From NCBI GenBank assembly GCA_947631475.1, contig CANRLI010000001.1:1-57696 (forward strand): a DNA stretch of 57,696 bases, written 5' to 3'. Below are positions 1 to 57,696 of the stretch, piece after piece. Origin of the DNA: an uncultured Bacilli bacterium (GTDB taxonomy: Bacteria > Bacillota_I > Bacilli_A > RF39 > UBA660). Positions within the stretch are counted from its first letter, which is position 1. Each line of letters opens with the position of its first letter. A program made the translations under genes and the position numbers. The notes beneath the pieces were generated by a model, which worked only from the letters and a program-made list of their open reading frames with translations, made no database searches and was not told the origin of the DNA.

Positions 1-938
1 TTAATTTCATATTGATAACTGGTTGATGAAGAACTTTTTAATTTAGGTAACTGAATATTTTCTTTATTAGTTAGTAATTTTTCATAGTAAGCTAATAAGT
101 CTTTTTCAGTATTAAAATCTGGTAAAGCATAGGAATGATAAATTGTAGATATTTGAAATTCTGTTATTGTATCATCAATAAACGGTTCTTCAGTATAATC
201 TAAATAAGTAAATAAATCTAATTGAATTGGTTCTTTAGATAAATTGTAATCTTTAAAAGAGATAATATTAGGGGAATAAATATCATTTATTTTAAGTTTA
301 TATTTATAAAAACAGACGATGTATTCATTACCAAAGAAGATATCCCAAAATAATTTAGATACGTTTTTTAAATTGTTTCTTATTTTAAGATATATTTTAA
401 ATGTTAGAAGGGGTGAATAGTTTTCGATATTAGTGGTAAAATTATCAATAACATTCATAAAGTCTTGATAAGTTTTAGTATCTAAATTAATGGCAGAAGC
501 TAGTTTTAAGTCATTTAGAAAACCAAGGTGGTTAGAAAAATCACGATATATATATCGATGATGTCTTAAGAAGATTTTCTTTATTTGTTGTTCTTTAGAA
601 CTATGAAAATATTCTTCTAAAGAGATTTTTTTAGCTCCTGGATAATATATGTTATGAAGTTCATAGACTGTTTTTATAATGTCTTGCAGACGATAGGAAT
701 TAATAAAACCTAATGATTTAGATAATAATTCAAGATATAATGGTAAGTTTAAGTCATTAGTTAAAAAGTAAGCAAGATTGTTTATGATGATGGTTATTGA
801 TTTGTTGGGTAAGTTAAGGCGAGCTAGGTAATCATATAAACTGTTGATAATTTGGGGATTATAACCAATTTGGGATTTACTATATGCTTTATATTTAAAG
901 TTACTTAAAAAAGAGCTTTTAATAATTTGTTCATTCAT
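1..938 (-). CDS. hypothetical protein; C-terminus runs off the left edge of the window
   Basis: Not in the supplied ORF track because it is edge-truncated. I checked the minus-strand frame by hand and found no stop from the ATG at 938-936 down to base 3 (312 codons). A GGGGG SD (complement of 945-949) lies ~6 nt upstream. The N-terminus is MNEQIIKSSFLSNFKYK; no motif recognised. Confidence 0.6.
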   Translation of the reverse strand, partial: MNEQIIKSSFLSNFKYKAYSKSQIGYNPQIINSLYDYLARLNLPNKSITIIINNLAYFLTNDLNLPLYLELLSKSLGFINSYRLQDIIKTVYELHNIYYPGAKKISLEEYFHSSKEQQIKKIFLRHHRYIYRDFSNHLGFLNDLKLASAINLDTKTYQDFMNVIDNFTTNIENYSPLLTFKIYLKIRNNLKNVSKLFWDIFFGNEYIVCFYKYKLKINDIYSPNIISFKDYNLSKEPIQLDLFTYLDYTEEPFIDDTITEFQISTIYHSYALPDFNTEKDLLAYYEKLLTNKENIQLPKLKSSSSTSYQYEI

Positions 939-994
939 ATATATCCCCCATTTCTAGGCCATATATTATTTTATAAGGGATATTTTGTCAAATT

Positions 995-2152
995 TTACGG
1001 AGTTTGGTAATTACTAGTTATACCAAAATACTCTTCTAGGGTTAACCAATCACCATTGTTATATAGTTTGGTGGCAAGTTCAACACCGACATAGCGGAAA
1101 TGCCAGGGTTCATACTTATAGCCTGTTTGAGCGGTTTTACCTGCGGGATAACGAAGAATAAAACCATATTTATAGCAATTTTTAGCTAGCCAAATGGCCT
1201 CAGGACTATTTATAAAGGAATCATTTATTTGGTTGACGTCAAAGGCTAAGCCTGATTGATGTTCAGAATGACCAGGGCGGGCAGAGTAAGTATCAGCTTT
1301 GGTAAGTCCATCTCGTATAACATAATTTTCATACAAGGTTTTTTGGCGTTCATATGAGCGGTAGCCACTTTGTAACCAAATATTTAAACCATCTAATTTA
1401 GCAGCCGCCGACATTAAGTCAAAGGCTTCTTTAGTTTGACTAGTTAAACCAGTACCATAATTAGCTGGCAAAAAATAAGTTTTGTTAACAATTAAATAGC
1501 CGTCAATATAAGTTACACCATTTATAGTGGTGCCTGAAAAACCTTTAGAAGTTGTAAAATTAGTGGTAGTTGGTGAATCTGGATTAGTAGTTAATGAAGA
1601 ATTTGTAGTTAAATCTGAGGATTCTTTAGATGCAGTAACCGTTAACGTAAAGTCTTCTCGGGCTACATTACCACTTGAATCTTGAGCTTCATAAGTTAAA
1701 TTATAGGTTCCTTTTTGGTTCATATCATATTTCCCCTTTACTACTGGTATTATATTTTCTTTGGAATTATCAGTGACAATAACATTATTAAGTAAATTAA
1801 TAAGACTGCCTTTTTCAATTATTAACTCTTTATTAAAAGAAATTGTGGGTTTTTCTTCATCATATACATCTAATTCATAGGAATAAGTATGTTCTTTTTG
1901 GTAATTATCAACCACAATAAAATTAATTATTTGCGAGCCAAGAGTTGAAGTATCAATCATTTGTTTAGAAGTTTTTAAATGACCATTTTTAAGTTTATGA
2001 ATAAAATCTGTATTATAGGCAATTTCATTTATAGAAATACGAACTTTTTGCTCATAATCAATTATAATTTTTTTAGGTATCAAAAATGGTATTATAAAAA
2101 GTGAAATAATAAGTAAGATAATTAAATAATGGTAATATTTTACTTTTTTCAT
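995..2152 (-). CDS. D-alanyl-D-alanine carboxypeptidase, VanY / peptidase M15B family, with N-terminal membrane anchor and Ig-like domain
   Basis: C-terminal motifs YRSYERQ, SEHQSGLAFDV and EPWHFRYVG match the VanY Zn-binding and catalytic pattern. There is an N-terminal hydrophobic anchor. A central EKPTISF...GTYNLTYEAQDSSGN segment resembles bacterial Ig-like (DUF5011-type) domains. Confidence 0.85.
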   Translation of the reverse strand: MKKVKYYHYLIILLIISLFIIPFLIPKKIIIDYEQKVRISINEIAYNTDFIHKLKNGHLKTSKQMIDTSTLGSQIINFIVVDNYQKEHTYSYELDVYDEEKPTISFNKELIIEKGSLINLLNNVIVTDNSKENIIPVVKGKYDMNQKGTYNLTYEAQDSSGNVAREDFTLTVTASKESSDLTTNSSLTTNPDSPTTTNFTTSKGFSGTTINGVTYIDGYLIVNKTYFLPANYGTGLTSQTKEAFDLMSAAAKLDGLNIWLQSGYRSYERQKTLYENYVIRDGLTKADTYSARPGHSEHQSGLAFDVNQINDSFINSPEAIWLAKNCYKYGFILRYPAGKTAQTGYKYEPWHFRYVGVELATKLYNNGDWLTLEEYFGITSNYQTP

Positions 2153-2239
2153 ATGATTAGGCCCCTATTCTTCTTTATATTTAGTATTGATAAATATAAA
2201 GAAAATATAAGTTAGTAATCATATAAATGCTTATATAAA

Positions 2240-4279
2240 TTAAGATTTATATTTTAAGATACGGGTAGTATTTAAAATAGTTAGTAAAGTTACACCGGTA
2301 TCGGCAAAAACAGCATGCCACATTGAAGAAAGACCTAATGCTGAAAGTGTTAAAACAATTATTTTAACAGCAAGAGCAAAGATGAGGTTTTCTTTAATTA
2401 TTTTATGTGTTTTTTTAGAGATATTAATAGCGGTAATTATTTTGGCGAGATCATCGTTAGGAATAACTATATCGGATGATTCAATAGCAGCGGCACTACC
2501 AAGATTACCCATAGAAATGCCAATATCACTACGAGCTAGAGATGGCGCATCATTGATGCCATCACCAATAAAGGCAGTTTTACCATTAGGATTATTTTGT
2601 AATTCTTTTTCTAATAAGTGATATTTATCAGTTGGCAATAATTCATATTTAACTTCCGTGATATTTAGTTTTTGGGCTATATCTAAAGCTGTTTTTTCTT
2701 CATCACCGGTAAACATAAGGGTCTTAATATTCATTTTATTTAAAATACTGATTGTTTTTTGAACACCTGGTTTTAAAGTATCAGTTCGTTTTAAACGAGC
2801 AATAATTTGATTATCAAGGCTAAGATATATGGCGTTATCTTGTTCTTTAGCTTTAAGAAAAGTACAACTGCCTATTTTGATATGGTGTTTTAATAGATCA
2901 TAACTAAGTCCTTGACCACTTATCTCTTTAAAATTTTTAACATCTTTAGTATTAACTTTTTGCTTAAAGAAGTTATTAATGGCGATAGCGATTGGATGGT
3001 TAGAAAATTTTTCGCCTTTAAGATAATAATCGATAATTTGGTTTTCTTGATAATTATCATTTAAGATTTCTAATGTAAAGTTGTTAAAGTCACCAGTTGT
3101 TAAAGTCCCTGTTTTATCAAAAATAATTTTATTAACATCTTTTAAACCATCTAAATAATCGCTTCCTTTGATTAAGATACCCGCTTTGGAAGAAGCACCC
3201 AGACCAGTAAAATAACTTAGAGGAACAGATATAGCGATAGCACAAGGACAAGCAATAACTAGAAAGGATAAAGCACGATAAAGAGCACTTTTAAAAGGGA
3301 TGTTAAATAATGGTGGAAATGTTAAAGCTACTAAGATAGCTAAAATGATAACAACGGGGGTATAGATACGAGCTGAAGTAGCTACAAAATTTTCTGTTTT
3401 AGCTTTACGATCAGTAGCATTTTCAACTAAGTCAAGAATTCTACTAACTGTACTATTTTCATACGTTTTAGTTACTTTAACTTCTATAATTTCATCAGTA
3501 TTAATACAACCACTTAGTACTTCATCATTTATTGTGACATGACGTAGTTTGGTCTCGCCTGTTAAAGCAATTGTATTTAGGGAAGTCTGCCCTTTTACAA
3601 CAAGACCATCTAAGGGGATTCTTTCACCCTTTTTAATAAGAATTATGTCATTTATTTGGACATTTTCAGGATTTACTTTAATTATTTCGTCTTTAACTTT
3701 TAAATTAGCATATTCAGGTTTTATATTCATTAAATTAGCGATGGATTTACGTGAATGATTTAAGGCTATTGTTTCTAATATTTCACCAATATTATATAAG
3801 ATGATAACCATTAAACCTTCAAGGATATTATCCGTAAAATAAGCTCCTATACAGGAAATAGTAATGAGAAGATTTTCATCAATTATTTTAGATTTAAATA
3901 ATAAATTAAGGGCTTTAAGAGCTATTTCATATAATAAAATGATATAAGCTAAAATAAAAAGAATCGTCGCAATAAGTGAACCATCATTTAGAATAGCAAT
4001 AAGAGTAAAAAAAAGGGCAATGACTAATTTAATTATGTCAAATGTTACAGAAGCGGTTGTTTCTTCTTCTAAAGGACTAACAATAATATCAGGTTCTATT
4101 TCTTTAATTTTAGTAGAAACATATTTTTGGGGATTATCTTCTTGGGAAGAAAAAGAAAGGGTTGATTTAGAAAAGTTAACGACAACATTACTTAATTTAG
4201 CATCTTTATTTAAGTGTTTTTCAATTTGTTGAGCACAATTAAGGCAATCAAGATTTTGTAATCTATATTTATAGTTCAT
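2240..4279 (-). CDS. heavy-metal translocating P1B-type ATPase (Cd/Zn/Co class)
   Basis: Has an HMA-like CLNC motif at the N-terminus, a transmembrane CPC motif (ACPCAI), the DKTGTLT phosphorylation site and the GDGINDAP hinge. It overlaps the upstream ArsR-family gene by 11 nt. Confidence 0.9.
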   Translation of the reverse strand: MNYKYRLQNLDCLNCAQQIEKHLNKDAKLSNVVVNFSKSTLSFSSQEDNPQKYVSTKIKEIEPDIIVSPLEEETTASVTFDIIKLVIALFFTLIAILNDGSLIATILFILAYIILLYEIALKALNLLFKSKIIDENLLITISCIGAYFTDNILEGLMVIILYNIGEILETIALNHSRKSIANLMNIKPEYANLKVKDEIIKVNPENVQINDIILIKKGERIPLDGLVVKGQTSLNTIALTGETKLRHVTINDEVLSGCINTDEIIEVKVTKTYENSTVSRILDLVENATDRKAKTENFVATSARIYTPVVIILAILVALTFPPLFNIPFKSALYRALSFLVIACPCAIAISVPLSYFTGLGASSKAGILIKGSDYLDGLKDVNKIIFDKTGTLTTGDFNNFTLEILNDNYQENQIIDYYLKGEKFSNHPIAIAINNFFKQKVNTKDVKNFKEISGQGLSYDLLKHHIKIGSCTFLKAKEQDNAIYLSLDNQIIARLKRTDTLKPGVQKTISILNKMNIKTLMFTGDEEKTALDIAQKLNITEVKYELLPTDKYHLLEKELQNNPNGKTAFIGDGINDAPSLARSDIGISMGNLGSAAAIESSDIVIPNDDLAKIITAINISKKTHKIIKENLIFALAVKIIVLTLSALGLSSMWHAVFADTGVTLLTILNTTRILKYKS

Positions 4280-4562
4280 TAATATGTTCCACTCCCATCA
4301 TAAATATTTTTTCCACATGATTATCAGCTAAAGAATAATATATTGTTTGACCATCTTTACGATATTTAACTAATTTAGATTGTTTTAAGAGACGTAGTTG
4401 ATGAGAAACAGCTGATTGAGAAACATTTATCTCTTCGGCAATATCATTAACACATAATTCTTTATTAATTAAAACATTAATGATTTTAACTCTTGTTGAA
4501 TCACCAAATATTTTAAATAATTCAGATAAGTCTATTACTTTGTCTTCATTTAATAATTCCAT
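4269..4562 (-). CDS. ArsR/SmtB-family metalloregulator with CzrA-like alpha5 site
   Basis: Winged HTH (SQSAVSHQLRLLK) and ELCVNDIA. The C-terminal DNHVEKIFMMGVEHINE fits the D-x-H-x10-H-x2-E alpha5 metal site of CzrA/SmtB. It is the first gene of an operon with the P1B ATPase. Confidence 0.85.
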   Translation of the reverse strand: MELLNEDKVIDLSELFKIFGDSTRVKIINVLINKELCVNDIAEEINVSQSAVSHQLRLLKQSKLVKYRKDGQTIYYSLADNHVEKIFMMGVEHINEL

Positions 4563-4575
4563 AAGATATCTCCTT

Positions 4576-4597
4576 TATATGAATATATGTTCATATA
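4576..4597. promoter_or_regulatory. candidate ArsR/SmtB operator (8-6-8 inverted repeat TATATGAA-N6-TTCATATA)
   Basis: Perfect 8-bp arms lie immediately upstream of the regulator's SD and start. The TGAA/TTCA-containing imperfect palindrome resembles the 12-2-12 type operators of this family. Confidence 0.5.
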
Positions 4598-4624
4598 TTA
4601 ATATTTTATGATATATAATATCTG

Positions 4625-5560
4625 ATGTCAAGTAAATATGTTATAATTATTAAAGGATGTGATATTGTGTTATATAAAAAAGGAGATAGTAAGTTAAAAA
4701 ATAATCAAGCAAAAGAATTTATTTTTGATACAGAAATATTTAATGATGACATCGATCTTAAAGATATAGCCGCTTTAGAAGGTTTTTATAAAAAAAATAA
4801 TTATTTACCTACTCAGTATATTAGTTTATTTTTAAATTATATAACATATTATACAAGATCTTCAGTATTAAATCCACTTGATGATCCATTAACGGCAGAT
4901 TATAAAAATAAATGTTCATTGGCTGCTAGTATTAATCATGAATTATTAACTAAGATGGGCTTTGAAGCAATATTATTTAATGTTGGCGATGTTATGGGAA
5001 CAAATAAAATACATCAATTATGTATGGTATGGATACCAACGATGATAGATAATAAATTAGTTAAGAAAGCATATCTTTTAGATCCGACTTTTAGGCAATT
5101 TTGTTTAGCCGAAGAAAATAGGTATGAAAGATATTTTGAAGAAGAAAGATATAGTGTTAGAAGAGCAACTCCTCATCCAGGCTACTTTATGAAACTTGAT
5201 AGTAGCGGAATTTCTTTAGCTGAAGATATAATTAAATATGGGTATTTTGAAGTAACAGATGCAAAGTTAAAAAGATATTTTGATAGTTATTATTTTTATT
5301 TAAAGAGAAAAGAAGAATATAAGGATGAAAAAATGCTTGGTAAAGAATATATCTCCCCTATTTCAGGTCAAGAATATTATGATAAGGTTATGCGTAATAA
5401 GTTAGATTTTAAAGTAGGTGATTATGGAGCTATTACCACGCCTTTAGAAAGAATTGTAAAGGAAAGAAATAAGTTAAAAAATAGACTTAAATATTTTATA
5501 TCTCATAAGGATCCATTAGCCAGTGAGATAAAGTTTGAAGATGATAATTTGAAGTTTTAA
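4625..5560 (+). CDS. hypothetical protein with a possible transglutaminase-like Cys-His-Asp core
   Basis: NKCSLAASINHELLTKMGFEAILFNVG ... KIHQLCMVWIP ... AYLLDPTF has the spacing of the transglutaminase-like/papain-fold motif (G-x-C...H-x-W...D-P-T). The start is uncertain: an in-frame GTG at 4667 has a better AGGA SD. Confidence 0.45.
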   Translation: MSSKYVIIIKGCDIVLYKKGDSKLKNNQAKEFIFDTEIFNDDIDLKDIAALEGFYKKNNYLPTQYISLFLNYITYYTRSSVLNPLDDPLTADYKNKCSLAASINHELLTKMGFEAILFNVGDVMGTNKIHQLCMVWIPTMIDNKLVKKAYLLDPTFRQFCLAEENRYERYFEEERYSVRRATPHPGYFMKLDSSGISLAEDIIKYGYFEVTDAKLKRYFDSYYFYLKRKEEYKDEKMLGKEYISPISGQEYYDKVMRNKLDFKVGDYGAITTPLERIVKERNKLKNRLKYFISHKDPLASEIKFEDDNLKF

Positions 5561-5567
5561 TGGCATA

Positions 5568-5595
5568 CTAAAAGGGTATTAGTCTACCCTTTTAG
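5568..5595. terminator. bidirectional rho-independent terminator between convergent genes
   Basis: Perfect 11-bp stem CTAAAAGGGTA / TACCCTTTTAG with a 6-nt loop, flanked by A/T runs. Confidence 0.7.
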
Positions 5596-5599
5596 ATGC

Positions 5600-5878
5600 T
5601 TATTTTTTTACTTCAAAATCTAAAATATCTTTAAAAGCTATTTTTTTATTGTTAATGGTAATAAATGAATCATCTTTACATAAGATAAGTTTTTCATTAC
5701 TTGTGCCATCTTTAGTAGTAATAGAAACGTTTAATCTATTAGCATAACCATTACTATCAAAATAACTTTTTAATTCATTAACGTCTTTGGCTGGATGATG
5801 ACGTTCAGCATGAAAATAATCATTGTTATTCTTGATGTTTTTGTCTATTTTATTGGCATAAACTTTTGGTAATGTCAT
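5600..5878 (-). CDS. hypothetical small protein
   Basis: The ORF-track start (5926) has no SD. The internal ATG at 5878 (MTLPKVYANKIDK...) is preceded by TAGGAGGAATAAT. No motif recognised. Confidence 0.55.
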   Translation of the reverse strand: MTLPKVYANKIDKNIKNNNDYFHAERHHPAKDVNELKSYFDSNGYANRLNVSITTKDGTSNEKLILCKDDSFITINNKKIAFKDILDFEVKK

Positions 5879-5936
5879 ATTATTCCTCCTATCTAAGTAT
5901 ATGTATAAATGAACTATTTTTGACAATTATAATAAT

Positions 5937-6962
5937 ATGAAAAAAATATTAAATAATAAATATATCATTATGGTGCCTATTTTAATACTTAATATAATTA
6001 GTTTAATATATTTACATAGAAGTGAATATTTTACTAAGCAATTATTTTATCTAATTATAAGTTTTATTATTTTATTAATAATGAGTCGTATTAATTATAA
6101 ATTTATAATGAAGTATAGTAAGTATTTATATTTTCTAGCATGTTTATTACTTTTGTTAGTTTTATTTGTTGGAAGAGAGATTAAGGGAGCTAAGGCATGG
6201 TTACATATTTATAAAATATCTATTCAACCAAGTGAAATTGCTAAATTAGCTTTAGTAGTTTATATGTCTTATTTAGTCATTAAAAAAGCAAATATTTTTT
6301 ATATTATGTTAGTAATTATTATTCCTTCTATTTTAACTTTTTTAGAACCTGATACTGGGGCTGTTTTATTTTATGTAATTATATTTTTAGCAGCTTTGAA
6401 GTATTTTAAAATTAATAAAAAGATATTAATTGGGATAGGAGTTTTTGGAGCTATTATTTTAGGAGGAGGAATTAGTTTATATTTTATTAATAAAGATTTA
6501 TTAATAGATATTTTAGGAACTGATTTACTTTATCGGATTGACCGATTAGTAGCTTTTAAGGAACAAAATAATATTCAAAATGTTAATTCTTTGATATCTA
6601 TTGGAGCTCATCATTTGTTATATATTCCAGAAAGTCATAATGATTTTATTTTTGCAGGAATTATTAGTAAATATCATTTTTTAGTATTTGGAATAATATT
6701 ATTATGTTATATAGCAATATTTATTTATTATTTAAGGTATATTAACCAGAAAAAAAACATATCTAATATTTTTAATTTTATTTTATTAAATATTTTTTTA
6801 TTTCAAATATTTTATAATATTTTAATGAATTTATCTTTATTACCAATTATTGGAATACCTCTACCCTTTTTAAGTTATGGTGGATCTTATTTAATTACTT
6901 TGTATGCTTTAATTGGTTTATCAATTAATTTAAATTTACATCCTAATAGTAAAATGGTCTAG
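5937..6962 (+). CDS. SEDS-family peptidoglycan glycosyltransferase (FtsW/RodA/SpoVE)
   Basis: Multi-TM protein with PSEIAKLALVVY, EPDTGAVL, HNDFIFAGI and LPFLSYGGS motifs typical of FtsW/RodA. Confidence 0.85.
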   Translation: MKKILNNKYIIMVPILILNIISLIYLHRSEYFTKQLFYLIISFIILLIMSRINYKFIMKYSKYLYFLACLLLLLVLFVGREIKGAKAWLHIYKISIQPSEIAKLALVVYMSYLVIKKANIFYIMLVIIIPSILTFLEPDTGAVLFYVIIFLAALKYFKINKKILIGIGVFGAIILGGGISLYFINKDLLIDILGTDLLYRIDRLVAFKEQNNIQNVNSLISIGAHHLLYIPESHNDFIFAGIISKYHFLVFGIILLCYIAIFIYYLRYINQKKNISNIFNFILLNIFLFQIFYNILMNLSLLPIIGIPLPFLSYGGSYLITLYALIGLSINLNLHPNSKMV

Positions 6963-7152
6963 GTCCATAGTATCCTGGGTTATAACCATAGTTATATGGG
7001 CCATAAGGATATGGGCCTTGGTTAGCAATAATTGGACGAGGACGACTTACTCCAACAGCTGCGCCTCCTACTAATGCGCCAGTTATAAATGGTAAAACAA
7101 AGCCTCCTCCAATGAAGCGACCATCTCTAGTATACGGATAATTATTATACAT
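6943..7152 (-). CDS. small Gly-zipper membrane protein with Tyr/Pro/Gly-rich tail
   Basis: AAAGGAG SD 8 nt upstream of the ATG. GGGFVLPFITGALVGGAAVG is followed by PYPYGPYNYGYNPGYYGPRPFYY. The 3' end overlaps the convergent SEDS gene by 20 nt. Confidence 0.55.
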   Translation of the reverse strand: MYNNYPYTRDGRFIGGGFVLPFITGALVGGAAVGVSRPRPIIANQGPYPYGPYNYGYNPGYYGPRPFYY

Positions 7153-7224
7153 AATAAAACTCCTTTCATTATATTGTATGATAGGTTTTTTTATTTGCTA
7201 TTTCTTGGTCGCTTTTAAAAGGAT

Positions 7225-8460
7225 TTAAGCAAAGATGCCTAAGAATTGTTTTTTCTTACCTTTTCTTATAATTATAACTTGGTGATCAATAGCAATATCT
7301 TGATCAATAATAGCATTTTCATCTGTATATTTTTGATTGTTAATAGCTATAGCGTTACTACAAAGCATTTCACGGGCTTCTCTTTTGGAAGTGCAAATGC
7401 CGTTATCAACAAGTAAATCGATTAATTTAATAGGACCATTTAAAGTGATAGATGGAACCATTTTCATGCCAAGCTTGATTTCACTAGCTGATAAGCCAGT
7501 TAGATCCCCACCAAATAGTGCTTCACTAATTTGTACCGCTTTTTTATATTCTTCTTCACCATGTAGATCAGTGATAATTGCTTGGGCTAAAGCTTTTTGA
7601 GCTAATCTTTTTTCAGGGGCCTGCAAATGTTGTTTTTCAATATCTAAAATTTCTTCAGGGCTTAGAAAAGTAAGCATTTTTAAGTAACTGATAATCATTG
7701 AATCTTCAAGACCAATAAAATATTGATATAGTTCATAACTTGAAGTTTTATTTTTATCAAGCCATAAAGCATTGCCTTCTGTTTTACCAAATTTTTTACC
7801 ACTAGAATCAGTTACAAGAGGCATTACCATGCCATAAGCTTCTTGATCAAGTTTTTTACGGATAAGTTCAATACCTGAGGTAATATTGCCCCACTGATCA
7901 GATCCAGCTACTTGTAGGGTACAATTACGTGTTTGGTAAAGATGTAGAAAATCCATAGCTTGAAGAATCATATAACTAAATTCAGCGTAAGTGATACCCG
8001 TTTCTAAACGACTTTTAACTTTGTCTTTGGCAAGCATGTAATTAATATTAAAAAATTTACCATAATCTCTTAAAAAATCTAAGATGTTAATATCTTTAGT
8101 CCAATCGTAATTATTAACAACTTCAAAACCAAATATTTCTTCTGCTTGCTTGGTTAACCCTTGAATATTATGTTCTACTTCTTCTTTAGTTATCATCGGT
8201 CTTTCGGCATTAGGTTTAGGATCACCTATTAGGCCAGTAGCACCACCAACTAATAATATCGGATGATGGCCATGTTTAGCTAATCTTTTACTAATTAAAA
8301 ATGATGAATAATGGCCAATGTGCATAGAATCGGCCGTTGGATCTGTACCGATATAGAAAGTTAGTCCTCCTTTATTAAGTTTGTCAATTAATTCAGGACT
8401 GCTAATATCTTGAATAAGACCACGCCATTTTAATTCTTCATATAATGTCATTTTTTCCAT
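7225..8460 (-). CDS. tyrS: tyrosyl-tRNA synthetase
   Basis: HIGH motif (MHIGHY), KMSKS-type KFGKT and a C-terminal S4-like domain. I set the start at ATG 8460 (MEKMTLYEEL, AAGGA SD), because the 11-codon extension in the track overlaps the T-box terminator. Confidence 0.93.
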   Translation of the reverse strand: MEKMTLYEELKWRGLIQDISSPELIDKLNKGGLTFYIGTDPTADSMHIGHYSSFLISKRLAKHGHHPILLVGGATGLIGDPKPNAERPMITKEEVEHNIQGLTKQAEEIFGFEVVNNYDWTKDINILDFLRDYGKFFNINYMLAKDKVKSRLETGITYAEFSYMILQAMDFLHLYQTRNCTLQVAGSDQWGNITSGIELIRKKLDQEAYGMVMPLVTDSSGKKFGKTEGNALWLDKNKTSSYELYQYFIGLEDSMIISYLKMLTFLSPEEILDIEKQHLQAPEKRLAQKALAQAIITDLHGEEEYKKAVQISEALFGGDLTGLSASEIKLGMKMVPSITLNGPIKLIDLLVDNGICTSKREAREMLCSNAIAINNQKYTDENAIIDQDIAIDHQVIIIRKGKKKQFLGIFA

Positions 8461-8475
8461 ATTTATCCTTCTTTC

Positions 8476-8612
8476 TAAAATAAAAAAGTTCATAATCTAA
8501 GGACGCTTATGCGCGGTACCACCTTAGTTTATGAACTTGCTCATACACTTTATCTCTTAACGCGAGAAACGTTTTAGCTCCAGAGGCGTAAATTCTTTCA
8601 TTGCTAATTAAA
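8476..8612 (-). promoter_or_regulatory. T-box leader (Tyr, putative specifier UAC) with intrinsic terminator
   Basis: On the minus strand the T-box core is AAACTAAGGTGGTACCGCG (8511-8530). The terminator arms GTTCATAAACTAAGG / CCTTAGATTATGAAC span 8488-8536 and are followed by TTTTTTATTTT. GAATT-TAC-GCC (TAC = 8588-8590) aligns with the specifier position of the leuS leader in this window. Confidence 0.8.
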
Positions 8613-8616
8613 TTAA

Positions 8617-8644
8617 ATTATAACATTTTAATTTTATTTGTCAA
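8617..8644 (-). promoter_or_regulatory. sigma-A type promoter for the tyrS leader (TTGACA-16-TGtTATAAT)
   Basis: Consensus -35 (8639-8644), extended -10 TG and consensus -10 (8617-8622). The -35 overlaps the last codons of the upstream surface-protein gene. Confidence 0.6.
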
Positions 8645-10595
8645 ATATGCTTTTGATACGTTCTCCAATGCCTCTAAAGAATGCTCCTATTACACCAAAA
8701 TTGAAATATATTTTATATCCTAATAATCTTAAGATTAGATATATAACAATAATAATGATTACAATAATTAGAATAATAATTAAGATAATGTTGGTACCTT
8801 TTTCAACACCTTTAATGGTAATAGTGTAAGTTTCAGTTGTACTATTATCTTCAGCTGTACATGTAATAGTTATTTCTGAACCTTGTTTTAATTCTTCGGT
8901 TCCAGTGGCTTCACAAACCGTGGTATCTTCAACACCTAAGGCTTGAACATCTAAGGAAGTATCACCTTTTTTTAAGATAATGTCATAGTTACGTTGATTA
9001 GGTTGAAAATCGATTTGATATTCTTTTTTACCTTTGACTGTCAAGCTACCAAGTTCGGCATTTGAACTTAATTCCTTTTTCTCTTGTCTTGTTACATTTA
9101 AAGTATAAACATTAGAGAAATTAGCACAATCTTTACTAGTAACAGTTATAGTAACCTCTCTTGTAACATTAACTTCTAAGTTTTCTAAACCAGATATTTT
9201 GACTTCGTCGCCTTCTTCATTAACATAGGCATTTATTCGTAAATCAGTTACTTCATAAGGTACTTTTAAGTCATTGTAGTTAAAGGTTGTTGGATTAAAC
9301 TCAGGAATTTGGTCTATCTCTACATTTTTAAGATCAGAATATAATTGGATTTCTTTTAATAAGGCTAAGGTTGCAGTTTCCGTTGTACAACGAGATGGAT
9401 TACCTTCTCTTATAACTGTTAAGCTATAGACATTGGTTGTTCCTTGTTCGCTCACTACTTTGATGTAAATTTTATTAGTTCCTTCGTTTAATTCATAGTC
9501 TTTTGGTTCGTACCCCGTAGCAAAATATGATTTTGCATCAGTAAGAGTTGCCCCAATTGTAATTTTTGATACATCTTTACTAACATTTATAGTGTAGTTA
9601 TTAGTAGTACTAGCAAATGGGGGATTTAATGAGCCAGCATTGACTGTTAAGTTAGATAAAGTATTAACACTACTACGATTATCAGCACGATTAATATTTA
9701 AAGTATAAATGGTTACTTTGTTAGCTGAATTAACGACTCTTACTTGGAAAGTATTATTACCATAATTTAATTTAACGTTACGAGAACCATAACCAGAAAC
9801 AAAAGAGGAACCAGATGATGCTGTGGCAGTAATTTTAAGAGAGCTAACATCACCACCTACTGATACTTTATAAGATCTAGTTGAACTATTGAATGCTGGT
9901 GATAGGGATCCAGCGCTAACAGATAAACTAGCTAATGAAGCATCTGGAACGGGATTAGGAGTTGTTCCGGGATTAGGGTCAGAACTTGAAACAGGTGAAC
10001 AAGTACCTGTATAAACTATTTTACAATAACGTTTACTTTGCGCATCAGTTAAAGGCGTACTATTTTGATTACAAGTATTAGTTGTTACACTATATGTTTG
10101 CTTATAGCCACTTGCACATGTTAAGAATTTACCTTCAGGAGTTAAATTGGTTGTATCAGGAGTTGTTGTATAACTTGAACCATTTTTAGAGAAGATAAAA
10201 CATCTTTCAACGGTAAAATTACCTTTAACATCTGTCTTTTTTTCATTAGTACAAGAATTATTAATTGTAACTGGTGATGGAGAAGCAGCAAGGTAAGAAC
10301 CGCCAATAGTATTAAAAACCCAGAAATAATATGTGCCGTTTCTTAAACTAATTTGCGCATAATTACTTGCTTTCATAGCCATACCAGAAGCAGTTAAAAC
10401 ATTTTTACTAGCATTGCTATTATTAGTTGTTCCATAATAAAAGCTAAGACGAGAATCAGATACATTTTGAGAATATCTAATAGTAACTAAGTCTTTATTA
10501 ACAGAAACAGAGGCTGAAGCAGCCCAAACACTAGTAATACCTAGAAAAAAGATGGCTAAAATAGCTAAATATATATTAAATAATTTTTTTGTCAT
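8634..10595 (-). CDS. cell-surface protein with four cadherin-like beta-sandwich repeats and a C-terminal TM anchor
   Basis: N-terminal signal peptide (AIFFLGITSVWAASA). Repeats of type LASLSVSAGSLSPAFNSSTRSYKVSV ... IYTLNINR occur 4 times. A C-terminal hydrophobic helix (IILIIILIIVIIIIVIYLIL) is followed by a basic tail. Confidence 0.75.
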   Translation of the reverse strand: MTKKLFNIYLAILAIFFLGITSVWAASASVSVNKDLVTIRYSQNVSDSRLSFYYGTTNNSNASKNVLTASGMAMKASNYAQISLRNGTYYFWVFNTIGGSYLAASPSPVTINNSCTNEKKTDVKGNFTVERCFIFSKNGSSYTTTPDTTNLTPEGKFLTCASGYKQTYSVTTNTCNQNSTPLTDAQSKRYCKIVYTGTCSPVSSSDPNPGTTPNPVPDASLASLSVSAGSLSPAFNSSTRSYKVSVGGDVSSLKITATASSGSSFVSGYGSRNVKLNYGNNTFQVRVVNSANKVTIYTLNINRADNRSSVNTLSNLTVNAGSLNPPFASTTNNYTINVSKDVSKITIGATLTDAKSYFATGYEPKDYELNEGTNKIYIKVVSEQGTTNVYSLTVIREGNPSRCTTETATLALLKEIQLYSDLKNVEIDQIPEFNPTTFNYNDLKVPYEVTDLRINAYVNEEGDEVKISGLENLEVNVTREVTITVTSKDCANFSNVYTLNVTRQEKKELSSNAELGSLTVKGKKEYQIDFQPNQRNYDIILKKGDTSLDVQALGVEDTTVCEATGTEELKQGSEITITCTAEDNSTTETYTITIKGVEKGTNIILIIILIIVIIIIVIYLILRLLGYKIYFNFGVIGAFFRGIGERIKSIFDK

Positions 10596-10667
10596 AATAC
10601 CCTATCCTTATCTATTATTAATCATATCATTTACTTGAATATTTAGCAATAAGAAAAAGGTTTCATT

Positions 10668-10696
10668 GTAAAAAAATAATCCCTTAAAGGATTATT
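10668..10696 (-). terminator. rho-independent terminator after the ytxH-like gene
   Basis: Minus strand reads AATAATCC-TTTAAG-GGATTATT followed by TTTTTTT. The hairpin includes the stop codon. Confidence 0.7.
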
Positions 10697-11141
10697 TTTT
10701 ATCATTGTTTTTTACTTTATCATTTTTTTTAGGTTCTTCTAATTTTTTGATAGTGTCTTTTAAAACATCAACTGTTTTAGTTCGTAATTCTTCCATAGCC
10801 TTTTCGATTACAGGAGTTGCTTTTTCTTTAGCTTCACTAACTAAATCATCCATCTTTTCTTTGATAGCAGCAGCTTTTTCTTTAGCTATTTCTAAAACTT
10901 TTTCTTTGTCTAATTCTGATAATTCTTTTTTAATTGATTCAATTTTGTTTAATAGAGAATTTCTAACATCAGCAATATCGATGTCTTTAATTTTATTAAT
11001 CATCTCATCAATTTTTTGTTTTAATTCTTTTCTAGTTTCTTTACCAGATTTTGGAGCAAATAAGATGCCTAAACCTGCACCAACAGCTGCTCCCGCTATA
11101 AATTTACCAAGTCCGTTTCCTTTTTCACCATTTTTACTCAT
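10692..11141 (-). CDS. YtxH-family protein
   Basis: The N-terminal GKFIAGAAVGAGLGILFAPKSGKETRKELK is the YtxH signature. The rest is Lys/Glu-rich coiled coil. GAGGAGG SD. Confidence 0.8.
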   Translation of the reverse strand: MSKNGEKGNGLGKFIAGAAVGAGLGILFAPKSGKETRKELKQKIDEMINKIKDIDIADVRNSLLNKIESIKKELSELDKEKVLEIAKEKAAAIKEKMDDLVSEAKEKATPVIEKAMEELRTKTVDVLKDTIKKLEEPKKNDKVKNNDKK

Positions 11142-11144
11142 ATT

Positions 11145-11438
11145 TTATTCCTCCTCTTCACTTTTTTTTGAGTGTCTATGTTTAAAGACACGGCCAATAA
11201 GACCACTTACACCTTCAACAACGCGATCGGTTATTGAAACAATTTTATCAGTAGTGAAATCTATTAAATTAAAGAAACCATTTAAGGATTGAACTTTATC
11301 ATTAACATCATCAACTACTTTGTTAATCTTTCCTAATGTTTGAATAGATCTTACACCTAATATTATGCCAACAATTAATAAAATTATTAGTAAAAAATAT
11401 ATAATTATTGGTAAAATGGTTTGTAAAAAACTAATCAT
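11145..11438 (-). CDS. DUF948-like (YtxG-type) membrane protein
   Basis: Single N-terminal TM helix followed by a coiled segment, positioned upstream of the ytxH-like gene as in Bacillus ytxGH. I chose ATG 11438, which is 6 nt after GGAGG and overlaps the upstream stop (translational coupling). Confidence 0.6.
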   Translation of the reverse strand: MISFLQTILPIIIYFLLIILLIVGIILGVRSIQTLGKINKVVDDVNDKVQSLNGFFNLIDFTTDKIVSITDRVVEGVSGLIGRVFKHRHSKKSEEEE

Positions 11439-12678
11439 CTTCATCCTCCTCTCCTTCTTCATACATTGAATCTATTAAATTAAATAAATCTGTTTCTAAG
11501 GTATCACCTTTGGCAATACGTTCTTTTAGTTCGTTGTCTTCTTTTAATGATTCTTCTTCTGAAAGTGGTTTGATAGAATTTAATTCTTTTTCTATATCGT
11601 CAAGTATTTGTAAAGTACTTGTCTTTTCCATTTCATCCATGGCATGTGGAGTATTGTTTTTTTCTTTAAGATGAGTGGCATCACTCAGTTTTTTATCAAT
11701 AATTTCTGGTTCTTCTTTAACATCTATAACGTTTGTTATTTCGTAATTTTTATCATCTAATTGATCTTCAATACTTGGTTCGTTTTCATAATCAAGGTTA
11801 GCCGTTATCTGAGGAGTTGGCTCGTTTTCAACAACTATTTCTTTGGCCGTTAGTTCTTCTACTTTAACCTCTTCAGGATGAGAATCATTTAAAGCCGCTT
11901 GTTTTTCTAAATTTTCTAATTCACCATAGGCTTTTTTACGAACTTCATCAATGTTGGTAACTGGGGTAGTTGTTTCTTTTTTAGCTGAGTCAATAATGTC
12001 TTTTTTTTCGCCATAATCAGCAACTGACTTAACTATCTTTTCACGTTTCATGCCACCTTTTTTATCAACTATTTCATCTTTACGATAATTTTTATCTAAT
12101 ATACCATAAACTGGTGAAATAACGGGTGATGGTGTAAATGGTTTACGACCAGGGGTTGATGAAATATTAATTTTATATTTATCATTTTCACGATTTTTAT
12201 CAGTTGTAGTTGTCGATGAGAAATTGTTATTAGCTTTGCGAATAGCAGAGATAGAATCGTTGTTTTCCTTAGTTTCCCTTTTGATTTTGTTTTCATGTTT
12301 ATTAATACGTGAATTAAGTCGATCAAATTCGGCTTCATCAAAAGATGGGAAAATAGAAGCTTTTTGTTCTTTTTGGACTGTTACAACTGTTTCGCTTTTA
12401 GTTTCTTCCTGTGGTTGTTCTTTTTTATTAGTATCCGATAAACTTGTGACATCATTTATAACATCTTCATCATCGCCAAAACTAAAATCAATATCCCTTT
12501 TTACATTATTAAAATGAGAGCTATCACTAGTTTTAATTGGTTCTTCAGGAAAAGATATATCATCGTTTTCTTTAGTGATAGGTTCTTTTATGGTATCTTC
12601 TTTAGTATAAACTGGCATAGACTCAACTTCGTCATCATCTTCAAATAAAATATTTTTTATTTTATCAAATAATCCCAT
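11431..12678 (-). CDS. highly acidic low-complexity protein with N-terminal amphipathic helix
   Basis: ATG 12678 follows an AAGGCGG SD. The N-terminus is MGLFDKIKNILFEDDDE and the C-terminus ends EEGEEDEDD. The protein is very Glu/Asp/Lys rich with no catalytic motif. Confidence 0.6.
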   Translation of the reverse strand: MGLFDKIKNILFEDDDEVESMPVYTKEDTIKEPITKENDDISFPEEPIKTSDSSHFNNVKRDIDFSFGDDEDVINDVTSLSDTNKKEQPQEETKSETVVTVQKEQKASIFPSFDEAEFDRLNSRINKHENKIKRETKENNDSISAIRKANNNFSSTTTTDKNRENDKYKINISSTPGRKPFTPSPVISPVYGILDKNYRKDEIVDKKGGMKREKIVKSVADYGEKKDIIDSAKKETTTPVTNIDEVRKKAYGELENLEKQAALNDSHPEEVKVEELTAKEIVVENEPTPQITANLDYENEPSIEDQLDDKNYEITNVIDVKEEPEIIDKKLSDATHLKEKNNTPHAMDEMEKTSTLQILDDIEKELNSIKPLSEEESLKEDNELKERIAKGDTLETDLFNLIDSMYEEGEEDEDD

Positions 12679-12691
12679 TTGGAACACCGCC

Positions 12692-13342
12692 TTAATTTAT
12701 TAAATCTGTATCATGAATTTCATCTTCATCTTGATATATATAGTCATCAATAGTTTGTAAAAACTCACTATTATCAGCACTATTAGTATCAAATATATTG
12801 AAATTAAGTTCTTTAAATTGTGATTCTTCTTCATCTAGTAAAGTTTTTAAGACATTTGTATTAAAATCAACAGAGGTCAAAATACTTAAAGAATTAGCTA
12901 CTGTTGCCTTAATATCTTTTTCTTTTACTATTACCTCTATTTTAGCATAATTATACATAATTTCAATAAAATACTTACCATTTTTTAACTCGTTTATTTC
13001 GATATAACCATATTTATCTTCATAGCTAATAGGCTTAGAATAATAAGCCTGTTGATTTTCTTTATAGGTTTCTATTACTTTATTATAGTAACTAACTGCA
13101 TCAATATATAAATAATAAGTATAATCTTTACTATTTAGTACTTCATTGTATTCTGTCGTGTCAATAGAAGTTATGCCTTTAGGTAAATTATATTTATAAC
13201 CTTGTCTATATGTATTATATACTGAAACTTTTTTTTCTGTACCTTGGGCGATTATATCGGGTAATGATGTATCTTGAATTGATGTACAACCGCAAAGAAA
13301 TGGACAGATAAAAAGAGAAAGTAAGATTAATTTCTTTTTCAT
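12692..13342 (-). CDS. lipoprotein, function unknown
   Basis: Signal peptide with a lipobox (FLCGC|TS). AGGAGGG SD. Confidence 0.7.
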   Translation of the reverse strand: MKKKLILLSLFICPFLCGCTSIQDTSLPDIIAQGTEKKVSVYNTYRQGYKYNLPKGITSIDTTEYNEVLNSKDYTYYLYIDAVSYYNKVIETYKENQQAYYSKPISYEDKYGYIEINELKNGKYFIEIMYNYAKIEVIVKEKDIKATVANSLSILTSVDFNTNVLKTLLDEEESQFKELNFNIFDTNSADNSEFLQTIDDYIYQDEDEIHDTDLIN

Positions 13343-13397
13343 AGTCCCTCCTACTTCTTCTTACATATTATATCATTTATACCTTCAAAATAAAATA

Positions 13398-14030
13398 TTA
13401 TTTTTTACGGGCTTTTAAATAATTTATTTTGATTCCTTGTTTAACAAATTTACTTTCATATTCAGTTAAAGAGTTTTCTATTGATGTACTATGTAAATCT
13501 AAAGAAATATCTTCGATAGTATAGCCATAAGTACTTAAGCTAACAATGGAACTTTCAAATAATGAAATATTATCGGTTTTTTGAATTATTACTTTACAGT
13601 CTTTAAACACTTTATCATAGATAGGCAGAAAGACGTGAGAAGTTAATCTTCGTTTGGCATGTCTTTTTTTAGGCCATGGATCACTAAAATTCAGGTAAAT
13701 AACATCTATTTCATGAGCAAATATTTTATCTAAGTTTATAGCATCCGTACAAATTATTTTAAGATTGGGTAAAGTAGTATCAGTAAGTTTTTCTAAAGCA
13801 CGACATAAGACACTTTCATACTTTTCAAGACCAATAAAATTAATTTGAGGGTTTTTGGTAGCTTTATCAATTAAGAAATTACCTTTACCCATGCCTATTT
13901 CTAAATGAATGGGATTAGAATTATGAAAAATATCTTTATTATAACGTCCTTGGTAAGCCATTGGATCTGTTATAACAAATGGACTATTATTAACTATTTC
14001 TTTAGCGTTTTTAACATTTCTAAGACGCAT
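13398..14030 (-). CDS. trmB: tRNA (guanine46-N7)-methyltransferase
   Basis: HLEIGMGKGNFL (SAM-binding) and NFSDPWPKKRHAKRRL motifs; typical ~210 aa length. Confidence 0.9.
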   Translation of the reverse strand: MRLRNVKNAKEIVNNSPFVITDPMAYQGRYNKDIFHNSNPIHLEIGMGKGNFLIDKATKNPQINFIGLEKYESVLCRALEKLTDTTLPNLKIICTDAINLDKIFAHEIDVIYLNFSDPWPKKRHAKRRLTSHVFLPIYDKVFKDCKVIIQKTDNISLFESSIVSLSTYGYTIEDISLDLHSTSIENSLTEYESKFVKQGIKINYLKARKK

Positions 14031-14084
14031 TTTCTCTCAACCTTTCACAACATTTACATATACTTTTAGTAAGGAGGACTTATA

Positions 14085-14408
14085 ATGAGAAAAGATCGTA
14101 ATACATTCTTTACTAACTACAATGCCCAACAAGCTAGTTATATACCAGATATGCCTAATATGCAAGTTATGCCAAATAATATAAATTCTAATGGTTTTGG
14201 TCCTTATCAAGCTGCTTCAACTAATTCAAGTTTCTATGCAGGACCAGATATTGGGGCTTCTAACGATTTAGATAATCGTCTATCAAAAATAGAAAGACAA
14301 ATTAATCGTTTAGACAATCGGGTATCTAAATTAGAAAATAATATGCTTTCATCAAATACACCAATTGAAAATATTGAAAATAACTATTCTAATATGTATA
14401 TGCTTTAA
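14085..14408 (+). CDS. hypothetical Asn/Ser-rich protein with short coiled coil
   Basis: Strong SD (TAAGGAGGA). LDNRLSKIERQINRLDNRVSKLENN heptad segment. No family recognised. Confidence 0.55.
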   Translation: MRKDRNTFFTNYNAQQASYIPDMPNMQVMPNNINSNGFGPYQAASTNSSFYAGPDIGASNDLDNRLSKIERQINRLDNRVSKLENNMLSSNTPIENIENNYSNMYML

Positions 14409-16069
14409 ATACTTATCTTACCAAAGGTAAGTTTTTTTATTAAACGTTTAATATATTCATGACCAAATATCTTCGATACTATACCCATTTTAAAGGCAAC
14501 TAATAAATAAACTATAGCACCACTAAGACTGGTAATTAATATTAAAATAATACATGATAAACGGCTCGTATAATCAGTAGGTATGACAGCTTTTAGTAAA
14601 ACAACTACCCCTATCATAAGAATTGTTGGAACTAAGATACGACCTAATTCTTTAAAAGTATCTTTATATTTAAGTTTACAATCTCTTTTTAAAGATGTTA
14701 GAGTTATCGTAATACTTATGATGTAACCAATAATACTAGCACTAACTGCTCCTAAGTAAGGAGGAATACCTATTTTATTATATAAAAGCATTAATGGAAC
14801 ATCTAAAGCAGCATTACATACTAAACCGGTAATCGTAGTAATATAGACTGTTTTAAATTTATTTAAACCTTGTAAGGCAATTGAAGTAACCATAAAGATA
14901 TTATTACATAAACCATTAAAGATACTTAAAGCCACAATATAACCACCACTTATGTTATAGCCGTAAAAAGCACTCCAGATAGATTGACTTAGTAAGGAGA
15001 TACCAACAGTCATAGGGATAGATAAAAAGAGTAATATTTGTAAAGCTTGATTAAATTTACTATTAACTTCATCCCAATTTTTTAAAGTATAAGCACTAAC
15101 CATTGTAGGAATAAGACTAGTAGTCATTCCCATCGCTATAGAAGCAATAATCATATTAATTTTAGGAGCCCAGGTAATAACGGCACTGGTTACAAATTCG
15201 ACATCATTGGCACTTAATTTAAGATAGTTCATCGTTCTTAATATTAAGGTCATATCCGTAAAATTATATAGACTATTAACGATGTTAATAATAATAAAAG
15301 GAATAGCATAGCTAAATATTTTTTTAGTTATTTCTTTATTAGTAATATTGTCTAAACCATAATTATTATCGTTATTGAGTTCTTTTTGATGTTTGGCGAC
15401 TTGATATCTTACAAAGGCATAAGCCACAAAGCCCGCAACAAAGGCACCAAAAACGGAAAGTCCAACCGCTAAGGTAACACTACCATTAAAAACATTTATG
15501 ATTAGGTAAGAGCCGATTAAGAGAATAGCAATTCTAACAATTTGTTCAATGACTTGGCTACCACTGGATATATTTATTATTTTATGACCTTGTAAGTAAC
15601 CTTTTTCGACGCTTAAAAAAGGGACAATTAAAATAGCAAAGGCAACACATCTAATAACGAAGGCAACGTCTTGTGGAGTATTACCACCTTGTAAGTCACC
15701 TATTAAAGTTTGAGATAAGGCAGGAGCAAAAACAATCATTATAATAAAAATGGACACAGCTAAAAAGCCCATTATTTTTTTAGCTAAATGATAAGCACGG
15801 TTTTTGGCATCCATCATTCCTAAAGTATTATATTCATTAATGATTTTACTAACCGCAATCGGTAGTCCGGCCGTTGAGATGTCTAAAAAAATATTATAAA
15901 ACATATAAGCATAGGCATATAAAGCACTACCTTGAACGCCAATAATCGCATAAAAAGGGATAACATAAAACATCCCTAATATTTTCGTAACGACTATGGA
16001 TATTGTTGCAATAATAGTTCCTTCAACAAACGAACTTTTTTTCATTTTTAACCACTCATTTTTCTTCAT
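14405..16069 (-). CDS. MOP-superfamily flippase (MurJ/YtgP/SpoVB-like polysaccharide biosynthesis protein)
   Basis: About 14 predicted TM helices, ~550 aa, with composition typical of YtgP/SpoVB. The start is uncertain (ATG 16069 or 16045); both overlap or abut the Cse60 stop. Confidence 0.75.
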   Translation of the reverse strand: MKKNEWLKMKKSSFVEGTIIATISIVVTKILGMFYVIPFYAIIGVQGSALYAYAYMFYNIFLDISTAGLPIAVSKIINEYNTLGMMDAKNRAYHLAKKIMGFLAVSIFIIMIVFAPALSQTLIGDLQGGNTPQDVAFVIRCVAFAILIVPFLSVEKGYLQGHKIINISSGSQVIEQIVRIAILLIGSYLIINVFNGSVTLAVGLSVFGAFVAGFVAYAFVRYQVAKHQKELNNDNNYGLDNITNKEITKKIFSYAIPFIIINIVNSLYNFTDMTLILRTMNYLKLSANDVEFVTSAVITWAPKINMIIASIAMGMTTSLIPTMVSAYTLKNWDEVNSKFNQALQILLFLSIPMTVGISLLSQSIWSAFYGYNISGGYIVALSIFNGLCNNIFMVTSIALQGLNKFKTVYITTITGLVCNAALDVPLMLLYNKIGIPPYLGAVSASIIGYIISITITLTSLKRDCKLKYKDTFKELGRILVPTILMIGVVVLLKAVIPTDYTSRLSCIILILITSLSGAIVYLLVAFKMGIVSKIFGHEYIKRLIKKLTFGKISI

Positions 16070-16232
16070 ATATTATCATCGCCGAAAAGCAATATATTTG
16101 TTCTTCCCCAAACATTGCAATTGCAACCTGATACTTGATATCAATTATATCACAATTGTTGTCTTTAAGAAATTCATTAATACTGTTTTCTAAATCCTTT
16201 TCATGATTTTCATCAAATAATTTGACACGCAA
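16056..16232 (-). CDS. Cse60-family small sporulation-associated protein
   Basis: RVKLFDENHEKDLENSINEFL ... DIKYQVA ... EQIYCFSAMIIYEEK matches my recollection of the B. subtilis Cse60/YteV pattern. The likely start is TTG at 16232, 6 nt after GAGGTGA. Confidence 0.6.
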   Translation of the reverse strand: MRVKLFDENHEKDLENSINEFLKDNNCDIIDIKYQVAIAMFGEEQIYCFSAMIIYEEK

Positions 16233-16410
16233 AGGAATCACCTCTAAAAAATATTAACAACTTAAATTGTCGAAAAAAGTAGTAAAAGGTAATTTATCAA
16301 GTTATAATACTTTTAAGACAATTATTAAAAAGGTCAATTCCTAAAAGACTATAAGAAAAATAAAGAGAAAGGAATCAATCAGTAATTTATGATTGGTAGA
16401 CGTGATTGCA

Positions 16411-18672
16411 ATGAAAAAGTTTAAAAAAATCTTGCCATATATTATTAATGGACTTTTAGTATTAATAATTTTTATAGGAAGTTTAATAGTTACCAAGACT
16501 TTTCCTTTTGGAGATAATATATTGGGTAAAAGTGATGCTATGGTACAGTTTAAACCAATGTTGTATGATTTTATTATGAGTATCAAAACGCAAACAATAA
16601 GTGCTTATTCATTTAATAATGCTTTGGGTAATCCAACTATTTTTAATTTTTTATATTATTTAGCTAGTCCTTTAAATTTAGTAGCATTATTATTTAATAA
16701 GCCCGATTATATGTTTTTAAGTGTCATCTTATTAAAACTATCATTAACTGCTCTTACTATCAGTTTTTATGCCCAAAAGAAAGTAAATAGTAATTGGAAA
16801 GCTACTATTATTTGTTTATCCTATGTTTTTTCAAGTTGGTTTTTAGCTTATGGATTTAGTTTACCATGGCTTGACATTTTTTTAATATTTCCCCTATTTC
16901 AATATGGACTTGAGAAATTATTAAATGAAAAAAAATATAATCTTTATATCTTTACATTAGCTTATGCTATGTTAAGTAACTTTTATCTAAGTATTAGTAT
17001 TATTTTTTATACAGTTTGCTATTTTATTTTTACTGAAGTTTTTTATAAAAAGCAAAGTTTTAAGGAAAAATTAAAATCCTTTAATTATCTTTTCTTAAGT
17101 ACACTCGTTTCTCTACTCTCAATTACTTTTTATCTTTATGCTATTTATACAGCATTTTTAAAAAGGGGCATAAATGTTTCTAATGATTTATTTTTGGATT
17201 ATAAAGTATCTGTAAAGGATTTTATTAAAGCTTTCTATTATGGTAATAGTAATTTTATGACATTAGCAAGTGGTAATACCTATCCTAATATAGCTTTAAA
17301 TACTTTAGTTTTATTTAATATTATTTATTATTTTATGAATAAGAAGATTACGAAAAAAGAAAAAATAGGAGCTTTAATAATCAGTTTATTGGTTATAGCT
17401 ATAATATTTATACCATCTTTAAATTGGGCAATTGATTTTTTAAATAACAGTATAGGTTTTGTCTATCGTTATTCGTTTATAATAATAATGCTTTGTTTAT
17501 TCTTACTAATTAGAAATATGCAAACATTTACAACAGTGGAATTAAAGAAATATTTTGTTATTTGTTTATTTTTAATAATTGGATTGGTTCTTAATTATAA
17601 AAATATGGATTTTACAATATTCATTTTTAATTTAGTTTTTATTATTAGTTATTTAATATTAATGAAATTTTATAATTCAACTAATTTATATAAGGGCTTA
17701 TTAATTTTGTGGTTAGTCATACAATCAGGGATTGGTTTAAGTTATAACTTAGTAAATACAGAAATGAGTAAAAAAGCCAACGAAAATATTGATAAGATAG
17801 ATTATCAAATAGAACCTATTAAGTATCGTTTAAATAAAGCCAGTAATAAAGAAGATGAATTACTTAATTATAATTTATATAGTAATAGTAATGTTACCTA
17901 TTTATTTTCAGCAATGAATTATCATAATTCTTTAAATTTATTAACACAATTAGGATGTAATTTATTAGATGATAATTCTGTAGTATGTGCAGAAGATAAT
18001 GTTTATTTTAATATATTATTTAATATTAAAAATGATTATTATTTAGAAAAAATTTATGCCGTTAAACAAGACATTTTAAATATTGATTTGGATATTTTTA
18101 ATACCAAAACTTCACAAGAAAATTTAGTAACAGCGATGACGGGCGTTAAAGATTTATTTCATGAAGAAATTTTGACTGGTAAAGAAACGCAACAAGGAAT
18201 GGAATTTGCAACAAACTACCCATTTTATTTAATTGATTATCGTAATGAGGATGGAACAATTATTAATTATCCCCAAGTTTATCAAAAATTTACTGTTGCT
18301 AACAATGCTAAAGAAGTAAAGATTTATATCCCAAATAATGATAAGATAAAAGAAGTTTATCAAAGTTTAGAAAATGGGCAGATTCATTATACTCATTATG
18401 AAGATAGTAAAATTGAAGGCACTATAAAGGTCTTAAATGATCAAGTAATATTTACTTCTATTCCATATGATGAAGACTGGCAAATAAAAATAGATGGACA
18501 AGTTGTAAAACCAATTAAATTATTAGATTCTTTAATTGGTATCTTATGTGCTGAAGGTACTCATACCATAACGATGGAATATAAAAGTCATTATGAGGGA
18601 CCAATCTTAATTTCATTAATAACTTTTATCTTTTTAATTATAAATATAGTAAGCAAAAGAAAAAAGATTTAA
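16411..18672 (+). CDS. YfhO-family membrane glycosyltransferase-like protein
   Basis: Large polytopic N-terminal region, an extracytoplasmic C-terminal domain and a final TM helix. FPFGDNILGKSDAMVQFKPMLYDF is typical of the YfhO N-terminus. The track start 16393 is TTG; I prefer ATG 16411. Confidence 0.7.
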   Translation: MKKFKKILPYIINGLLVLIIFIGSLIVTKTFPFGDNILGKSDAMVQFKPMLYDFIMSIKTQTISAYSFNNALGNPTIFNFLYYLASPLNLVALLFNKPDYMFLSVILLKLSLTALTISFYAQKKVNSNWKATIICLSYVFSSWFLAYGFSLPWLDIFLIFPLFQYGLEKLLNEKKYNLYIFTLAYAMLSNFYLSISIIFYTVCYFIFTEVFYKKQSFKEKLKSFNYLFLSTLVSLLSITFYLYAIYTAFLKRGINVSNDLFLDYKVSVKDFIKAFYYGNSNFMTLASGNTYPNIALNTLVLFNIIYYFMNKKITKKEKIGALIISLLVIAIIFIPSLNWAIDFLNNSIGFVYRYSFIIIMLCLFLLIRNMQTFTTVELKKYFVICLFLIIGLVLNYKNMDFTIFIFNLVFIISYLILMKFYNSTNLYKGLLILWLVIQSGIGLSYNLVNTEMSKKANENIDKIDYQIEPIKYRLNKASNKEDELLNYNLYSNSNVTYLFSAMNYHNSLNLLTQLGCNLLDDNSVVCAEDNVYFNILFNIKNDYYLEKIYAVKQDILNIDLDIFNTKTSQENLVTAMTGVKDLFHEEILTGKETQQGMEFATNYPFYLIDYRNEDGTIINYPQVYQKFTVANNAKEVKIYIPNNDKIKEVYQSLENGQIHYTHYEDSKIEGTIKVLNDQVIFTSIPYDEDWQIKIDGQVVKPIKLLDSLIGILCAEGTHTITMEYKSHYEGPILISLITFIFLIINIVSKRKKI

Positions 18673-18678
18673 GTAATA

Positions 18679-18724
18679 AAAAATGTTACCTAATAGTTTT
18701 TAAAACTTTACAGGTAACATTTTT
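18679..18724. terminator. bidirectional terminator between convergent genes
   Basis: AAAAATGTTACCT ... AGGTAACATTTTT forms a 13-bp stem with a 20-nt loop and U-runs on both strands. Confidence 0.65.
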
Positions 18725-18731
18725 ATTTAGA

Positions 18732-19289
18732 TTATCTAATTCGTTTGATGGTATGCTTGCGAGGATCTAAACGGTGCAGAGATGAAGTTGTAACATCAAA
18801 TTGTTGTTCATCAATGTCCAGAGGTTTTTTATTTAATATAAAGTATATCATATTAATAACTCCCCGATGAGTAATAAGCAAGGTATTTTCTTCTAAGGTC
18901 ATTATTTTTTTTAAATATGGAGATACTCGATTATATAAATCTTGAAGGGATTCACCTTGAGGATAACGCATATCAATGGTAACATCATCAAGATATGGTT
19001 GATAAAGTTTAGGTACTTTGTTCTTTAAAAGACCATTAAGAGCACCTTTATTTTGTTCTCTTAATTCACTACTTGGTAAGTATTCAACACCTAAAATATC
19101 ACTTACTATCTCGGCAGTTTCCATAGCTCTTTTAATATCACTAGAAATAACTCTTTTTATTTTTAAATGTTTACGCATCCAAAGAGCAGCGTCAATTACT
19201 TCTAGTTTACCTTCGGGTATTAAACAATTATCATTCCAACCATCTATATAACATTCATCATCTAGACCATGTCTCATTAAGTAAACCAT
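18732..19289 (-). CDS. histidine phosphatase (phosphoglycerate mutase-like) family protein
   Basis: N-terminal RHG motif (YLMRHGLDD) and a downstream ITHRGV (second catalytic His). AAGGAGG SD. Confidence 0.8.
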   Translation of the reverse strand: MVYLMRHGLDDECYIDGWNDNCLIPEGKLEVIDAALWMRKHLKIKRVISSDIKRAMETAEIVSDILGVEYLPSSELREQNKGALNGLLKNKVPKLYQPYLDDVTIDMRYPQGESLQDLYNRVSPYLKKIMTLEENTLLITHRGVINMIYFILNKKPLDIDEQQFDVTTSSLHRLDPRKHTIKRIR

Positions 19290-19307
19290 TTTAATCCTCC
19301 TTTATAA

Positions 19308-19985
19308 TTATAAAAAAATGTCTTTATCTTCAATCTGATCTTTAAATTTATATACTTTAGCAGGTTTATTACCTTCAAATTTATCAACTTGATTAGTATC
19401 TTCTATCAAATCAAGATTTAATATTTTCTTACGAAAGTTACGACGATCAAACTTTTTATTTAAAATAGCTTCGTAAGTTTTTTGTAATTCAGGTAAAGTA
19501 ACACCACTAGGAAATAAACTTTTCAAAATATTAGTTTTAACTATTTCTTTACGTAGTTCAATGATTGCTTCTTGTAATATTTCTTCATGATCAAAGCCTA
19601 AAGGAGGAATTTGATCTATGGCAAACCAATCAGCGTTTGAGGTATTTTTAGTTTCTCTTAAAATATTAACTCTTTTGCTATCAATAAGACCAATAAAACC
19701 AATAGCAACCATCCGAATTACAGGTGAACGATCAACTTTACCAAAAGCTTTAAATTGCTTTATTTTAACATCGGTAATACCGGTTTTTTCAGCAATTTCT
19801 CTTAAAGCGCCAGTTTCAAGATCTTCATTATTATATAAAGCACCACCAGTTAAAACCCACTCACCTAAGAATGGTTCATTTTTTCGTTTGATAAGTAAGA
19901 CTTTCGTTACACCTTGGATAACGGTAAAAAGAGCTGTAATAACATGAATACCTTGACCTTGATAAAGTTTATTTTTTATATCCAT
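19308..19985 (-). CDS. Nudix hydrolase fused to a C-terminal winged-helix domain (NrtR-like)
   Basis: Nudix box GGALYNNEDLETGALREIAEKTG and a C-terminal ~90 aa region typical of the NrtR wHTH. I chose ATG 19985 (AGGTGG SD), because the track's first ATG overlaps the predicted -10 box. Confidence 0.7.
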   Translation of the reverse strand: MDIKNKLYQGQGIHVITALFTVIQGVTKVLLIKRKNEPFLGEWVLTGGALYNNEDLETGALREIAEKTGITDVKIKQFKAFGKVDRSPVIRMVAIGFIGLIDSKRVNILRETKNTSNADWFAIDQIPPLGFDHEEILQEAIIELRKEIVKTNILKSLFPSGVTLPELQKTYEAILNKKFDRRNFRKKILNLDLIEDTNQVDKFEGNKPAKVYKFKDQIEDKDIFL

Positions 19986-20001
19986 TGTACCACCTAACAT
20001 C

Positions 20002-20030
20002 ATTATATGCGTATATTATACACTTGTCAA
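20002..20030 (-). promoter_or_regulatory. sigma-A type promoter of the Nudix/NrtR-like gene (TTGACA-17-TATAAT)
   Basis: Consensus hexamers at 20025-20030 and 20002-20007. It overlaps a 7-11-7 inverted repeat GTATATT...AATATAC (20011-20035). Confidence 0.55.
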
Positions 20031-20086
20031 TATACTATTTTATTATTTTTGAAATATGCTATAATACATAATGAAGGGTGATTTAG

Positions 20087-20614
20087 ATGATACTAGTATG
20101 TTTTATTTTATTGTGTCTTATTTGCTTAGTTAAAATTGTCAATAACAACGATATTATAAAAGAAAAACAAAAAAGTACTGAAGATAAAGCAAATATTAAG
20201 AATGCTAGAAAAGTATATAGTAATTCTAAAACAGCACAAATATTATTAATTTTAGTAGGCGTTACTATTTTAATAATCATCTTATGTCAATTTACTAAGA
20301 TTGATACTATTATCATTAATTATTTTTCAAGTGATTTTTATGAAGAAGATTTTTTCAAGATGAATTATTACTATTTACCAGCCTTTTTGTTAGTGATTAG
20401 ACAAATAATTATTGAAGTTAAAGTTTCAGAATTTCTTTATAAGTATTTTAATGTAACAGAAGAAGAAATAAATACGAAAGATTTAATAAAAGGAATTTTA
20501 TATAAAAAGAAACCTGCTAATAATAAGGAGCAGGCAAAAGAAGAAATAGAAACACAAGTTAGTGATACAAGTGCTTTACCAGAAGAACAGAGGGATGAAG
20601 AAGCTAAAAATTAG
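20087..20614 (+). CDS. hypothetical membrane protein
   Basis: Three hydrophobic segments and an acidic/basic C-terminal tail. An extended -10 TGCTATAAT lies at 20057-20065. Confidence 0.5.
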   Translation: MILVCFILLCLICLVKIVNNNDIIKEKQKSTEDKANIKNARKVYSNSKTAQILLILVGVTILIIILCQFTKIDTIIINYFSSDFYEEDFFKMNYYYLPAFLLVIRQIIIEVKVSEFLYKYFNVTEEEINTKDLIKGILYKKKPANNKEQAKEEIETQVSDTSALPEEQRDEEAKN

Positions 20615-20621
20615 CTTTTTT

Positions 20622-21554
20622 TTATTCCATAACAACAAATTTAATAAGGAAATCTAAATTAGTCCCCTCTTCTTCAAGCATCATATCTATATCGCGACTT
20701 TCTAACCACATATATATTTTGACTTTCGTAATACCACTTTGAATCGTAAATAATCTTTGTGATTCAGGTATCACTTGCGGTGTATTTAGATCAGGTTCAA
20801 CGTATGAAAAAGAAGAACTAGCCGCAATATCATTAAGATTTAATGATGTAAATGGTTTAGCTATAGCTCGATATGATAATTCATCATCGTTTAAAGATAA
20901 GGAGTGTTCTTTAGCATACTGAAGAGAAGCTTCGCTATGTGTATCACAATTGGGTTGCCAAATGATGGCATTAATACCGCCATTTAAATTTTGAGCGATA
21001 CTTTTATCACTACTATTAGAAGTACCCTCAACAATAAAAGCTATACGAGCTGCATTTTGTAATTGATTCTTAGCCGAACTTTGGACATAAGAACTATTAG
21101 CTAAACCGATATTAGTCGGTTCTGAAGCCTTAAAAAATAAATCATAAGTTATATAATAAGCATCTTGGCAATCATCACCAAGGCAATTAGTATCACTTTG
21201 TTTAAAACTACTAATAAAATATGCATTTTTTTCTTTAGTTAACTGTTCATAATAAAGATCTAATTGACCATTTTGAACTATCCCACTACTACTGACGCGT
21301 GATAAAACATTGGGTAGTTGGTTACGAGCGGTTTTATAATTAGTTTTGGCATTTTTTAATTTATCTTGATTAATTTTTTTAGTAAAGTTAATCGCATCAG
21401 CGGAAATTTCAACATCACCTATTAATTCAAGATTAATATTAATAGACGATGATTTAAATGAATAATGAAATAGAAAATAAAAAAGACAAGTAATTAGCAA
21501 AATAATGATAAAAATACTGATAATTACTTTTTGTGATTTTTGCAAAGAGTTCAC
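20622..21554 (-). CDS. hypothetical signal-anchored extracytoplasmic protein
   Basis: N-terminal TM helix (VIISIFIIILLITCLFYFLF). Uses a non-ATG start (GTG 21554 or TTG 21545). No motif recognised. Confidence 0.5.
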   Translation of the reverse strand: MNSLQKSQKVIISIFIIILLITCLFYFLFHYSFKSSSININLELIGDVEISADAINFTKKINQDKLKNAKTNYKTARNQLPNVLSRVSSSGIVQNGQLDLYYEQLTKEKNAYFISSFKQSDTNCLGDDCQDAYYITYDLFFKASEPTNIGLANSSYVQSSAKNQLQNAARIAFIVEGTSNSSDKSIAQNLNGGINAIIWQPNCDTHSEASLQYAKEHSLSLNDDELSYRAIAKPFTSLNLNDIAASSSFSYVEPDLNTPQVIPESQRLFTIQSGITKVKIYMWLESRDIDMMLEEEGTNLDFLIKFVVME

Positions 21555-21635
21555 CTTCTTATTACTATTTAGTATAAAACTTTTTGATAGTTATTGTAAA
21601 TATCCTATTATTTATTATCACACTAAAAAAGATAA

Positions 21636-23759
21636 CTATGCGTTACCTTTTAAATAAAGTTCATTATGATTATCAAGATCAATTGTTATTTGGGTATTAT
21701 CAACAATACTATTATCAATTAATTTCATAGCAATTAAAGTTTCAACTTTATCAGAAACGTATCGTTTAATAGGACGGGCACCAAAATTTTCATCATAAGA
21801 TTGATTAATAATATATTCTTTGGCGGCCTTTGTTAAATTGACTACTATTTGGCGGTCTTTTAAGCGGTCGTTAATTTGCATAATTATCTTATCAAGGATT
21901 TGATAAACGACATCTTTGCCTAAACTATTAAAATAAATAATTTCATCAATACGATTTAAAAATTCAGGTTTAAAGGTTTTTTTAAGTTCTTGATTTAATA
22001 ATTCATCTTTATTAGGTAGATTTTCTAAAATATATTCACTACCTAAATTACTAGTCATAATAATAATGGTATTTTTAAAATCAACTGTACGACCTTGGCT
22101 ATCAGTAATACGTCCATCATCTAAAATTTGGAGTAATATATTGAAAACATCAGGATGAGCTTTTTCTATTTCATCAAAAAGAACAATAGAATATGGATTT
22201 CTTCTGACAGCTTCAGTTAATTGGCCACCTTCGTCGTAACCAATGTAGCCAGGAGCAGCACCAATCAAACGTGAGACATTGAAGCTTTCCATATATTCAC
22301 TCATATCAATACGAATCATATGGCGTTCATCGTCGAATAACTCATAAGCTAAGGTACGAGCAACTTCAGTTTTACCAACGCCTGTAGGTCCTAGGAAAAG
22401 AAAGGAACCAATTGGACGATTAGGATCTTTAATTCCTGCCCTACTTCTAATTATGGCATTAGAGACCTTTTTTAAAGCATCATCTTGACCAATTACACGT
22501 TTTTTCATGCTTTCTTCAAGCTTCAGTAATTTTTCTTTTTCGCCTTCAACTAATTTAGAAACAGGCACATTTGTCCATTTTGAAACGATTTGAGCAATAT
22601 CCTCTTCGTTGACAGTATCGCTTATTAAGACATTGGTGTTCTTTTTTTGTAAATCTTCTAATTCATGTTCTAAGCGTGGAATATCGCCATGACGAAGACG
22701 AGCGGCCGTATCAAGGTCATAACTATTTTCAGCTTCTTTTAAACGATATCTTAAATTTTCAAGTGTTTTTTTCGTTTCACTTATTTTATTGTTTACTTCT
22801 TTTTCTTTGTTAAAGTCTTCTTTTAATTTAGATTCTTGTAATTTTAAATTATATAATTCATCATCAATTTCTTGAAGTCTTTTTTTACTTTGATCATCTT
22901 TTTCTTTTTTTAAAGATTGTCTTTCTATTTCAAGAAGCATTATTTTACGAGTTAAGATATCTAGACTAACTGGGACACTGTCCATTTCAACTTTAATGGT
23001 AGCACATGCTTCGTCAATCAAGTCAATGGCTTTATCAGGTAAATAACGATCGGTAATGTAACGATCTGATAAAGTGGCAGCAGCAATTAAGGCACGGTCT
23101 TTAATATTAACACCATGATGAACTTCAAAACGTTCTTTTAAACCACGTAAAATAGCGATAGTATCTAAGACACTTGGTGCTTTGACAATAATCTTTTGAA
23201 AACGTCTTTCTAAGGCACCATCTTTTTCTATAAATTTACGATATTCATTTAAAGTAGTCGCCCCAATACATTTAATCTCCCCACGAGCTAGCATTGGTTT
23301 TAACATATTACCAACATTCATTGTTCCTTCTTGAGAATCACCTACAATCATATGAATTTCATCAATAAACATTATAATATTGCCATTAGATTCTTTTATT
23401 TTATTTAAAACTGCTTTTAGTCTTTCTTCAAATTCTCCACGATATTTAGCACCTGCGACTAAAGCAGCTAAATCAAGTTCCCAGACTGTTTTATTTTTTA
23501 AACTATCAGGGACATCGCCGTTTATTATTCTTAAAGCTAAGCCTTCAACAATAGCTGTTTTACCAACACCAGGCTCACCAATTAAAACAGGATTATTTTT
23601 TGTTTTACGCGATAAAATTCTGGTGATACTTCTTATTTCTTCATCACGACCAATAACAGGATCAATCTTGTTTTCTTTGGCAGAAACAGTTATATCACGA
23701 CCATATTTAACTAAGACATCTTCTTCTTCATTATTAGGCATATTGTATCCATAATTCAT
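21636..23759 (-). CDS. clpB: ClpB-type AAA+ disaggregase lacking the N-terminal domain
   Basis: Two Walker A sites ([16 protein letters not shown]), a long coiled-coil M-domain between the NBDs, and RFQKI. GGAGG SD 7 nt before ATG 23759. The protein begins just before NBD1 (VLVKYGRDI...PVIGRDEEI). Confidence 0.9.
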
Positions 23760-23783
23760 AATAATTCCTCCGTTTCAGTAATC

Positions 23784-23811
23784 ATTATACTCTAAAATTA
23801 GCACTTGTCAA
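23784..23811 (-). promoter_or_regulatory. sigma-A type promoter of clpB (TTGACA-16-TATAAT)
   Basis: -35 at 23806-23811 lies inside the CIRCE spacer; -10 at 23784-23789. Confidence 0.65.
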
Positions 23812-23824
23812 TATAGAGTGCTAA
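23798..23824. promoter_or_regulatory. CIRCE element (HrcA operator)
   Basis: TTAGCACTT-GTCAATATA-GAGTGCTAA, which has one mismatch to the consensus TTAGCACTC-N9-GAGTGCTAA. Confidence 0.9.
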
Positions 23825-23842
23825 TTTTGACTTTTAAAAAAA

Positions 23843-24559
23843 CTATTTTAAAGAAAAAAGTAAAATAGCTTTTCCAACTTCTTTAACATGGGTGGTTCCA
23901 ATATCATGACCACCATCTTTTATGATAATAATATTATTAGTATATTCATTTCCTAAATAATTTATTACTTGATGTGGATTAACTTGATTATCTTGATCCC
24001 CATAGATAATAATAAAGTCCGGAGCAGGAATCTTTTTAATTTCATCTGTTAGGTCTTCTCTAACAATAGATTGGTATGAAGCACGTAAAAATTTAGTTCC
24101 ATAGACCATTTCTTCAGTTTTAACTATATGAATTAAATATAAATCGCGGATAAAATTACGTAGACCCGAGATAGCTTTAGGAGTTTTAAAAAATTTCTTA
24201 CTACTATTTTGATTTCTAATAATGGCTGGCGAAACTAAAATTAATTTCGCAGAATCTTGATACTTAGTTTTGTATCTAATGGCTACTGCTCCACCAAAGC
24301 TATATCCTAAAATATAATCTATTTTTAAATTATTTTTTTTAATATATTCATATATATATGTGGCATAATCATCTAAAGTCCAGCTTTTTGATGGTTCTTC
24401 TGCCCCACAAAAGCCAGGAAGATTAAGTTTATATACTTGAAAGTTTTTTTCAAGTTCATCAACCATAATTTTGCGATTATGCCAGGCATCTTTTTCGGTA
24501 GTTTGAGATGTATAATTGAGATAATTCCAACCATGAATTAGTAACATTGTTTTTCTCAT
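23843..24559 (-). CDS. alpha/beta hydrolase
   Basis: Nucleophile elbow GYSFGG, LLIHGW oxyanion region, and C-terminal GDQD ... GGHD. ATGA overlap with the upstream gene. Confidence 0.8.
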   Translation of the reverse strand: MRKTMLLIHGWNYLNYTSQTTEKDAWHNRKIMVDELEKNFQVYKLNLPGFCGAEEPSKSWTLDDYATYIYEYIKKNNLKIDYILGYSFGGAVAIRYKTKYQDSAKLILVSPAIIRNQNSSKKFFKTPKAISGLRNFIRDLYLIHIVKTEEMVYGTKFLRASYQSIVREDLTDEIKKIPAPDFIIIYGDQDNQVNPHQVINYLGNEYTNNIIIIKDGGHDIGTTHVKEVGKAILLFSLK

Positions 24560-25995
24560 TTAGCTTTGCCTCCTTTAGTAAGAATAATTTTATAAGCATC
24601 ATTTTTTATATCAAGTAGATTTTGCATAGTAACTTTATCATAATCTCTAAAATAGCCACTATAATGATAAAAGATATGACCAGAATAATTATTTAAGAAG
24701 TCATGATTATGGACAACTATAGTATTTGCTTTAGTATTTAATAAATTTAAATAAGCTATATCATCAAATAAGTAAACATAATCATAATTGGCAAACAATT
24801 CTGGGACATGTGAATAATCTTCTATTTCTTCGGCTGAACCAAATTTTCTGATGACTAAAATTTTATTTTGATAATGGTTATTACTTAATTGTTTTAAGCG
24901 CTCATAGGAACTTATATCACCATCAAAAAGAACATTTTTACCAAATAATTGACATTTGGTAAGACGTTTTTCAACAGGGACATATTCATTTAAAGCATTA
25001 ATAATCGCTTGCTGATTAATTTGAAATAATAAACCAAGCTCATAAGCTAAAGAATATTGAATAAGAGATAACTGAGATAGTAAATAAGGTTTGATAATTT
25101 GTTTATCTAAAATAAATTTGTCATCTTGACAATATTTATTAGTCATAAAGGGTTGTAAATGAGACATTGATGTTGCAAATAAAGCTTGGTTAGCAAAATA
25201 TAAAACATTATCTTGTAAATGAAGTTTTTTGATATATTCATTTTGTTCATTATAAAAGCCTATTTTAGCATGTCTAAATATTTCAGCTTTTGCAACTGCT
25301 AAGTCTTCGATTGTATTCATTCCATCTTTATATAAGTGTTCTGAATTTAAAGTTATAAAACAAGCGATATCAGGTTTTAAGATTGTACTTAAAACTTTGA
25401 CATGGTCTTTATAATATATAGAATTTTCTAAAGTGATAATTTCTATACCTTCAACTAATAAATTTATAATATGAGCTTTTAGTAAGATAGGGGTTATTCT
25501 TTTATGGTAAATACGATGGACTTTATATTGGGTAGATAAGACTTTTTCAATAAGACCAACACAGGTTGTTTTACCAACACTTCCAGTTACAGCTATTACT
25601 TGAGGATGGATTTTATTTAGTTGGTATGTATATAGTTTGTCAATAGCATCATAAAGATTATTAACAACAATATATTGATATTTATCATTATCAAAAAGAG
25701 ATAACATATTAGTTTCAACAATATAAGTATATTCAGGATGCTTAGCCATAATTTCAGCTATTTTAGGGCGTAAATCAACATAACGAGGCATCCAACTATC
25801 TTGGATATCATATTCGGTAAAGTAAATAGGAAAAAATAAAATATTATAATTTTTTGTTTCATATTCTTTACCAAGTGAGACTATTCTTAAATAATCAAAG
25901 ATACAATCTTCATCGGAAACATGGGTTTTGATGACATCACATATATCTATTAATTCACGTAATTTAAATTTATTTGTTTTGTTCATAAAAATCAT
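24556..25995 (-). CDS. divergent Mur-ligase-family protein (MurF-like P-loop)
   Basis: VIAVTGSVGKTTCVGLIEKVL and PDIACFITLNSEHL fit the Mur ligase central domain. The usual C-terminal MurF motifs (DAYNANP etc.) are not recognisable. Confidence 0.6.
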   Translation of the reverse strand: MIFMNKTNKFKLRELIDICDVIKTHVSDEDCIFDYLRIVSLGKEYETKNYNILFFPIYFTEYDIQDSWMPRYVDLRPKIAEIMAKHPEYTYIVETNMLSLFDNDKYQYIVVNNLYDAIDKLYTYQLNKIHPQVIAVTGSVGKTTCVGLIEKVLSTQYKVHRIYHKRITPILLKAHIINLLVEGIEIITLENSIYYKDHVKVLSTILKPDIACFITLNSEHLYKDGMNTIEDLAVAKAEIFRHAKIGFYNEQNEYIKKLHLQDNVLYFANQALFATSMSHLQPFMTNKYCQDDKFILDKQIIKPYLLSQLSLIQYSLAYELGLLFQINQQAIINALNEYVPVEKRLTKCQLFGKNVLFDGDISSYERLKQLSNNHYQNKILVIRKFGSAEEIEDYSHVPELFANYDYVYLFDDIAYLNLLNTKANTIVVHNHDFLNNYSGHIFYHYSGYFRDYDKVTMQNLLDIKNDAYKIILTKGGKAK

Positions 25996-26056
25996 TCCAT
26001 ATTAATAATTATAACAAAAAAGCAGATTTAATGCTTAAATAATCTGCTTTGTTTTA

Positions 26057-28477
26057 TTATTTAACAACTATGTTAACAATTTTACCTTTTACGACAATCA
26101 CTTTGACAATTTCTTTGCCCTCCGTAAATTTAATGACATTAGGTTCAGCCATGGCTTTAGATTTAATGGTTGCTTCGTCTTCATCAATATTAATAGTTAT
26201 AGAAGCTCTTAACTTACCATTGACTTGAACACCGATAGTTTTTTCATTATCAATCGTTTTAGTTTCGTCATAAATTGGCCATTGGCTATTACAAATTGGT
26301 TCATAACCTATTTGTTCGTTTAGTTCTTCAGTGATATGTGGAGCAAGCGGATTTAATAAAGTCAATAAGATATGATAATCAGCTTTAGTAATTGCGTTTT
26401 TATCATCATAAGCATTAGCTAAGATCATTAAGGTTGAAACGACTGTATTGTAAGCCATATGGGTTAAATCGTATTCAACTTTTTTAATACTCTTATGAAT
26501 TAGGCTTTCTAAGTCTTGAGAGTATTCTGAATTTTCAATTACTTTGTCTTTTAATCTAACTACTTTATCAATAAAACGTTTACAGCCTCTTAAAGAATCG
26601 GTACTCCATGGGGCATCTTGTTCATAATCACCCATAAACATTTCGTAAACTCTTAAAGTATCAGCACCATATTCTTTAATAATATCATCAGGATTAATAA
26701 CATTGCCTTTAGATTTACTCATTTTTTCATTGTTTGATCCTAAAACCATACCATGACTAACACGGGTCCAAATCATTTCTTTATTTGGAACTAAGCCAAT
26801 GTTATATAGGAATTGAACCCAGAAACGAGCATATAGTAAGTGTCTAGCAGTATGTTCCATACCGCCGTTATACCAATCGACTCTATTCCAATATTTCATG
26901 GCATCCATACTAGCAAATTCTTGCGAATTATGAGCATCCATAAATCTTAGGAAGTACCAACTAGAACCAGCCCAGTTCGGCATTGTATCTGTTTCTCTTT
27001 TGGCTGGGCCACCACAACATGGACATGTGGTATTAACCCAGTCCGTGATGTTAGCAAGAGGACTTTCTCCATTTTCAGTTGGTTCATATTCAGCGACATC
27101 AGGAAGTAATAATGGCAAATCTTCTTCTTTCATAGGTTGCCAGCCACATTTTTCACAATAAATCATAGGAATTGGTTCGCCCCAGAAGCGTTGTCTTGAG
27201 AAAATCCAATCACGCATTTTGTAATTATTAACAACACGGCCTAAGCCTTTATCAACAAGCATTTTAGTAATAGCTTCTTTAGCTTCTTTGACACTCATTC
27301 CACTAAATTCACCAGAGTTAATTAATTTAGCTTCGGGATTATCTAGGTAATCATATTTTTCATAGGCTTTTTCTTCGATATTACCGCCTGTTATGACTTC
27401 AATAATATCAAGATGATGGGCTTTAGCATATTCAAAGTCTCTTTGATCATGGGAAGGAACAGCCATAACGGCACCGGTACCATAATCGCCTAAGACAAAG
27501 TCACCTAAGTAAATAGGAACGGCTTTACCATTAACGGGATTAATCGCTTGTATACCTTTAACTAAGACACCACTTTTACCTTTATTAAGTTCCGTACGAT
27601 CCATATTTGACTTTTTACTTGTTTCTTCAATATAGGCAAGTACTTCGTCTTTATTTTCAACACGAGGCATTAATTCTTTAATTAATTTACCATCAGGAGC
27701 AATAACAAAGAAAGTAATACCATAAATAGTTTCAATACAAGTTGTAAAAATAGAAAATTTACCCCCACCAACTATATCAATATCTACTTCAACACCAGTT
27801 GATTTGCCTATCCAATTTATTTGGCCTAATTTTACTTTTTCAGCAAAATTAGTATCATCTAAGCCTTTAAGTAAATCTTCGGCATAATTACTCATTCTAA
27901 GCATCCATTGGGCTTTTTCTTTTTGAATAACTGGACTACCACATCTTTCGCATACACCACCAGCTGCATCTTCATTAGATAAGACAGACTTACATGTAGG
28001 ACACCAGTTTACAGGTATAGTATCTTTATAAGCCATATCATGTTTATAAAATTGTAAGAATTGCCATTGTGTCCATTTATAGTATTCAGGATCAGTAGTT
28101 GAAAACTCCCTACTCCAATCAAATGAGAAGCCTAAGCTCTTCATTTGGCCCTTAAATGTTTTTATATTTTCTTGAACGGCTTGTTTAGGATGAATGTGAT
28201 TCTTGATAGCATATTGTTCAGCAGGAGCCCCAAAAGCATCCCAACCCATTGGGTATAAAACATTAAAACCTTGTAATCTTTTCATACGAGCTATTGCATC
28301 TTGAGCTGTATAGCTTCTAACATGGCCAACATGCAAACCTGCACCACTTGGATATGGAAATTCAACTAATATATAATATGGTTGTTTAGTTTTATCACCT
28401 GTTTTAGCTTCGAAAGTATGATGTTCATCCCAATAATCTTGCCATTTTTTTTCTATTTTATTAAAATTATATTCCAT
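26057..28477 (-). CDS. leuS: leucyl-tRNA synthetase
   Basis: HVGH (HIGH) motif, KMSKSKGN, Zn-binding CPTC/CERC, and CP1 editing domain length; 806 aa. Confidence 0.95.
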   Translation of the reverse strand: MEYNFNKIEKKWQDYWDEHHTFEAKTGDKTKQPYYILVEFPYPSGAGLHVGHVRSYTAQDAIARMKRLQGFNVLYPMGWDAFGAPAEQYAIKNHIHPKQAVQENIKTFKGQMKSLGFSFDWSREFSTTDPEYYKWTQWQFLQFYKHDMAYKDTIPVNWCPTCKSVLSNEDAAGGVCERCGSPVIQKEKAQWMLRMSNYAEDLLKGLDDTNFAEKVKLGQINWIGKSTGVEVDIDIVGGGKFSIFTTCIETIYGITFFVIAPDGKLIKELMPRVENKDEVLAYIEETSKKSNMDRTELNKGKSGVLVKGIQAINPVNGKAVPIYLGDFVLGDYGTGAVMAVPSHDQRDFEYAKAHHLDIIEVITGGNIEEKAYEKYDYLDNPEAKLINSGEFSGMSVKEAKEAITKMLVDKGLGRVVNNYKMRDWIFSRQRFWGEPIPMIYCEKCGWQPMKEEDLPLLLPDVAEYEPTENGESPLANITDWVNTTCPCCGGPAKRETDTMPNWAGSSWYFLRFMDAHNSQEFASMDAMKYWNRVDWYNGGMEHTARHLLYARFWVQFLYNIGLVPNKEMIWTRVSHGMVLGSNNEKMSKSKGNVINPDDIIKEYGADTLRVYEMFMGDYEQDAPWSTDSLRGCKRFIDKVVRLKDKVIENSEYSQDLESLIHKSIKKVEYDLTHMAYNTVVSTLMILANAYDDKNAITKADYHILLTLLNPLAPHITEELNEQIGYEPICNSQWPIYDETKTIDNEKTIGVQVNGKLRASITINIDEDEATIKSKAMAEPNVIKFTEGKEIVKVIVVKGKIVNIVVK

Positions 28478-28559
28478 TTTTATTTCTCCATTTCTAATTA
28501 TTATGTTTTAACCTTTAAGATATTTCTCATTTTTATCAGTTAAAAATTTAATAGCTATT

Positions 28560-28916
28560 TTATTTTTCATTTTTTTTACCCCATTTTCTATTTAAATATT
28601 TACCATATGTAAAATACATACTAAATATTAAGATTAAAATGATTAAAAAGGCGATAGCCAGTTTAAACATAATATTAACAGGGATTATGTCAATAATAGT
28701 GATAGTAAATGAGATAATAAAAGCATTTATGATAGCTATACCATTTAAACAACTACGATAATTCATTTGTTTTTTATCTAAATTAAATTTTTTAGTTAAG
28801 ATTACTAATTCTGATATTTTAGTATATTTTTCTTTTTTGAGCATACTATCATATATATAGTAATAAACAAAATATACTGCAACAAAAATTAATAAAAAGA
28901 ATATTAAATCAAACAC
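28560..28916 (-). CDS. small 3-TM membrane protein of unknown function, first ORF after the Leu T-box
   Basis: GTG 28916 lies 6 nt after an AAGGAG SD. The track's ATG extension (to 28955) sits inside the T-box terminator hairpin. Three hydrophobic helices and a basic C-terminus. Confidence 0.6.
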   Translation of the reverse strand: MFDLIFFLLIFVAVYFVYYYIYDSMLKKEKYTKISELVILTKKFNLDKKQMNYRSCLNGIAIINAFIISFTITIIDIIPVNIMFKLAIAFLIILILIFSMYFTYGKYLNRKWGKKNEK

Positions 28917-28930
28917 GTTCTCACTCCTTT

Positions 28931-29130
28931 TAAATATAAAAGACATTTTCATCATAAGGACGAAAATGTCGTGGTACCACCTTAATTTCTGATATAATCA
29001 GCTCAAGATTGATAAAGGAATTACCCTATAAAGCTCCAAAAGCAAGTTCATATATTTTATCATACTAATTTACACCAACCATTAGTTCTCTTAATGACTT
29101 AATATATTACTACTCTTTTTTCAACACTTA
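28931..29130 (-). promoter_or_regulatory. T-box leader (Leu, specifier CUU) with intrinsic terminator
   Basis: On the minus strand: AAGAGAAC, then the distal hairpin ACTAAT-GGTTGGTGTAA-ATTAGT, then GAA-CTT-G (CTT = 29044-29046). The T-box core is AAATTAAGGTGGTACCACG (about 28970-28988). The terminator GACATTTTC-N11-GAAAATGTC (28942-28970) is followed by a U-run. Confidence 0.85.
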
Positions 29131-29136
29131 ATGTGT

Positions 29137-29165
29137 ATTATAAATTAACTTATTTGGAAAAGCAA
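29137..29165 (-). promoter_or_regulatory. sigma-A type promoter of the Leu T-box operon (TTGCTT-17-TATAAT)
   Basis: -35 at 29160-29165 and -10 at 29137-29142, immediately after the stop of the upstream ORF. Confidence 0.55.
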
Positions 29166-29168
29166 GAC

Positions 29169-29663
29169 TTAACGAGATGGACCATGTGGAGCATTGGTAT
29201 CGTTATATGTAATACCATTGTCCATTGCAAAAAGGTGCATTTCGGCAGTAAAGTCTTTATCATCATAATAGCCAATTTTCCTTAAATATGAATAATAAAT
29301 ATTAGCAGCTTGCATTTTTCTAACGGCAAGTTGACGTTCGTCGATTTTACCAAGTTCAAAAGCTCTTTGAGCAGCTATTAAACGATTTCTAAAGGCGCTA
29401 GAATGAAAGCTATTAGTTAAATAATAACGAACACCAATTAAAGTTCCAGCTAAGATACCTTTCTTTTGAATTGAATATTTAAAATTACGTTGTATATTAC
29501 CAGTATAAGTTATATAGGCCTCCATTGGACTAGTAGTAGGCGATAAGCTCTTACCACCCACTGCTGGAGCATAATGGTTAATAGCATGACCATTTATATA
29601 AGTTGTTCTTGCCCCACGACGTGGTCCACCAGATGGTCCGCCAAATCTTCTAGGTCCTGGCAT
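29169..29663 (-). CDS. hypothetical protein with Gly/Pro/Arg-rich N-terminus
   Basis: AGGGGA SD. MPGPRRFGGPSGGPRRGARTT is followed by a globular-looking region. No family recognised. Confidence 0.5.
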   Translation of the reverse strand: MPGPRRFGGPSGGPRRGARTTYINGHAINHYAPAVGGKSLSPTTSPMEAYITYTGNIQRNFKYSIQKKGILAGTLIGVRYYLTNSFHSSAFRNRLIAAQRAFELGKIDERQLAVRKMQAANIYYSYLRKIGYYDDKDFTAEMHLFAMDNGITYNDTNAPHGPSR

Positions 29664-29701
29664 AAAATCATCCCCTTACTAAGGCTATTATAACCATATT
29701 T

Positions 29702-32182
29702 TTAAATTTGTGCAACATACTCTAATAATTTCATAAACATATTAACAAAGGTACGATCAAGACCTTGTTTTTGCAATTTCTTAATTTCAACACGCTTTTT
29801 ATCAATGGTTGTATTAGCAAAGACAATACGACTTATCTTCTCTTTTAAAACAGTCTTAATTTGTAAATCAGAAATGATAGAATCAATATCTTCGTTGATA
29901 AGGCGAACTGCATCTATTTCAATGTCTTTACCTTTACAGTTAATTGTCAATTGTTTAGCAGTTGGGACATCATTGACTTCCACTATGAAGTCGGTATCTT
30001 CAATATAATGTTCACTTGAAACTTTTTCGTTATCAATGTAAACAATAACATCATTAGCTTCACGAGTATTTCTAAATCTAATACGATAATTTCGTTTAGC
30101 AGGGATTATACCAGTCTTACCTTCAACAGGTCGGATGATTAAAGTATAATTATTTAACATATAATTATAATCTACTCTAGTTAATAAGTAGTAGCCTTCT
30201 TTATAAAGATTACTATAGCCATCATCTTCATATAGATTATATTGATTACTTTTACCTGGGAAAACATGGACTTCCATAGTTTTAGGGGCATTTGTAACAT
30301 TCATATTGTTTTCTAAATCAGCCATACATATAATGGAACCATCTCGAGCAAAGACAGGATAGTCTTCATCTTTATAGAATAAAATATATCTTTTATTACC
30401 TAAATATTTTTTACCAGTTTTAAAATCATACCAAGTTCCCTTCGGAAGAAAGATTCGTTCAACAGAGCGGTTCATGACAATATCTTTAGGTTTAGTAATA
30501 GGAGCAACAAATAATTCAGAGCCAAAATAATATTCATTTTTGTAATCTATTTCATCATATATTTCAGGATACTGATAATATAAGGGTTGAACTAAAGGTA
30601 AACCTACTTTATGGTATTTGTAAGCTTCAGAATAAATATAAGGAATTAAACGATGTCTTTGTTGGCAATAAGCTCTAACGATGTTTAAAGTTTTAACATC
30701 CCACATCCAAGGGGCCCTTTTATAATAACGACCATATTTGGCACTAAATCTAAATATAGGACTATAAGTACCATATTGAACATATCTTATATATAATTCC
30801 GAATCTTCTATACCTTCTTTGTATCCACCTATATCATGACTCCACCATGATAGACCTAAGTTTGATGAAGTACTATTAAAGTAAGGTAAAGTTCTTAAAG
30901 TATTCCAACTTACTAAAGTTGCTCCACTATAATGGACAGGATATAAATGAGGGGCATATGTACTAGTTCGACTTAAGATAAGGGGTCTTTGATCTTCCAT
31001 TTTGTTAAAATCAGTAAAGTGATAATAATTTAAAGCATCATTAGATGTTCTATCTTTTAAATTACGATAATTTATCCAAAACAAATCAATACCCATTTTA
31101 TATAATGGATCTATTAATTCATCAAAGTAAGCAATCATTAATTCTTTATCATATACATTAAAAGGAATAGTTTGTTTGTCAGCGATTCCAACTTTTTTAG
31201 CTATTTCATCAAAACGTGGTTCATAAGGATGAATACCTTCACTAGGGTCTAAACTTAAGCCAATTCTAACTCCACGGTCATGTAAATATTGAGTTAATTC
31301 GGCTGGTTTAGGAAATAATTCACGATTAAAGGTAAATCCTGAATTAAAACGGGATAAGTTATTCTTATCTTTTAAGTGCCAGTTATCTCCTAAAAGTAAA
31401 ATACTAAGAGGAATTTTATTTTTATTAAAATCAGTTAAAAGTTTTTGAATATCAGTAAAATTATATAAATCATTTTTATTCCACCATATACCAAGAGCAT
31501 AACGAGGAATTAAAGGAGGCATACCAGTTAAAGTAAAATAGCTTTGTAGACAGTTACCAAAATCTTTATTATACATAAAGACATATATATCGATTCTTTT
31601 ATGGTCATTAAAAATGATACTACCATCTTCAGCTAAGAAATTGGATTTAGAATCATCAATTGAAACAAAGCCATCAGCAGAATAAAGCCCCTTAGCTTTA
31701 GCAACAAGAATATCTTCTACTTTTCTTTTAACTTGTTTGAAATCTTGAACATCGCTAGCTTCAATAAAAGGATCAGTCGTATGGTCAATATTAGCAATAA
31801 TTCCTTTGTAATTACGAGCTTCAGGATGACCATAGTACCATTCTTTATTTGCAGCATCTAATAATTTAATTCGCAATATACTATCAGGAGAATATTTATT
31901 ACCAGCAAAAGACTTTTCTTTTTCATATCGTAAATTAAAATATTTAGTAGTAATATCTAAGATACGTTCATTTTGATCAACTTTCATTTGAGGAATTGGA
32001 AAGTTCCTAAATTTAGCAAATTCCGTTGGGCGATCTTCAAAATACCCTTCTTCACTAAATTCTAGACGAACTAATAAATCACTTAAGATAGTGATACGAT
32101 AAAATTGGCCTTTAAAGACCGTTTGGGGTTTACTTACAGCATTTTGGTAATCTACTTTAAAATGTTCTTTAAAATCAGACAT
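29702..32182 (-). CDS. glycoside hydrolase family 31 (alpha-glucosidase/alpha-xylosidase type)
   Basis: WWSHDIGGY, a C-terminal VHVFPG...YNLYEDDG beta-sandwich motif, and an N-terminal RITILSDLLVRLEF domain typical of GH31. GGAGGTG SD. Confidence 0.8.
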   Translation of the reverse strand: MSDFKEHFKVDYQNAVSKPQTVFKGQFYRITILSDLLVRLEFSEEGYFEDRPTEFAKFRNFPIPQMKVDQNERILDITTKYFNLRYEKEKSFAGNKYSPDSILRIKLLDAANKEWYYGHPEARNYKGIIANIDHTTDPFIEASDVQDFKQVKRKVEDILVAKAKGLYSADGFVSIDDSKSNFLAEDGSIIFNDHKRIDIYVFMYNKDFGNCLQSYFTLTGMPPLIPRYALGIWWNKNDLYNFTDIQKLLTDFNKNKIPLSILLLGDNWHLKDKNNLSRFNSGFTFNRELFPKPAELTQYLHDRGVRIGLSLDPSEGIHPYEPRFDEIAKKVGIADKQTIPFNVYDKELMIAYFDELIDPLYKMGIDLFWINYRNLKDRTSNDALNYYHFTDFNKMEDQRPLILSRTSTYAPHLYPVHYSGATLVSWNTLRTLPYFNSTSSNLGLSWWSHDIGGYKEGIEDSELYIRYVQYGTYSPIFRFSAKYGRYYKRAPWMWDVKTLNIVRAYCQQRHRLIPYIYSEAYKYHKVGLPLVQPLYYQYPEIYDEIDYKNEYYFGSELFVAPITKPKDIVMNRSVERIFLPKGTWYDFKTGKKYLGNKRYILFYKDEDYPVFARDGSIICMADLENNMNVTNAPKTMEVHVFPGKSNQYNLYEDDGYSNLYKEGYYLLTRVDYNYMLNNYTLIIRPVEGKTGIIPAKRNYRIRFRNTREANDVIVYIDNEKVSSEHYIEDTDFIVEVNDVPTAKQLTINCKGKDIEIDAVRLINEDIDSIISDLQIKTVLKEKISRIVFANTTIDKKRVEIKKLQKQGLDRTFVNMFMKLLEYVAQI

Positions 32183-32436
32183 ACTTGCACCTCCACTATT
32201 ATTCTAATTATACTATAAAATTGATTAGCGACTATCATTTTATAGTAGATTTTTATTAATTAAATCATGATAACTAGTTTAGAGAAAGGCTTTCAAAAAT
32301 TAAGAAAATGGAATATTGATGTTTAAAACCCTTTTTATTCTAGTTTCATAATATTCTTATATAGGTATTATATCAAAAAAAGAGGTTTAATACACTAATT
32401 AAAATTAAAAATGATATAATACTTGGCGGTGAGGCT

Positions 32437-33354
32437 ATGTTTAAGTATTCATTGGATAATAAAAGATATCATACTTTAAATTACTATTATAAAGAAAAAT
32501 ATGGAAAGAAGACGTTTAAGGTTTCGTTAAATGCAGGTTTTTCATGTCCTAATAAAGTCAATGGTCAGGGGTGTATTTTTTGTTCAAAATTAGGATCAGG
32601 AGATTTTGCGGGACCAAAAGATAAAGATTTGGTTACTCAATTTAATGAAGTAAAGGAAATAATGGAAAAGAAATGGCCAAATAGTTATTATATAGGTTAT
32701 TTTCAAGCTAATACGAATACTTTTGCACCCGTGGATATTTTAAAAGAAAAATATGAAACAATTTTAAAATTGCCTAATGTCGTAGGTTTAAATATTGCAA
32801 CGAGAAGTGATTGTATATCTAAAGAATGTTATGAATATTTAAGTGATTTAAATAAAAGAACAGATTTGACAATTGAACTGGGTTTACAATCATGTAAAAA
32901 AGAAACATTAGAATTAATTAACCGAGGCCATGATTTAAATAATTTTACCAAAGCAGTCAAAGAATTACAAAAAAGACATATTAAAGTGGTTGTTCATATT
33001 ATAAATGGTTTACCTAATGAAACAGAAGATGATATGTTAAATACAGTTAAATATTTAAATAGTTTAAAAATTGATGGTCTTAAAATTCATATGTTGCATA
33101 TTTTAAAAGATACTCCATTAGCTGATTATTATGAGCAAACGAAATTTCATCTTTTAAGTAAAGAAGAATATGTTGATATCGTTATTAAGCAATTAGAGTT
33201 ATTAGATCCACAGATAGTAATTCATCGTATAACAGGTGATCCTAAAAAAGAGGATTTAATAGGTCCTCGTTGGTTATTAAAAAAATTTTGTGTGTTAAAT
33301 GAAATTGATAAGGAAATGAAAAAACGTAATACTTATCAAGGAATTAAGTGTTAA
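32437..33354 (+). CDS. TIGR01212-family radical SAM protein (YtqA-like)
   Basis: GFSCPNKVNGQGCIFC cluster and family-typical length and C-terminal HRITGDP. Confidence 0.8.
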   Translation: MFKYSLDNKRYHTLNYYYKEKYGKKTFKVSLNAGFSCPNKVNGQGCIFCSKLGSGDFAGPKDKDLVTQFNEVKEIMEKKWPNSYYIGYFQANTNTFAPVDILKEKYETILKLPNVVGLNIATRSDCISKECYEYLSDLNKRTDLTIELGLQSCKKETLELINRGHDLNNFTKAVKELQKRHIKVVVHIINGLPNETEDDMLNTVKYLNSLKIDGLKIHMLHILKDTPLADYYEQTKFHLLSKEEYVDIVIKQLELLDPQIVIHRITGDPKKEDLIGPRWLLKKFCVLNEIDKEMKKRNTYQGIKC

Positions 33355-33360
33355 TAATAT

Positions 33361-34293
33361 CTATCTAATTAAAATATAAATACAATATATGATATACAAA
33401 AGTAACATACTAAGGCCTTCACGACGATTTATTTGTAAATCATGAAAGTATAAATAAACTAAGAAAGAACCAATTATTAAAAGGGCTAAATCAATTAAGG
33501 AATCAAGATTAAGGAGTAAAGGGTTTATTAAGCTACTAAAACCAAGAACAAATAAAATATTAAATATATTGCTACCAATAACATTGCCAACAGCAATATC
33601 TTCTTTTCCTTTAATGGCCGCTACAAGCGAGGTACATAATTCAGGTAACGAAGTCCCAACAGCAACAATTGTAAGGCCTATTACTCGTTCACTTAAGCCA
33701 AGAAGACGAGCGATAGAAACTGCTGAGTTGACAGTTAACTCGCCACCAAAAATAATTAGAAGTAAGCCCCCAATGATAAAAAATAAATCAAGAACATGAA
33801 AAGAACTTTCAGGTGTGGCATTATTTGGTGATTGATCAGCATTTTTAATTAAATAACGTAGATAAAAAAATAACATTAAGATTAAAATAAGGCCATTAAG
33901 ACGACTGATTAATAAAAGATCTTTGAATATATAGTTAATCATAATAAAGGCAAATAAGATAAGGGAAAAAAAGATTGAAAGACGATAATCTTTTTTGATA
34001 ACCTTAGAAGAAGCCTTAACCTTTTTAAATAAGGATGTTAAACCTAAAACGACAAATAAATTAAATATATTAGAACCGATAATATTGGAAACGGATAAGT
34101 CAGAAGAATTATTTATAGCGGCAGTAATACTGATAGCGGCTTCAGGAGCTGAGGTACCGAAAGCTACTAAAGTTAGACCAATTACAACGGAAGGAACTTT
34201 AAAATATTGGGCTAGATTTGAACTACCCTCAACAAAAAAATCAGCTCCTTTTATAAGCAGAATAAACCCAATAATTAAGAGTATATATACCAT
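33361..34293 (-). CDS. CaCA-family sodium/calcium antiporter (YrbG-like)
   Basis: Two alpha-repeats, GTSAPEAAIS and GTSLPELCTS; about 10 TM helices. Confidence 0.85.
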   Translation of the reverse strand: MVYILLIIGFILLIKGADFFVEGSSNLAQYFKVPSVVIGLTLVAFGTSAPEAAISITAAINNSSDLSVSNIIGSNIFNLFVVLGLTSLFKKVKASSKVIKKDYRLSIFFSLILFAFIMINYIFKDLLLISRLNGLILILMLFFYLRYLIKNADQSPNNATPESSFHVLDLFFIIGGLLLIIFGGELTVNSAVSIARLLGLSERVIGLTIVAVGTSLPELCTSLVAAIKGKEDIAVGNVIGSNIFNILFVLGFSSLINPLLLNLDSLIDLALLIIGSFLVYLYFHDLQINRREGLSMLLLYIIYCIYILIR

Positions 34294-34403
34294 AATTTCT
34301 CCTTTAATAAAAAGCTTTATAATTACTTATAAGGCTTATCTGCTAAATTATATGCATAATATTATCTATCATACATGGTATTTTAAATAATTATTTTGAA
34401 CAA

Positions 34404-34429
34404 ATAAAAAAAGTCTTAATTAAAGACTT
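34404..34429 (-). terminator. rho-independent terminator after tRNA-Gln
   Basis: Minus strand reads AAGTCTT-TAATT-AAGACTT followed by TTTTTTT. Confidence 0.7.
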
Positions 34430-34439
34430 AATATATATC

Positions 34440-34515
34440 TGGTTACCCCAGTAGGATTCGAACCTACGGAATGTCAGGGTCAGAGCCTGATGCCTTACCA
34501 CTTGGCGATGGGGTA
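34440..34515 (-). tRNA. tRNA-Gln (anticodon CUG), CCA encoded
   Basis: Hand-folded cloverleaf. Acceptor TACCCCA/TGGGGTA (U1-A72), D-arm GCC-AAGTGGTAA-GGC as in bacterial tRNA-Gln, anticodon arm TCAGG-CTCTGAC-CCTGA, T-arm GTAGG-TTCGAAT-CCTAC, and 3' ACCA. It has one extra nt in the variable region compared with E. coli tRNA-Gln2. Confidence 0.85.
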
Positions 34516-34589
34516 ATAACTAAAAAAATTATAACACTATTATAAACTTTTTTAAATAAAATGTTATAATAAATGTAGGCCGTGGTATT

Positions 34590-35168
34590 ATGGAAAATAT
34601 TGTAAATACATTTTTAAAAATAGTAAGTTACTTTCAGTATAATTCATTTGTCGTTTTAACTTATTTCTTTATTGCCTTAGGGGCATTAATGTTAAATAAA
34701 CTTACTAATAATAAAAGTAATGAATTATTATTTTTGTGTCGTCGTTCATCATTTTTTAATCCGTTAACTTACCTACGATTAATAACCCATTCTATTGGTC
34801 ATAAAAATTTTAAACATTTTTTTAATAACTTTTCATATATACTTATATTAGGTCCAATGATTGAAGAAAAATATGGCAGTTTAAATCTATTATATATGAT
34901 AATATTAACTTCTTTAGTAATTGGGATTGTTAATACAATTTTTAGTAAAAAAGGTATTTTAGGAGCTAGTGGTATAACTTTTATGATGATTGTCTTGAGT
35001 TCTTTTGTTAATTTTCAAGCTGGTAAAATACCAATTACTTTAGCTTTAATTTGTCTTTTCCATGTAGTAGAAGAAATAATAAATTTGCGTAAAAGAGATG
35101 GAGTATCACATTTAGGTCATTTTGTAGGAGCTATTTGTGGAGGAATCTTTGGCTTTTATTTTTTATAG
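34590..35168 (+). CDS. rhomboid-family intramembrane serine protease
   Basis: GASGITFMMI (GxSG catalytic Ser) and HLGHFVGAICGG (catalytic His helix); 6 TM helices. Confidence 0.8.
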   Translation: MENIVNTFLKIVSYFQYNSFVVLTYFFIALGALMLNKLTNNKSNELLFLCRRSSFFNPLTYLRLITHSIGHKNFKHFFNNFSYILILGPMIEEKYGSLNLLYMIILTSLVIGIVNTIFSKKGILGASGITFMMIVLSSFVNFQAGKIPITLALICLFHVVEEIINLRKRDGVSHLGHFVGAICGGIFGFYFL

Positions 35169-35180
35169 TGGGGTGATGTA

Positions 35181-35906
35181 ATGGATAATTTGTTTTTAAA
35201 AGAAGTAGTTTTTAATAAAGAAGCAGTCGATGATTTAAATCAATACCCTTTTAATATTCCACTTATCAAAGATTTTGATAAATTAGAATTTAAAGCACCC
35301 GTAACTTTTTTAATAGGTGAAAATGGGGTTGGTAAATCGACTTTTATTGAAGCCTTAGCTATAGCTTGTGGTTTAAATCCCGAGGGTGGTACAGAAAACT
35401 TTATGTTTAGTACAAGAGAAAGTCACTCTAATCTATATAAATATTTTGAAATTAATCACTTTCAAAAGAAAGTAATAACTAAATTCTTTTTACGGGCTGA
35501 GAGTTTTTATAATGTAGCCACGGAGATTGATAACTTAGGAATTGGCGGCTACGGGACATCTAGTTTACATGCATGTTCTCATGGTGAATCTTTTTTAAAA
35601 CTTATACAAAATCGTTTTACGAAAGATGGTCTATATATTCTAGATGAACCAGAAGCAGCTTTATCACCATCACGCCAAATGACTTTATTATGTTTAATAG
35701 ATGATTTAGTAAAAAAAGGTTGTCAATTTATTATTGCAACGCACTCCCCTATTTTAATTGCTTATCGTAATGGGCAAATTCTAGATTTAGATCAGCACTT
35801 TACCGAAGTAAAATATGAAAATACGGAAATATATCAAACATATAAATTATTCTTAAATAATTATTTAGAAATGCAAAGAAGATTATTTGATGTTGAGGAG
35901 GAATAA
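35181..35906 (+). CDS. stand-alone ABC-fold ATPase (COG3910-like predicted ATPase)
   Basis: Walker A GENGVGKST, signature-like SHGESF, Walker B ILDEPEAALS and H-loop ATHSP. No TM or substrate domain. Confidence 0.7.
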   Translation: MDNLFLKEVVFNKEAVDDLNQYPFNIPLIKDFDKLEFKAPVTFLIGENGVGKSTFIEALAIACGLNPEGGTENFMFSTRESHSNLYKYFEINHFQKKVITKFFLRAESFYNVATEIDNLGIGGYGTSSLHACSHGESFLKLIQNRFTKDGLYILDEPEAALSPSRQMTLLCLIDDLVKKGCQFIIATHSPILIAYRNGQILDLDQHFTEVKYENTEIYQTYKLFLNNYLEMQRRLFDVEEE

Positions 35907-35908
35907 AA

Positions 35909-36679
35909 ATGAATATTATTGAAGATGAATATTTTTTAAAATTTACAAAATTAAATGAGTATCCAGAATTAGGACATTTTAGTACGAAAAGGCCTTTTTC
36001 TTTAGTCTATAATGATAGCTTAGAGGATAAAAATAAAAAAGTGGCTTTTTTACAAGATAAAATAGATAGTCCTTTTGATAAATATATTTTAGCTAAACAA
36101 GAGCATACAACGAAGGTAGTTAAAGTAACAGAAGAGAATATTAATGATTCTTTTATTGGGGTTGATGGATTAATTACTAATTTAAAAGGTGTAGCACTAT
36201 TTATAACAACAGCTGATTGTCAACCTATTTTAGTATATGATCCTGTTAAAAAGGTTATTGCCAATGTTCATTCTGGGTGGAAAGGTACTTTAAATAAAAT
36301 AATTGTTAATGCTATTAAAATGATGGAAAGCGCGTATGATTGTAACCCACAAGATATGATTGTCTGTATTGCACCAAGTATCCAAAAATGTTGTTTTGAA
36401 GTCGATGAAGATGTAATGATGCAATTTAAAAATAGTTTTGACGATATTAACGAAGATATTGTAAAAGGCGAGATAAAAGATGGTAAACAAAAATACCTTA
36501 TTGATACCATAAATATTAACCGCAAAGTTTTACTTAAGCTAGGTTTAAAGGATGAAAATATTATCGATTGTCAGATATGTACAAAGCATTATCACGATAC
36601 TTATCATTCTTTTAGAGCCAAAGATTTAGGCTTTGAAAAAGACCGAAATATTACAGCTATTTGGTTAAAAAATGAGTAA
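35909..36679 (+). CDS. pgeF: peptidoglycan editing factor PgeF (YfiH/DUF152 laccase-domain protein)
   Basis: TADCQPIL, HSGWKGT and a C-terminal CT..YHDTYHSFR pattern of the family. Confidence 0.85.
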   Translation: MNIIEDEYFLKFTKLNEYPELGHFSTKRPFSLVYNDSLEDKNKKVAFLQDKIDSPFDKYILAKQEHTTKVVKVTEENINDSFIGVDGLITNLKGVALFITTADCQPILVYDPVKKVIANVHSGWKGTLNKIIVNAIKMMESAYDCNPQDMIVCIAPSIQKCCFEVDEDVMMQFKNSFDDINEDIVKGEIKDGKQKYLIDTININRKVLLKLGLKDENIIDCQICTKHYHDTYHSFRAKDLGFEKDRNITAIWLKNE

Positions 36680-36736
36680 TAAGTTGATTTTAATAAATTA
36701 ATTGTTATAATATGCTATAAGTTTAGGGGGATAAAA

Positions 36737-38518
36737 ATGCTAAATAGTAACACATTACATAAATTTAATAAAGAATTTAATAAAAATATTGGTTTTTATA
36801 TTGCTGATTATATTAACAAAAATAATGTAAGTCAAAAGGAACTGAAAATTATTTTAGCAGAAAACAACTTTTTTTCTATTTTACTAAATAAAGATAACGG
36901 TAATTCAGAAATGAAAAAGAGATATCAACTATCACGCATTATTAATGAGCCCCGTTCGAAATGGGATACAAGTGAGCATTTTTTTATTGATTTTGGTTTA
37001 TTATCACAACTAGTAGAAGAAGTACATTTAAATACTATAGAGAAAGCAGAGATTATTTTTCATGTTTTAGAAAGAAATTTACATTGTCATTTAATTAATG
37101 CTTGTTTTGATGAAGAAAAGAATAACCTATGTCAACTATCTAAACAAGCATGTAATGTAGATATTTTAAGTATTGCTAAAAATCATTTAGAAATTAAGCG
37201 TCATTATTTTGATAAACTACCTAATTTAAGTGAAGAAGATATCGAGATTGTCATTAATATTTTAAGAGAATACAATTTAAATGATCAAATATGTGATGAA
37301 GTAAAAGGTCTTTTAATTCGTACTTCTTTACCCTTCTTAAAAAAATTACATTATATGGTGGGCAATTCAATAAATAGCACAGCATTATCGTTGCAAAATG
37401 ATAGCCAATTTATTACGATGAATGAAATTAGAAGTGTCTTTAGTGCTGCGCTTTATGCATGGTTAACTTATCCTGAAACTGTTCATAATAATAAAATAGT
37501 TATATGTTCTTTTCAAAATGTGGAGTATCTTTTAGGGAAAAATTTTGGAGCTAAAGATTTTTTCAATATTTTATGTTATATTGCTAAAAGTAATATCGAA
37601 ATGGGAATTTTAACAGAAGCGAGGCAACCATATAATTTAAATCTTGACCGTTTAAAACAAGTTTATCAAATGTATTACAAAAATAATTTGACAGACGGGC
37701 CATCGTTTAGTCAATTTTGTGATAAAATTGCGCAAATTTATCGAGTAGCTATATTTACAACTCCTGTCAAACAGGGAGTTACTGATTTAATCGATAGTAA
37801 TGATATTGATTACCCACTTACCCAGGAAGCTCACCAAATATTAAAAGATCATTATTTTACTAAAAAAGATAATTTTAATAATGATGATATTTTTATGATT
37901 GGAATAGCTTTTGGTAAATTAGGTATATCCCCTAAAGGGCTTAAAATGATAGATGAATTTTTAAATGACGAACTAAAATCCCGTGAACAATCAAGAGAAA
38001 AGGAAACGCCACATAATTTAGAAACTAGCCAAAGACAAAGTAATTGGCAAGTAAATGAAACCAAAGCAAAGCCAACTTTAAGTAAAAAAGCTTATAACCA
38101 GATTTTTAGGGAAATATTAACTTATTTTAATATAAAAGAAATGAAAGCTTTTAGGTATTTAACTGTTGATGAAATTATTTATTGTATTAATTTAATGAAA
38201 AAAATTGGGTTAGCAGATGAAATAATTGATACTTTTATAAATAAGACCGAAAAAGAAAATCGAAAATATGAAATTAATCCTTTAAATAGATATAGCGAAT
38301 TATTACAAAAAATGGAATATTACAGTACTAATCCGCAAATAATGCATATCTTAAATGATTTAAAAGAAGCTTATGAAGCTATTAAATTAGATGAAAATGA
38401 TCCATTTTACGAAGAATTTATTGCTAGTGGAATGGCAGAAATAATGAAGTTAATTCCGGAAAATCATGAATATGAAATGATGAAAGCTTTAAAGTTAGTT
38501 AATCAAGATAATAAATAA
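36737..38518 (+). CDS. hypothetical 593-aa protein
   Basis: AGGGGGA SD. The N-terminal ~60 aa look HTH-like (IGFYIADYINKNNVSQKELKIIL). The rest is helical with no motif I recognise. Confidence 0.5.
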   Translation: MLNSNTLHKFNKEFNKNIGFYIADYINKNNVSQKELKIILAENNFFSILLNKDNGNSEMKKRYQLSRIINEPRSKWDTSEHFFIDFGLLSQLVEEVHLNTIEKAEIIFHVLERNLHCHLINACFDEEKNNLCQLSKQACNVDILSIAKNHLEIKRHYFDKLPNLSEEDIEIVINILREYNLNDQICDEVKGLLIRTSLPFLKKLHYMVGNSINSTALSLQNDSQFITMNEIRSVFSAALYAWLTYPETVHNNKIVICSFQNVEYLLGKNFGAKDFFNILCYIAKSNIEMGILTEARQPYNLNLDRLKQVYQMYYKNNLTDGPSFSQFCDKIAQIYRVAIFTTPVKQGVTDLIDSNDIDYPLTQEAHQILKDHYFTKKDNFNNDDIFMIGIAFGKLGISPKGLKMIDEFLNDELKSREQSREKETPHNLETSQRQSNWQVNETKAKPTLSKKAYNQIFREILTYFNIKEMKAFRYLTVDEIIYCINLMKKIGLADEIIDTFINKTEKENRKYEINPLNRYSELLQKMEYYSTNPQIMHILNDLKEAYEAIKLDENDPFYEEFIASGMAEIMKLIPENHEYEMMKALKLVNQDNK

Positions 38519-38537
38519 ACTAGTTAAAAAAAAGAAA

Positions 38538-39098
38538 CTATTCGATTTGCGAATGTTTCTTTTTATATATAATAAGAAAAATTGTAATGCCTATTATAAG
38601 AATTATAATAAGAGGAATGATTAAGAAGAAGATATTAAACATAGAGGGTTGTTTAACAAGCGCTTGATTTTGGGTTAAGCAATCATTAAGATCAGTTTCA
38701 TCTTCGATAGTGGCAACTAAGTTACATATTTGTTCAGCTTTACTATAACTATCTAGGACTTTAGTAATTTGCGAAGCTCTAGAATCATTAAAGCCATAAA
38801 AGTATGTACTTCCAATGATAATTAAAGGGGCTGTGTTACTTTTTATCTTTAATGATGATTTAACTTGATTATATAAATCTTGATTATCAGCAATTTGAAA
38901 ATATTCAACAATAAAACGAGAATTATGATCCTTTTGTTTTTCTAACCATTCTTTAGCTCGTAGGCATTGCTTACAATCCTTTGTTTCAAATACTTCTATT
39001 TTAATTGGTGTTAATTCTGAATTAGAAACAAGAGCTTTAGACGAAACGGGGATACTAAGTAAATAAATTGAAAATATTAAATAAAGTATTTTTTTCAT
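38538..39098 (-). CDS. secreted, membrane-anchored thioredoxin/glutaredoxin-like protein
   Basis: Signal peptide, CKQC (CxxC) in a FETKDCKQCLRAKEWL context, and a C-terminal TM helix. Confidence 0.6.
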   Translation of the reverse strand: MKKILYLIFSIYLLSIPVSSKALVSNSELTPIKIEVFETKDCKQCLRAKEWLEKQKDHNSRFIVEYFQIADNQDLYNQVKSSLKIKSNTAPLIIIGSTYFYGFNDSRASQITKVLDSYSKAEQICNLVATIEDETDLNDCLTQNQALVKQPSMFNIFFLIIPLIIILIIGITIFLIIYKKKHSQIE

Positions 39099-39153
39099 TA
39101 TACATAAACCTTCCTATGAAATATTAAGGTGTGATAATTATATCACACCTTAG

Positions 39154-42100
39154 TTATTTTGTTTTAATAATGGCATCGTTATCTGCACCGTTAGGGTGAG
39201 AAGAAGTTGTTTTGGTGCCCTCAATATATACTATTTCAAATTTATCTTGGGTTAAGCTATAAATATCAAAGGTATAAGCATGAGTAGTTAATTGTTCTTC
39301 ACTAATATCAAGACCTACTCTAAATTTTGGATGTAGTGATTGTTTGACATCAGTTCCAGATAAACTAAATGTAATATTCTCTTTAGCATCTTTGACATTA
39401 ATATATAAACCATAATCACCAGCATGAGCAAAATTAAAGGTATTTTGTTTAACATCAATGGCTGATGAGTTAGTGATATCATTTATAATAATATGCTTTT
39501 TAGTATTAATACCGCCATTAAAGGTGTTACCAACTAAACGAGTATAATTATCGTTATTAGTCAATTTAGTATTATCAATGATACTATCAAAAATGATAAA
39601 TGATTCTAAGTGATCTAAAGCATTAAAGGTACTAAAATAGACAGCATTATTTGGATTTTCTTTGTTGATATAAATAGCACTAGTAAAATCATTTGCCGCT
39701 TCAATAACAGCTTGATATAATCTTAAACCACCATTTTGAGCTTTAATAATATATTTATCTTTTTCAAGAAGAGTTTCGGTAGTATATTGACCAATTATTT
39801 TGATATTATCTAAGATGACGTTACCAGAATTAAGAAGCATAGTTCCTTTAATGGTTCCAACAATAGTCTTACTACCCGTCTTACGACCCGTAATTGTAAC
39901 ATCATGATTGATTTGTAAAGTATCAGTTAAAGTAATTTCGGAATTAACAATAATAGTTTTAATATTGGCATTGTTGATAGCTTCTATAAGTTCTTCTTCA
40001 TTACTTACTTCTTGCGCAGTAGCCTTCATTTTACCTTCTAATTGAGCGACATAATAAGAATCAGCCTTTGGTGCAGGAATCTCACCAACATTAAAGCACG
40101 AACTATCGTTAGTGTTACACCATTGTTTTACTTTATAATCATAATAAGCGTTACTATAAGTAGTTAAATAATCCATATCTATAGGTGGCTCTTTAAGATT
40201 ACTAGTGTCTGTAGCTTTGTGATAACGAATAAAGCGAATAACAGAAGAGGTAATATCACGATTAGCAATATATGTTATTTTATACCATCCAATAGAATGA
40301 TTTGCACTAACATAGTAATGATTATAATTGTAATTTTCTTTGTCACGAAGAAGATCACCTTTGGTAAGATCACTAGTCTGGGTATCTTTAATATCCTCGT
40401 AAGCAACCCTTTCTTGATAAGTAATTGGTCCTGCCCCATTAACAATATTAACTTTAGCATTTGGTTTGTTGGCTAAAACTGCTGGATGGTCATAATCTTC
40501 TTTGGTATCGATTAAATCTGTAGCATTTAACGTAGCACCACTAGCTACCTCGATGCCAGTTATATTTGTAGCAGATACATCAACATTGTTAATATTTAAT
40601 GTTGCATTAGCAGCAACAGTAATAGCTTTAGCAAGTTCATTATTAGCACTAGCAATCGTTAAACTATAAATAGTTATGTTTCCATTTGTAACAGCTAGGG
40701 CTTTATCAGTTACATCATCTGTAAATGTTATAGTATGATTTTGACCTTTAATAATAAGATCTTTATTTAATTCAATAGTTTTATTTACTTCAAAAGAATC
40801 AGTTAATATAATACTATGGGTTTTACCTGAAGTAGAACTTTTAGCTAAAGCCTCTTCTAACTCAGATTGGTTAGATACTTCATCATGATCAGCTATAGCA
40901 AAATCAATAGTTAAGGTTTTAGAGTTAAGATCTTTATACTTATCAACAGGGCTTAGTAAATCCCCTATTTCAACTGTAATTTCATATTTACTTGCAACTA
41001 AAACATCTAGATATTTTTTGTTATTAGCTTGTTCTGATGATATCACTTTATCTATAAAGGAAGTTAATTCAGTAGCAATAGTTTCATTATTAGCTGAAGT
41101 AAATTTAATAGTCTCATTGTTAGCTTTAAATGTTATATCTTTTATTTCACCACTATTTATTAGATAAGCAATAAGATTTGGAACAATGCCAGAAGTAAAT
41201 TCTGATAGATTAATATTTTCTGAAACTAATAGTTCATATAATAATTTATGGTTTTGATTATTGTAAGTAATATTAATCTGATCATCTTGTAAAGCATAGT
41301 AATCAACAAGATCATTTAATAAGGCATCGATATCAACTATCCAATGAGCTTTTAAAGTAATATTATTTAAATCGGTAGTAGCTGTCTTATTATTTTCGAA
41401 AGAAAATAGATTATTTTCTTGATACCAGTTATCAAATTCATGATATAGTTTTTTACTTGAAGGATTAGCTGGTTTTTCGATTGTTTCACCTTCATAATAA
41501 ATTGTAGTTTCAGGATCAACATTTAAACCATAATCATAAGTTATTTTAATTTCATCAAGAGCTTTTAAAGTAGAATAATTAATCTTATATGAAACTTCGT
41601 TATAATTATGAGCTGTTGGACCATCTAAATCAATAGTTATGACAATATTTTCACCACGAGATATAGAATCTTTATCAATGCTAAATAATGCTACTACTTG
41701 ACCATTTATAATATCTGTAGAATTTAATGTATATGAATTTTTTCCATAATTAGAATTTGTTAATTTAATGGTAGCATCTGGTAAATTAAGAGGAATATTT
41801 AAAACTAATGGTAGATAATAACCTGTTTTAAGATCGCTAGGCATTGCAATACTTGTTTGTTGTTTAATTGTACCAGTTAGGGAATATTGATATTCTTGGT
41901 TATTAACAGGACTAATACTTAATTCATTTAAGTCATTATTATAATTTAATTTACTTAAATCTTCATTAGTTAATAAATCATCACTAGTAGCTATTTTAAT
42001 ATCTGATATAAAAGATTGTTCTTGTAAAACTAAAGAAGTCCAATCAATAGTTATATTATATGGGGCATACTTAGAAGCTGAACCGTCTATATCTATTTCT

Positions 42101-43761
42101 ATTGCAAAAGTATTGTTATCATCACTATGAAGGGGTTTTAAAACAGTCATCATATTATTATTGAATGTAGATTTACCCGTTATGATTTTTTCAGCATCTT
42201 CCCCATCAGCTAAAAATTTAACTGTTGTTTGATCGGTAACAGGATCTGTTAGTTTGATAGTAAATGCTAAGTAATGGTTCTTTAAGTGCTCAAATTCGTC
42301 AACATTTTTACTTATTTCAGGGATGTAAGGAATTAAACCTGTAACAGTAGTTTGATGGTTAGTTGTTTTAAAAGAGGTTTGATAATCACTACCCTTTTCC
42401 CATCCGTATTTAGTAGCTAAAGCAGATAGTTGTTCTGAATTAGGTTGTTCAATGCTAAATTTGGAAGGTAGTTCAAATAAGACTGATGAATAATTTATGG
42501 TATAAGTTGTTGGGGTGTAAGCTTTTTTATCGCCATCTAAATCGATTACAATATCAAAGGTGCATTTACTGGAATCTTCATCTTGACATTTATCATTTAG
42601 TTTAAATAAAACTGTTAAATAATCAAGATTATTTAAATCACTCTTGCGGATTGTTTTGGTAGAGTTAGCTCCAGCAGGAATTGTAATAGTTATATCATCT
42701 TTAAAATCGTCTAATTTAATGTTATAAGCAAAATAGTATGCATCTTCCCCTTCAGCTTTAAATACGCCATTATTTGTATGTTGTTCTATTATTTTCCCTT
42801 GTAATGCAAATTCATTATTTGATCCTGGAATTAATTGGTAATCGTCGGTTGGAAGAATATACCCCCATTCATTTAGTGCTAATTCATCGGGATAAGGAAT
42901 ATCTAAACTGATTTGGGCTAAAGAAGCAACAGGGAATGTTACATTAGCCCAATTAATTGTGTATGTTTTTTCATCATAAAGAGTTTCTGGTCCATCTAAA
43001 TCGACATGAATAATAATGTCTTTATTGGAAGAAGTGGTATCTAATTGCCAAACTACAGCAAGACCAGATAAGGCTTTATCTTTAATTTGAAAATCATTGT
43101 AAGAATAAGTTTTAGTGGTAGTACCTTCTATATTGACAGTTGTTTTAGCTGTAGCATTAGGTACTTCAATAATAAAGGAAAAATAATTTCCTGGAGTTTC
43201 ATTAACTGTTTTATTTTCGAAGATTAAACCACTTAAGTTATTATTTTCTAAAACTAAGTCTTCACTATTAGCTTTATTGCCACCACTAAATTTTAAATCA
43301 TCAGAAATAAAGCTATCATAGTCTTCTTTATTTAAGATAACTGAGAAATTGGTTGGTTCAGATAATGGTTGATAGTCAATAAAGCGAATATCTAGTTCAG
43401 TTTGTTCAGTCAAGACGCTAGATCCTACTAAGTTAGTGGAAATTTTCCATACAGGAGCATCATCAATATATTCTTGAACAATGTAGTATATTGTCATTTC
43501 ATCATAAATTGCATCACTTGCGACTTGACCACTAATGTCAGTGACATTAATACTACGTGAAGCTAACATGATGTCTTGGGTTTTTAAAATGTGTTCAGAG
43601 GTAAATGCATATTCTCCAATGATGTATGCATAATAACCATGGTAGTCATTTTCTATCAAAGTTCCTAATTCACGAACGGTCATTTTTTTAGCATTAACAC
43701 TAGTTAAAGAAAAGATAAATAAGAAAATAAATGATACTAGTAATTTATAACTTTTTTTCAT
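39154..43761 (-). CDS. giant surface protein: signal peptide, four novel ~150-190 aa repeat modules, a Listeria-Bacteroides (Flg_new) repeat and two beta-helix-like regions
   Basis: ATG 43761 lies 8 nt after AAGGAG. Module signatures are HVDLDGPETLYDEKTYTINW, VIDLDGDKKAYTPTTYTINY, EIDIDGSASKYAPYNITIDW and TIDLDGPTAHNYNEVSYKINY. YHEFDNWYQENNLFSF...LKAHW is Flg_new-like. EVSNQSELEEALAK...IIKGQNHTITF and EVSNEEELIEAINN...VTITGRK look like pectate-lyase-fold starts. Confidence 0.75.
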   Translation of the reverse strand: MKKSYKLLVSFIFLFIFSLTSVNAKKMTVRELGTLIENDYHGYYAYIIGEYAFTSEHILKTQDIMLASRSINVTDISGQVASDAIYDEMTIYYIVQEYIDDAPVWKISTNLVGSSVLTEQTELDIRFIDYQPLSEPTNFSVILNKEDYDSFISDDLKFSGGNKANSEDLVLENNNLSGLIFENKTVNETPGNYFSFIIEVPNATAKTTVNIEGTTTKTYSYNDFQIKDKALSGLAVVWQLDTTSSNKDIIIHVDLDGPETLYDEKTYTINWANVTFPVASLAQISLDIPYPDELALNEWGYILPTDDYQLIPGSNNEFALQGKIIEQHTNNGVFKAEGEDAYYFAYNIKLDDFKDDITITIPAGANSTKTIRKSDLNNLDYLTVLFKLNDKCQDEDSSKCTFDIVIDLDGDKKAYTPTTYTINYSSVLFELPSKFSIEQPNSEQLSALATKYGWEKGSDYQTSFKTTNHQTTVTGLIPYIPEISKNVDEFEHLKNHYLAFTIKLTDPVTDQTTVKFLADGEDAEKIITGKSTFNNNMMTVLKPLHSDDNNTFAIEIDIDGSASKYAPYNITIDWTSLVLQEQSFISDIKIATSDDLLTNEDLSKLNYNNDLNELSISPVNNQEYQYSLTGTIKQQTSIAMPSDLKTGYYLPLVLNIPLNLPDATIKLTNSNYGKNSYTLNSTDIINGQVVALFSIDKDSISRGENIVITIDLDGPTAHNYNEVSYKINYSTLKALDEIKITYDYGLNVDPETTIYYEGETIEKPANPSSKKLYHEFDNWYQENNLFSFENNKTATTDLNNITLKAHWIVDIDALLNDLVDYYALQDDQINITYNNQNHKLLYELLVSENINLSEFTSGIVPNLIAYLINSGEIKDITFKANNETIKFTSANNETIATELTSFIDKVISSEQANNKKYLDVLVASKYEITVEIGDLLSPVDKYKDLNSKTLTIDFAIADHDEVSNQSELEEALAKSSTSGKTHSIILTDSFEVNKTIELNKDLIIKGQNHTITFTDDVTDKALAVTNGNITIYSLTIASANNELAKAITVAANATLNINNVDVSATNITGIEVASGATLNATDLIDTKEDYDHPAVLANKPNAKVNIVNGAGPITYQERVAYEDIKDTQTSDLTKGDLLRDKENYNYNHYYVSANHSIGWYKITYIANRDITSSVIRFIRYHKATDTSNLKEPPIDMDYLTTYSNAYYDYKVKQWCNTNDSSCFNVGEIPAPKADSYYVAQLEGKMKATAQEVSNEEELIEAINNANIKTIIVNSEITLTDTLQINHDVTITGRKTGSKTIVGTIKGTMLLNSGNVILDNIKIIGQYTTETLLEKDKYIIKAQNGGLRLYQAVIEAANDFTSAIYINKENPNNAVYFSTFNALDHLESFIIFDSIIDNTKLTNNDNYTRLVGNTFNGGINTKKHIIINDITNSSAIDVKQNTFNFAHAGDYGLYINVKDAKENITFSLSGTDVKQSLHPKFRVGLDISEEQLTTHAYTFDIYSLTQDKFEIVYIEGTKTTSSHPNGADNDAIIKTK

Positions 43762-43781
43762 AATCATTGCTCCTTTCATTT

Positions 43782-45119
43782 TTACTCAATATTTCTTCTA
43801 CTGTATACAACATTAGCTGTTACATAGGTATTAGCATCAAGATATACTCGTAAAGTTTTAACTGAGCCATTGCCTGTTAAAGCGTTTGAAACAGTTTTAT
43901 TAGTTGGTAAAACACGTGTATTCCCAAAGAGGATATAGGCATAATCGGTAAGAGCTTGACCATCTTTGGAAACTGCTATTTCATATTGATCGGTAGCACC
44001 TGTTGCTTGAACTAACGCCGTTAAGGTAACTGTGTAATTAACAGGTTTAGCTTTAACTATAATATCTTTAGAGGCAGTTTTACCACCATCTTCCGTTGTG
44101 ACAGTAATGGTAACATGTCCTTCTTTAAGACCAGACACTCTACCATTGGCATCAACTGTCGCAGTGGAGTTATCACTACTAGACCAGCTTAAATTTTTAT
44201 TATCAGCGTTAGATGGAGTTATCGTCGCCGTTAAGGTTATTTGATTACCAGCTACCACTTCGCTTGGGCCATCAATTGTTACGTCAGTTACTAAAATTGC
44301 TTTTTTAATCGTAACTTTAATTACTTTAGTAGCTTTGATATTACCATCGTTAGTAATAGCTGTTATTGTAACAGTTCCTTCTTTTTGACCTTTAACGTTA
44401 CCATTGGCATCAACTGTTGCAATACTAGTATCACTACTTTGCCATGTAACAGTTTGATTAGTGGCATTAGTTGGTTTGATATTAGCTTTTAATTTAATCG
44501 TGCTACCAACATTGACACTGGAAGAACCACTTATGGAGATTTCTTCAACTTTAACAATTGTTTTAGTAATAATGATTTTAATATTTACAGTGTATTTATC
44601 ATCGGCTGTTTTAACCGTAACATTTGCTACTCCTTCTTTTAAGCTTTTAACGTTACCTTCTTGATCAACAGTAACAATTGTTTCATCATCTGAAGACCAA
44701 AGCAAATCTGAAATATTAACATTTTTAGGAACAGCAGTTACTTTAATCTGAGCAGTTTCATTAGGACCCATTGTTAGCGCTTGTGGGTCAACAACGATAT
44801 TATCAACCTCGCCATCTTCTTTCCAACGGGCTTCTAAAATCATGTTATTAGTAATTTTTGTCGTAAAATCAAATTCTTGATCATTATAAAACCAACCAGC
44901 AAAAACATAACCTTCCCGAGTTGGATCGTCTGGTTTTCTTAACGTATCGTTTTCATTAACGTTGATAGTTTCGTAACCATCGCCATTATTGTAATCAAAA
45001 GTAACATCATACTTAATAGAATCACAACTACCAACCATTAACAAGACGATAACAATAATAATTAAAACCCCAATGATTGCTTTAAGAAGCATCTCTTTTT
45101 CATTTTTAGTATCTTCCAT
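43782..45119 (-). CDS. surface protein with a Flg_new repeat and three Big_2 (bacterial Ig-like) domains
   Basis: ATG 45119 lies 6 nt after AAGGAG. N-terminal TM anchor. REGYVFAGWFYNDQEFDF...LEARW. Three repeats of type TWQSSDTSIATVDANGNVKGQKEGTVTITA. Confidence 0.8.
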   Translation of the reverse strand: MEDTKNEKEMLLKAIIGVLIIIVIVLLMVGSCDSIKYDVTFDYNNGDGYETINVNENDTLRKPDDPTREGYVFAGWFYNDQEFDFTTKITNNMILEARWKEDGEVDNIVVDPQALTMGPNETAQIKVTAVPKNVNISDLLWSSDDETIVTVDQEGNVKSLKEGVANVTVKTADDKYTVNIKIIITKTIVKVEEISISGSSSVNVGSTIKLKANIKPTNATNQTVTWQSSDTSIATVDANGNVKGQKEGTVTITAITNDGNIKATKVIKVTIKKAILVTDVTIDGPSEVVAGNQITLTATITPSNADNKNLSWSSSDNSTATVDANGRVSGLKEGHVTITVTTEDGGKTASKDIIVKAKPVNYTVTLTALVQATGATDQYEIAVSKDGQALTDYAYILFGNTRVLPTNKTVSNALTGNGSVKTLRVYLDANTYVTANVVYSRRNIE

Positions 45120-45313
45120 ATAAATCTCCTTCATTAAAATCATAGACAAATATACTTATATTTTGACCAAGAGTTAGTTTTTTTGTTTTTTTGTAAAACT
45201 ATTTGTCAACTAAAATGCAGACTTTACACATGTATAACATTAAACTCGATCAATAACATATACACTACTTCTATAACATAAATATATCAAATAAAAATTA
45301 GCTAGTCAACGAA

Positions 45314-45349
45314 CTAAAAAAAGACATTATTTTTTTCGAAAATAATGTC
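45314..45349 (-). terminator. rho-independent terminator after the trmB paralogue
   Basis: Perfect 11-bp stem GACATTATTTT / AAAATAATGTC with a 5-nt loop, followed on the minus strand by TTTTTTT. Confidence 0.8.
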
Positions 45350-45364
45350 AATTTGTTGTCAATA

Positions 45365-46003
45365 TTAATTTTTAAAGTAGGCATCAACATAGTAGATGGG
45401 ACGGCCTTCTTCGTAATATTTTTTTTCAAAATCAGTCATAATATTAGGAATTGGATTTTCATCATGATGTAAGTCTAAACTAAGGCGATTAAAAACATAC
45501 CAATATTGCGATAATGATTGTAAAGAATATGCAAAGAAGCCTTTATTATCTGTTTTTAAAATAATGTGTTTATCTTTTTTAAAAATCTTATCATATATTC
45601 GGAGATAGTTTTCATGAGTAAAGCGCTTTTTCTCATCAATTCTTTTAGGCCATGGATCACAGAAAGTTAAATAAATAGTATCAATTTCTTTACCAAAAAT
45701 ATTAGCGATTTCATGAGCATCAATATTAATTAACTTTAAATTAGGTAGTTTTTGATTATTTAGGCGATTAACTGCCATAACCATTTGTGAGTCGATTACT
45801 TCTAAACCAATAAAGTTAATTTTGGGATAAGTTTTAGCCATGTTAATTATAAAGTCACCTCGTCCCATTCCTAATTCTAAATGAATGGGATTTTTATTAC
45901 CGAATAAATCAGCCCATTTATTTTTATAACTGGTAGGATTATTTATAACATAAGGAGATCTACCAACGATTTTAGCAGCATCTTTTATTACTTTATATTC
46001 CAT
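45365..46003 (-). CDS. second, divergent TrmB-like SAM-dependent methyltransferase
   Basis: HLELGMGRGDFI and TFCDPWPKRIDEKKRF align with the trmB copy at 13398-14030, but the basic RHxKRR patch is altered. It has its own extended -10 (TGTTATAAT, 46025-33) and its own terminator. Confidence 0.75.
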   Translation of the reverse strand: MEYKVIKDAAKIVGRSPYVINNPTSYKNKWADLFGNKNPIHLELGMGRGDFIINMAKTYPKINFIGLEVIDSQMVMAVNRLNNQKLPNLKLINIDAHEIANIFGKEIDTIYLTFCDPWPKRIDEKKRFTHENYLRIYDKIFKKDKHIILKTDNKGFFAYSLQSLSQYWYVFNRLSLDLHHDENPIPNIMTDFEKKYYEEGRPIYYVDAYFKN

Positions 46004-46167
46004 AAGGTCACTTCCTTGTTTCTAATTATAACATATTGGCTGATTATTTTCACTTGCAGGATAAATGATTTGTTTAAATGCTTTTAAACACTTGTCTTTG
46101 CAAGGTACTAAATAGGTAGGCAACCAAGGATATTAATAGGAAGTTTACTATTAATTTTTAAAATATA

Positions 46168-47721
46168 TTAATGATTAGAAATAGTAAGAGGAATTAAAGT
46201 ATTGACCCATTTATTTAAAATTGTTTGAACTTTTTTATTAGGTAGTTTGTTATATTTTAAACGGGCTTGCACAAGCGTATTGTTTTTGATTTCAATAGTA
46301 ACATAAGATTTGTTTAAATTTTTTTTCTGACGCATAAAGTAGACTTGGCATTCAAAGTTAGCTATTTTGGGAATATAAGTACGAACACAATTTTTTTGCT
46401 GATGGCTTTCATCTACTAAAGAAGCAATTGACGAAGCAGGATAAATGACATATGTATCATCTTCGTATTTATTAATAGCTAAGATATCTGCCAAAGAATG
46501 TATCTTAGCGTCAATAACAGGATCATAAATAACTTGTATTTGATCATATAAATTATTGTGCACTACAAATAAATCTTTTGGATATAAAACCTGTTTATCA
46601 TTTAAGTCTAAGTGAACCGTTTGAGCTAAATTAAGATAATCTAAGTATTCAGATAAGTAATAATAATTGTCGGCATTACATAGATAAGTTCTTAGTGCAT
46701 TTAAATCGATATGATAATTATTTACTAGTTCTATTATCTCCGTGGAATAGACGTTTAACCAACTACTAAAATATTTAATAGTTTCTAAGGTGGCTAAAGG
46801 ATATAATTTTAAAATGAAATATTCAGAAAAAGAAAGATTGTTCTCTACCATAAAAGTTAAATACTTTTTATCAAGCCCAAAAATATCTTTAAAGTTTGAA
46901 CCTTTAGTAAACACATAGGGAGTTTTTAAGGCCAAATTATAAAGTTTATAATTAACTAGGTATTCAAATTGAGGATAATAAAGAGGATAAAAAGTTAATT
47001 GCGCAATAGTATAAGTTTGATATGTATTTAAAGTAGAAATAGTTTGCCATATTCGGCTATATTGATAGATTGTATTTTTAAGTTTATTTAAATTTTCTAA
47101 ATAAAGATAAGCTGGTTTTTCTTCATAAAGAAGTTGATCATAAAGATTGGTTGTAATAAATGTTTCATTAAATAAACTATTTTGGTTAAGATTATTTTTT
47201 TGATATTTAGCTAACTCAATAAAAGGTACATATAAATTAGCTTCTAAATCAGTAAGACCATCTTTTTCAATTAAATATGAATTATTAATAAAAATATGAC
47301 TATGTTTTTGATAAGTACTTAATTGAATTTCTTCATAATATATTTCTTCTGTTAAATAGTATAAGTATGTATTTTCATTATCAACATTAAAAACTAGGTA
47401 ATGACAAGAATGATTAAAATGACTAAGATTAGCCAAAAAATGAGAATTATCTATACAAAAGACATCCCTATTATCATATAAATAAGTTCCTTGATATGAT
47501 TTATATTGTTTATGGCATTTGGGACAAAAGTTCTTTTGGTTCAAGGGAGTTAAGCACTTACCGCAATAAAAAATATCTTCTAAATCATTATAAATGAGTA
47601 CGTTATCCGAAGTTTCTTCAATAAAGTCGATAACTAAAGATGGCAAATCATCTTGGTGATGCCAGTAAGGAATGTCACGCACTGTTTGCAAATAATTTTC
47701 GTCCCATTTTAATTGAAACAT
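46168..47721 (-). CDS. PcfJ-like domain protein with N-terminal zinc ribbon
   Basis: CGKC...CPKC zinc ribbon. The C-terminal LVDESHQQKNCVRTYIPKIANFECQVYFMRQ...YVTIEIKNNTLVQARLKYN resembles the PcfJ (pCF10 plasmid) domain pattern. AAGGAG SD. Confidence 0.5.
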   Translation of the reverse strand: MFQLKWDENYLQTVRDIPYWHHQDDLPSLVIDFIEETSDNVLIYNDLEDIFYCGKCLTPLNQKNFCPKCHKQYKSYQGTYLYDNRDVFCIDNSHFLANLSHFNHSCHYLVFNVDNENTYLYYLTEEIYYEEIQLSTYQKHSHIFINNSYLIEKDGLTDLEANLYVPFIELAKYQKNNLNQNSLFNETFITTNLYDQLLYEEKPAYLYLENLNKLKNTIYQYSRIWQTISTLNTYQTYTIAQLTFYPLYYPQFEYLVNYKLYNLALKTPYVFTKGSNFKDIFGLDKKYLTFMVENNLSFSEYFILKLYPLATLETIKYFSSWLNVYSTEIIELVNNYHIDLNALRTYLCNADNYYYLSEYLDYLNLAQTVHLDLNDKQVLYPKDLFVVHNNLYDQIQVIYDPVIDAKIHSLADILAINKYEDDTYVIYPASSIASLVDESHQQKNCVRTYIPKIANFECQVYFMRQKKNLNKSYVTIEIKNNTLVQARLKYNKLPNKKVQTILNKWVNTLIPLTISNH

Positions 47722-47830
47722 AGGACCACTCCTTTAAAAAATATTATCTTTTGATATTAATAGTAAGCAATAATTAACATATAATTTGCTTGTTAATAAA
47801 ATTATAAAATATTTACTTAAAAGATTAAAG

Positions 47831-48343
<513 letters not shown>

Positions 48344-48395
48344 TTTATCACCTATTTATATTATACTATTTTTTAAACAAATACATAAATAAAAT

Positions 48396-48414
48396 AGAAG
48401 CCTTTAAGGCCTCT
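48396..48414 (-). terminator. weak terminator hairpin after the DUF262/DUF1524 gene
   Basis: Minus strand reads AGAGGCC-TTAAA-GGCTTCT (7 bp including one G-U) followed by ATTTTATTT. Confidence 0.4.
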
Positions 48415-48449
48415 ATAATAAGTATGTAAATTTATAAGAATCTTAACTA

Positions 48450-50309
48450 CTATAGTTTAAAATCTTCGAGGAATGATTTTACTAATTTGTCGGTACGTTT
48501 TTGTATTTTATCGATAGTCCAACTATCTTGTTTAACTACGTCTTCGTTTAACTTTAAACCATTTTTATAACCAATGTATTTATTTTTTTCTTGCCTATTT
48601 TTCTTTCTGTCAAATGACATATTAGATAGTTCTCCGTTGTATCCAGTAATGGTTAAGTTGCCAAAAGTATGAGCGTATTGGACTAAATATTGATCAGCTA
48701 ACTCTTTATTTCCATCAGCTATCATTTCAACCCAGCAATCAGGAATTTTTTCACCTTCAGGGAAAATATGTTCAATAGTCCAGATATATTTATTATTTTT
48801 ATCTCTACTCCACAAATCCGTGTATCTTTCTGTATTCATATACTTTTCTTCATAATAACATAAGATAAATCTTGTAGCTTCTGGATTATCCTCATACACA
48901 TTTCCTCTTAATGCTTTTTCAAAAGTATCATCATCAGATGAATTCTTTTTCAAATACTCAGTAAGAATATTATATATTTCTTGACCTTTTTTATCTTTTA
49001 TATTAGATATTGCATCCATAAATATCTTTGTTAAATTTCTAGTATTAGGAAAATCAGTTAAATTTCTTCTAACAAAATATTTTGTTAAAAAATTTATTAC
49101 ATCAGCTACTATTTCATCTGTTATTTGTAAATCTTTTTTATTTCTTAATAAATAAAGTAATAAGATATAAGATGGTGCTCCACCAATTCGAGATAAATTA
49201 AGTAAAGGTTTCTCTAAAGTAACATTGAAATTTTTTTCAGTTGTATTATTAATTAGTAAAGCATAATTTTGAGCATCAATTTTAATACGATTTAAAAATG
49301 TATTATAATTTTTTTCGATAAGTTGAGAATAAATATTTAATAAGGTTGATTTGGTAGCTAAGGAACCTAGAGGATACTTAGTTTTGGTGTCAATAATAAA
49401 ATCTTTATTTAGTTCATCACGATATGTGTTGTAATATTGTCTAAAGAATCTTTCTTGATCAGAATATTCATCTCCTAAATAAGAAATAATGCTTTTCCAT
49501 TCATCATAACAATCGCTAGCTTTACCGTCGGCATCGGCAACTCTAATAAGTAAATTTTTAATTAAATCGATGGCAGATAATGGAACACCACGGTTATTTA
49601 AAGATTCAAATAACATATACGCATCTTTATTATTGTTTACTTCTATCGAAACAAGTATTGCTGAATTAAATAAGTCAGCTAAATTAAATAATTCGTCTAT
49701 TTTAAATTTGGTTAAATTTTCTTCTATTACTTTTTTCTCTTTAATTTTTTCATTAATATATAACTCAATGCTATTAATAAAGTAATTAAAAGCTTTATAT
49801 ATTCGGCGATTACCAGCATTATTTTTCTTCTCACAACTTTTTAGAAGGCCACACTCATACAATAAACTATTATAATCGTATTGGTTTTCTTTTTGAATTT
49901 GTAAAGTAAGACGTGGCGTATTAATATATTCGCCTTCTTCATTTTTGTTTTTATATATTAATTCATTCATTATGTTAACGTATGCTGCTGTTTGTTCATC
50001 ATTAAAATAAGTTTTAAATTCTTTTAGTTTAGTATATATAGCAAGTAACAAAATAGATAGTGTCGTAATTCTTTGTTGACCATCGATAACTTCTAAAATT
50101 ATATCATTATATGTTCCTTTACTAACATTAACAGTGATTATTGAACCTAAAAAATATTCTCTATCATTATCAACAACATCATTAAATAATAATCCCCACT
50201 CTTTATTACTCCAAGTATATTCTCTTTGATATTTAGGTATTTTATATAAGTATTTTACGTTAATTGAAAAAATATCTGCAATCTTTAATGGTTTAGTACT
50301 TATTATCAT
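48450..50309 (-). CDS. DUF262 + DUF1524 protein (GmrSD-like type IV restriction / nuclease candidate)
   Basis: N-terminal IPKYQREYTWSNKEW and IDGQQRITT (DUF262, ParB-like NTPase). C-terminal WTIEHIFPEG ... HTFGNLTI (DUF1524 His-Me finger). Own extended -10 TGCTATAAT at 50331-50339. Confidence 0.75.
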   Translation of the reverse strand: MIISTKPLKIADIFSINVKYLYKIPKYQREYTWSNKEWGLLFNDVVDNDREYFLGSIITVNVSKGTYNDIILEVIDGQQRITTLSILLLAIYTKLKEFKTYFNDEQTAAYVNIMNELIYKNKNEEGEYINTPRLTLQIQKENQYDYNSLLYECGLLKSCEKKNNAGNRRIYKAFNYFINSIELYINEKIKEKKVIEENLTKFKIDELFNLADLFNSAILVSIEVNNNKDAYMLFESLNNRGVPLSAIDLIKNLLIRVADADGKASDCYDEWKSIISYLGDEYSDQERFFRQYYNTYRDELNKDFIIDTKTKYPLGSLATKSTLLNIYSQLIEKNYNTFLNRIKIDAQNYALLINNTTEKNFNVTLEKPLLNLSRIGGAPSYILLLYLLRNKKDLQITDEIVADVINFLTKYFVRRNLTDFPNTRNLTKIFMDAISNIKDKKGQEIYNILTEYLKKNSSDDDTFEKALRGNVYEDNPEATRFILCYYEEKYMNTERYTDLWSRDKNNKYIWTIEHIFPEGEKIPDCWVEMIADGNKELADQYLVQYAHTFGNLTITGYNGELSNMSFDRKKNRQEKNKYIGYKNGLKLNEDVVKQDSWTIDKIQKRTDKLVKSFLEDFKL

Positions 50310-50438
50310 TAATTAAACACCTCATAGAATATTATAGCACGTATAGTTTAGATTAGTAAATTAATGAAGTGTTAATTATTAATTTATTATTATAAATAGA
50401 CCTATTTTGATAAGGGAATGTGGAAAATGGTTATTATT

Positions 50439-51770
50439 TTATCTTTTTTTTACTAATTCTTTAGGCATTTCTTGGGCCATTTGGTAATTACTATAACGAC
50501 TGTCTTCCGTTACTTCTTTAATAGTTTTGATAAATTCAGGAATTCTTATAGTGGCGTTTTCATCGCTTAGTTCTATTTCCATTATGGCTTGATTAGACCA
50601 TTCTGGGTAAATATCAATCTCAAAGTATTGATTATCAATTGATAGACAGTATCTTGTTTTGTGAATAGTATGTAATTTATTATCAGCTGACATTAATAAA
50701 GATAAATACTCATTTTGCGTAAGTTTTCTTTCTATTTCAACTCTTTTAAGATTAGATATTCTTCGTTTTTCAGTTAAATAATATAGATAATTGCCATCGA
50801 TACCTCTAGCTCGTATTCTTCTTTCGGTTCCGTCTTGACTTTTTAAGTAAGTTTGAGAAATATCAACTTTAGTACAATTTGGCATTTTTTCTAATTGGTT
50901 AATATTTGGATAATAAATTAAAAATTTTCTTTCTATTTCATAAGGCTCTGGTTCACCTAAAAATGAAGCAATCTCTTTTAGTAATCTTTCTAGTTTTTCT
51001 TCGAAGTCAGTACTATTATCAATAATTCTAAAATGAGGATGACCGGTCCATGCCGCTATAATTTTATCATCAAGTTGGCAAGCCTCATCGATAGTTTCGG
51101 TTCTAGCAGTATTATTAGCAAGAGTATAAAATTCAGGTTTATCTTTAGCCGCGCTCACTAAATGAAAGATAGCATCATAAGAATCCCTTTCACGTACTTC
51201 GTTAGTATTGAACTCTTGTAAAACTCTTTTAAATTCAACATCTTTCATGTATGCTTTATTATCTAAAGTCCCACGATCACATACAATAAGAATTTTATCG
51301 CTTTTCATTTTTTGAGCAGCCTCATCAAATATTTGCTCTTTGACTTTTTGTAATTTCATTTGGGACATTTGAAAATCATATCTTGATTGACAAGTCCAAG
51401 GAGAAACTCCATTAGTAATTAACTCAGTAGCAGTTTCAGGGACTAGTAGGACTGTATAACCTCTTTTAGAAAAATAATTATTAATCCAAGTTAATGCCGT
51501 AGTTTTACCAGCACATGGTCCACCAGTCAAAACAATTTTACTAATTTTAATTTGGTTAGGGTTTTCTTGACTCGCTAATAGGTCATTTAAAGGAACATTA
51601 TATAAAGCTGATAGTAATTTTAGTTTATCTAAAGTAGGTTTTGATTTACCCATTTCCCATTTACTAACTGCTTTATCACTTACATCAAGTTGATAAGCAA
51701 CAAATCTTTGAGTTAAATTATTCTCCTTTCTAAGATTAAATAAATAATTACCAAAATCAATATTTTTCAT
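50439..51770 (-). CDS. three-domain fusion: XRE-type HTH + NadR-kinase-like P-loop (AAA_28-like) + CYTH triphosphate-tunnel domain
   Basis: HTH is LRKENNLTQRFVAYQLDVSDKAVSKWEMGKSKP. P-loop is VLTGGPCAGKTT, with CDRG downstream. The CYTH start is EIERKFLI, followed by RIRARG, TEKRR, VEIERK, KTRY, FEIDIY and MEIE strands. AAGGAG SD. Confidence 0.7.
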   Translation of the reverse strand: MKNIDFGNYLFNLRKENNLTQRFVAYQLDVSDKAVSKWEMGKSKPTLDKLKLLSALYNVPLNDLLASQENPNQIKISKIVLTGGPCAGKTTALTWINNYFSKRGYTVLLVPETATELITNGVSPWTCQSRYDFQMSQMKLQKVKEQIFDEAAQKMKSDKILIVCDRGTLDNKAYMKDVEFKRVLQEFNTNEVRERDSYDAIFHLVSAAKDKPEFYTLANNTARTETIDEACQLDDKIIAAWTGHPHFRIIDNSTDFEEKLERLLKEIASFLGEPEPYEIERKFLIYYPNINQLEKMPNCTKVDISQTYLKSQDGTERRIRARGIDGNYLYYLTEKRRISNLKRVEIERKLTQNEYLSLLMSADNKLHTIHKTRYCLSIDNQYFEIDIYPEWSNQAIMEIELSDENATIRIPEFIKTIKEVTEDSRYSNYQMAQEMPKELVKKR

Positions 51771-51900
51771 TTAAACTCTCCTTACAATTACATTATACAA
51801 TAAATATTTCTTAATGTTTGCAACCAATGCTCTACTTTCGGTAGAACTTTTTTATTAAAAAATAAGATTTTATAAATAAGATTTAAATATTCTTTAAAAA

Positions 51901-51943
51901 ATATAAAACTCCAATTCATCACTAAAGAATTAGAGTTTTATAT
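51901..51943. terminator. strong hairpin terminator (bidirectional in form) after the XRE-TM gene
   Basis: ATATAAAACTC-C-AATTC ... GAATT-A-GAGTTTTATAT, flanked by A-runs and T-runs on both sides. Confidence 0.7.
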
Positions 51944-51970
51944 TTTTTTAATAATTGTTTGTTTTGTTAA

Positions 51971-52732
51971 TTATACATTTTCCCATAATAAAGTTTTATC
52001 TTTAATATTTATTAATTGTTCATCTTTCTCTTTTAATAGCTCATAGAAGTCTTCATTAACATAATAAATATGTTTTATTGCACTACAATCTAAGTTATTT
52101 GGCATATAGAGTCTGGTTTCTTGTGATTTAAAATCGATTAGCATACCATTACCGATTCTCATCATATGATTAGATGGATCATTTGATTTGAAAATTTTAT
52201 CTGCTAATGTTTGCGTAACATTTACATATAAATCATAAGTATTTTCATCTAGTTTAACTAACATAGCCAAACCATTACTATAATTTTTGAGATTTACTTT
52301 GATATATATGCCGTTATCTTGGGGAACTTCAACGTTGACAAGACCATCTTTATAATCTAGAGTAGTTTCTAATTTGAAGACAAAATGATAAATACCTAGG
52401 ATTAATACTATTAAAATTAAAGAGATGGATAAACCCGTAATAAATTTCTTTTTAGTTTTATTAATTTCTTTATTTGAGTATTCAATAGTATTTTTTAAAA
52501 CTTTTTCTACTTCATTTTTTGGCATTTTTTCTCCTTTTAATAAATCATATAGACTTATATCTAATATTTCTGTAAGTGGTATTAAAATAGAAATATCAGG
52601 AAAACACAAACCTCTTTCCCATTTTGAAATAGCCTTGTCTGTAACTAACAATTTTTTGGCTAAATCCTTTTGAGTAAGACTTTTTTGTTTGCGAGCTTCA
52701 CTAATAATTCTACCTGTTTTTTCTGGATCCAT
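51971..52732 (-). CDS. XRE-family HTH protein with a single TM helix and an extracytoplasmic C-terminal domain
   Basis: ARKQKSLTQKDLAKKLLVTDKAISKWERG HTH, TM helix GLSISLILIVLILGIYHFVF, and a ~130 aa C-terminal domain. TAAGGAGGA SD. Confidence 0.7.
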   Translation of the reverse strand: MDPEKTGRIISEARKQKSLTQKDLAKKLLVTDKAISKWERGLCFPDISILIPLTEILDISLYDLLKGEKMPKNEVEKVLKNTIEYSNKEINKTKKKFITGLSISLILIVLILGIYHFVFKLETTLDYKDGLVNVEVPQDNGIYIKVNLKNYSNGLAMLVKLDENTYDLYVNVTQTLADKIFKSNDPSNHMMRIGNGMLIDFKSQETRLYMPNNLDCSAIKHIYYVNEDFYELLKEKDEQLINIKDKTLLWENV

Positions 52733-52854
52733 TATTTTTCCTCCTTACAGCTTCATCTTAGCATAAAAAGTTTATAAGGAAAACCGACTTATAGTTTACC
52801 TACTCTTTTCTACCTAAAGTTTATTATTTTTTGTTTAATATTGTGATAAGTAAA

Positions 52855-52882
52855 AAGATAGTTAATACGTTTTAACTACCTT
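52855..52882 (-). terminator. rho-independent terminator after the MFS gene
   Basis: Minus strand reads AAGGTAGTTAA-N6-TTAACTATCTT (11 bp including one G-U) followed by a T-run. Confidence 0.65.
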
Positions 52883-52919
52883 TTTTTAATATACAATTTT
52901 TGAGATATATACTTTTTAA

Positions 52920-54131
52920 CTATTTTAATTCTAAATCACTATGATTAACTAGATTTCTTTGCTGCCATTTTTTGATTGCAAAAGCACTTATAGCAAGAAT
53001 GATTGGAAAACCAATTCCTGAAAGTATGCCAAATTGTAAATTATCTGCCATAATTTGCGATATGTTACCGACTATAGCAGGTCCTATTGAAGCACCCAAG
53101 TCACCAGCTAAAGCTAATAAAGCAAACATTGTTGTTCCGCCTTTGGGTAAAATTGATGAAGAAATACTAATAGAACCTGGCCACATAATGCCGACAGAAA
53201 AACCACATAGCATACAGCCAATTAAACCTAAAAGAGGAGTGGTGGCTAAACCGGCTAAAAGGTAACAACAAAAACACATTAAGCCAGAAAAGACCATAAA
53301 AACTTTTAAATCAATCTTGTTATTAAATTTAACATATAAAACGCGACTAAGGCCCATAAAAAAGGCAAATCCACAAGGGCCAACTAAATCGCCAATACTT
53401 TTGGAAATATTAAGAGATGATTCAGCAAAAGCTGAAGACCATTGAGCAATAACAGCCTCAGATGAACCAGCACAAATCATCAAAATAATTAATAACCAAA
53501 AAATATTAGTCTTAAAAAGTTCTTTCATGGTCATACCTTTTCCATCTTCAACAATAGGTTCAATTGGACAAGTAGCAAAATTATAAACATTGTAAAGGGG
53601 TATTAAAGCCCATATACAAGATAAAATACGCCAATGGTCTAGGCCGAATATTGTAAAAAAGATGGTTGATAATAATATAACACCTACAGCTCCCCAACAA
53701 TAAAAAGAATGTAATAAGCTCATCATGCCATCCTTATTTTCAAAAGGACAAGCTTCAATAATGGGACTACATAAAACTTCTATCAAACCACTTCCAACAG
53801 CATATATAATTGTACAAATAATAATTCCCATAAAAGGAGATGGTAAAAGATTAGGTAAAAAAGCTAGACCGATAAGACCAAGGGCGGAGGTTATCTCAGA
53901 AACTATAATACTTATTCTATATCCAATCTTATCCACAATTTTGGTACAAACAAAATCAACAATAATCTGGGTAATATAAAAACAAGTTGGAATAAGGGCA
54001 AGTTCACTAAATGAGATATTAAATGTCTTATAAAATGTAATAAATAATAGTGGTGCAAAATTAGCCGAAATAGCTTGGGTAACAAATCCCAAATAGCAGG
54101 CTAATAATGTTTTTTTATATTGTTTTTTCAT
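52920..54131 (-). CDS. MFS transporter
   Basis: About 12 TM helices. ATG 54131 follows TAGGAGAA; the track's upstream ATG (54161) has no SD. Confidence 0.8.
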   Translation of the reverse strand: MKKQYKKTLLACYLGFVTQAISANFAPLLFITFYKTFNISFSELALIPTCFYITQIIVDFVCTKIVDKIGYRISIIVSEITSALGLIGLAFLPNLLPSPFMGIIICTIIYAVGSGLIEVLCSPIIEACPFENKDGMMSLLHSFYCWGAVGVILLSTIFFTIFGLDHWRILSCIWALIPLYNVYNFATCPIEPIVEDGKGMTMKELFKTNIFWLLIILMICAGSSEAVIAQWSSAFAESSLNISKSIGDLVGPCGFAFFMGLSRVLYVKFNNKIDLKVFMVFSGLMCFCCYLLAGLATTPLLGLIGCMLCGFSVGIMWPGSISISSSILPKGGTTMFALLALAGDLGASIGPAIVGNISQIMADNLQFGILSGIGFPIILAISAFAIKKWQQRNLVNHSDLELK

Positions 54132-54211
54132 ATTTTTGATTCTCCTAAGTTTATTATCCATTTACTTAACTATGTTAGCATGAAAATTTATGTGTATCAA
54201 GAACCATTATT

Positions 54212-54280
54212 GATAAAAAAATGATATCATGACACTATTAGCATTTATTAGGCTAATGTTCATAGTATCATAATATCATT
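54212..54280 (-). terminator. long-stem rho-independent terminator closing the three-gene cassette
   Basis: Minus-strand arms AATGATATTATGATACT / AGTGTCATGATATCATT (17 bp including two G-U) with an inner ATTAGC/GCTAAT hairpin, followed by TTTTTT. Confidence 0.7.
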
Positions 54281-54284
54281 AAAA

Positions 54285-55211
54285 CTATTTTTTCTTTTTC
54301 AATAGATGTTTATCATCGCAAATATTAAATTTTTCTTCATCTATTTTAATATAATTGCCTAAAACTATTGTATCTAGAAAAGATCTAATATCTTCTTCAA
54401 TATTTTCACCTTTTACGCCCATTTGTTCGGGCCAGTTAATAAAAATGTTATTTTCCTTAATACGTAATATTTTCTTGATTTCATCAGTTGACATATTTTC
54501 ACCATAATGATGTGTCCATTGTCTATTTAGGCCATTAGTTGTTTCTGTTATTCGAAATAATATTCTTCTTGCAAATGATGGATTGCAAAAAGCAAAATAA
54601 AATTTTTGTAAGTTAATTCTTTCGCCAGGAGATTTTAATATTATATCGGTAAATAATATTTGATTTCCCACTTTGGATATTTTATAAAATTTTAAATCAA
54701 CCCTATAATCAAGACTCTCAAAGAAATCGATTAATGAAAGAGTAAGTAATCCGTTTATAAATATTTGATTTTGTGTAGTCGTCCATGGATAACTACAATT
54801 ATAATTAATTGTTATAATGTTTTGGGCATTATCATCATTGTATACTTTTCTCATTGATAATGGTAAATTATTGATAGCATTAACCACATTTGGAACACTA
54901 CCACAAATATAATTATAATAAGTTTTTTTCTTAGCAATATAAGGAAAATACTTATCTATTTGTTTCTTTTGAGCTAAAAATTTGTCAAAGTCTTCATACC
55001 AACCATTTTCAAATAATTGTAATGCTTCAGCAAAAGATTTAGTTTTCGACCAGGCGATATATTCCTCAGAAATATTATGAGATAATATTTCTCTAGTTGA
55101 AAATGTTGTTGAGGTTTTAGCTGTCTTAAGATAAGAAAGTAAATCTTGTTTATTTTTAAATGTTATTTCAAAAAAATCATAGTCATCCTTAGAATAAATA
55201 TTACTTTTCAT
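54285..55211 (-). CDS. cassette gene C: 308-aa protein of unknown function
   Basis: The start lies 3 nt after the gene B stop, with a GAAGG SD inside gene B. No catalytic motif recognised. NIITINYNCSYPWTTTQNQIFINGLLTLSLIDFFESLDYRVDLKFY could be a degenerate Rossmann/vWA-like beta-alpha-beta, which is speculative. Confidence 0.6.
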   Translation of the reverse strand: MKSNIYSKDDYDFFEITFKNKQDLLSYLKTAKTSTTFSTREILSHNISEEYIAWSKTKSFAEALQLFENGWYEDFDKFLAQKKQIDKYFPYIAKKKTYYNYICGSVPNVVNAINNLPLSMRKVYNDDNAQNIITINYNCSYPWTTTQNQIFINGLLTLSLIDFFESLDYRVDLKFYKISKVGNQILFTDIILKSPGERINLQKFYFAFCNPSFARRILFRITETTNGLNRQWTHHYGENMSTDEIKKILRIKENNIFINWPEQMGVKGENIEEDIRSFLDTIVLGNYIKIDEEKFNICDDKHLLKKKK

Positions 55212-55214
55212 ATT

Positions 55215-56546
55215 TTATGCCTTCTTTAGTGCCATTTTTTTGAATCCTTCTGAATAAATAGATGGTTCTATTCCTTCATCATCAAATCTTTGAGATATAA
55301 TATTCATATCTTCAAAATCTAATTCTTTGACTATTGTATATTGTAAAATTTGTTCAGTTGTGAATCCTGCTTCTTTTAACTTACTTGCATAGTCAATATT
55401 TCGAGTAGTAACAGTATGTCTAATTCCACAATCACTGATTATTCTTCTAAAATTCCAGAAAAATTGTAATAATTCATCATCTTTTATAATTGATTTTTCA
55501 ATTCTATGATCATAATCAAAATAAAGTTGAATAAATCTGTCTAGCGATGCAGAATCTAATTCACTTCGACCACAATACATTCGATTGGCACCATTTCCCC
55601 AGGTATTAGCGGCAGCAATTATTCTAAAATTAGGATGAGCTTTTGTATATTGACCATCTTCAAACGCCATATAAATGTTACCATTAGTCGTTGCGCCAAT
55701 GGCCGAATTTAATGATAATAAGGCAGAAGGATGACTATTATCTATTTCATCTAAAAAGAATAATCCTCCATCTTTAAATGCTTTGTAAAATTGGGTTTCT
55801 TTATACTTGCCATGAGCATCGGTAAATCCTAATAATTTATATTCTTCACTGGCATTATTTGTATAATACATTGGCAAATCCAGTGCATTGGCGACTTGTC
55901 CAGCACAAACTGATTTACCAGAGCCGGTTGGACCAATTAGCATAACTGGTAAGCCCATTTTTATTAGCTTATATATAGTTTCAAATTGTTGATGATATAA
56001 TTCTTTGTCCAAAACTTTTTCTAATTCCCCATTTTGGTAAATTTCAATTGTTCTAGGTCGAACATCTTCAATTTCAATTCTCTTCGTTGCTTTAGCGACA
56101 ATATCATTAATAACTCTTTTTTTGACATTTTCTATATAATTAGCTAATTCATACGCTTCTACAGCAGTACTTTGGATTGTTTCTTTTTGTTTTTCAATTA
56201 ATGCATTAGTCTCATCAGTCGCCTTTTTAATTAGACTCTCCTTATATTCACTAAGAGATGAAATTATTTCTTTCCTAATATCATCTCTAAATTGTTTAAT
56301 GTCATCTAAATCTTTTAGATATTGTTCCATAGTTATGCTTATACTTTCAACAAAACCTTTAATCCTACTTTTCGATAATAATCTATTAGTTAATGTATTT
56401 ATTTTGGTTTCTAAAGCAACTTTTGATTCAATTTTTTTACTAATATCTTTTCCTTCTTGATTAATTAATCTTTGAAGTTCTTTTTGTATTACTTCTTCAA
56501 TATAAATTCCTAGTTCTAATTTTTCGTCATCTGTTAGTGTCGTCAT
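55215..56546 (-). CDS. cassette gene B: AAA+ ATPase (AAA_5 / MoxR-CobS-McrB class) with a ~190-aa N-terminal coiled coil
   Basis: Walker A LIGPTGSGKS and Walker B LFFLDEIDN. FRIIAAANTWGNG and SELDSASLDRF (sensor and arginine region) are typical of the dynein-related AAA_5 class. The N-terminal half is heptad-rich and Lys/Glu-rich. The start overlaps the gene A stop (TAATG). Confidence 0.75.
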   Translation of the reverse strand: MTTLTDDEKLELGIYIEEVIQKELQRLINQEGKDISKKIESKVALETKINTLTNRLLSKSRIKGFVESISITMEQYLKDLDDIKQFRDDIRKEIISSLSEYKESLIKKATDETNALIEKQKETIQSTAVEAYELANYIENVKKRVINDIVAKATKRIEIEDVRPRTIEIYQNGELEKVLDKELYHQQFETIYKLIKMGLPVMLIGPTGSGKSVCAGQVANALDLPMYYTNNASEEYKLLGFTDAHGKYKETQFYKAFKDGGLFFLDEIDNSHPSALLSLNSAIGATTNGNIYMAFEDGQYTKAHPNFRIIAAANTWGNGANRMYCGRSELDSASLDRFIQLYFDYDHRIEKSIIKDDELLQFFWNFRRIISDCGIRHTVTTRNIDYASKLKEAGFTTEQILQYTIVKELDFEDMNIISQRFDDEGIEPSIYSEGFKKMALKKA

Positions 56547-57481
56547 TATTTTTTACCCCCTAAAACTAATTTTTTACTCTTTTCAGATGCAAATTTCTGA
56601 ATATATTCTTTAAAATTTTGAATATAGAAACTCGCATCAAAAGGAATAGTAAAATATTCTAATATCATTTCAAAATCAATGTGCTTTATATTTAGCAAAT
56701 ATTTACTTACAAACTCTAAATATTCTTCTTTTTGTTTTTTATCAAAATTATCATATACGTTAGCTAATGAGATACCAATTGGGTAACTTATTAGTATATA
56801 TACTTTCCTTTGAAGATTTTCTACTTCGGCTACAAGAGAATAATATTTATTATCATCATGACGAGGATTTTTAACTATTTTAGGATTAGTTTGAGCTAAT
56901 TCTTTTTCTTTTTCTATATATTTGGGTAGCAAAGTTTTTAGTTTTTCTAAGCAATTAATTGCATTACTAATATTTAATAAATCGAATTGTTGAGCAAAAA
57001 TATCATATCCAAAATCATTAATGTATCTATCTAAACATAATTTGCCAAATAATATCGAGATAGTTTCATCATATATCGTAGTAGAATGTAAATATCTATC
57101 ATTGTTAAGCTTCGTAATTGATTTTAATCCATGGCCTAATTCGTGGGCAGTTACTAAAATATCTAGACCATTTGTTATGCACGGAACATTAATTTGAACA
57201 TTTTGTGTAACTCCCAAAATTACCTCATTTATACAAATAGAATTTTCAGCATTAAAGTCTTCTACAAAATGAATTTTATCTTTTAAAAGTTGCAGATATG
57301 CAAGATAAAGTCTTACATCAATATCTTTAATCATATTACCTATATATTTAATTCCTATATCATTTGTTAAAAACTTGTTATGTATAGGTAATTCAATTTT
57401 AGAAGGTAAATTAGTCGTAGCAATTTCTGAATTACTAAAAGTATTTATAAATATTTTGGCATTTTCTTTGATTCCTTCCAT
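56546..57481 (-). CDS. cassette gene A: short HEXXH+E (gluzincin, M3-like) metallopeptidase
   Basis: VTAHELGHGL is followed 20 residues after the second His by YDETISILF, consistent with a third Zn-ligand Glu as in M3/thermolysin-clan enzymes. ATG 57481 lies 5 nt after GGAGG; the track start 57496 is a TTG inside the SD region. Confidence 0.65.
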   Translation of the reverse strand: MEGIKENAKIFINTFSNSEIATTNLPSKIELPIHNKFLTNDIGIKYIGNMIKDIDVRLYLAYLQLLKDKIHFVEDFNAENSICINEVILGVTQNVQINVPCITNGLDILVTAHELGHGLKSITKLNNDRYLHSTTIYDETISILFGKLCLDRYINDFGYDIFAQQFDLLNISNAINCLEKLKTLLPKYIEKEKELAQTNPKIVKNPRHDDNKYYSLVAEVENLQRKVYILISYPIGISLANVYDNFDKKQKEEYLEFVSKYLLNIKHIDFEMILEYFTIPFDASFYIQNFKEYIQKFASEKSKKLVLGGKK

Positions 57482-57505
57482 AATTACCTCCAACAATTGC
57501 GCTTT

Positions 57506-57534
57506 ATAGTAACATAAAAACAGGATTTTGGCAA
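57506..57534 (-). promoter_or_regulatory. sigma-A type promoter of the three-gene cassette (TTGCCA-17-TACTAT)
   Basis: -35 at 57529-57534 and -10 at 57506-57511, ~25 nt upstream of the gene A start. Confidence 0.5.
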
Positions 57535-57660
57535 AAATATGTACTATTTTAAAGAATAAAAGTTTTAATATCTTTACGATGGTTATTTAAATTAATTATC
57601 TGGCTTACTATGGAAAGGTAATTTTTTTAAAATCTTAGTTTCGGAATATTTTGTTGTATC

Positions 57661-57696
57661 AAAAAAGTAGACTATCTTTATAGATTTAGTCTACTT
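57661..57696 (-). terminator. rho-independent terminator of a minus-strand gene lying beyond the right edge
   Basis: Perfect 9-bp stem AAGTAGACT / AGTCTACTT (57665-57673 and 57688-57696) with a 14-nt loop, followed on the minus strand by TTTTTT. Confidence 0.6.

Follow-up and report, generated by a model that had tools for sequence, protein, structure and literature searches.

An XRE helix-turn-helix/P-loop kinase/triphosphate-tunnel fusion protein with a conserved candidate operator at its own promoter is a probable autoregulated enzyme-regulator

Introduction

Triphosphate-tunnel enzymes occur in all domains of life; for most of those in bacteria, the physiological substrate is, to our knowledge, unclear. 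In the window, i.e., the whole stretch of 57,696 nucleotides from an uncultured Bacilli bacterium that was analyzed here, one gene joins such a tunnel (TTM) to a P-loop kinase-like domain and a DNA-binding head, and it is flanked by a GmrSD-like gene and a second XRE protein. This locus raises the questions of what such a protein does and of whether it works with its neighbors or on its own. It also gives access to a large bacterial family that joins a triphosphate tunnel to a kinase and of which we found no study; a literature search for bacterial kinase-TTM fusions returned no publication.

Results

The frame at 50439-51770 is a single minus-strand open reading frame that starts with ATG and ends with a stop codon at 50439-50441. 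Its features are as follows:

50439..51770, minus strand: whole gene, a helix-turn-helix (HTH)/P-loop kinase/TTM fusion of 443 amino acids (open reading frame list and translation)
51567..51761, minus strand: XRE-type HTH, residues 4-68, five helices (Pfam HTH_3 and HTH_19; AF2)
50955..51548, minus strand: P-loop nucleoside/nucleotide-kinase-like domain, residues 75-272 (Pfam AAA_28; Foldseek)
51498-51524, minus strand: Walker A motif GGPCAGKTT (sequence)
50460..50945, minus strand: CYTH/TTM domain, residues 276-437 (NE1496 matches; phrog_6660, 5e-18)
50925-50939, minus strand: ExExK motif (E278-I-E280-R-K282), aligned with EIERK of NE1496

The initial annotation had read this frame as one polypeptide composed of an XRE HTH, a P-loop kinase and a CYTH domain, and all three modules hold: the first two by Pfam and the third by phmmer, profile and Foldseek matches. 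The two motifs that it had picked out fall at residues 83-91 (GGPCAGKTT) and 278-285 (EIERKFLI). Full-length homologues share 52-83% identity and were found in more than 100 clusters and at 65 fetched loci. The structure of the fusion protein was modeled with AlphaFold (AF2; pLDDT 86.9, pTM 0.75).

The N-terminal XRE HTH is borne out by a Pfam HTH_3 match well above the cut-off (residues 12-64, E = 2.4e-12, 47 bits vs. a cut-off of 23). HTH profile matches include the structures of ICEBs1 ImmR, P22 C2 and SinR, and the AF2 model places the helices at residues 4-16, 21-27, 32-39, 47-56 and 61-68. Together with a palindromic candidate operator at the gene's own promoter (below), the HTH_3 match suggests an XRE protein of the Cro/CI type.

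The central domain matches Pfam AAA_28 over the entire profile (residues 78-259, profile positions 1-164 of 164, E = 3.3e-27, 96.1 bits vs. a cut-off of 27) and contains Walker A and Walker B-type motifs, which places it in this family; further motifs are DRG (D165, R166, G167), R223 and WTGHPH. Its fold neighbors in Foldseek are dCK, TMPK and AK at ~1e-5, dCK and thymidylate kinases being nearest, and its PHROG match is phrog_2107, "thymidylate kinase" (3e-10); no PRK/UCK family was among the Pfam matches of the protein. Among 151 family representatives, the kinase residues are highly conserved (K89 in 139/143, D165 in 144/149, R166 in 142/149, R223 in 143/144 and W241 in 145/149).

This domain had been likened to the ribosylnicotinamide kinase of NadR. 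The P-loop kinase assignment stands on AAA_28 and Walker A; the specific likeness to the NadR kinase falls. The alignment with E. coli NadR covers 29 columns at Walker A (hhalign probability 46%; BLASTP E = 0.03), and the NadR structure 1LW7 was absent from the PDB matches by sequence, profile and fold. Based on this direct comparison and the three PDB searches, a NadR relationship was rejected.

Alternatively, the protein could be a NadR-type NAD-salvage regulator, with AAA_28 acting as a ribosylnicotinamide kinase and with nicotinamide riboside uptake and phosphorylation under its control. In favor of this reading, AAA_28 is the Pfam family holding the NadR kinase domain, the overall layout also has an HTH ahead of two nucleotide-handling domains, one clade has NUDIX neighbors, and a PnuC-type transporter (PF04973) lies two genes upstream on contigs L050 and L026, which are closely related to each other (nearby nowhere else). 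Beyond the alignment being confined to Walker A, this reading conflicts with the lack of an NMN adenylyltransferase domain (no nucleotidyltransferase family among the Pfam and NCBIfam matches of the protein), with PnuC not being found in the window's 87%-complete genome, with the candidate operator preceding no NAD gene among the copies found, and with the recurrent importer being an ECF S-component rather than PnuC. We consider it very unlikely.

For the C-terminal domain, Pfam CYTH (PF01928) gave no match to the whole protein, nor to the C-terminal part searched by itself (E ≤ 10), nor in a genome search; TTM membership therefore rests on sequence and fold matches to NE1496. Residues 278-436 align across the whole of NE1496 (NeuTTM; PDB 2FBL and 3TYP) with E-values of 1.3e-7 in phmmer and 4e-10 with the family profile. 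NE1496 is also the best PDB fold match of the AlphaFold model (Foldseek E = 8e-10, TM to target 0.66), and the TTM proteins PH1012, YgiF, SaTTM and AtTTM3 rank lower. Thus, sequence, profile and fold all uphold the proposed C-terminal CYTH domain via NE1496, though Pfam CYTH is silent. The TTM strands of the AF2 model (278-286, 299-309, 316-324, 327-337, 342-350, 369-378, 381-387, 394-401 and 416-419) agree with an eight-stranded tunnel, and are followed by a C-terminal plug helix at 428-433; pLDDT in this domain is ~85-94.

All NE1496 catalytic residues are retained. In the phmmer alignment, NeuTTM E4/E6/K8, Y28, R39/R41, K52 and K85/R87 correspond to E278/E280/K282, Y308, R318/R320, K335 and K371/R373. 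Among these, Y308 and K335 are the counterparts of the Tyr-Lys dyad described for NeuTTM (PMC3440374). The protein has the basic residues lining the tunnel (R318, R320, R322, K335, K371 and R373) and, on opposing strands, the acidic residues predicted to bind metal (E384, D386, E398 and E400); conservation of each among the representatives is 81-99%. Because the window protein and its close relatives have all NE1496 catalytic residues, hydrolysis would be the simpler expectation for the tunnel.

Alternatively, the tunnel could be chiefly a sensor, so that the protein would be a transcription factor reading inorganic triphosphate, polyphosphate or a triphosphorylated metabolite; its kinase would then be an ATP-dependent switch of the kind put forward for plant TTM1. 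In the set of 151 representatives, conservation is 91-99% for the tunnel Arg/Lys/Tyr residues, while the metal-binding ExExK triad is intact in just 105/149, DIKRR replacing EIERK in one sub-clade, and this pattern fits a sensor. So does the whole-tandem fold match to plant TTM1 (7Z67), since in AtTTM1 the inactive tunnel plugs its kinase (PMC9582702). However, the catalytic residues are all kept in the window protein and its close relatives, and most family members have no DNA-binding domain; we regard a chiefly sensory tunnel as rather improbable.

Indeed, the kinase-TTM core mostly occurs without the HTH (~90% of family representatives), the N-terminal region being carried by 13/151. Grouped at 50% identity, the family falls into at least 1,452 clusters; it has thousands of gut-metagenome variants and is widespread in gut bacteria, yet sporadic, accessory and patchy. 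The initial annotation had allowed that the architecture might prove to be a widespread, already characterized NadR variant with a NAD-salvage regulon: it is widespread, but it is neither characterized nor a NadR variant with a NAD regulon, and the RefSeq name of one family member is "AAA family ATPase." A quick tree of the core, built without the 13 representatives whose core had fewer than 300 residues, is poorly supported and forces at least two HTH changes, with the caveat that some long rows labeled "HTH" may bear other N-terminal domains. Phage carriage of the fusion was not found, and the core was present on one plasmid/chromid record only.

The region upstream of the gene contains the following elements:

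51830..51846, minus strand: candidate operator TTCTACCGAAAGTAGAG, a conserved palindrome
51776..51797, minus strand: core promoter and ribosome-binding site, with the -10 box TATAAT (51792-51797) and the Shine-Dalgarno sequence AAGGAGAG (51776-51783) (sequence)

The operator core is a perfect palindrome, TCTAC-N5-GTAGA (51831-51845), and the extended form, TTCTAC-N5-GTAGAG, has 17 bases. It is separated from the -10 box by 32 nt, its center lying ~40 nt upstream of that box, and it sits upstream of the -35 region; no canonical -35 was found at the gene's promoter, which a consensus promoter scan missed. TATAAT and the Shine-Dalgarno sequence are conserved across orthologues with an operator gap of 31-33 nt.

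Several lines of evidence support this palindrome as a candidate operator. First, the exact palindrome is present at the fixed position in 26/30 HTH loci vs. 0/20 HTH-less loci. Second, the half-site TCTAC[CT] occurs between -115 and -50 in 45/63 HTH-bearing homologues vs. 0/59 HTH-less ones. Third, the spacer and flanks are conserved at ≥0.9 and the surroundings at 0.53-0.62. Fourth, the operator travels with the promoter: it lies ahead of an inserted 278-aa gene at two loci (L013 and L054) and ahead of an ECF S-component gene at three (L024, L025 and L118). The conserved palindrome at the gene's own promoter, co-occurring with the HTH, is newly noted here, and this co-occurrence suggests that the palindrome is bound by the protein's own HTH. 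On the other side, the element is not a clean palindrome in the 52-60% identity clade, which is odd for a symmetric dimer and counts against the model.

The operator is essentially private to the gene's own promoter, genome-wide. The window contains one exact copy, and the 1.1-Mb genome has one further exact copy of the extended motif vs. ~0.09 expected from base composition. In a regulon search of the window's genome and five related ones, extra exact sites were found in 3/6 genomes, in unrelated contexts with one intragenic, and one-mismatch sites were no commoner than a reversed-pattern control. The initial annotation had suggested a one-component regulator that makes, destroys or senses a nucleotide or phosphorylated metabolite; the conserved candidate operator at the gene's own promoter backs a one-component regulator tied to nucleotide or phosphate chemistry.

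The gene is flanked in the window by:

48450-50309: GmrSD-like gene (GmrSD_N, 1e-34; GmrSD_C, 4e-17)
51971-52732: second XRE protein (Pfam)

These neighbors are as the initial annotation had described them; the functional link that it had entertained to GmrSD, to the adjoining XRE protein or to immunity finds no support, the neighbors being not conserved, the operator essentially private and the PADLOC matches confined to the HTH. A conserved neighborhood with GmrSD, XRE-TM, MFS, PcfJ or DUF1003 was not found across the homologue loci, and neither de novo neighbor clustering nor a Pfam tally of 90 neighbors gave a dominant partner gene. A GmrSD gene is near 1-2/65 HTH-form loci (one of them L015) in a different arrangement, and the GmrSD gene of the window has a promoter of its own. 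In the window, the gene stands by itself as an accessory unit and does not belong to the GmrSD system next to it.

The same observations bear on the gene as a single-gene conflict or defense module, whose core would deplete or convert a nucleotide or make or destroy a nucleotide signal on phage attack, with the HTH keeping expression low, and which may cooperate with the adjoining GmrSD-type nuclease. In the window's clade, many neighbors are conflict or mobile genes, which counts against an enzyme-regulator. Orthologue neighbors include Abi_2, AbiEii, ResIII/DEAD helicases, RhuM, AEP-TOTE and integrases; moreover, the family's distribution is patchy and accessory, the gene lies in a mosaic island adjoining GmrSD, a GmrSD homologue recurs near L015, and stand-alone CYTH genes are carried by phages. 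By contrast, PADLOC-DB 2.0 has no model that matched the kinase or tunnel and gave HTH-level matches only, no conserved defense partner was found and GmrSD is rare and differently arranged at other loci, the GmrSD gene has its own promoter, phages do not carry the fusion, and housekeeping, importer and NUDIX genes surround some HTH-less relatives. We judge a defense role to be quite unlikely.

An ECF S-component (PF07155, 3e-13) lies within 300 nt of the gene at 8/129 loci, in both gene orders, and its copies are 46-62% identical to one another. One cluster has the order S-component/kinase-TTM/alpha-beta-hydrolase/NUDIX with gaps of 0-10 nt. For the S-component, scores against the folate and riboflavin families of NCBIfam stayed under the cut-offs, and no PDB relative was found. 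The 183-aa and 278-aa partner open reading frames had no identity in Pfam, NCBIfam, PADLOC or PHROG beyond coiled-coil noise, a riboswitch search of 16 loci, aimed at a ligand for HTH-less forms, returned a T-box and tRNAs only, unrelated to the gene, and no riboswitch or pathway gene naming a substrate was found. The S-component link was found at 0/32 loci of the window's clade and not in the window's genome, so the salvage reading is carried over from relatives that are less close.

Discussion

Because the operator is conserved with the HTH and present at none of the HTH-less loci, the protein is most likely an autoregulated enzyme-regulator. We hold it to be probable that the gene is a self-contained "trigger enzyme" with a palindrome bound by its HTH and a kinase/tunnel core. 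We suggest that the XRE HTH, probably as a dimer, binds TTCTAC-N5-GTAGAG at its own promoter and in that way sets its own transcription. The remainder would be an older two-domain enzyme, usually HTH-less, in which a nucleoside/nucleotide-kinase-fold phosphotransferase is followed by a triphosphate tunnel. In the window protein, this tunnel keeps every residue required to hydrolyze, with Mg, inorganic triphosphate or a triphosphorylated metabolite. The HTH would receive the ligand state of this core and, if plant TTM1 is a guide, the kinase may be gated by the tunnel. Some relatives have the gene in a putative single operon, under the operator, together with an ECF-type importer S-component, or have it next to NUDIX and alpha/beta hydrolases. 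Because of these associations, the family likely serves the salvage or housecleaning of a nucleoside- or vitamin-like compound that is imported, with a logic that may resemble that of NadR with PnuC but would be built from different parts.

A more far-reaching version, to which we give little credence, would make this family a bacterial equivalent of the plant kinase-TTM proteins, with a triphosphate-sensing tunnel that gates a small-molecule kinase. In the HTH branch, this switch would act directly on DNA, giving a transcription factor that responds to PPPi/polyP or a triphosphorylated metabolite and controls uptake and phosphorylation of an imported compound.

These findings have three consequences. 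First, in the HTH branch, the 17-bp candidate operator and promoter should report the ligand state of the core, making the substrate question approachable and providing a rare experimental handle. Second, in the annotation of the window, the gene should not be counted within the GmrSD defense locus. Third, the kinase-TTM fusion that has been called unique to plants (PMC9582702) has a large bacterial analogue, and the literature should be corrected accordingly.

The protein combines traits of several known systems. With NadR of Enterobacteria and Haemophilus (HTH, NMN adenylyltransferase and ribosylnicotinamide kinase), it shares the design of a DNA-binding head with two nucleotide-handling domains, a kinase in Pfam AAA_28 and, in some relatives, a regulator that would control its cognate importer. 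It differs by having no NMN adenylyltransferase, a TTM as third domain, a kinase that is mid-protein rather than C-terminal and aligns at Walker A only, another operator, and a genome in which no NAD genes or PnuC were found. BirA and PutA are trigger enzymes in which the ligand or catalytic state sets the protein's own DNA binding and, hence, expression of its own operon; their folds and chemistry are unrelated to those of the window protein, in which such coupling is inferred.

NeuTTM/NE1496, the inorganic triphosphatase of Nitrosomonas europaea, is among the closest known systems, along with CthTTM. Residues 278-436 have NE1496 as their best match both in sequence and in fold, and the two share ExExK, the Tyr-Lys dyad, the tunnel Arg/Lys, acidic residues on the strands and a plug helix at the C-terminus. 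However, NeuTTM is a stand-alone 150-aa enzyme, whereas the TTM described here is the tail of a three-domain protein and its activity is predicted.

Finally, Arabidopsis TTM1 and TTM2 similarly have an N-terminal P-loop nucleoside-kinase-fold domain followed by a C-terminal tunnel, and Foldseek recovered the whole tandem of TTM1 (7Z67; E = 3e-8, 381 columns) at 12% identity with the domains placed differently (rmsd 21 Å, TM 0.24-0.27). Unlike the AAA_28 kinase described here, that of the plant proteins belongs to the uridine-cytidine-kinase type; they also carry a membrane anchor at the C-terminus and lack an HTH, whereas the window protein has an HTH and no visible hydrophobic tail. Moreover, the AtTTM1 tunnel is catalytically dead, whereas that of the window protein keeps all catalytic residues. 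Altogether, plant TTM1/2 are the closest characterized analogue of the kinase-TTM core, not a demonstrated orthologue.

Domain architecture and active-site residues

Here, the window gene is best explained as encoding an autoregulated enzyme-regulator, and its kinase-plus-tunnel core as an older, widely scattered module. The three modules that the initial annotation had read in one polypeptide are confirmed, HTH_3 and AAA_28 by Pfam and the CYTH, or triphosphate tunnel (TTM), domain by sequence and fold matches to the inorganic triphosphatase NE1496, a specific enzyme of Nitrosomonas europaea (NeuTTM; PDB 2FBL/3TYP); both quoted motifs are present.

50439–51770, minus strand: whole ORF, 443 residues, single frame, ATG start
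Residues 12–64: XRE-type HTH_3 (Pfam, E = 2.4e-12)
Residues 78–259: AAA_28 P-loop domain (Pfam, E = 3.3e-27; 96 bits against a cut-off of 27), the match spanning all 164 model positions
Residues 83–91: GGPCAGKTT, read from the translation
Residues 278–285: EIERKFLI, read from the translation

The Pfam check held for HTH_3 and AAA_28 and failed for CYTH, whose model matched neither the full protein nor, at E ≤ 10, its isolated C-terminal 188 residues. Two lines of evidence support the tunnel instead. First, residues 278–436 align end to end with NE1496 (phmmer, E = 1.3e-7), and do so with E = 4e-10 when a 30-sequence family profile is used. Second, an AlphaFold model built from the family-profile alignment (mean pLDDT 86.9, pTM 0.75) has NE1496 as its best PDB fold match (E = 8e-10, TM to target 0.66), followed by other triphosphate tunnel enzymes. 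Judged from sequence and predicted structure, the CYTH assignment is right despite the Pfam miss.

The catalytic dyad of NeuTTM is Tyr-28 and Lys-52 (PMC3440374). The following correspondence is taken from the phmmer alignment to NE1496, numbered as NeuTTM in that study.

Residues of NeuTTM and their counterparts in the window protein
E4/E6/K8: E278/E280/K282
Y28: Y308
R39/R41: R318/R320
K52: K335
K85/R87: K371/R373

The window protein also has the acidic pairs E384/D386 and E398/E400 and a C-terminal plug helix. Across an alignment of 151 family representatives, the kinase motif residues K89, D165, R166, R223, Y198 and W241 are 95–99% conserved and the Arg, Lys and Tyr residues of the tunnel 91–99%; the ExExK triad that binds metal is less constant, being complete in just 105 of 149 representatives. 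Because of these two degrees of conservation, the family as a whole seems to bind a triphosphate-like ligand, and hydrolysis is probably kept in about 70% of its members, the window protein included. The same disparity would favor a tunnel that serves mainly in sensing; however, we give this alternative a low probability for the window protein, which retains the mapped NeuTTM catalytic residues. One HTH-less Clostridia sub-clade (loci L041–L047, e.g., L041:6037–7122) lacks the ExExK glutamates, mostly having DIKRR rather than EIERK (EGIRK in L044, AVDRK in L047), and retains the tunnel arginines and lysines. This pattern suggests a noncatalytic, ligand-binding tunnel in the sub-clade, as in plant TTM1.

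Distribution of the family

A survey of distribution and gene neighborhoods found the architecture widely and sporadically, with no window neighbor conserved beside it. A saturated word-indexed search, in which 8,000 candidates were scored, gave at least 7,595 clusters at 90% identity, of which the best 120 are full-length at 77–83% identity. An exhaustive search at E ≤ 1e-30 gave at least 1,452 clusters at 50% identity; most of these are ∼360 residues long and align from residue 75 on, i.e., they are kinase and tunnel without the HTH, and the N-terminal region is present in only 13 of the 151 representatives. Among named genomes, the HTH form occurs in uncultured gut and rumen Bacilli or Erysipelotrichaceae MAGs, and HTH-less forms mostly in Clostridia. 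The window's own genome is 1.1 Mb and 87% complete. Thirteen of 26 other species of its genus have matches, with an HTH-bearing orthologue in only two (72% and 67% identity) and an HTH-less homologue in 11 (31–37%). Outside the genus, 1 of 10 genomes of the same family has a match, 24 genomes from other families of the class have none, and the full core is found in only 2 of 401 sampled Clostridia species. Phage records hold only stand-alone CYTH genes, and only one plasmid/chromid record has the core, annotated "AAA family ATPase." This patchy occurrence argues for a sporadic, horizontally mobile accessory gene rather than a housekeeping gene. A literature search found no publication on the bacterial kinase-tunnel family.

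Separately, some Clostridia genomes carry stand-alone halves very similar to the fusion: tunnel-only genes (G142:C21:123924–124415 and G346:C22:43074–43553, given as genome, contig and positions; 182–193 residues, E = 1e-38 to 1e-47 against the family profile) and a kinase-only gene (G131:C1:8681–9238; 198 residues, E = 1e-32).

A candidate operator at the regulator's promoter

The proposal that the protein is a regulator is supported by a conserved candidate operator at its own promoter. When the sequences upstream of HTH-bearing orthologues are aligned, one palindrome proves invariant, GTTCTACC(A/G)AAAGTAGAG, with the core TCTAC-N5-GTAGA; its surroundings are divergent and AT-rich, and the genes farther upstream vary among loci.

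51830–51846: candidate operator, 32 nt upstream of the −10 box of the regulator's promoter
51792–51797: −10 box TATAAT, followed by a Shine-Dalgarno sequence and ATG

Several observations bear on the element. First, 26 of 30 HTH loci vs. 0 of 20 HTH-less loci have the exact palindrome in the 300 nt upstream, and the half-site TCTAC[CT] lies at −115 to −50 in 45 of 63 HTH forms vs. 0 of 59 HTH-less forms when metagenome loci are included. Second, the gap to the −10 box is 31–33 nt throughout, with L027 (22 nt) as the sole exception. Third, in a conservation profile anchored on the exact palindrome, in which the arms are 100% by construction and only non-anchored positions are informative, the spacer and flanking GTT...G are ≥0.9 conserved vs. 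0.53–0.62 in the surroundings. Fourth, the HTH clade at 52–60% identity has a related element, TTCTACC-N4-5-TTCGA(C/T)AG, at the same position, and its HTH shows consistent differences in helix 2 and at the residue that opens helix 3. This related element also precedes an ECF S-component gene that itself precedes the regulator (L024, L025 and L118), and is absent ahead of the same S-component gene in the HTH-less locus L029.

Two loci, L013 and L054, are only apparent exceptions: there, palindrome and promoter lie 73 nt ahead of a gene inserted before the regulator, and the operator would therefore drive a two-gene unit in those genomes. The insert (L054:2335–3171, operator L054:2260–2276; also in L013 and L094) encodes 278 residues with a globular N terminus and a C-terminal coiled coil. 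The simplest reading of these sequence patterns is that the HTH binds the predicted operator and that the protein regulates its own transcription unit; by binding the palindrome at its own promoter, the protein would set its own transcription. Because the operator is centered upstream of the −35 region and the window promoter has no good −35, the regulation could be either repression or activation.

Elsewhere in the window's genome, the extended motif TTCTAC-N5-GTAGAG recurs exactly once vs. ∼0.09 expected. This intergenic copy (L056:29–45, i.e., contig C18:14716–14732) is followed 118 nt downstream by a minus-strand operon for a 133-residue exported protein, an ABC ATPase and an FtsX-like permease. 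It adjoins the promoter GTGACA-17-TATATT, 22 nt from the −10 box vs. 32 nt at the regulator's promoter. It is not echoed in five related genomes, where such extra sites as occur are in unrelated contexts or intragenic. About 700 nt from this copy, another enzyme fusion on nucleotide chemistry is encoded (L056:760–2151, C18:15447–16838), a 463-residue protein with an HD_4 domain, the HD of (p)ppGpp-hydrolase type (E = 4e-18), and a second, weak AAA_28-like P-loop kinase domain (E = 1e-5).

Gene neighborhood in the window

The initial annotation had thought a link of the regulator to the adjacent GmrSD-like gene and to immunity conceivable, a link that the comparisons do not bear out. PcfJ, DUF1003, the XRE-TM protein, MFS, DUF7192 and the AAA_5 ATPase are found beside none of the homologues examined, and GmrSD homologues occur near just two loci: L015, at 55% identity and on the upstream instead of the downstream side, and L014, where the match is weak. 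For the GmrSD gene, a separate promoter-like site was found, TTTACT-18-TATAAT with a TG; no terminator was detected between the regulator and GmrSD genes, so read-through is possible. Judged from gene order, the window neighbors are not partners of the regulator. No family dominates among the neighbors, either after de novo clustering or when 90 flanking genes are tallied by Pfam. The flanking genes do include conflict or mobile types (ResIII/DEAD, AbiEii, RhuM, AEP-TOTE and NUDIX), as a role in defense would predict; however, with no conserved partner and a PADLOC match limited to the HTH, such a role is improbable.

Directly past the stop of the XRE-TM gene, at 51895–51940 (minus strand), an AT-rich hairpin, AAAACTC...GAGTTTT, is followed by a T-run. 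It was not called by the terminator scan because it has too few G-C pairs, and it probably insulates the regulator promoter from upstream transcription.

Partner genes in relatives and relation to known systems

The only partner that recurs across clades is one orthologous ECF S-component (177 residues; PF07155, E = 3e-13), whose scores do not reach the NCBIfam thresholds of the folate and riboflavin families and for which the PDB contains no relative. Eight of 129 loci have this gene within 300 nt, four of them upstream and four downstream, and the copies share 46–62% identity. By clade, these are 6 of the 33 Clostridia-type HTH forms, 2 of the 60 HTH-less forms and none of the 32 loci that belong with the window. 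A tight cluster in one HTH-less Clostridia species (L175:6394–9351) has the order S-component, kinase-TTM, alpha/beta-hydrolase (Hydrolase_4), NUDIX hydrolase; the last three genes are only 0–10 nt apart and recur in five related loci, among them L028, L033, L036 and L037. In the window's clade, the only recurrent partner is a 183-residue ORF without a match in Pfam, NCBIfam, PADLOC or PHROG, present on the regulator's strand in nine loci (L003:1846–2394; also L001, L006, L007, L010, L014, L015, L017 and L097), 5–89 nt downstream in most and the second gene downstream in L001; it is missing from the window and its genome. The S-component, hydrolase-cluster and PnuC contexts of the relatives point to a compound resembling a nucleoside or vitamin that would be taken up and phosphorylated, or else removed by housecleaning. 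For the window, this salvage reading is an extrapolation, because S-component, PnuC and partner ORFs were not found in its 87% complete genome.

The P-loop had been likened to the ribosylnicotinamide kinase of NadR. This resemblance fails: the NadR structure 1LW7 is absent among the matches of sequence, profile and fold searches, and when the family profile is compared directly with E. coli NadR, no more than 29 columns, those surrounding Walker A, can be aligned (46% probability). The specific resemblance is not supported, and the link is therefore common membership of the broad Pfam AAA_28 family. The fold neighbors of the domain are deoxycytidine kinase, thymidylate kinases and adenylate kinases (E about 1e-5), in agreement with a match to phrog_2107, "thymidylate kinase" (3e-10). 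A true nicotinamide-riboside kinase would fit the PnuC-type transporter that a pair of closely related contigs carry two genes upstream; we nevertheless consider it unlikely, as only Walker A aligns with NadR and PnuC was not found in the window's genome. Altogether, the domains and the regulator idea of the initial annotation stand, and its NadR-specific resemblance and GmrSD/immunity link do not.

The proposed autoregulated enzyme-regulator has analogues in two known systems. NadR with PnuC would follow the same logic as the kinase-TTM with an S-component, with different parts. The likeness to plant TTM1 extends to the whole kinase-tunnel tandem: the Arabidopsis TTM1 module (7Z67) is recovered as a structural analogue, fifth in the fold search (E = 3e-8 over 381 columns). 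The Arabidopsis fusion has been called unique to plants, and its inactive tunnel has been proposed to plug and regulate the kinase (PMC9582702). In the window protein, however, the two domains are placed differently.

Follow-up and report, generated by a model that had tools for sequence, protein, structure and literature searches.

A three-gene cassette from uncultured gut Bacilli that joins a predicted zincin to a phage-type AAA+ ATPase/DUF7192 pair

What may a short HExxH protein, an AAA+ ATPase and a supposed orphan protein do together? The question is raised by three minus-strand genes, here called A, B and C, in a stretch of 57,696 nucleotides from an uncultured Bacilli bacterium (GCA_947631475.1, CANRLI010000001.1:1-57696), the whole of which is referred to as the window. 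An earlier note, written from the sequence alone, had regarded the genes as a self-contained module and as a candidate for an undescribed defence or conflict system. We favour, with moderate confidence, the reading that the cassette encodes a machine akin to CobS/CobT and NorQ/NorD that uses ATP to remodel proteins, that derives from phages and that has gained a protease.

Organization and distribution of the cassette

The three genes are tightly coupled (Table 1): the stop codon of A and the start codon of B overlap, and only 3 nt separate B from C, just as the earlier note had described.

Table 1. Features of the cassette (positions in the window).
Feature	Position	Strand	Description
Terminator 3' of gene C	54212..54280	(-)	Intrinsic; 19-bp stem, then U-run
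Genes A, B and C, whole span	54285..57481	(-)	From the ORF listing of the window
Gene C	54285..55211	(-)	308-aa DUF7192 protein, putative MIDAS-less vWA-like adaptor
Gene C, loop	54828..54920		Residues 98-128
B-C spacing	55212..55214
Gene B	55215..56546	(-)	443-aa CobS-like MoxR-class AAA+ ATPase (AAA_5)
Gene B, Walker B	55743..55763
Gene B, Walker A	55911..55934
A-B overlap	56544..56548		TAATG
Gene A	56546..57481	(-)	311-aa predicted HExxH...E zincin; start ATG
Gene A, Glu139	57065..57067
Gene A, HELGH	57131..57145		Residues 113-117
Gene A, RBS	57487..57491		GGAGG, 5 nt upstream of the start
Gene A, alternative start	57496		TTG (ORF listing)
Promoter	57506..57534	(-)	-35 TTGCCA, 17-nt spacer, -10 TACTAT, TG-extended; consensus scan
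Terminator hairpin of the preceding gene	57661..57696	(-)	Insulates the cassette on the upstream side

The consensus scan gave 32 promoter sites where 28.6 are expected, which by itself is not above chance. The view that the unit has its own promoter is upheld by the related loci: 8 of 9 retain the promoter element together with RBS and start codon, and nucleotide homology between the loci starts at the promoter and stops 0-27 nt past the stop codon of C. Both flanking hairpins fold stably, as befits the terminators that had been proposed; the one behind C has a folding energy of -23.8 kcal/mol (z = -5.85), equalled by none of 200 shuffles, and that of the preceding gene, which encodes a Sel1-repeat protein (identified in the source contig), one of -11.8 kcal/mol (z = -3.6). 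From promoter to terminator the cassette measures 3.3 kb.

The A-B-C trio is confined to uncultured gut Bacilli, in which 12 other loci contain the homologues in the same order and equally tightly coupled, the three being conserved together. In these 12 loci all three genes are intact at protein identities down to 37-86%, and dN/dS ratios of 0.06-0.27 across A, B and C (0.13-0.26 for A and 0.06-0.15 for B) indicate purifying selection on all three. The neighbourhood is different in each genome, the cassette moving as a 3.3 kb unit, and no further neighbour gene is conserved across the trio loci.

A small cassette with its own promoter at scattered positions, containing a B-C pair that is typical phage cargo (see below), could be what is left of a prophage in decay, or else a selfish 'moron', of no use to the cell. 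We consider this highly unlikely. The purifying selection on the intact genes has already largely refuted it; in addition, the catalytic residues do not vary, the genes next to the cassette include none for phage structure, integration or replication, and gene A is absent from phages.

The ATPase and the small zincin

Gene B had been assigned to the MoxR/CobS class of AAA_5 ATPases, and correctly so. The protein matches AAA_5 (PF07728; E 1.4e-13, 51.5 bits vs a cut-off of 22) and, with residues 85-413, positions 23-359 of the 380 positions of the phrog_249 profile (E = 1.4e-53). In 14 diverse homologues there is no variation at G205, G208, G210, K211, D266, E267, N314, T315, R337, R367 and R382; these positions comprise Walker A, Walker B, sensor 1 and Arg residues. 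The nearest solved relatives are CbbQ (1e-6 with 5c3c), NorQ (2e-5 with 9qhd) and CobS. A helix-2 insert is present in a region that aligns with CbbQ and NorQ, and B and CobS have in common a long loop after sensor 1 (HPxFRxxAxANTxGxG...YxG...DR), where CbbQ and NorQ show a gap. As CobS itself (TIGR01650 equivalog) B was rejected, scoring 23.9 bits vs a cut-off of 558.55. Only trio-type B proteins have the extra N-terminal stretch of about 190 aa (residues 1-190), a putative coiled coil in the earlier note.

All motifs quoted in the earlier note (HELGH and DETIS in A; GPTGSGKS, FFLDEID and SELDSASLDRF in B) are present in the translations. Gene A had been described as gluzincin-type and as far shorter than M3 enzymes, and both points hold. 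H113, E114, H117 and E139 do not vary among 24 homologues. In the AF2 model (pLDDT 84) a three-stranded sheet is followed by the HExxH helix and then by the Glu helix, the motifs sitting on helices 105-122 and 140-157. HExxH on a helix and the third-ligand Glu on the next one, expected about 20-30 residues downstream, is the arrangement of the gluzincin clan MA(E). As judged by the conserved active site and the modelled topology, gene A is a catalytically intact zincin.

The family of A is tiny (12 matches among 1.84 billion, 1.84e9, representative proteins), and searches of Pfam, PHROG, NCBIfam and PADLOC gave no match. Its best-probability fold matches are M2/M3/M32 peptidases, weakly so (TMq 0.30-0.41, E above 0.3). 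Membership in M3 (PepF/neurolysin), M2 or M32, which takes a family profile match and a two-domain fold of about 500-700 aa, was rejected, there being no Pfam or NCBIfam match and only 311 aa. No sequence relation to CobT_N, M48 or DUF2201_N was detectable; with the phage CobT N-domain hhalign gave P = 0.089, the alignment being confined to a strand and HExxH.

The DUF7192 protein and its phage relatives

Gene C is not the orphan for which it had been taken. It belongs to Pfam DUF7192 (PF23822; E 2.7e-21, 76.6 bits vs a cut-off of 27), with residues 12-259 aligning to model positions 10-258 of 281, and to phrog_1909 (E 4.2e-26). Its AF2 model has a pLDDT of 84 overall; the loop 98-128 stays below 50 and is predicted to be disordered, yet no other segment is as well conserved in the family.

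Foldseek against BFVD finds DUF7192 phage proteins (E 1e-13 to 1e-6, TM 0.5-0.65). The nearest folds outside the family (PDB and BFVD) are vWA domains, which match weakly (E = 0.017 or worse, TM 0.2-0.3) and belong to NorD, CobT-like and other phage vWA proteins, the vWA domain of NorD being the top match in the PDB. With sequence profiles neither a vWA Pfam model nor a PDB entry was matched. Aligned with CobT_C/vWA by hhalign, DUF7192 is collinear but weakly similar (P = 0.026, Prob 1.9%): PLSMR lies opposite PLSYK, N138 opposite the MIDAS Asp422, and alpha1-beta2 are in register, which agrees with the secondary structure of the AF2 model of C. In CobT the shaft precedes beta1, the same order as in the DUF7192 alignment (preprint 10.64898/2026.07.21.739949), and in NorD a finger inserts into the ring pore (PMC13036017). 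The MIDAS motif DxSxS...T...D is absent from C, which has N138-C-S140-Y-P142 at the equivalent position, and the MIDAS-equivalent column is variable among 24 DUF7192 family members. Statistically, the tie of C to vWA falls short of significance. From this weak but mutually consistent fold and profile evidence, the most likely identity of C is a vWA-type adaptor that has diverged strongly, has no MIDAS site and resembles CobT_C and NorD. Foldseek and hhalign thus weakly favour two suggestions made from the sequence alone, namely that C could be a vWA-like partner not recognizable as such, and that the three genes recall MoxR ATPases with their metallopeptidase-vWA partners.

The B-C pair is first and foremost an obligate, strictly linked phage module. 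Relatives of B occur in 427 GenBank phage genomes (Staphylococcus aureus is the host in 237 of the phage records); the DUF7192 gene adjoins the ATPase gene in 72 of 72 evaluable IMG/VR loci, the pair is present in 10 of 11 inspected loci, and in one phage the N-terminus of DUF7192 is fused to the ATPase. Carriers include Kayvirus (phage K, in which ORF14 lies next to the AAA ATPase), Listeria P100-type phages (gp90/gp91 in P100), mycobacteriophages and crAss-like phages, and some of them are strictly lytic. These pairs (phrog_249 + phrog_1909) are true homologues of those in the cassette (29-44% identity for B; C within DUF7192), the two genes likewise being adjacent and on the same strand. 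They differ in lacking the N-terminal extension of B as well as gene A, which was found beside none of 80 phage B-C pairs (IMG/VR loci), and in being located in phage early/replication regions, among helicase, primase and repressor genes. The pair is unstudied although it is present in hundreds of sequenced phages, including those of therapy and food safety.

The phage pair is commonly annotated as 'porphyrin biosynthesis' or 'hypothetical'. The first of these labels, which is also the name of phrog_249, would make B-C a CobS-CobT working with a host CobN, as the CobS-type loop of B and the widespread occurrence of cobST pairs in tailed viruses (PMC8651126) might suggest. To cobaltochelatase or porphyrin genes we nevertheless assign next to no probability: B falls far short of the CobS equivalog cut-off, C has neither a MIDAS site nor a CobT Pfam match, neither CobN nor CobT was matched by Pfam among the window ORFs of at least 100 aa that were scanned, and the phage pairs keep company with replication-type genes such as helicase and primase. 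Staphylococcus aureus, the host in so many records, is not known to have an aerobic cobalamin pathway or CobN. Strict linkage, the missing MIDAS site and the replication/early location argue against the phage annotation, and the 'porphyrin biosynthesis' label is probably wrong; together with the CobS/CobT-like layout they point to a motor with a finger-in-pore adaptor.

Possible functions of the cassette

In the remodelling machine that we favour, B would form a MoxR-class AAA+ ring, as its family suggests, and C would be its obligate adaptor. The flexible loop of C before beta1 would enter the ring pore as the counterpart of the CobT 'shaft' and the NorD 'finger', an idea derived from the weak fold and profile similarity and the strict gene linkage. 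A would probably dock on the N-terminal extension that only trio-type B proteins have; C would hold a target, which would be remodelled through ATP hydrolysis and cut by A. The core is a module from phage early/replication regions to which the bacterial version adds A, and the cassette may serve in conflict with phages or perform a domesticated phage function.

CobS-CobT (structures 9UKx; preprint 10.64898/2026.07.21.739949) has an AAA_5 motor with the same long post-sensor-1 loop, and a flexible segment directly before the vWA-type beta1 of CobT enters the ring; it is over this pre-beta1 segment, beta1, alpha1 and beta2 that the weak collinear alignment with DUF7192 (P = 0.026) extends. CobT also has a zincin-like (M48C-like) N-domain; we propose that A takes the place which such a peptidase-like domain has in CobT and in metallopeptidase-vWA fusions. 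The lengths of A (311 aa) and C (308 aa) sum to about that of CobT (637 aa). Unlike in CobS-CobT, the partner in the cassette is split into two genes flanking that of the ATPase, C is without the MIDAS site, and there is neither CobN nor a B12 context; A retains the HExxH...E site, whereas the N-domain of bacterial CobT has lost such a site. As CobT or DUF2201-type co-chaperones A and C were rejected, being separate genes with no CobT, CobT_C or DUF2201(_N) Pfam match at E <= 1. The gene order A-B-C is not expected from simple fission of a CobT-like gene, which counts against the remodelling machine as we picture it.

NorQ-NorD and CbbQ-CbbO, the closest solved sequence relatives of B, offer in their finger-in-pore arrangement a plausible model (PMC13036017). 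NorD and CbbO have, however, a functional MIDAS site and clients encoded nearby (NOR and Rubisco), whereas the cassette has no MIDAS site, no conserved client gene and an extra protease.

A further point against the remodelling machine is that the phage pairs work without A, which could accordingly be a client or have nothing to do with them. As a client it would be served by B-C as a metallochaperone, which would load it with zinc or unfold an autoinhibited form, much as NOR receives its iron from NorQD and CobN is served by CobST; most of the MoxR-class/vWA pairs that have been characterised insert metals or activate a single enzyme (PMC13036017; CobSTN preprint). Gene A, a predicted metalloenzyme, is first in the operon, overlaps with B by its stop codon and is the only conserved neighbour available as client. 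We nevertheless think this unlikely, because A accompanies none of the 80 phage pairs, so that the ancestral client must be another protein, and because C lacks the MIDAS site that in NorD and CobT is thought to bind the client. Moreover, zincins normally acquire zinc unaided.

Defence against phages or plasmids, as raised in the earlier note, is a somewhat better but still doubtful candidate. The captured phage pair would sense infection and release or activate protease A, which would kill or arrest the cell or destroy a phage protein. A self-contained cassette in a new neighbourhood in every genome would suit such a role, homology to a phage module is compatible with decoy or guard logic, defence by an ATPase together with a protease is known from IetAS, and MoxR-vWA ternary conflict systems are on record (PMC7159879). 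Some loci lie near defence genes, with GmrSD in the window and scattered single matches (AbiLi, SoFic, PDC-M49A, HEC-06) in the flanks. However, most of the 137 genes in the flanks of the 13 loci have housekeeping roles (EF-G/Tu family, Tex, ClpP, ECF/ABC, methyltransferases), and one related locus (L002) is surrounded by GAPDH, an ECF transporter, truA and rpsJ; the accessory block with a GmrSD-like gene is real within this window but not a conserved context in the other loci. In PADLOC-DB v2.0.0, A and C match 0 families at E <= 1, and B matches only IetA, mad8 and RtcR, at E 1e-3 or worse and in the P-loop region; with NCBIfam IteA, B scores 17.9 bits vs a cut-off of 510. Furthermore, phages themselves carry the core pair, strictly lytic ones included. 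With PADLOC finding no system and the flanks mostly housekeeping, the defence reading has no direct support.

It is equally tentative to suppose that bacteria armed a captured phage ATPase/DUF7192 pair with an orphan zincin, making it an immune or counter-immune module, and no less speculative that this would be an ATP-gated protease directed against a phage (or host replication) protein. If the immune reading were true, it would reveal the function of the pair in therapeutic Staphylococcus and Listeria phages, and a cassette acting in phage-host conflict would be a new type of ATP-dependent proteolytic system.

A precedent for the machine that we favour is given by jumbo phages, which carry MoxR + metallopeptidase-vWA pairs; for these the authors propose chaperone function and proteolytic processing with a role in virion assembly (PMC7824862). 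This DUF2201-type fusion has the same three modules (MoxR-class ATPase, HExxH zincin and vWA-type co-chaperone), but zincin and vWA are in one polypeptide and the MIDAS site is present; virion assembly fits ill with a chromosomal cassette without phage genes nearby. The MoxR-vWA ternary conflict systems (Kaur et al., 2020; PMC7159879) likewise combine an AAA+ chaperone with a vWA co-chaperone and with a third protein, which often bears a peptidase domain. There the third components are VMAP, iSTAND, FtsH or beta-propeller proteins, with trypsin or caspase peptidases and effector domains on the vWA protein, and the hosts are multicellular actinobacteria, cyanobacteria and similar groups; the cassette was rejected as such a system because none of the STAND, FtsH, beta-propeller, trypsin and caspase domains of Pfam is matched by A, B or C. 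IetAS also combines an ATPase with a protease, but IetS is a subtilisin-like serine protease and not a zincin, a DUF7192 partner is missing, and the match of B to IetA is weak (E about 1e-3, far below thresholds).

We regard the cassette as a new variant on the AAA+/vWA-adaptor/zincin theme. The bacterial trio is a natural experiment in which the same motor-adaptor pair as in phages is combined with a protease predicted to be active, and it may hint at the type of target on which the pair acts.

A conserved three-gene cassette in uncultured Bacilli

The three reading frames described in the earlier note, coding for a 311-aa HExxH...E zincin (A), a 443-aa CobS-like ATPase of the MoxR class (B) and a 308-aa protein (C), were found in the window where claimed and with all the motifs quoted. 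The stop codon of A and the start codon of B share the sequence TAATG (56544-56548), and 3 nt separate B from C. Both hairpins proposed as flanking terminators proved far more stable than shuffled sequence (z = -5.85 for that behind C, which is followed by a U-run, and z = -3.6 for that ahead of the promoter). For the proposed own promoter, the element is kept in related loci, but the scan of the window yielded 32 sites where 28.6 were expected, which in this AT-rich DNA is not above chance.

Features of the cassette and of its surroundings (forward-strand numbering)
Feature	Position	Strand	Remarks
Gene A	56546-57481	minus	ATG start, GGAGG 5 nt upstream
Gene B	55215-56546	minus	
Gene C	54285-55211	minus	
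TG-extended promoter-like site	57534-57506	minus	consensus scan and conservation in related loci
Hairpin behind C	54212-54280	minus	
Hairpin at end of preceding gene	57661-57696	minus	
HTH_3 proteins	50439-51770, 51971-52732	minus	Xre-type
GmrSD-type enzyme	48450-50309	minus	619 aa, GmrSD_N and GmrSD_C
PcfJ-like protein	46168-47721	minus	517 aa, PcfJ-like domain C-terminal
Methyltransf_4 paralogues	13398-14030, 45365-46003	minus	TrmB-like
Large protein plus repeat protein	39154-45149	minus	1541 aa; 455 aa, Big_2/Listeria-Bacteroides repeat
T-box leader	28953-29133	minus	100 bits
leuS	26057-28477		

That the trio forms a conserved unit was borne out by 12 distinct loci besides the window, all from uncultured Bacilli MAGs; wherever A is present the order is A-B-C, and in the 13 loci the trio is all that is common, every flank being different. 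Between the loci, nucleotide homology sets in at the conserved promoter, 40-78 nt ahead of the A start codon, and stops 0-27 nt past the C stop codon, its edges being the -35 element and a point just past the terminator; this makes the unit about 3.3 kb long (approximately 54258-57559 in the window). All three genes are under purifying selection (dN/dS 0.13-0.26 for A, 0.06-0.15 for B and 0.10-0.27 for C). A-B-C is a real, conserved and insulated three-gene cassette, bacterial and mobile-looking. A non-systematic comparison of the loci revealed no recombination signature, repeats or integrase at the cassette ends, a search of the plasmid collection gave no match, and tyrS, leuS, Clp ATPase, ftsW and murJ-like genes mark the window as chromosomal.

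Three contigs with a Bacilli-type cassette (L013, L016 and L018) are found in MAGs labelled Muribaculaceae (Bacteroidota), probably through mis-binning or mislabelling, with transfer as the alternative. In one further uncultured Bacilli MAG (locus L017, 5224-7876) B and C stand between addAB and glmS with no zincin gene beside them; the N-terminal domain of this ATPase, about 340 aa long, is unrelated and has no Pfam match.

The ATPase-DUF7192 pair in phages

B is an AAA_5 ATPase (1.4e-13) and belongs over its full length (1.4e-53) to the PHROG family phrog_249, annotated as 'porphyrin biosynthesis'. Among solved structures CbbQ, NorQ and CobS come closest to it. It has in common with CobS a long post-sensor-1 loop (HPxFRxxAxANTxGxG...YxG...DR); CbbQ and NorQ have gaps there. 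The ATPase residues are invariant among 14 diverse homologues. B is no CobS orthologue, scoring 23.9 bits against CobS at a cut-off of 558.55. McrB, too, is an AAA_5 protein with a finger in its pore; a McrBC-like GTPase-nuclease was rejected, since C shows neither nuclease motif nor nuclease match and B has the CobS-type loop. C, which had been called an orphan, turned out to have a family: it matches Pfam DUF7192 with 76.6 bits (cut-off 27) and the PHROG family phrog_1909. DUF7192 was not mentioned in the literature searched.

Relatives of B were detected by tblastn in 427 phage genomes, mainly of Staphylococcus (237), Mycobacterium (80) and Listeria (70), with further hosts in Acinetobacter, Gordonia, Clostridium and Rhizobium, plus one crAss-like phage. 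The ATPase adjoins a protein above the Pfam DUF7192 threshold in 10 of 11 inspected phage loci. The exception is Clostridium phage CS266P2 (locus L022, 3719-4762), in which the N-terminus of the ATPase is fused to the DUF7192 N-terminus (the first ~73 residues; E = 1e-7 with our own profile, 0.011 with Pfam), with no DUF7192 gene standing by itself within 4 kb; the fusion hints that B and C may interact physically. Among the best 80 IMG/VR loci a DUF7192 gene is adjacent and on the same strand in 72 (median gap 83 nt), the ATPase being at the contig end in the remaining 8.

A was not found in this association: none of the best 80 IMG/VR loci has a homologue, tblastn against phages gave no match, and the A2 profile found nothing below E = 0.1 near the phage pairs, where the sole HExxH occurs by chance in an A3R protein of 682 aa. 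The neighbours of the pairs are helicases, primases, repressors, integrases, ParB and resolvases; the region is an early or replication-lysogeny one, and neither a virion nor a B12 setting. The pair is a widespread uncharacterised phage module. Cobaltochelatase is very probably a wrong label.

In Thermus phage P74-26 (locus L028, 26358-28870) a short MoxR-like ATPase labelled 'lon protease' (p49) and a vWA protein with MIDAS (p48) adjoin DnaB and primase, the genomic niche held by the AAA_5-DUF7192 pair in other phages. With this single vWA protein hhalign gave no signal for A or for DUF7192.

Putative adaptor, zincin and a possible mechanism

The AF2 model of C is confident (pLDDT 84, pTM 0.82). 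Its strong fold matches are DUF7192 proteins of Mycobacterium, Gordonia, Lactobacillus and uncultured phages (E 1e-13 to 1e-6, TM 0.5-0.65). Outside the family, vWA domains rank first in both libraries, all below significance: NorD in NorQ-NorD complexes (E = 0.017, prob 0.63), TRAP, Ku, factor B, and phage vWA proteins, CobT-like proteins and a cyanophage 'peptidase'. The sequence profile of C had zero matches in the PDB. An N-terminal extension is followed by a 31-residue segment (98-128), beta1 (132-138), alpha1 and a beta2-beta3 hairpin, the order of CobT/NorD-type vWA partners; the segment is left disordered by AF2, yet conservation within the family is highest there (G104, P107, P117, M120).

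In CobT a flexible 'shaft' (Q373-R413) precedes the C-terminal vWA domain and enters the CobS ring, beta1 has MIDAS Asp422 at its end, and the M48C-peptidase-like N-domain binds the CobS lid (preprint 10.64898/2026.07.21.739949). A 60-sequence DUF7192 profile was compared with a CobT_C/vWA profile of 3 sequences only, because an IMG/VR scan with Roseobacter phage CobT, run for a larger alignment, found nothing. The one alignment obtained, over 97 columns, is statistically weak (P = 0.026, Prob 1.9%) and in register with the predicted structure and the fold-search results; in it PLSMR (117-121) faces PLSYK (401-405), FFESLDYRVDLKFY faces TLERCGVKVEILGF, and N138 faces Asp422. The MIDAS motif is not conserved in DUF7192, and C is therefore no canonical vWA domain.

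A has no match in Pfam, PHROGs, NCBIfam or PADLOC. A word-indexed search returned 38 clusters, each with at least 43% identity. When 1.84 billion representatives were searched exhaustively with a profile, no more than 12 proteins came up, of which 7 were full length. H113, E114, H117 and E139 are invariant. The confident AF2 model (pLDDT 84, pTM 0.85) runs from a three-stranded sheet to the HExxH helix (105-122) and a helix from the conserved Glu (140-157), predicting the zincin layout. The highest-probability PDB folds (ACE2, neurolysin, M32 carboxypeptidase, organellar oligopeptidase) match weakly (TMq 0.30-0.41, E >0.3), the sequence profile gave only noise against the PDB, and the phage CobT N-domain, which retains HEAGH, aligned at the level of the zincin motif only (P = 0.089).

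What is demonstrated is that the genes are linked, that their motifs are conserved and that purifying selection acts on them. Beyond this we infer a complex with B as the motor and C as its adaptor, which would put a finger into the pore, as the finger of the NorD vWA domain does in NorQ, where it is essential for remodelling (PMC13036017). A would stand, as a protease, in the place that the zincin-like domain holds in CobT-type partners, and was probably recruited via the N-terminal extension found in trio-type B proteins only. The architecture echoes CobS-CobT, NorQ-NorD, the jumbo-phage pair of MoxR and metallopeptidase-vWA protein (PMC7824862) and the MoxR-vWA ternary conflict systems (PMC7159879), but the cassette is a member of none of them; it is a new take on the theme of AAA+ motor, vWA-type adaptor and zincin, upon a phage module.

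The CobT of Roseobacter phage CRP-810 (locus L110, 2418-4370) has an N-domain with intact HEAGH, a motif that the solved bacterial CobT does not show where the two align, so that calling phage CobT genes 'peptidase' may not be wholly wrong.

Flanking genes and the question of defence

The candidate defence system of the earlier note found no support in PADLOC, which gave no match for A or C and only P-loop-level matches for B. Defence models matched few of the 137 flanking ORFs, each singly (GmrSD/Orf5 in the window, AbiLi, SoFic, PDC-M49A and HEC-06), GajB matches being probably AddA, and the flanking genes are mostly housekeeping. The context is neutral, neither for nor against; a defence role is possible but unsupported. 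Because the flanks often contain HTH_3 genes (7/137), A was considered as an ImmA/IrrE-type (M78) protease acting with an HTH repressor, an idea rejected for want of an M78 match and of fixed adjacency.

Four genes downstream of the cassette in the window lies the GmrSD-type enzyme (type IV, modified-DNA restriction). Between it and an MFS gene are two HTH_3 proteins, one of which (443 aa) is a fusion with an AAA_28/KTI12-like P-loop domain. The PcfJ-like family is known from conjugative elements; no other conjugation genes were seen near its member here. The two Methyltransf_4 paralogues lie within 32 kb, and a homologue (cluster c8) is also near the cassette in L016. The T-box leader is upstream of a 131-aa ORF and leuS, and the 1541-aa and 455-aa proteins are a probable surface-protein pair.
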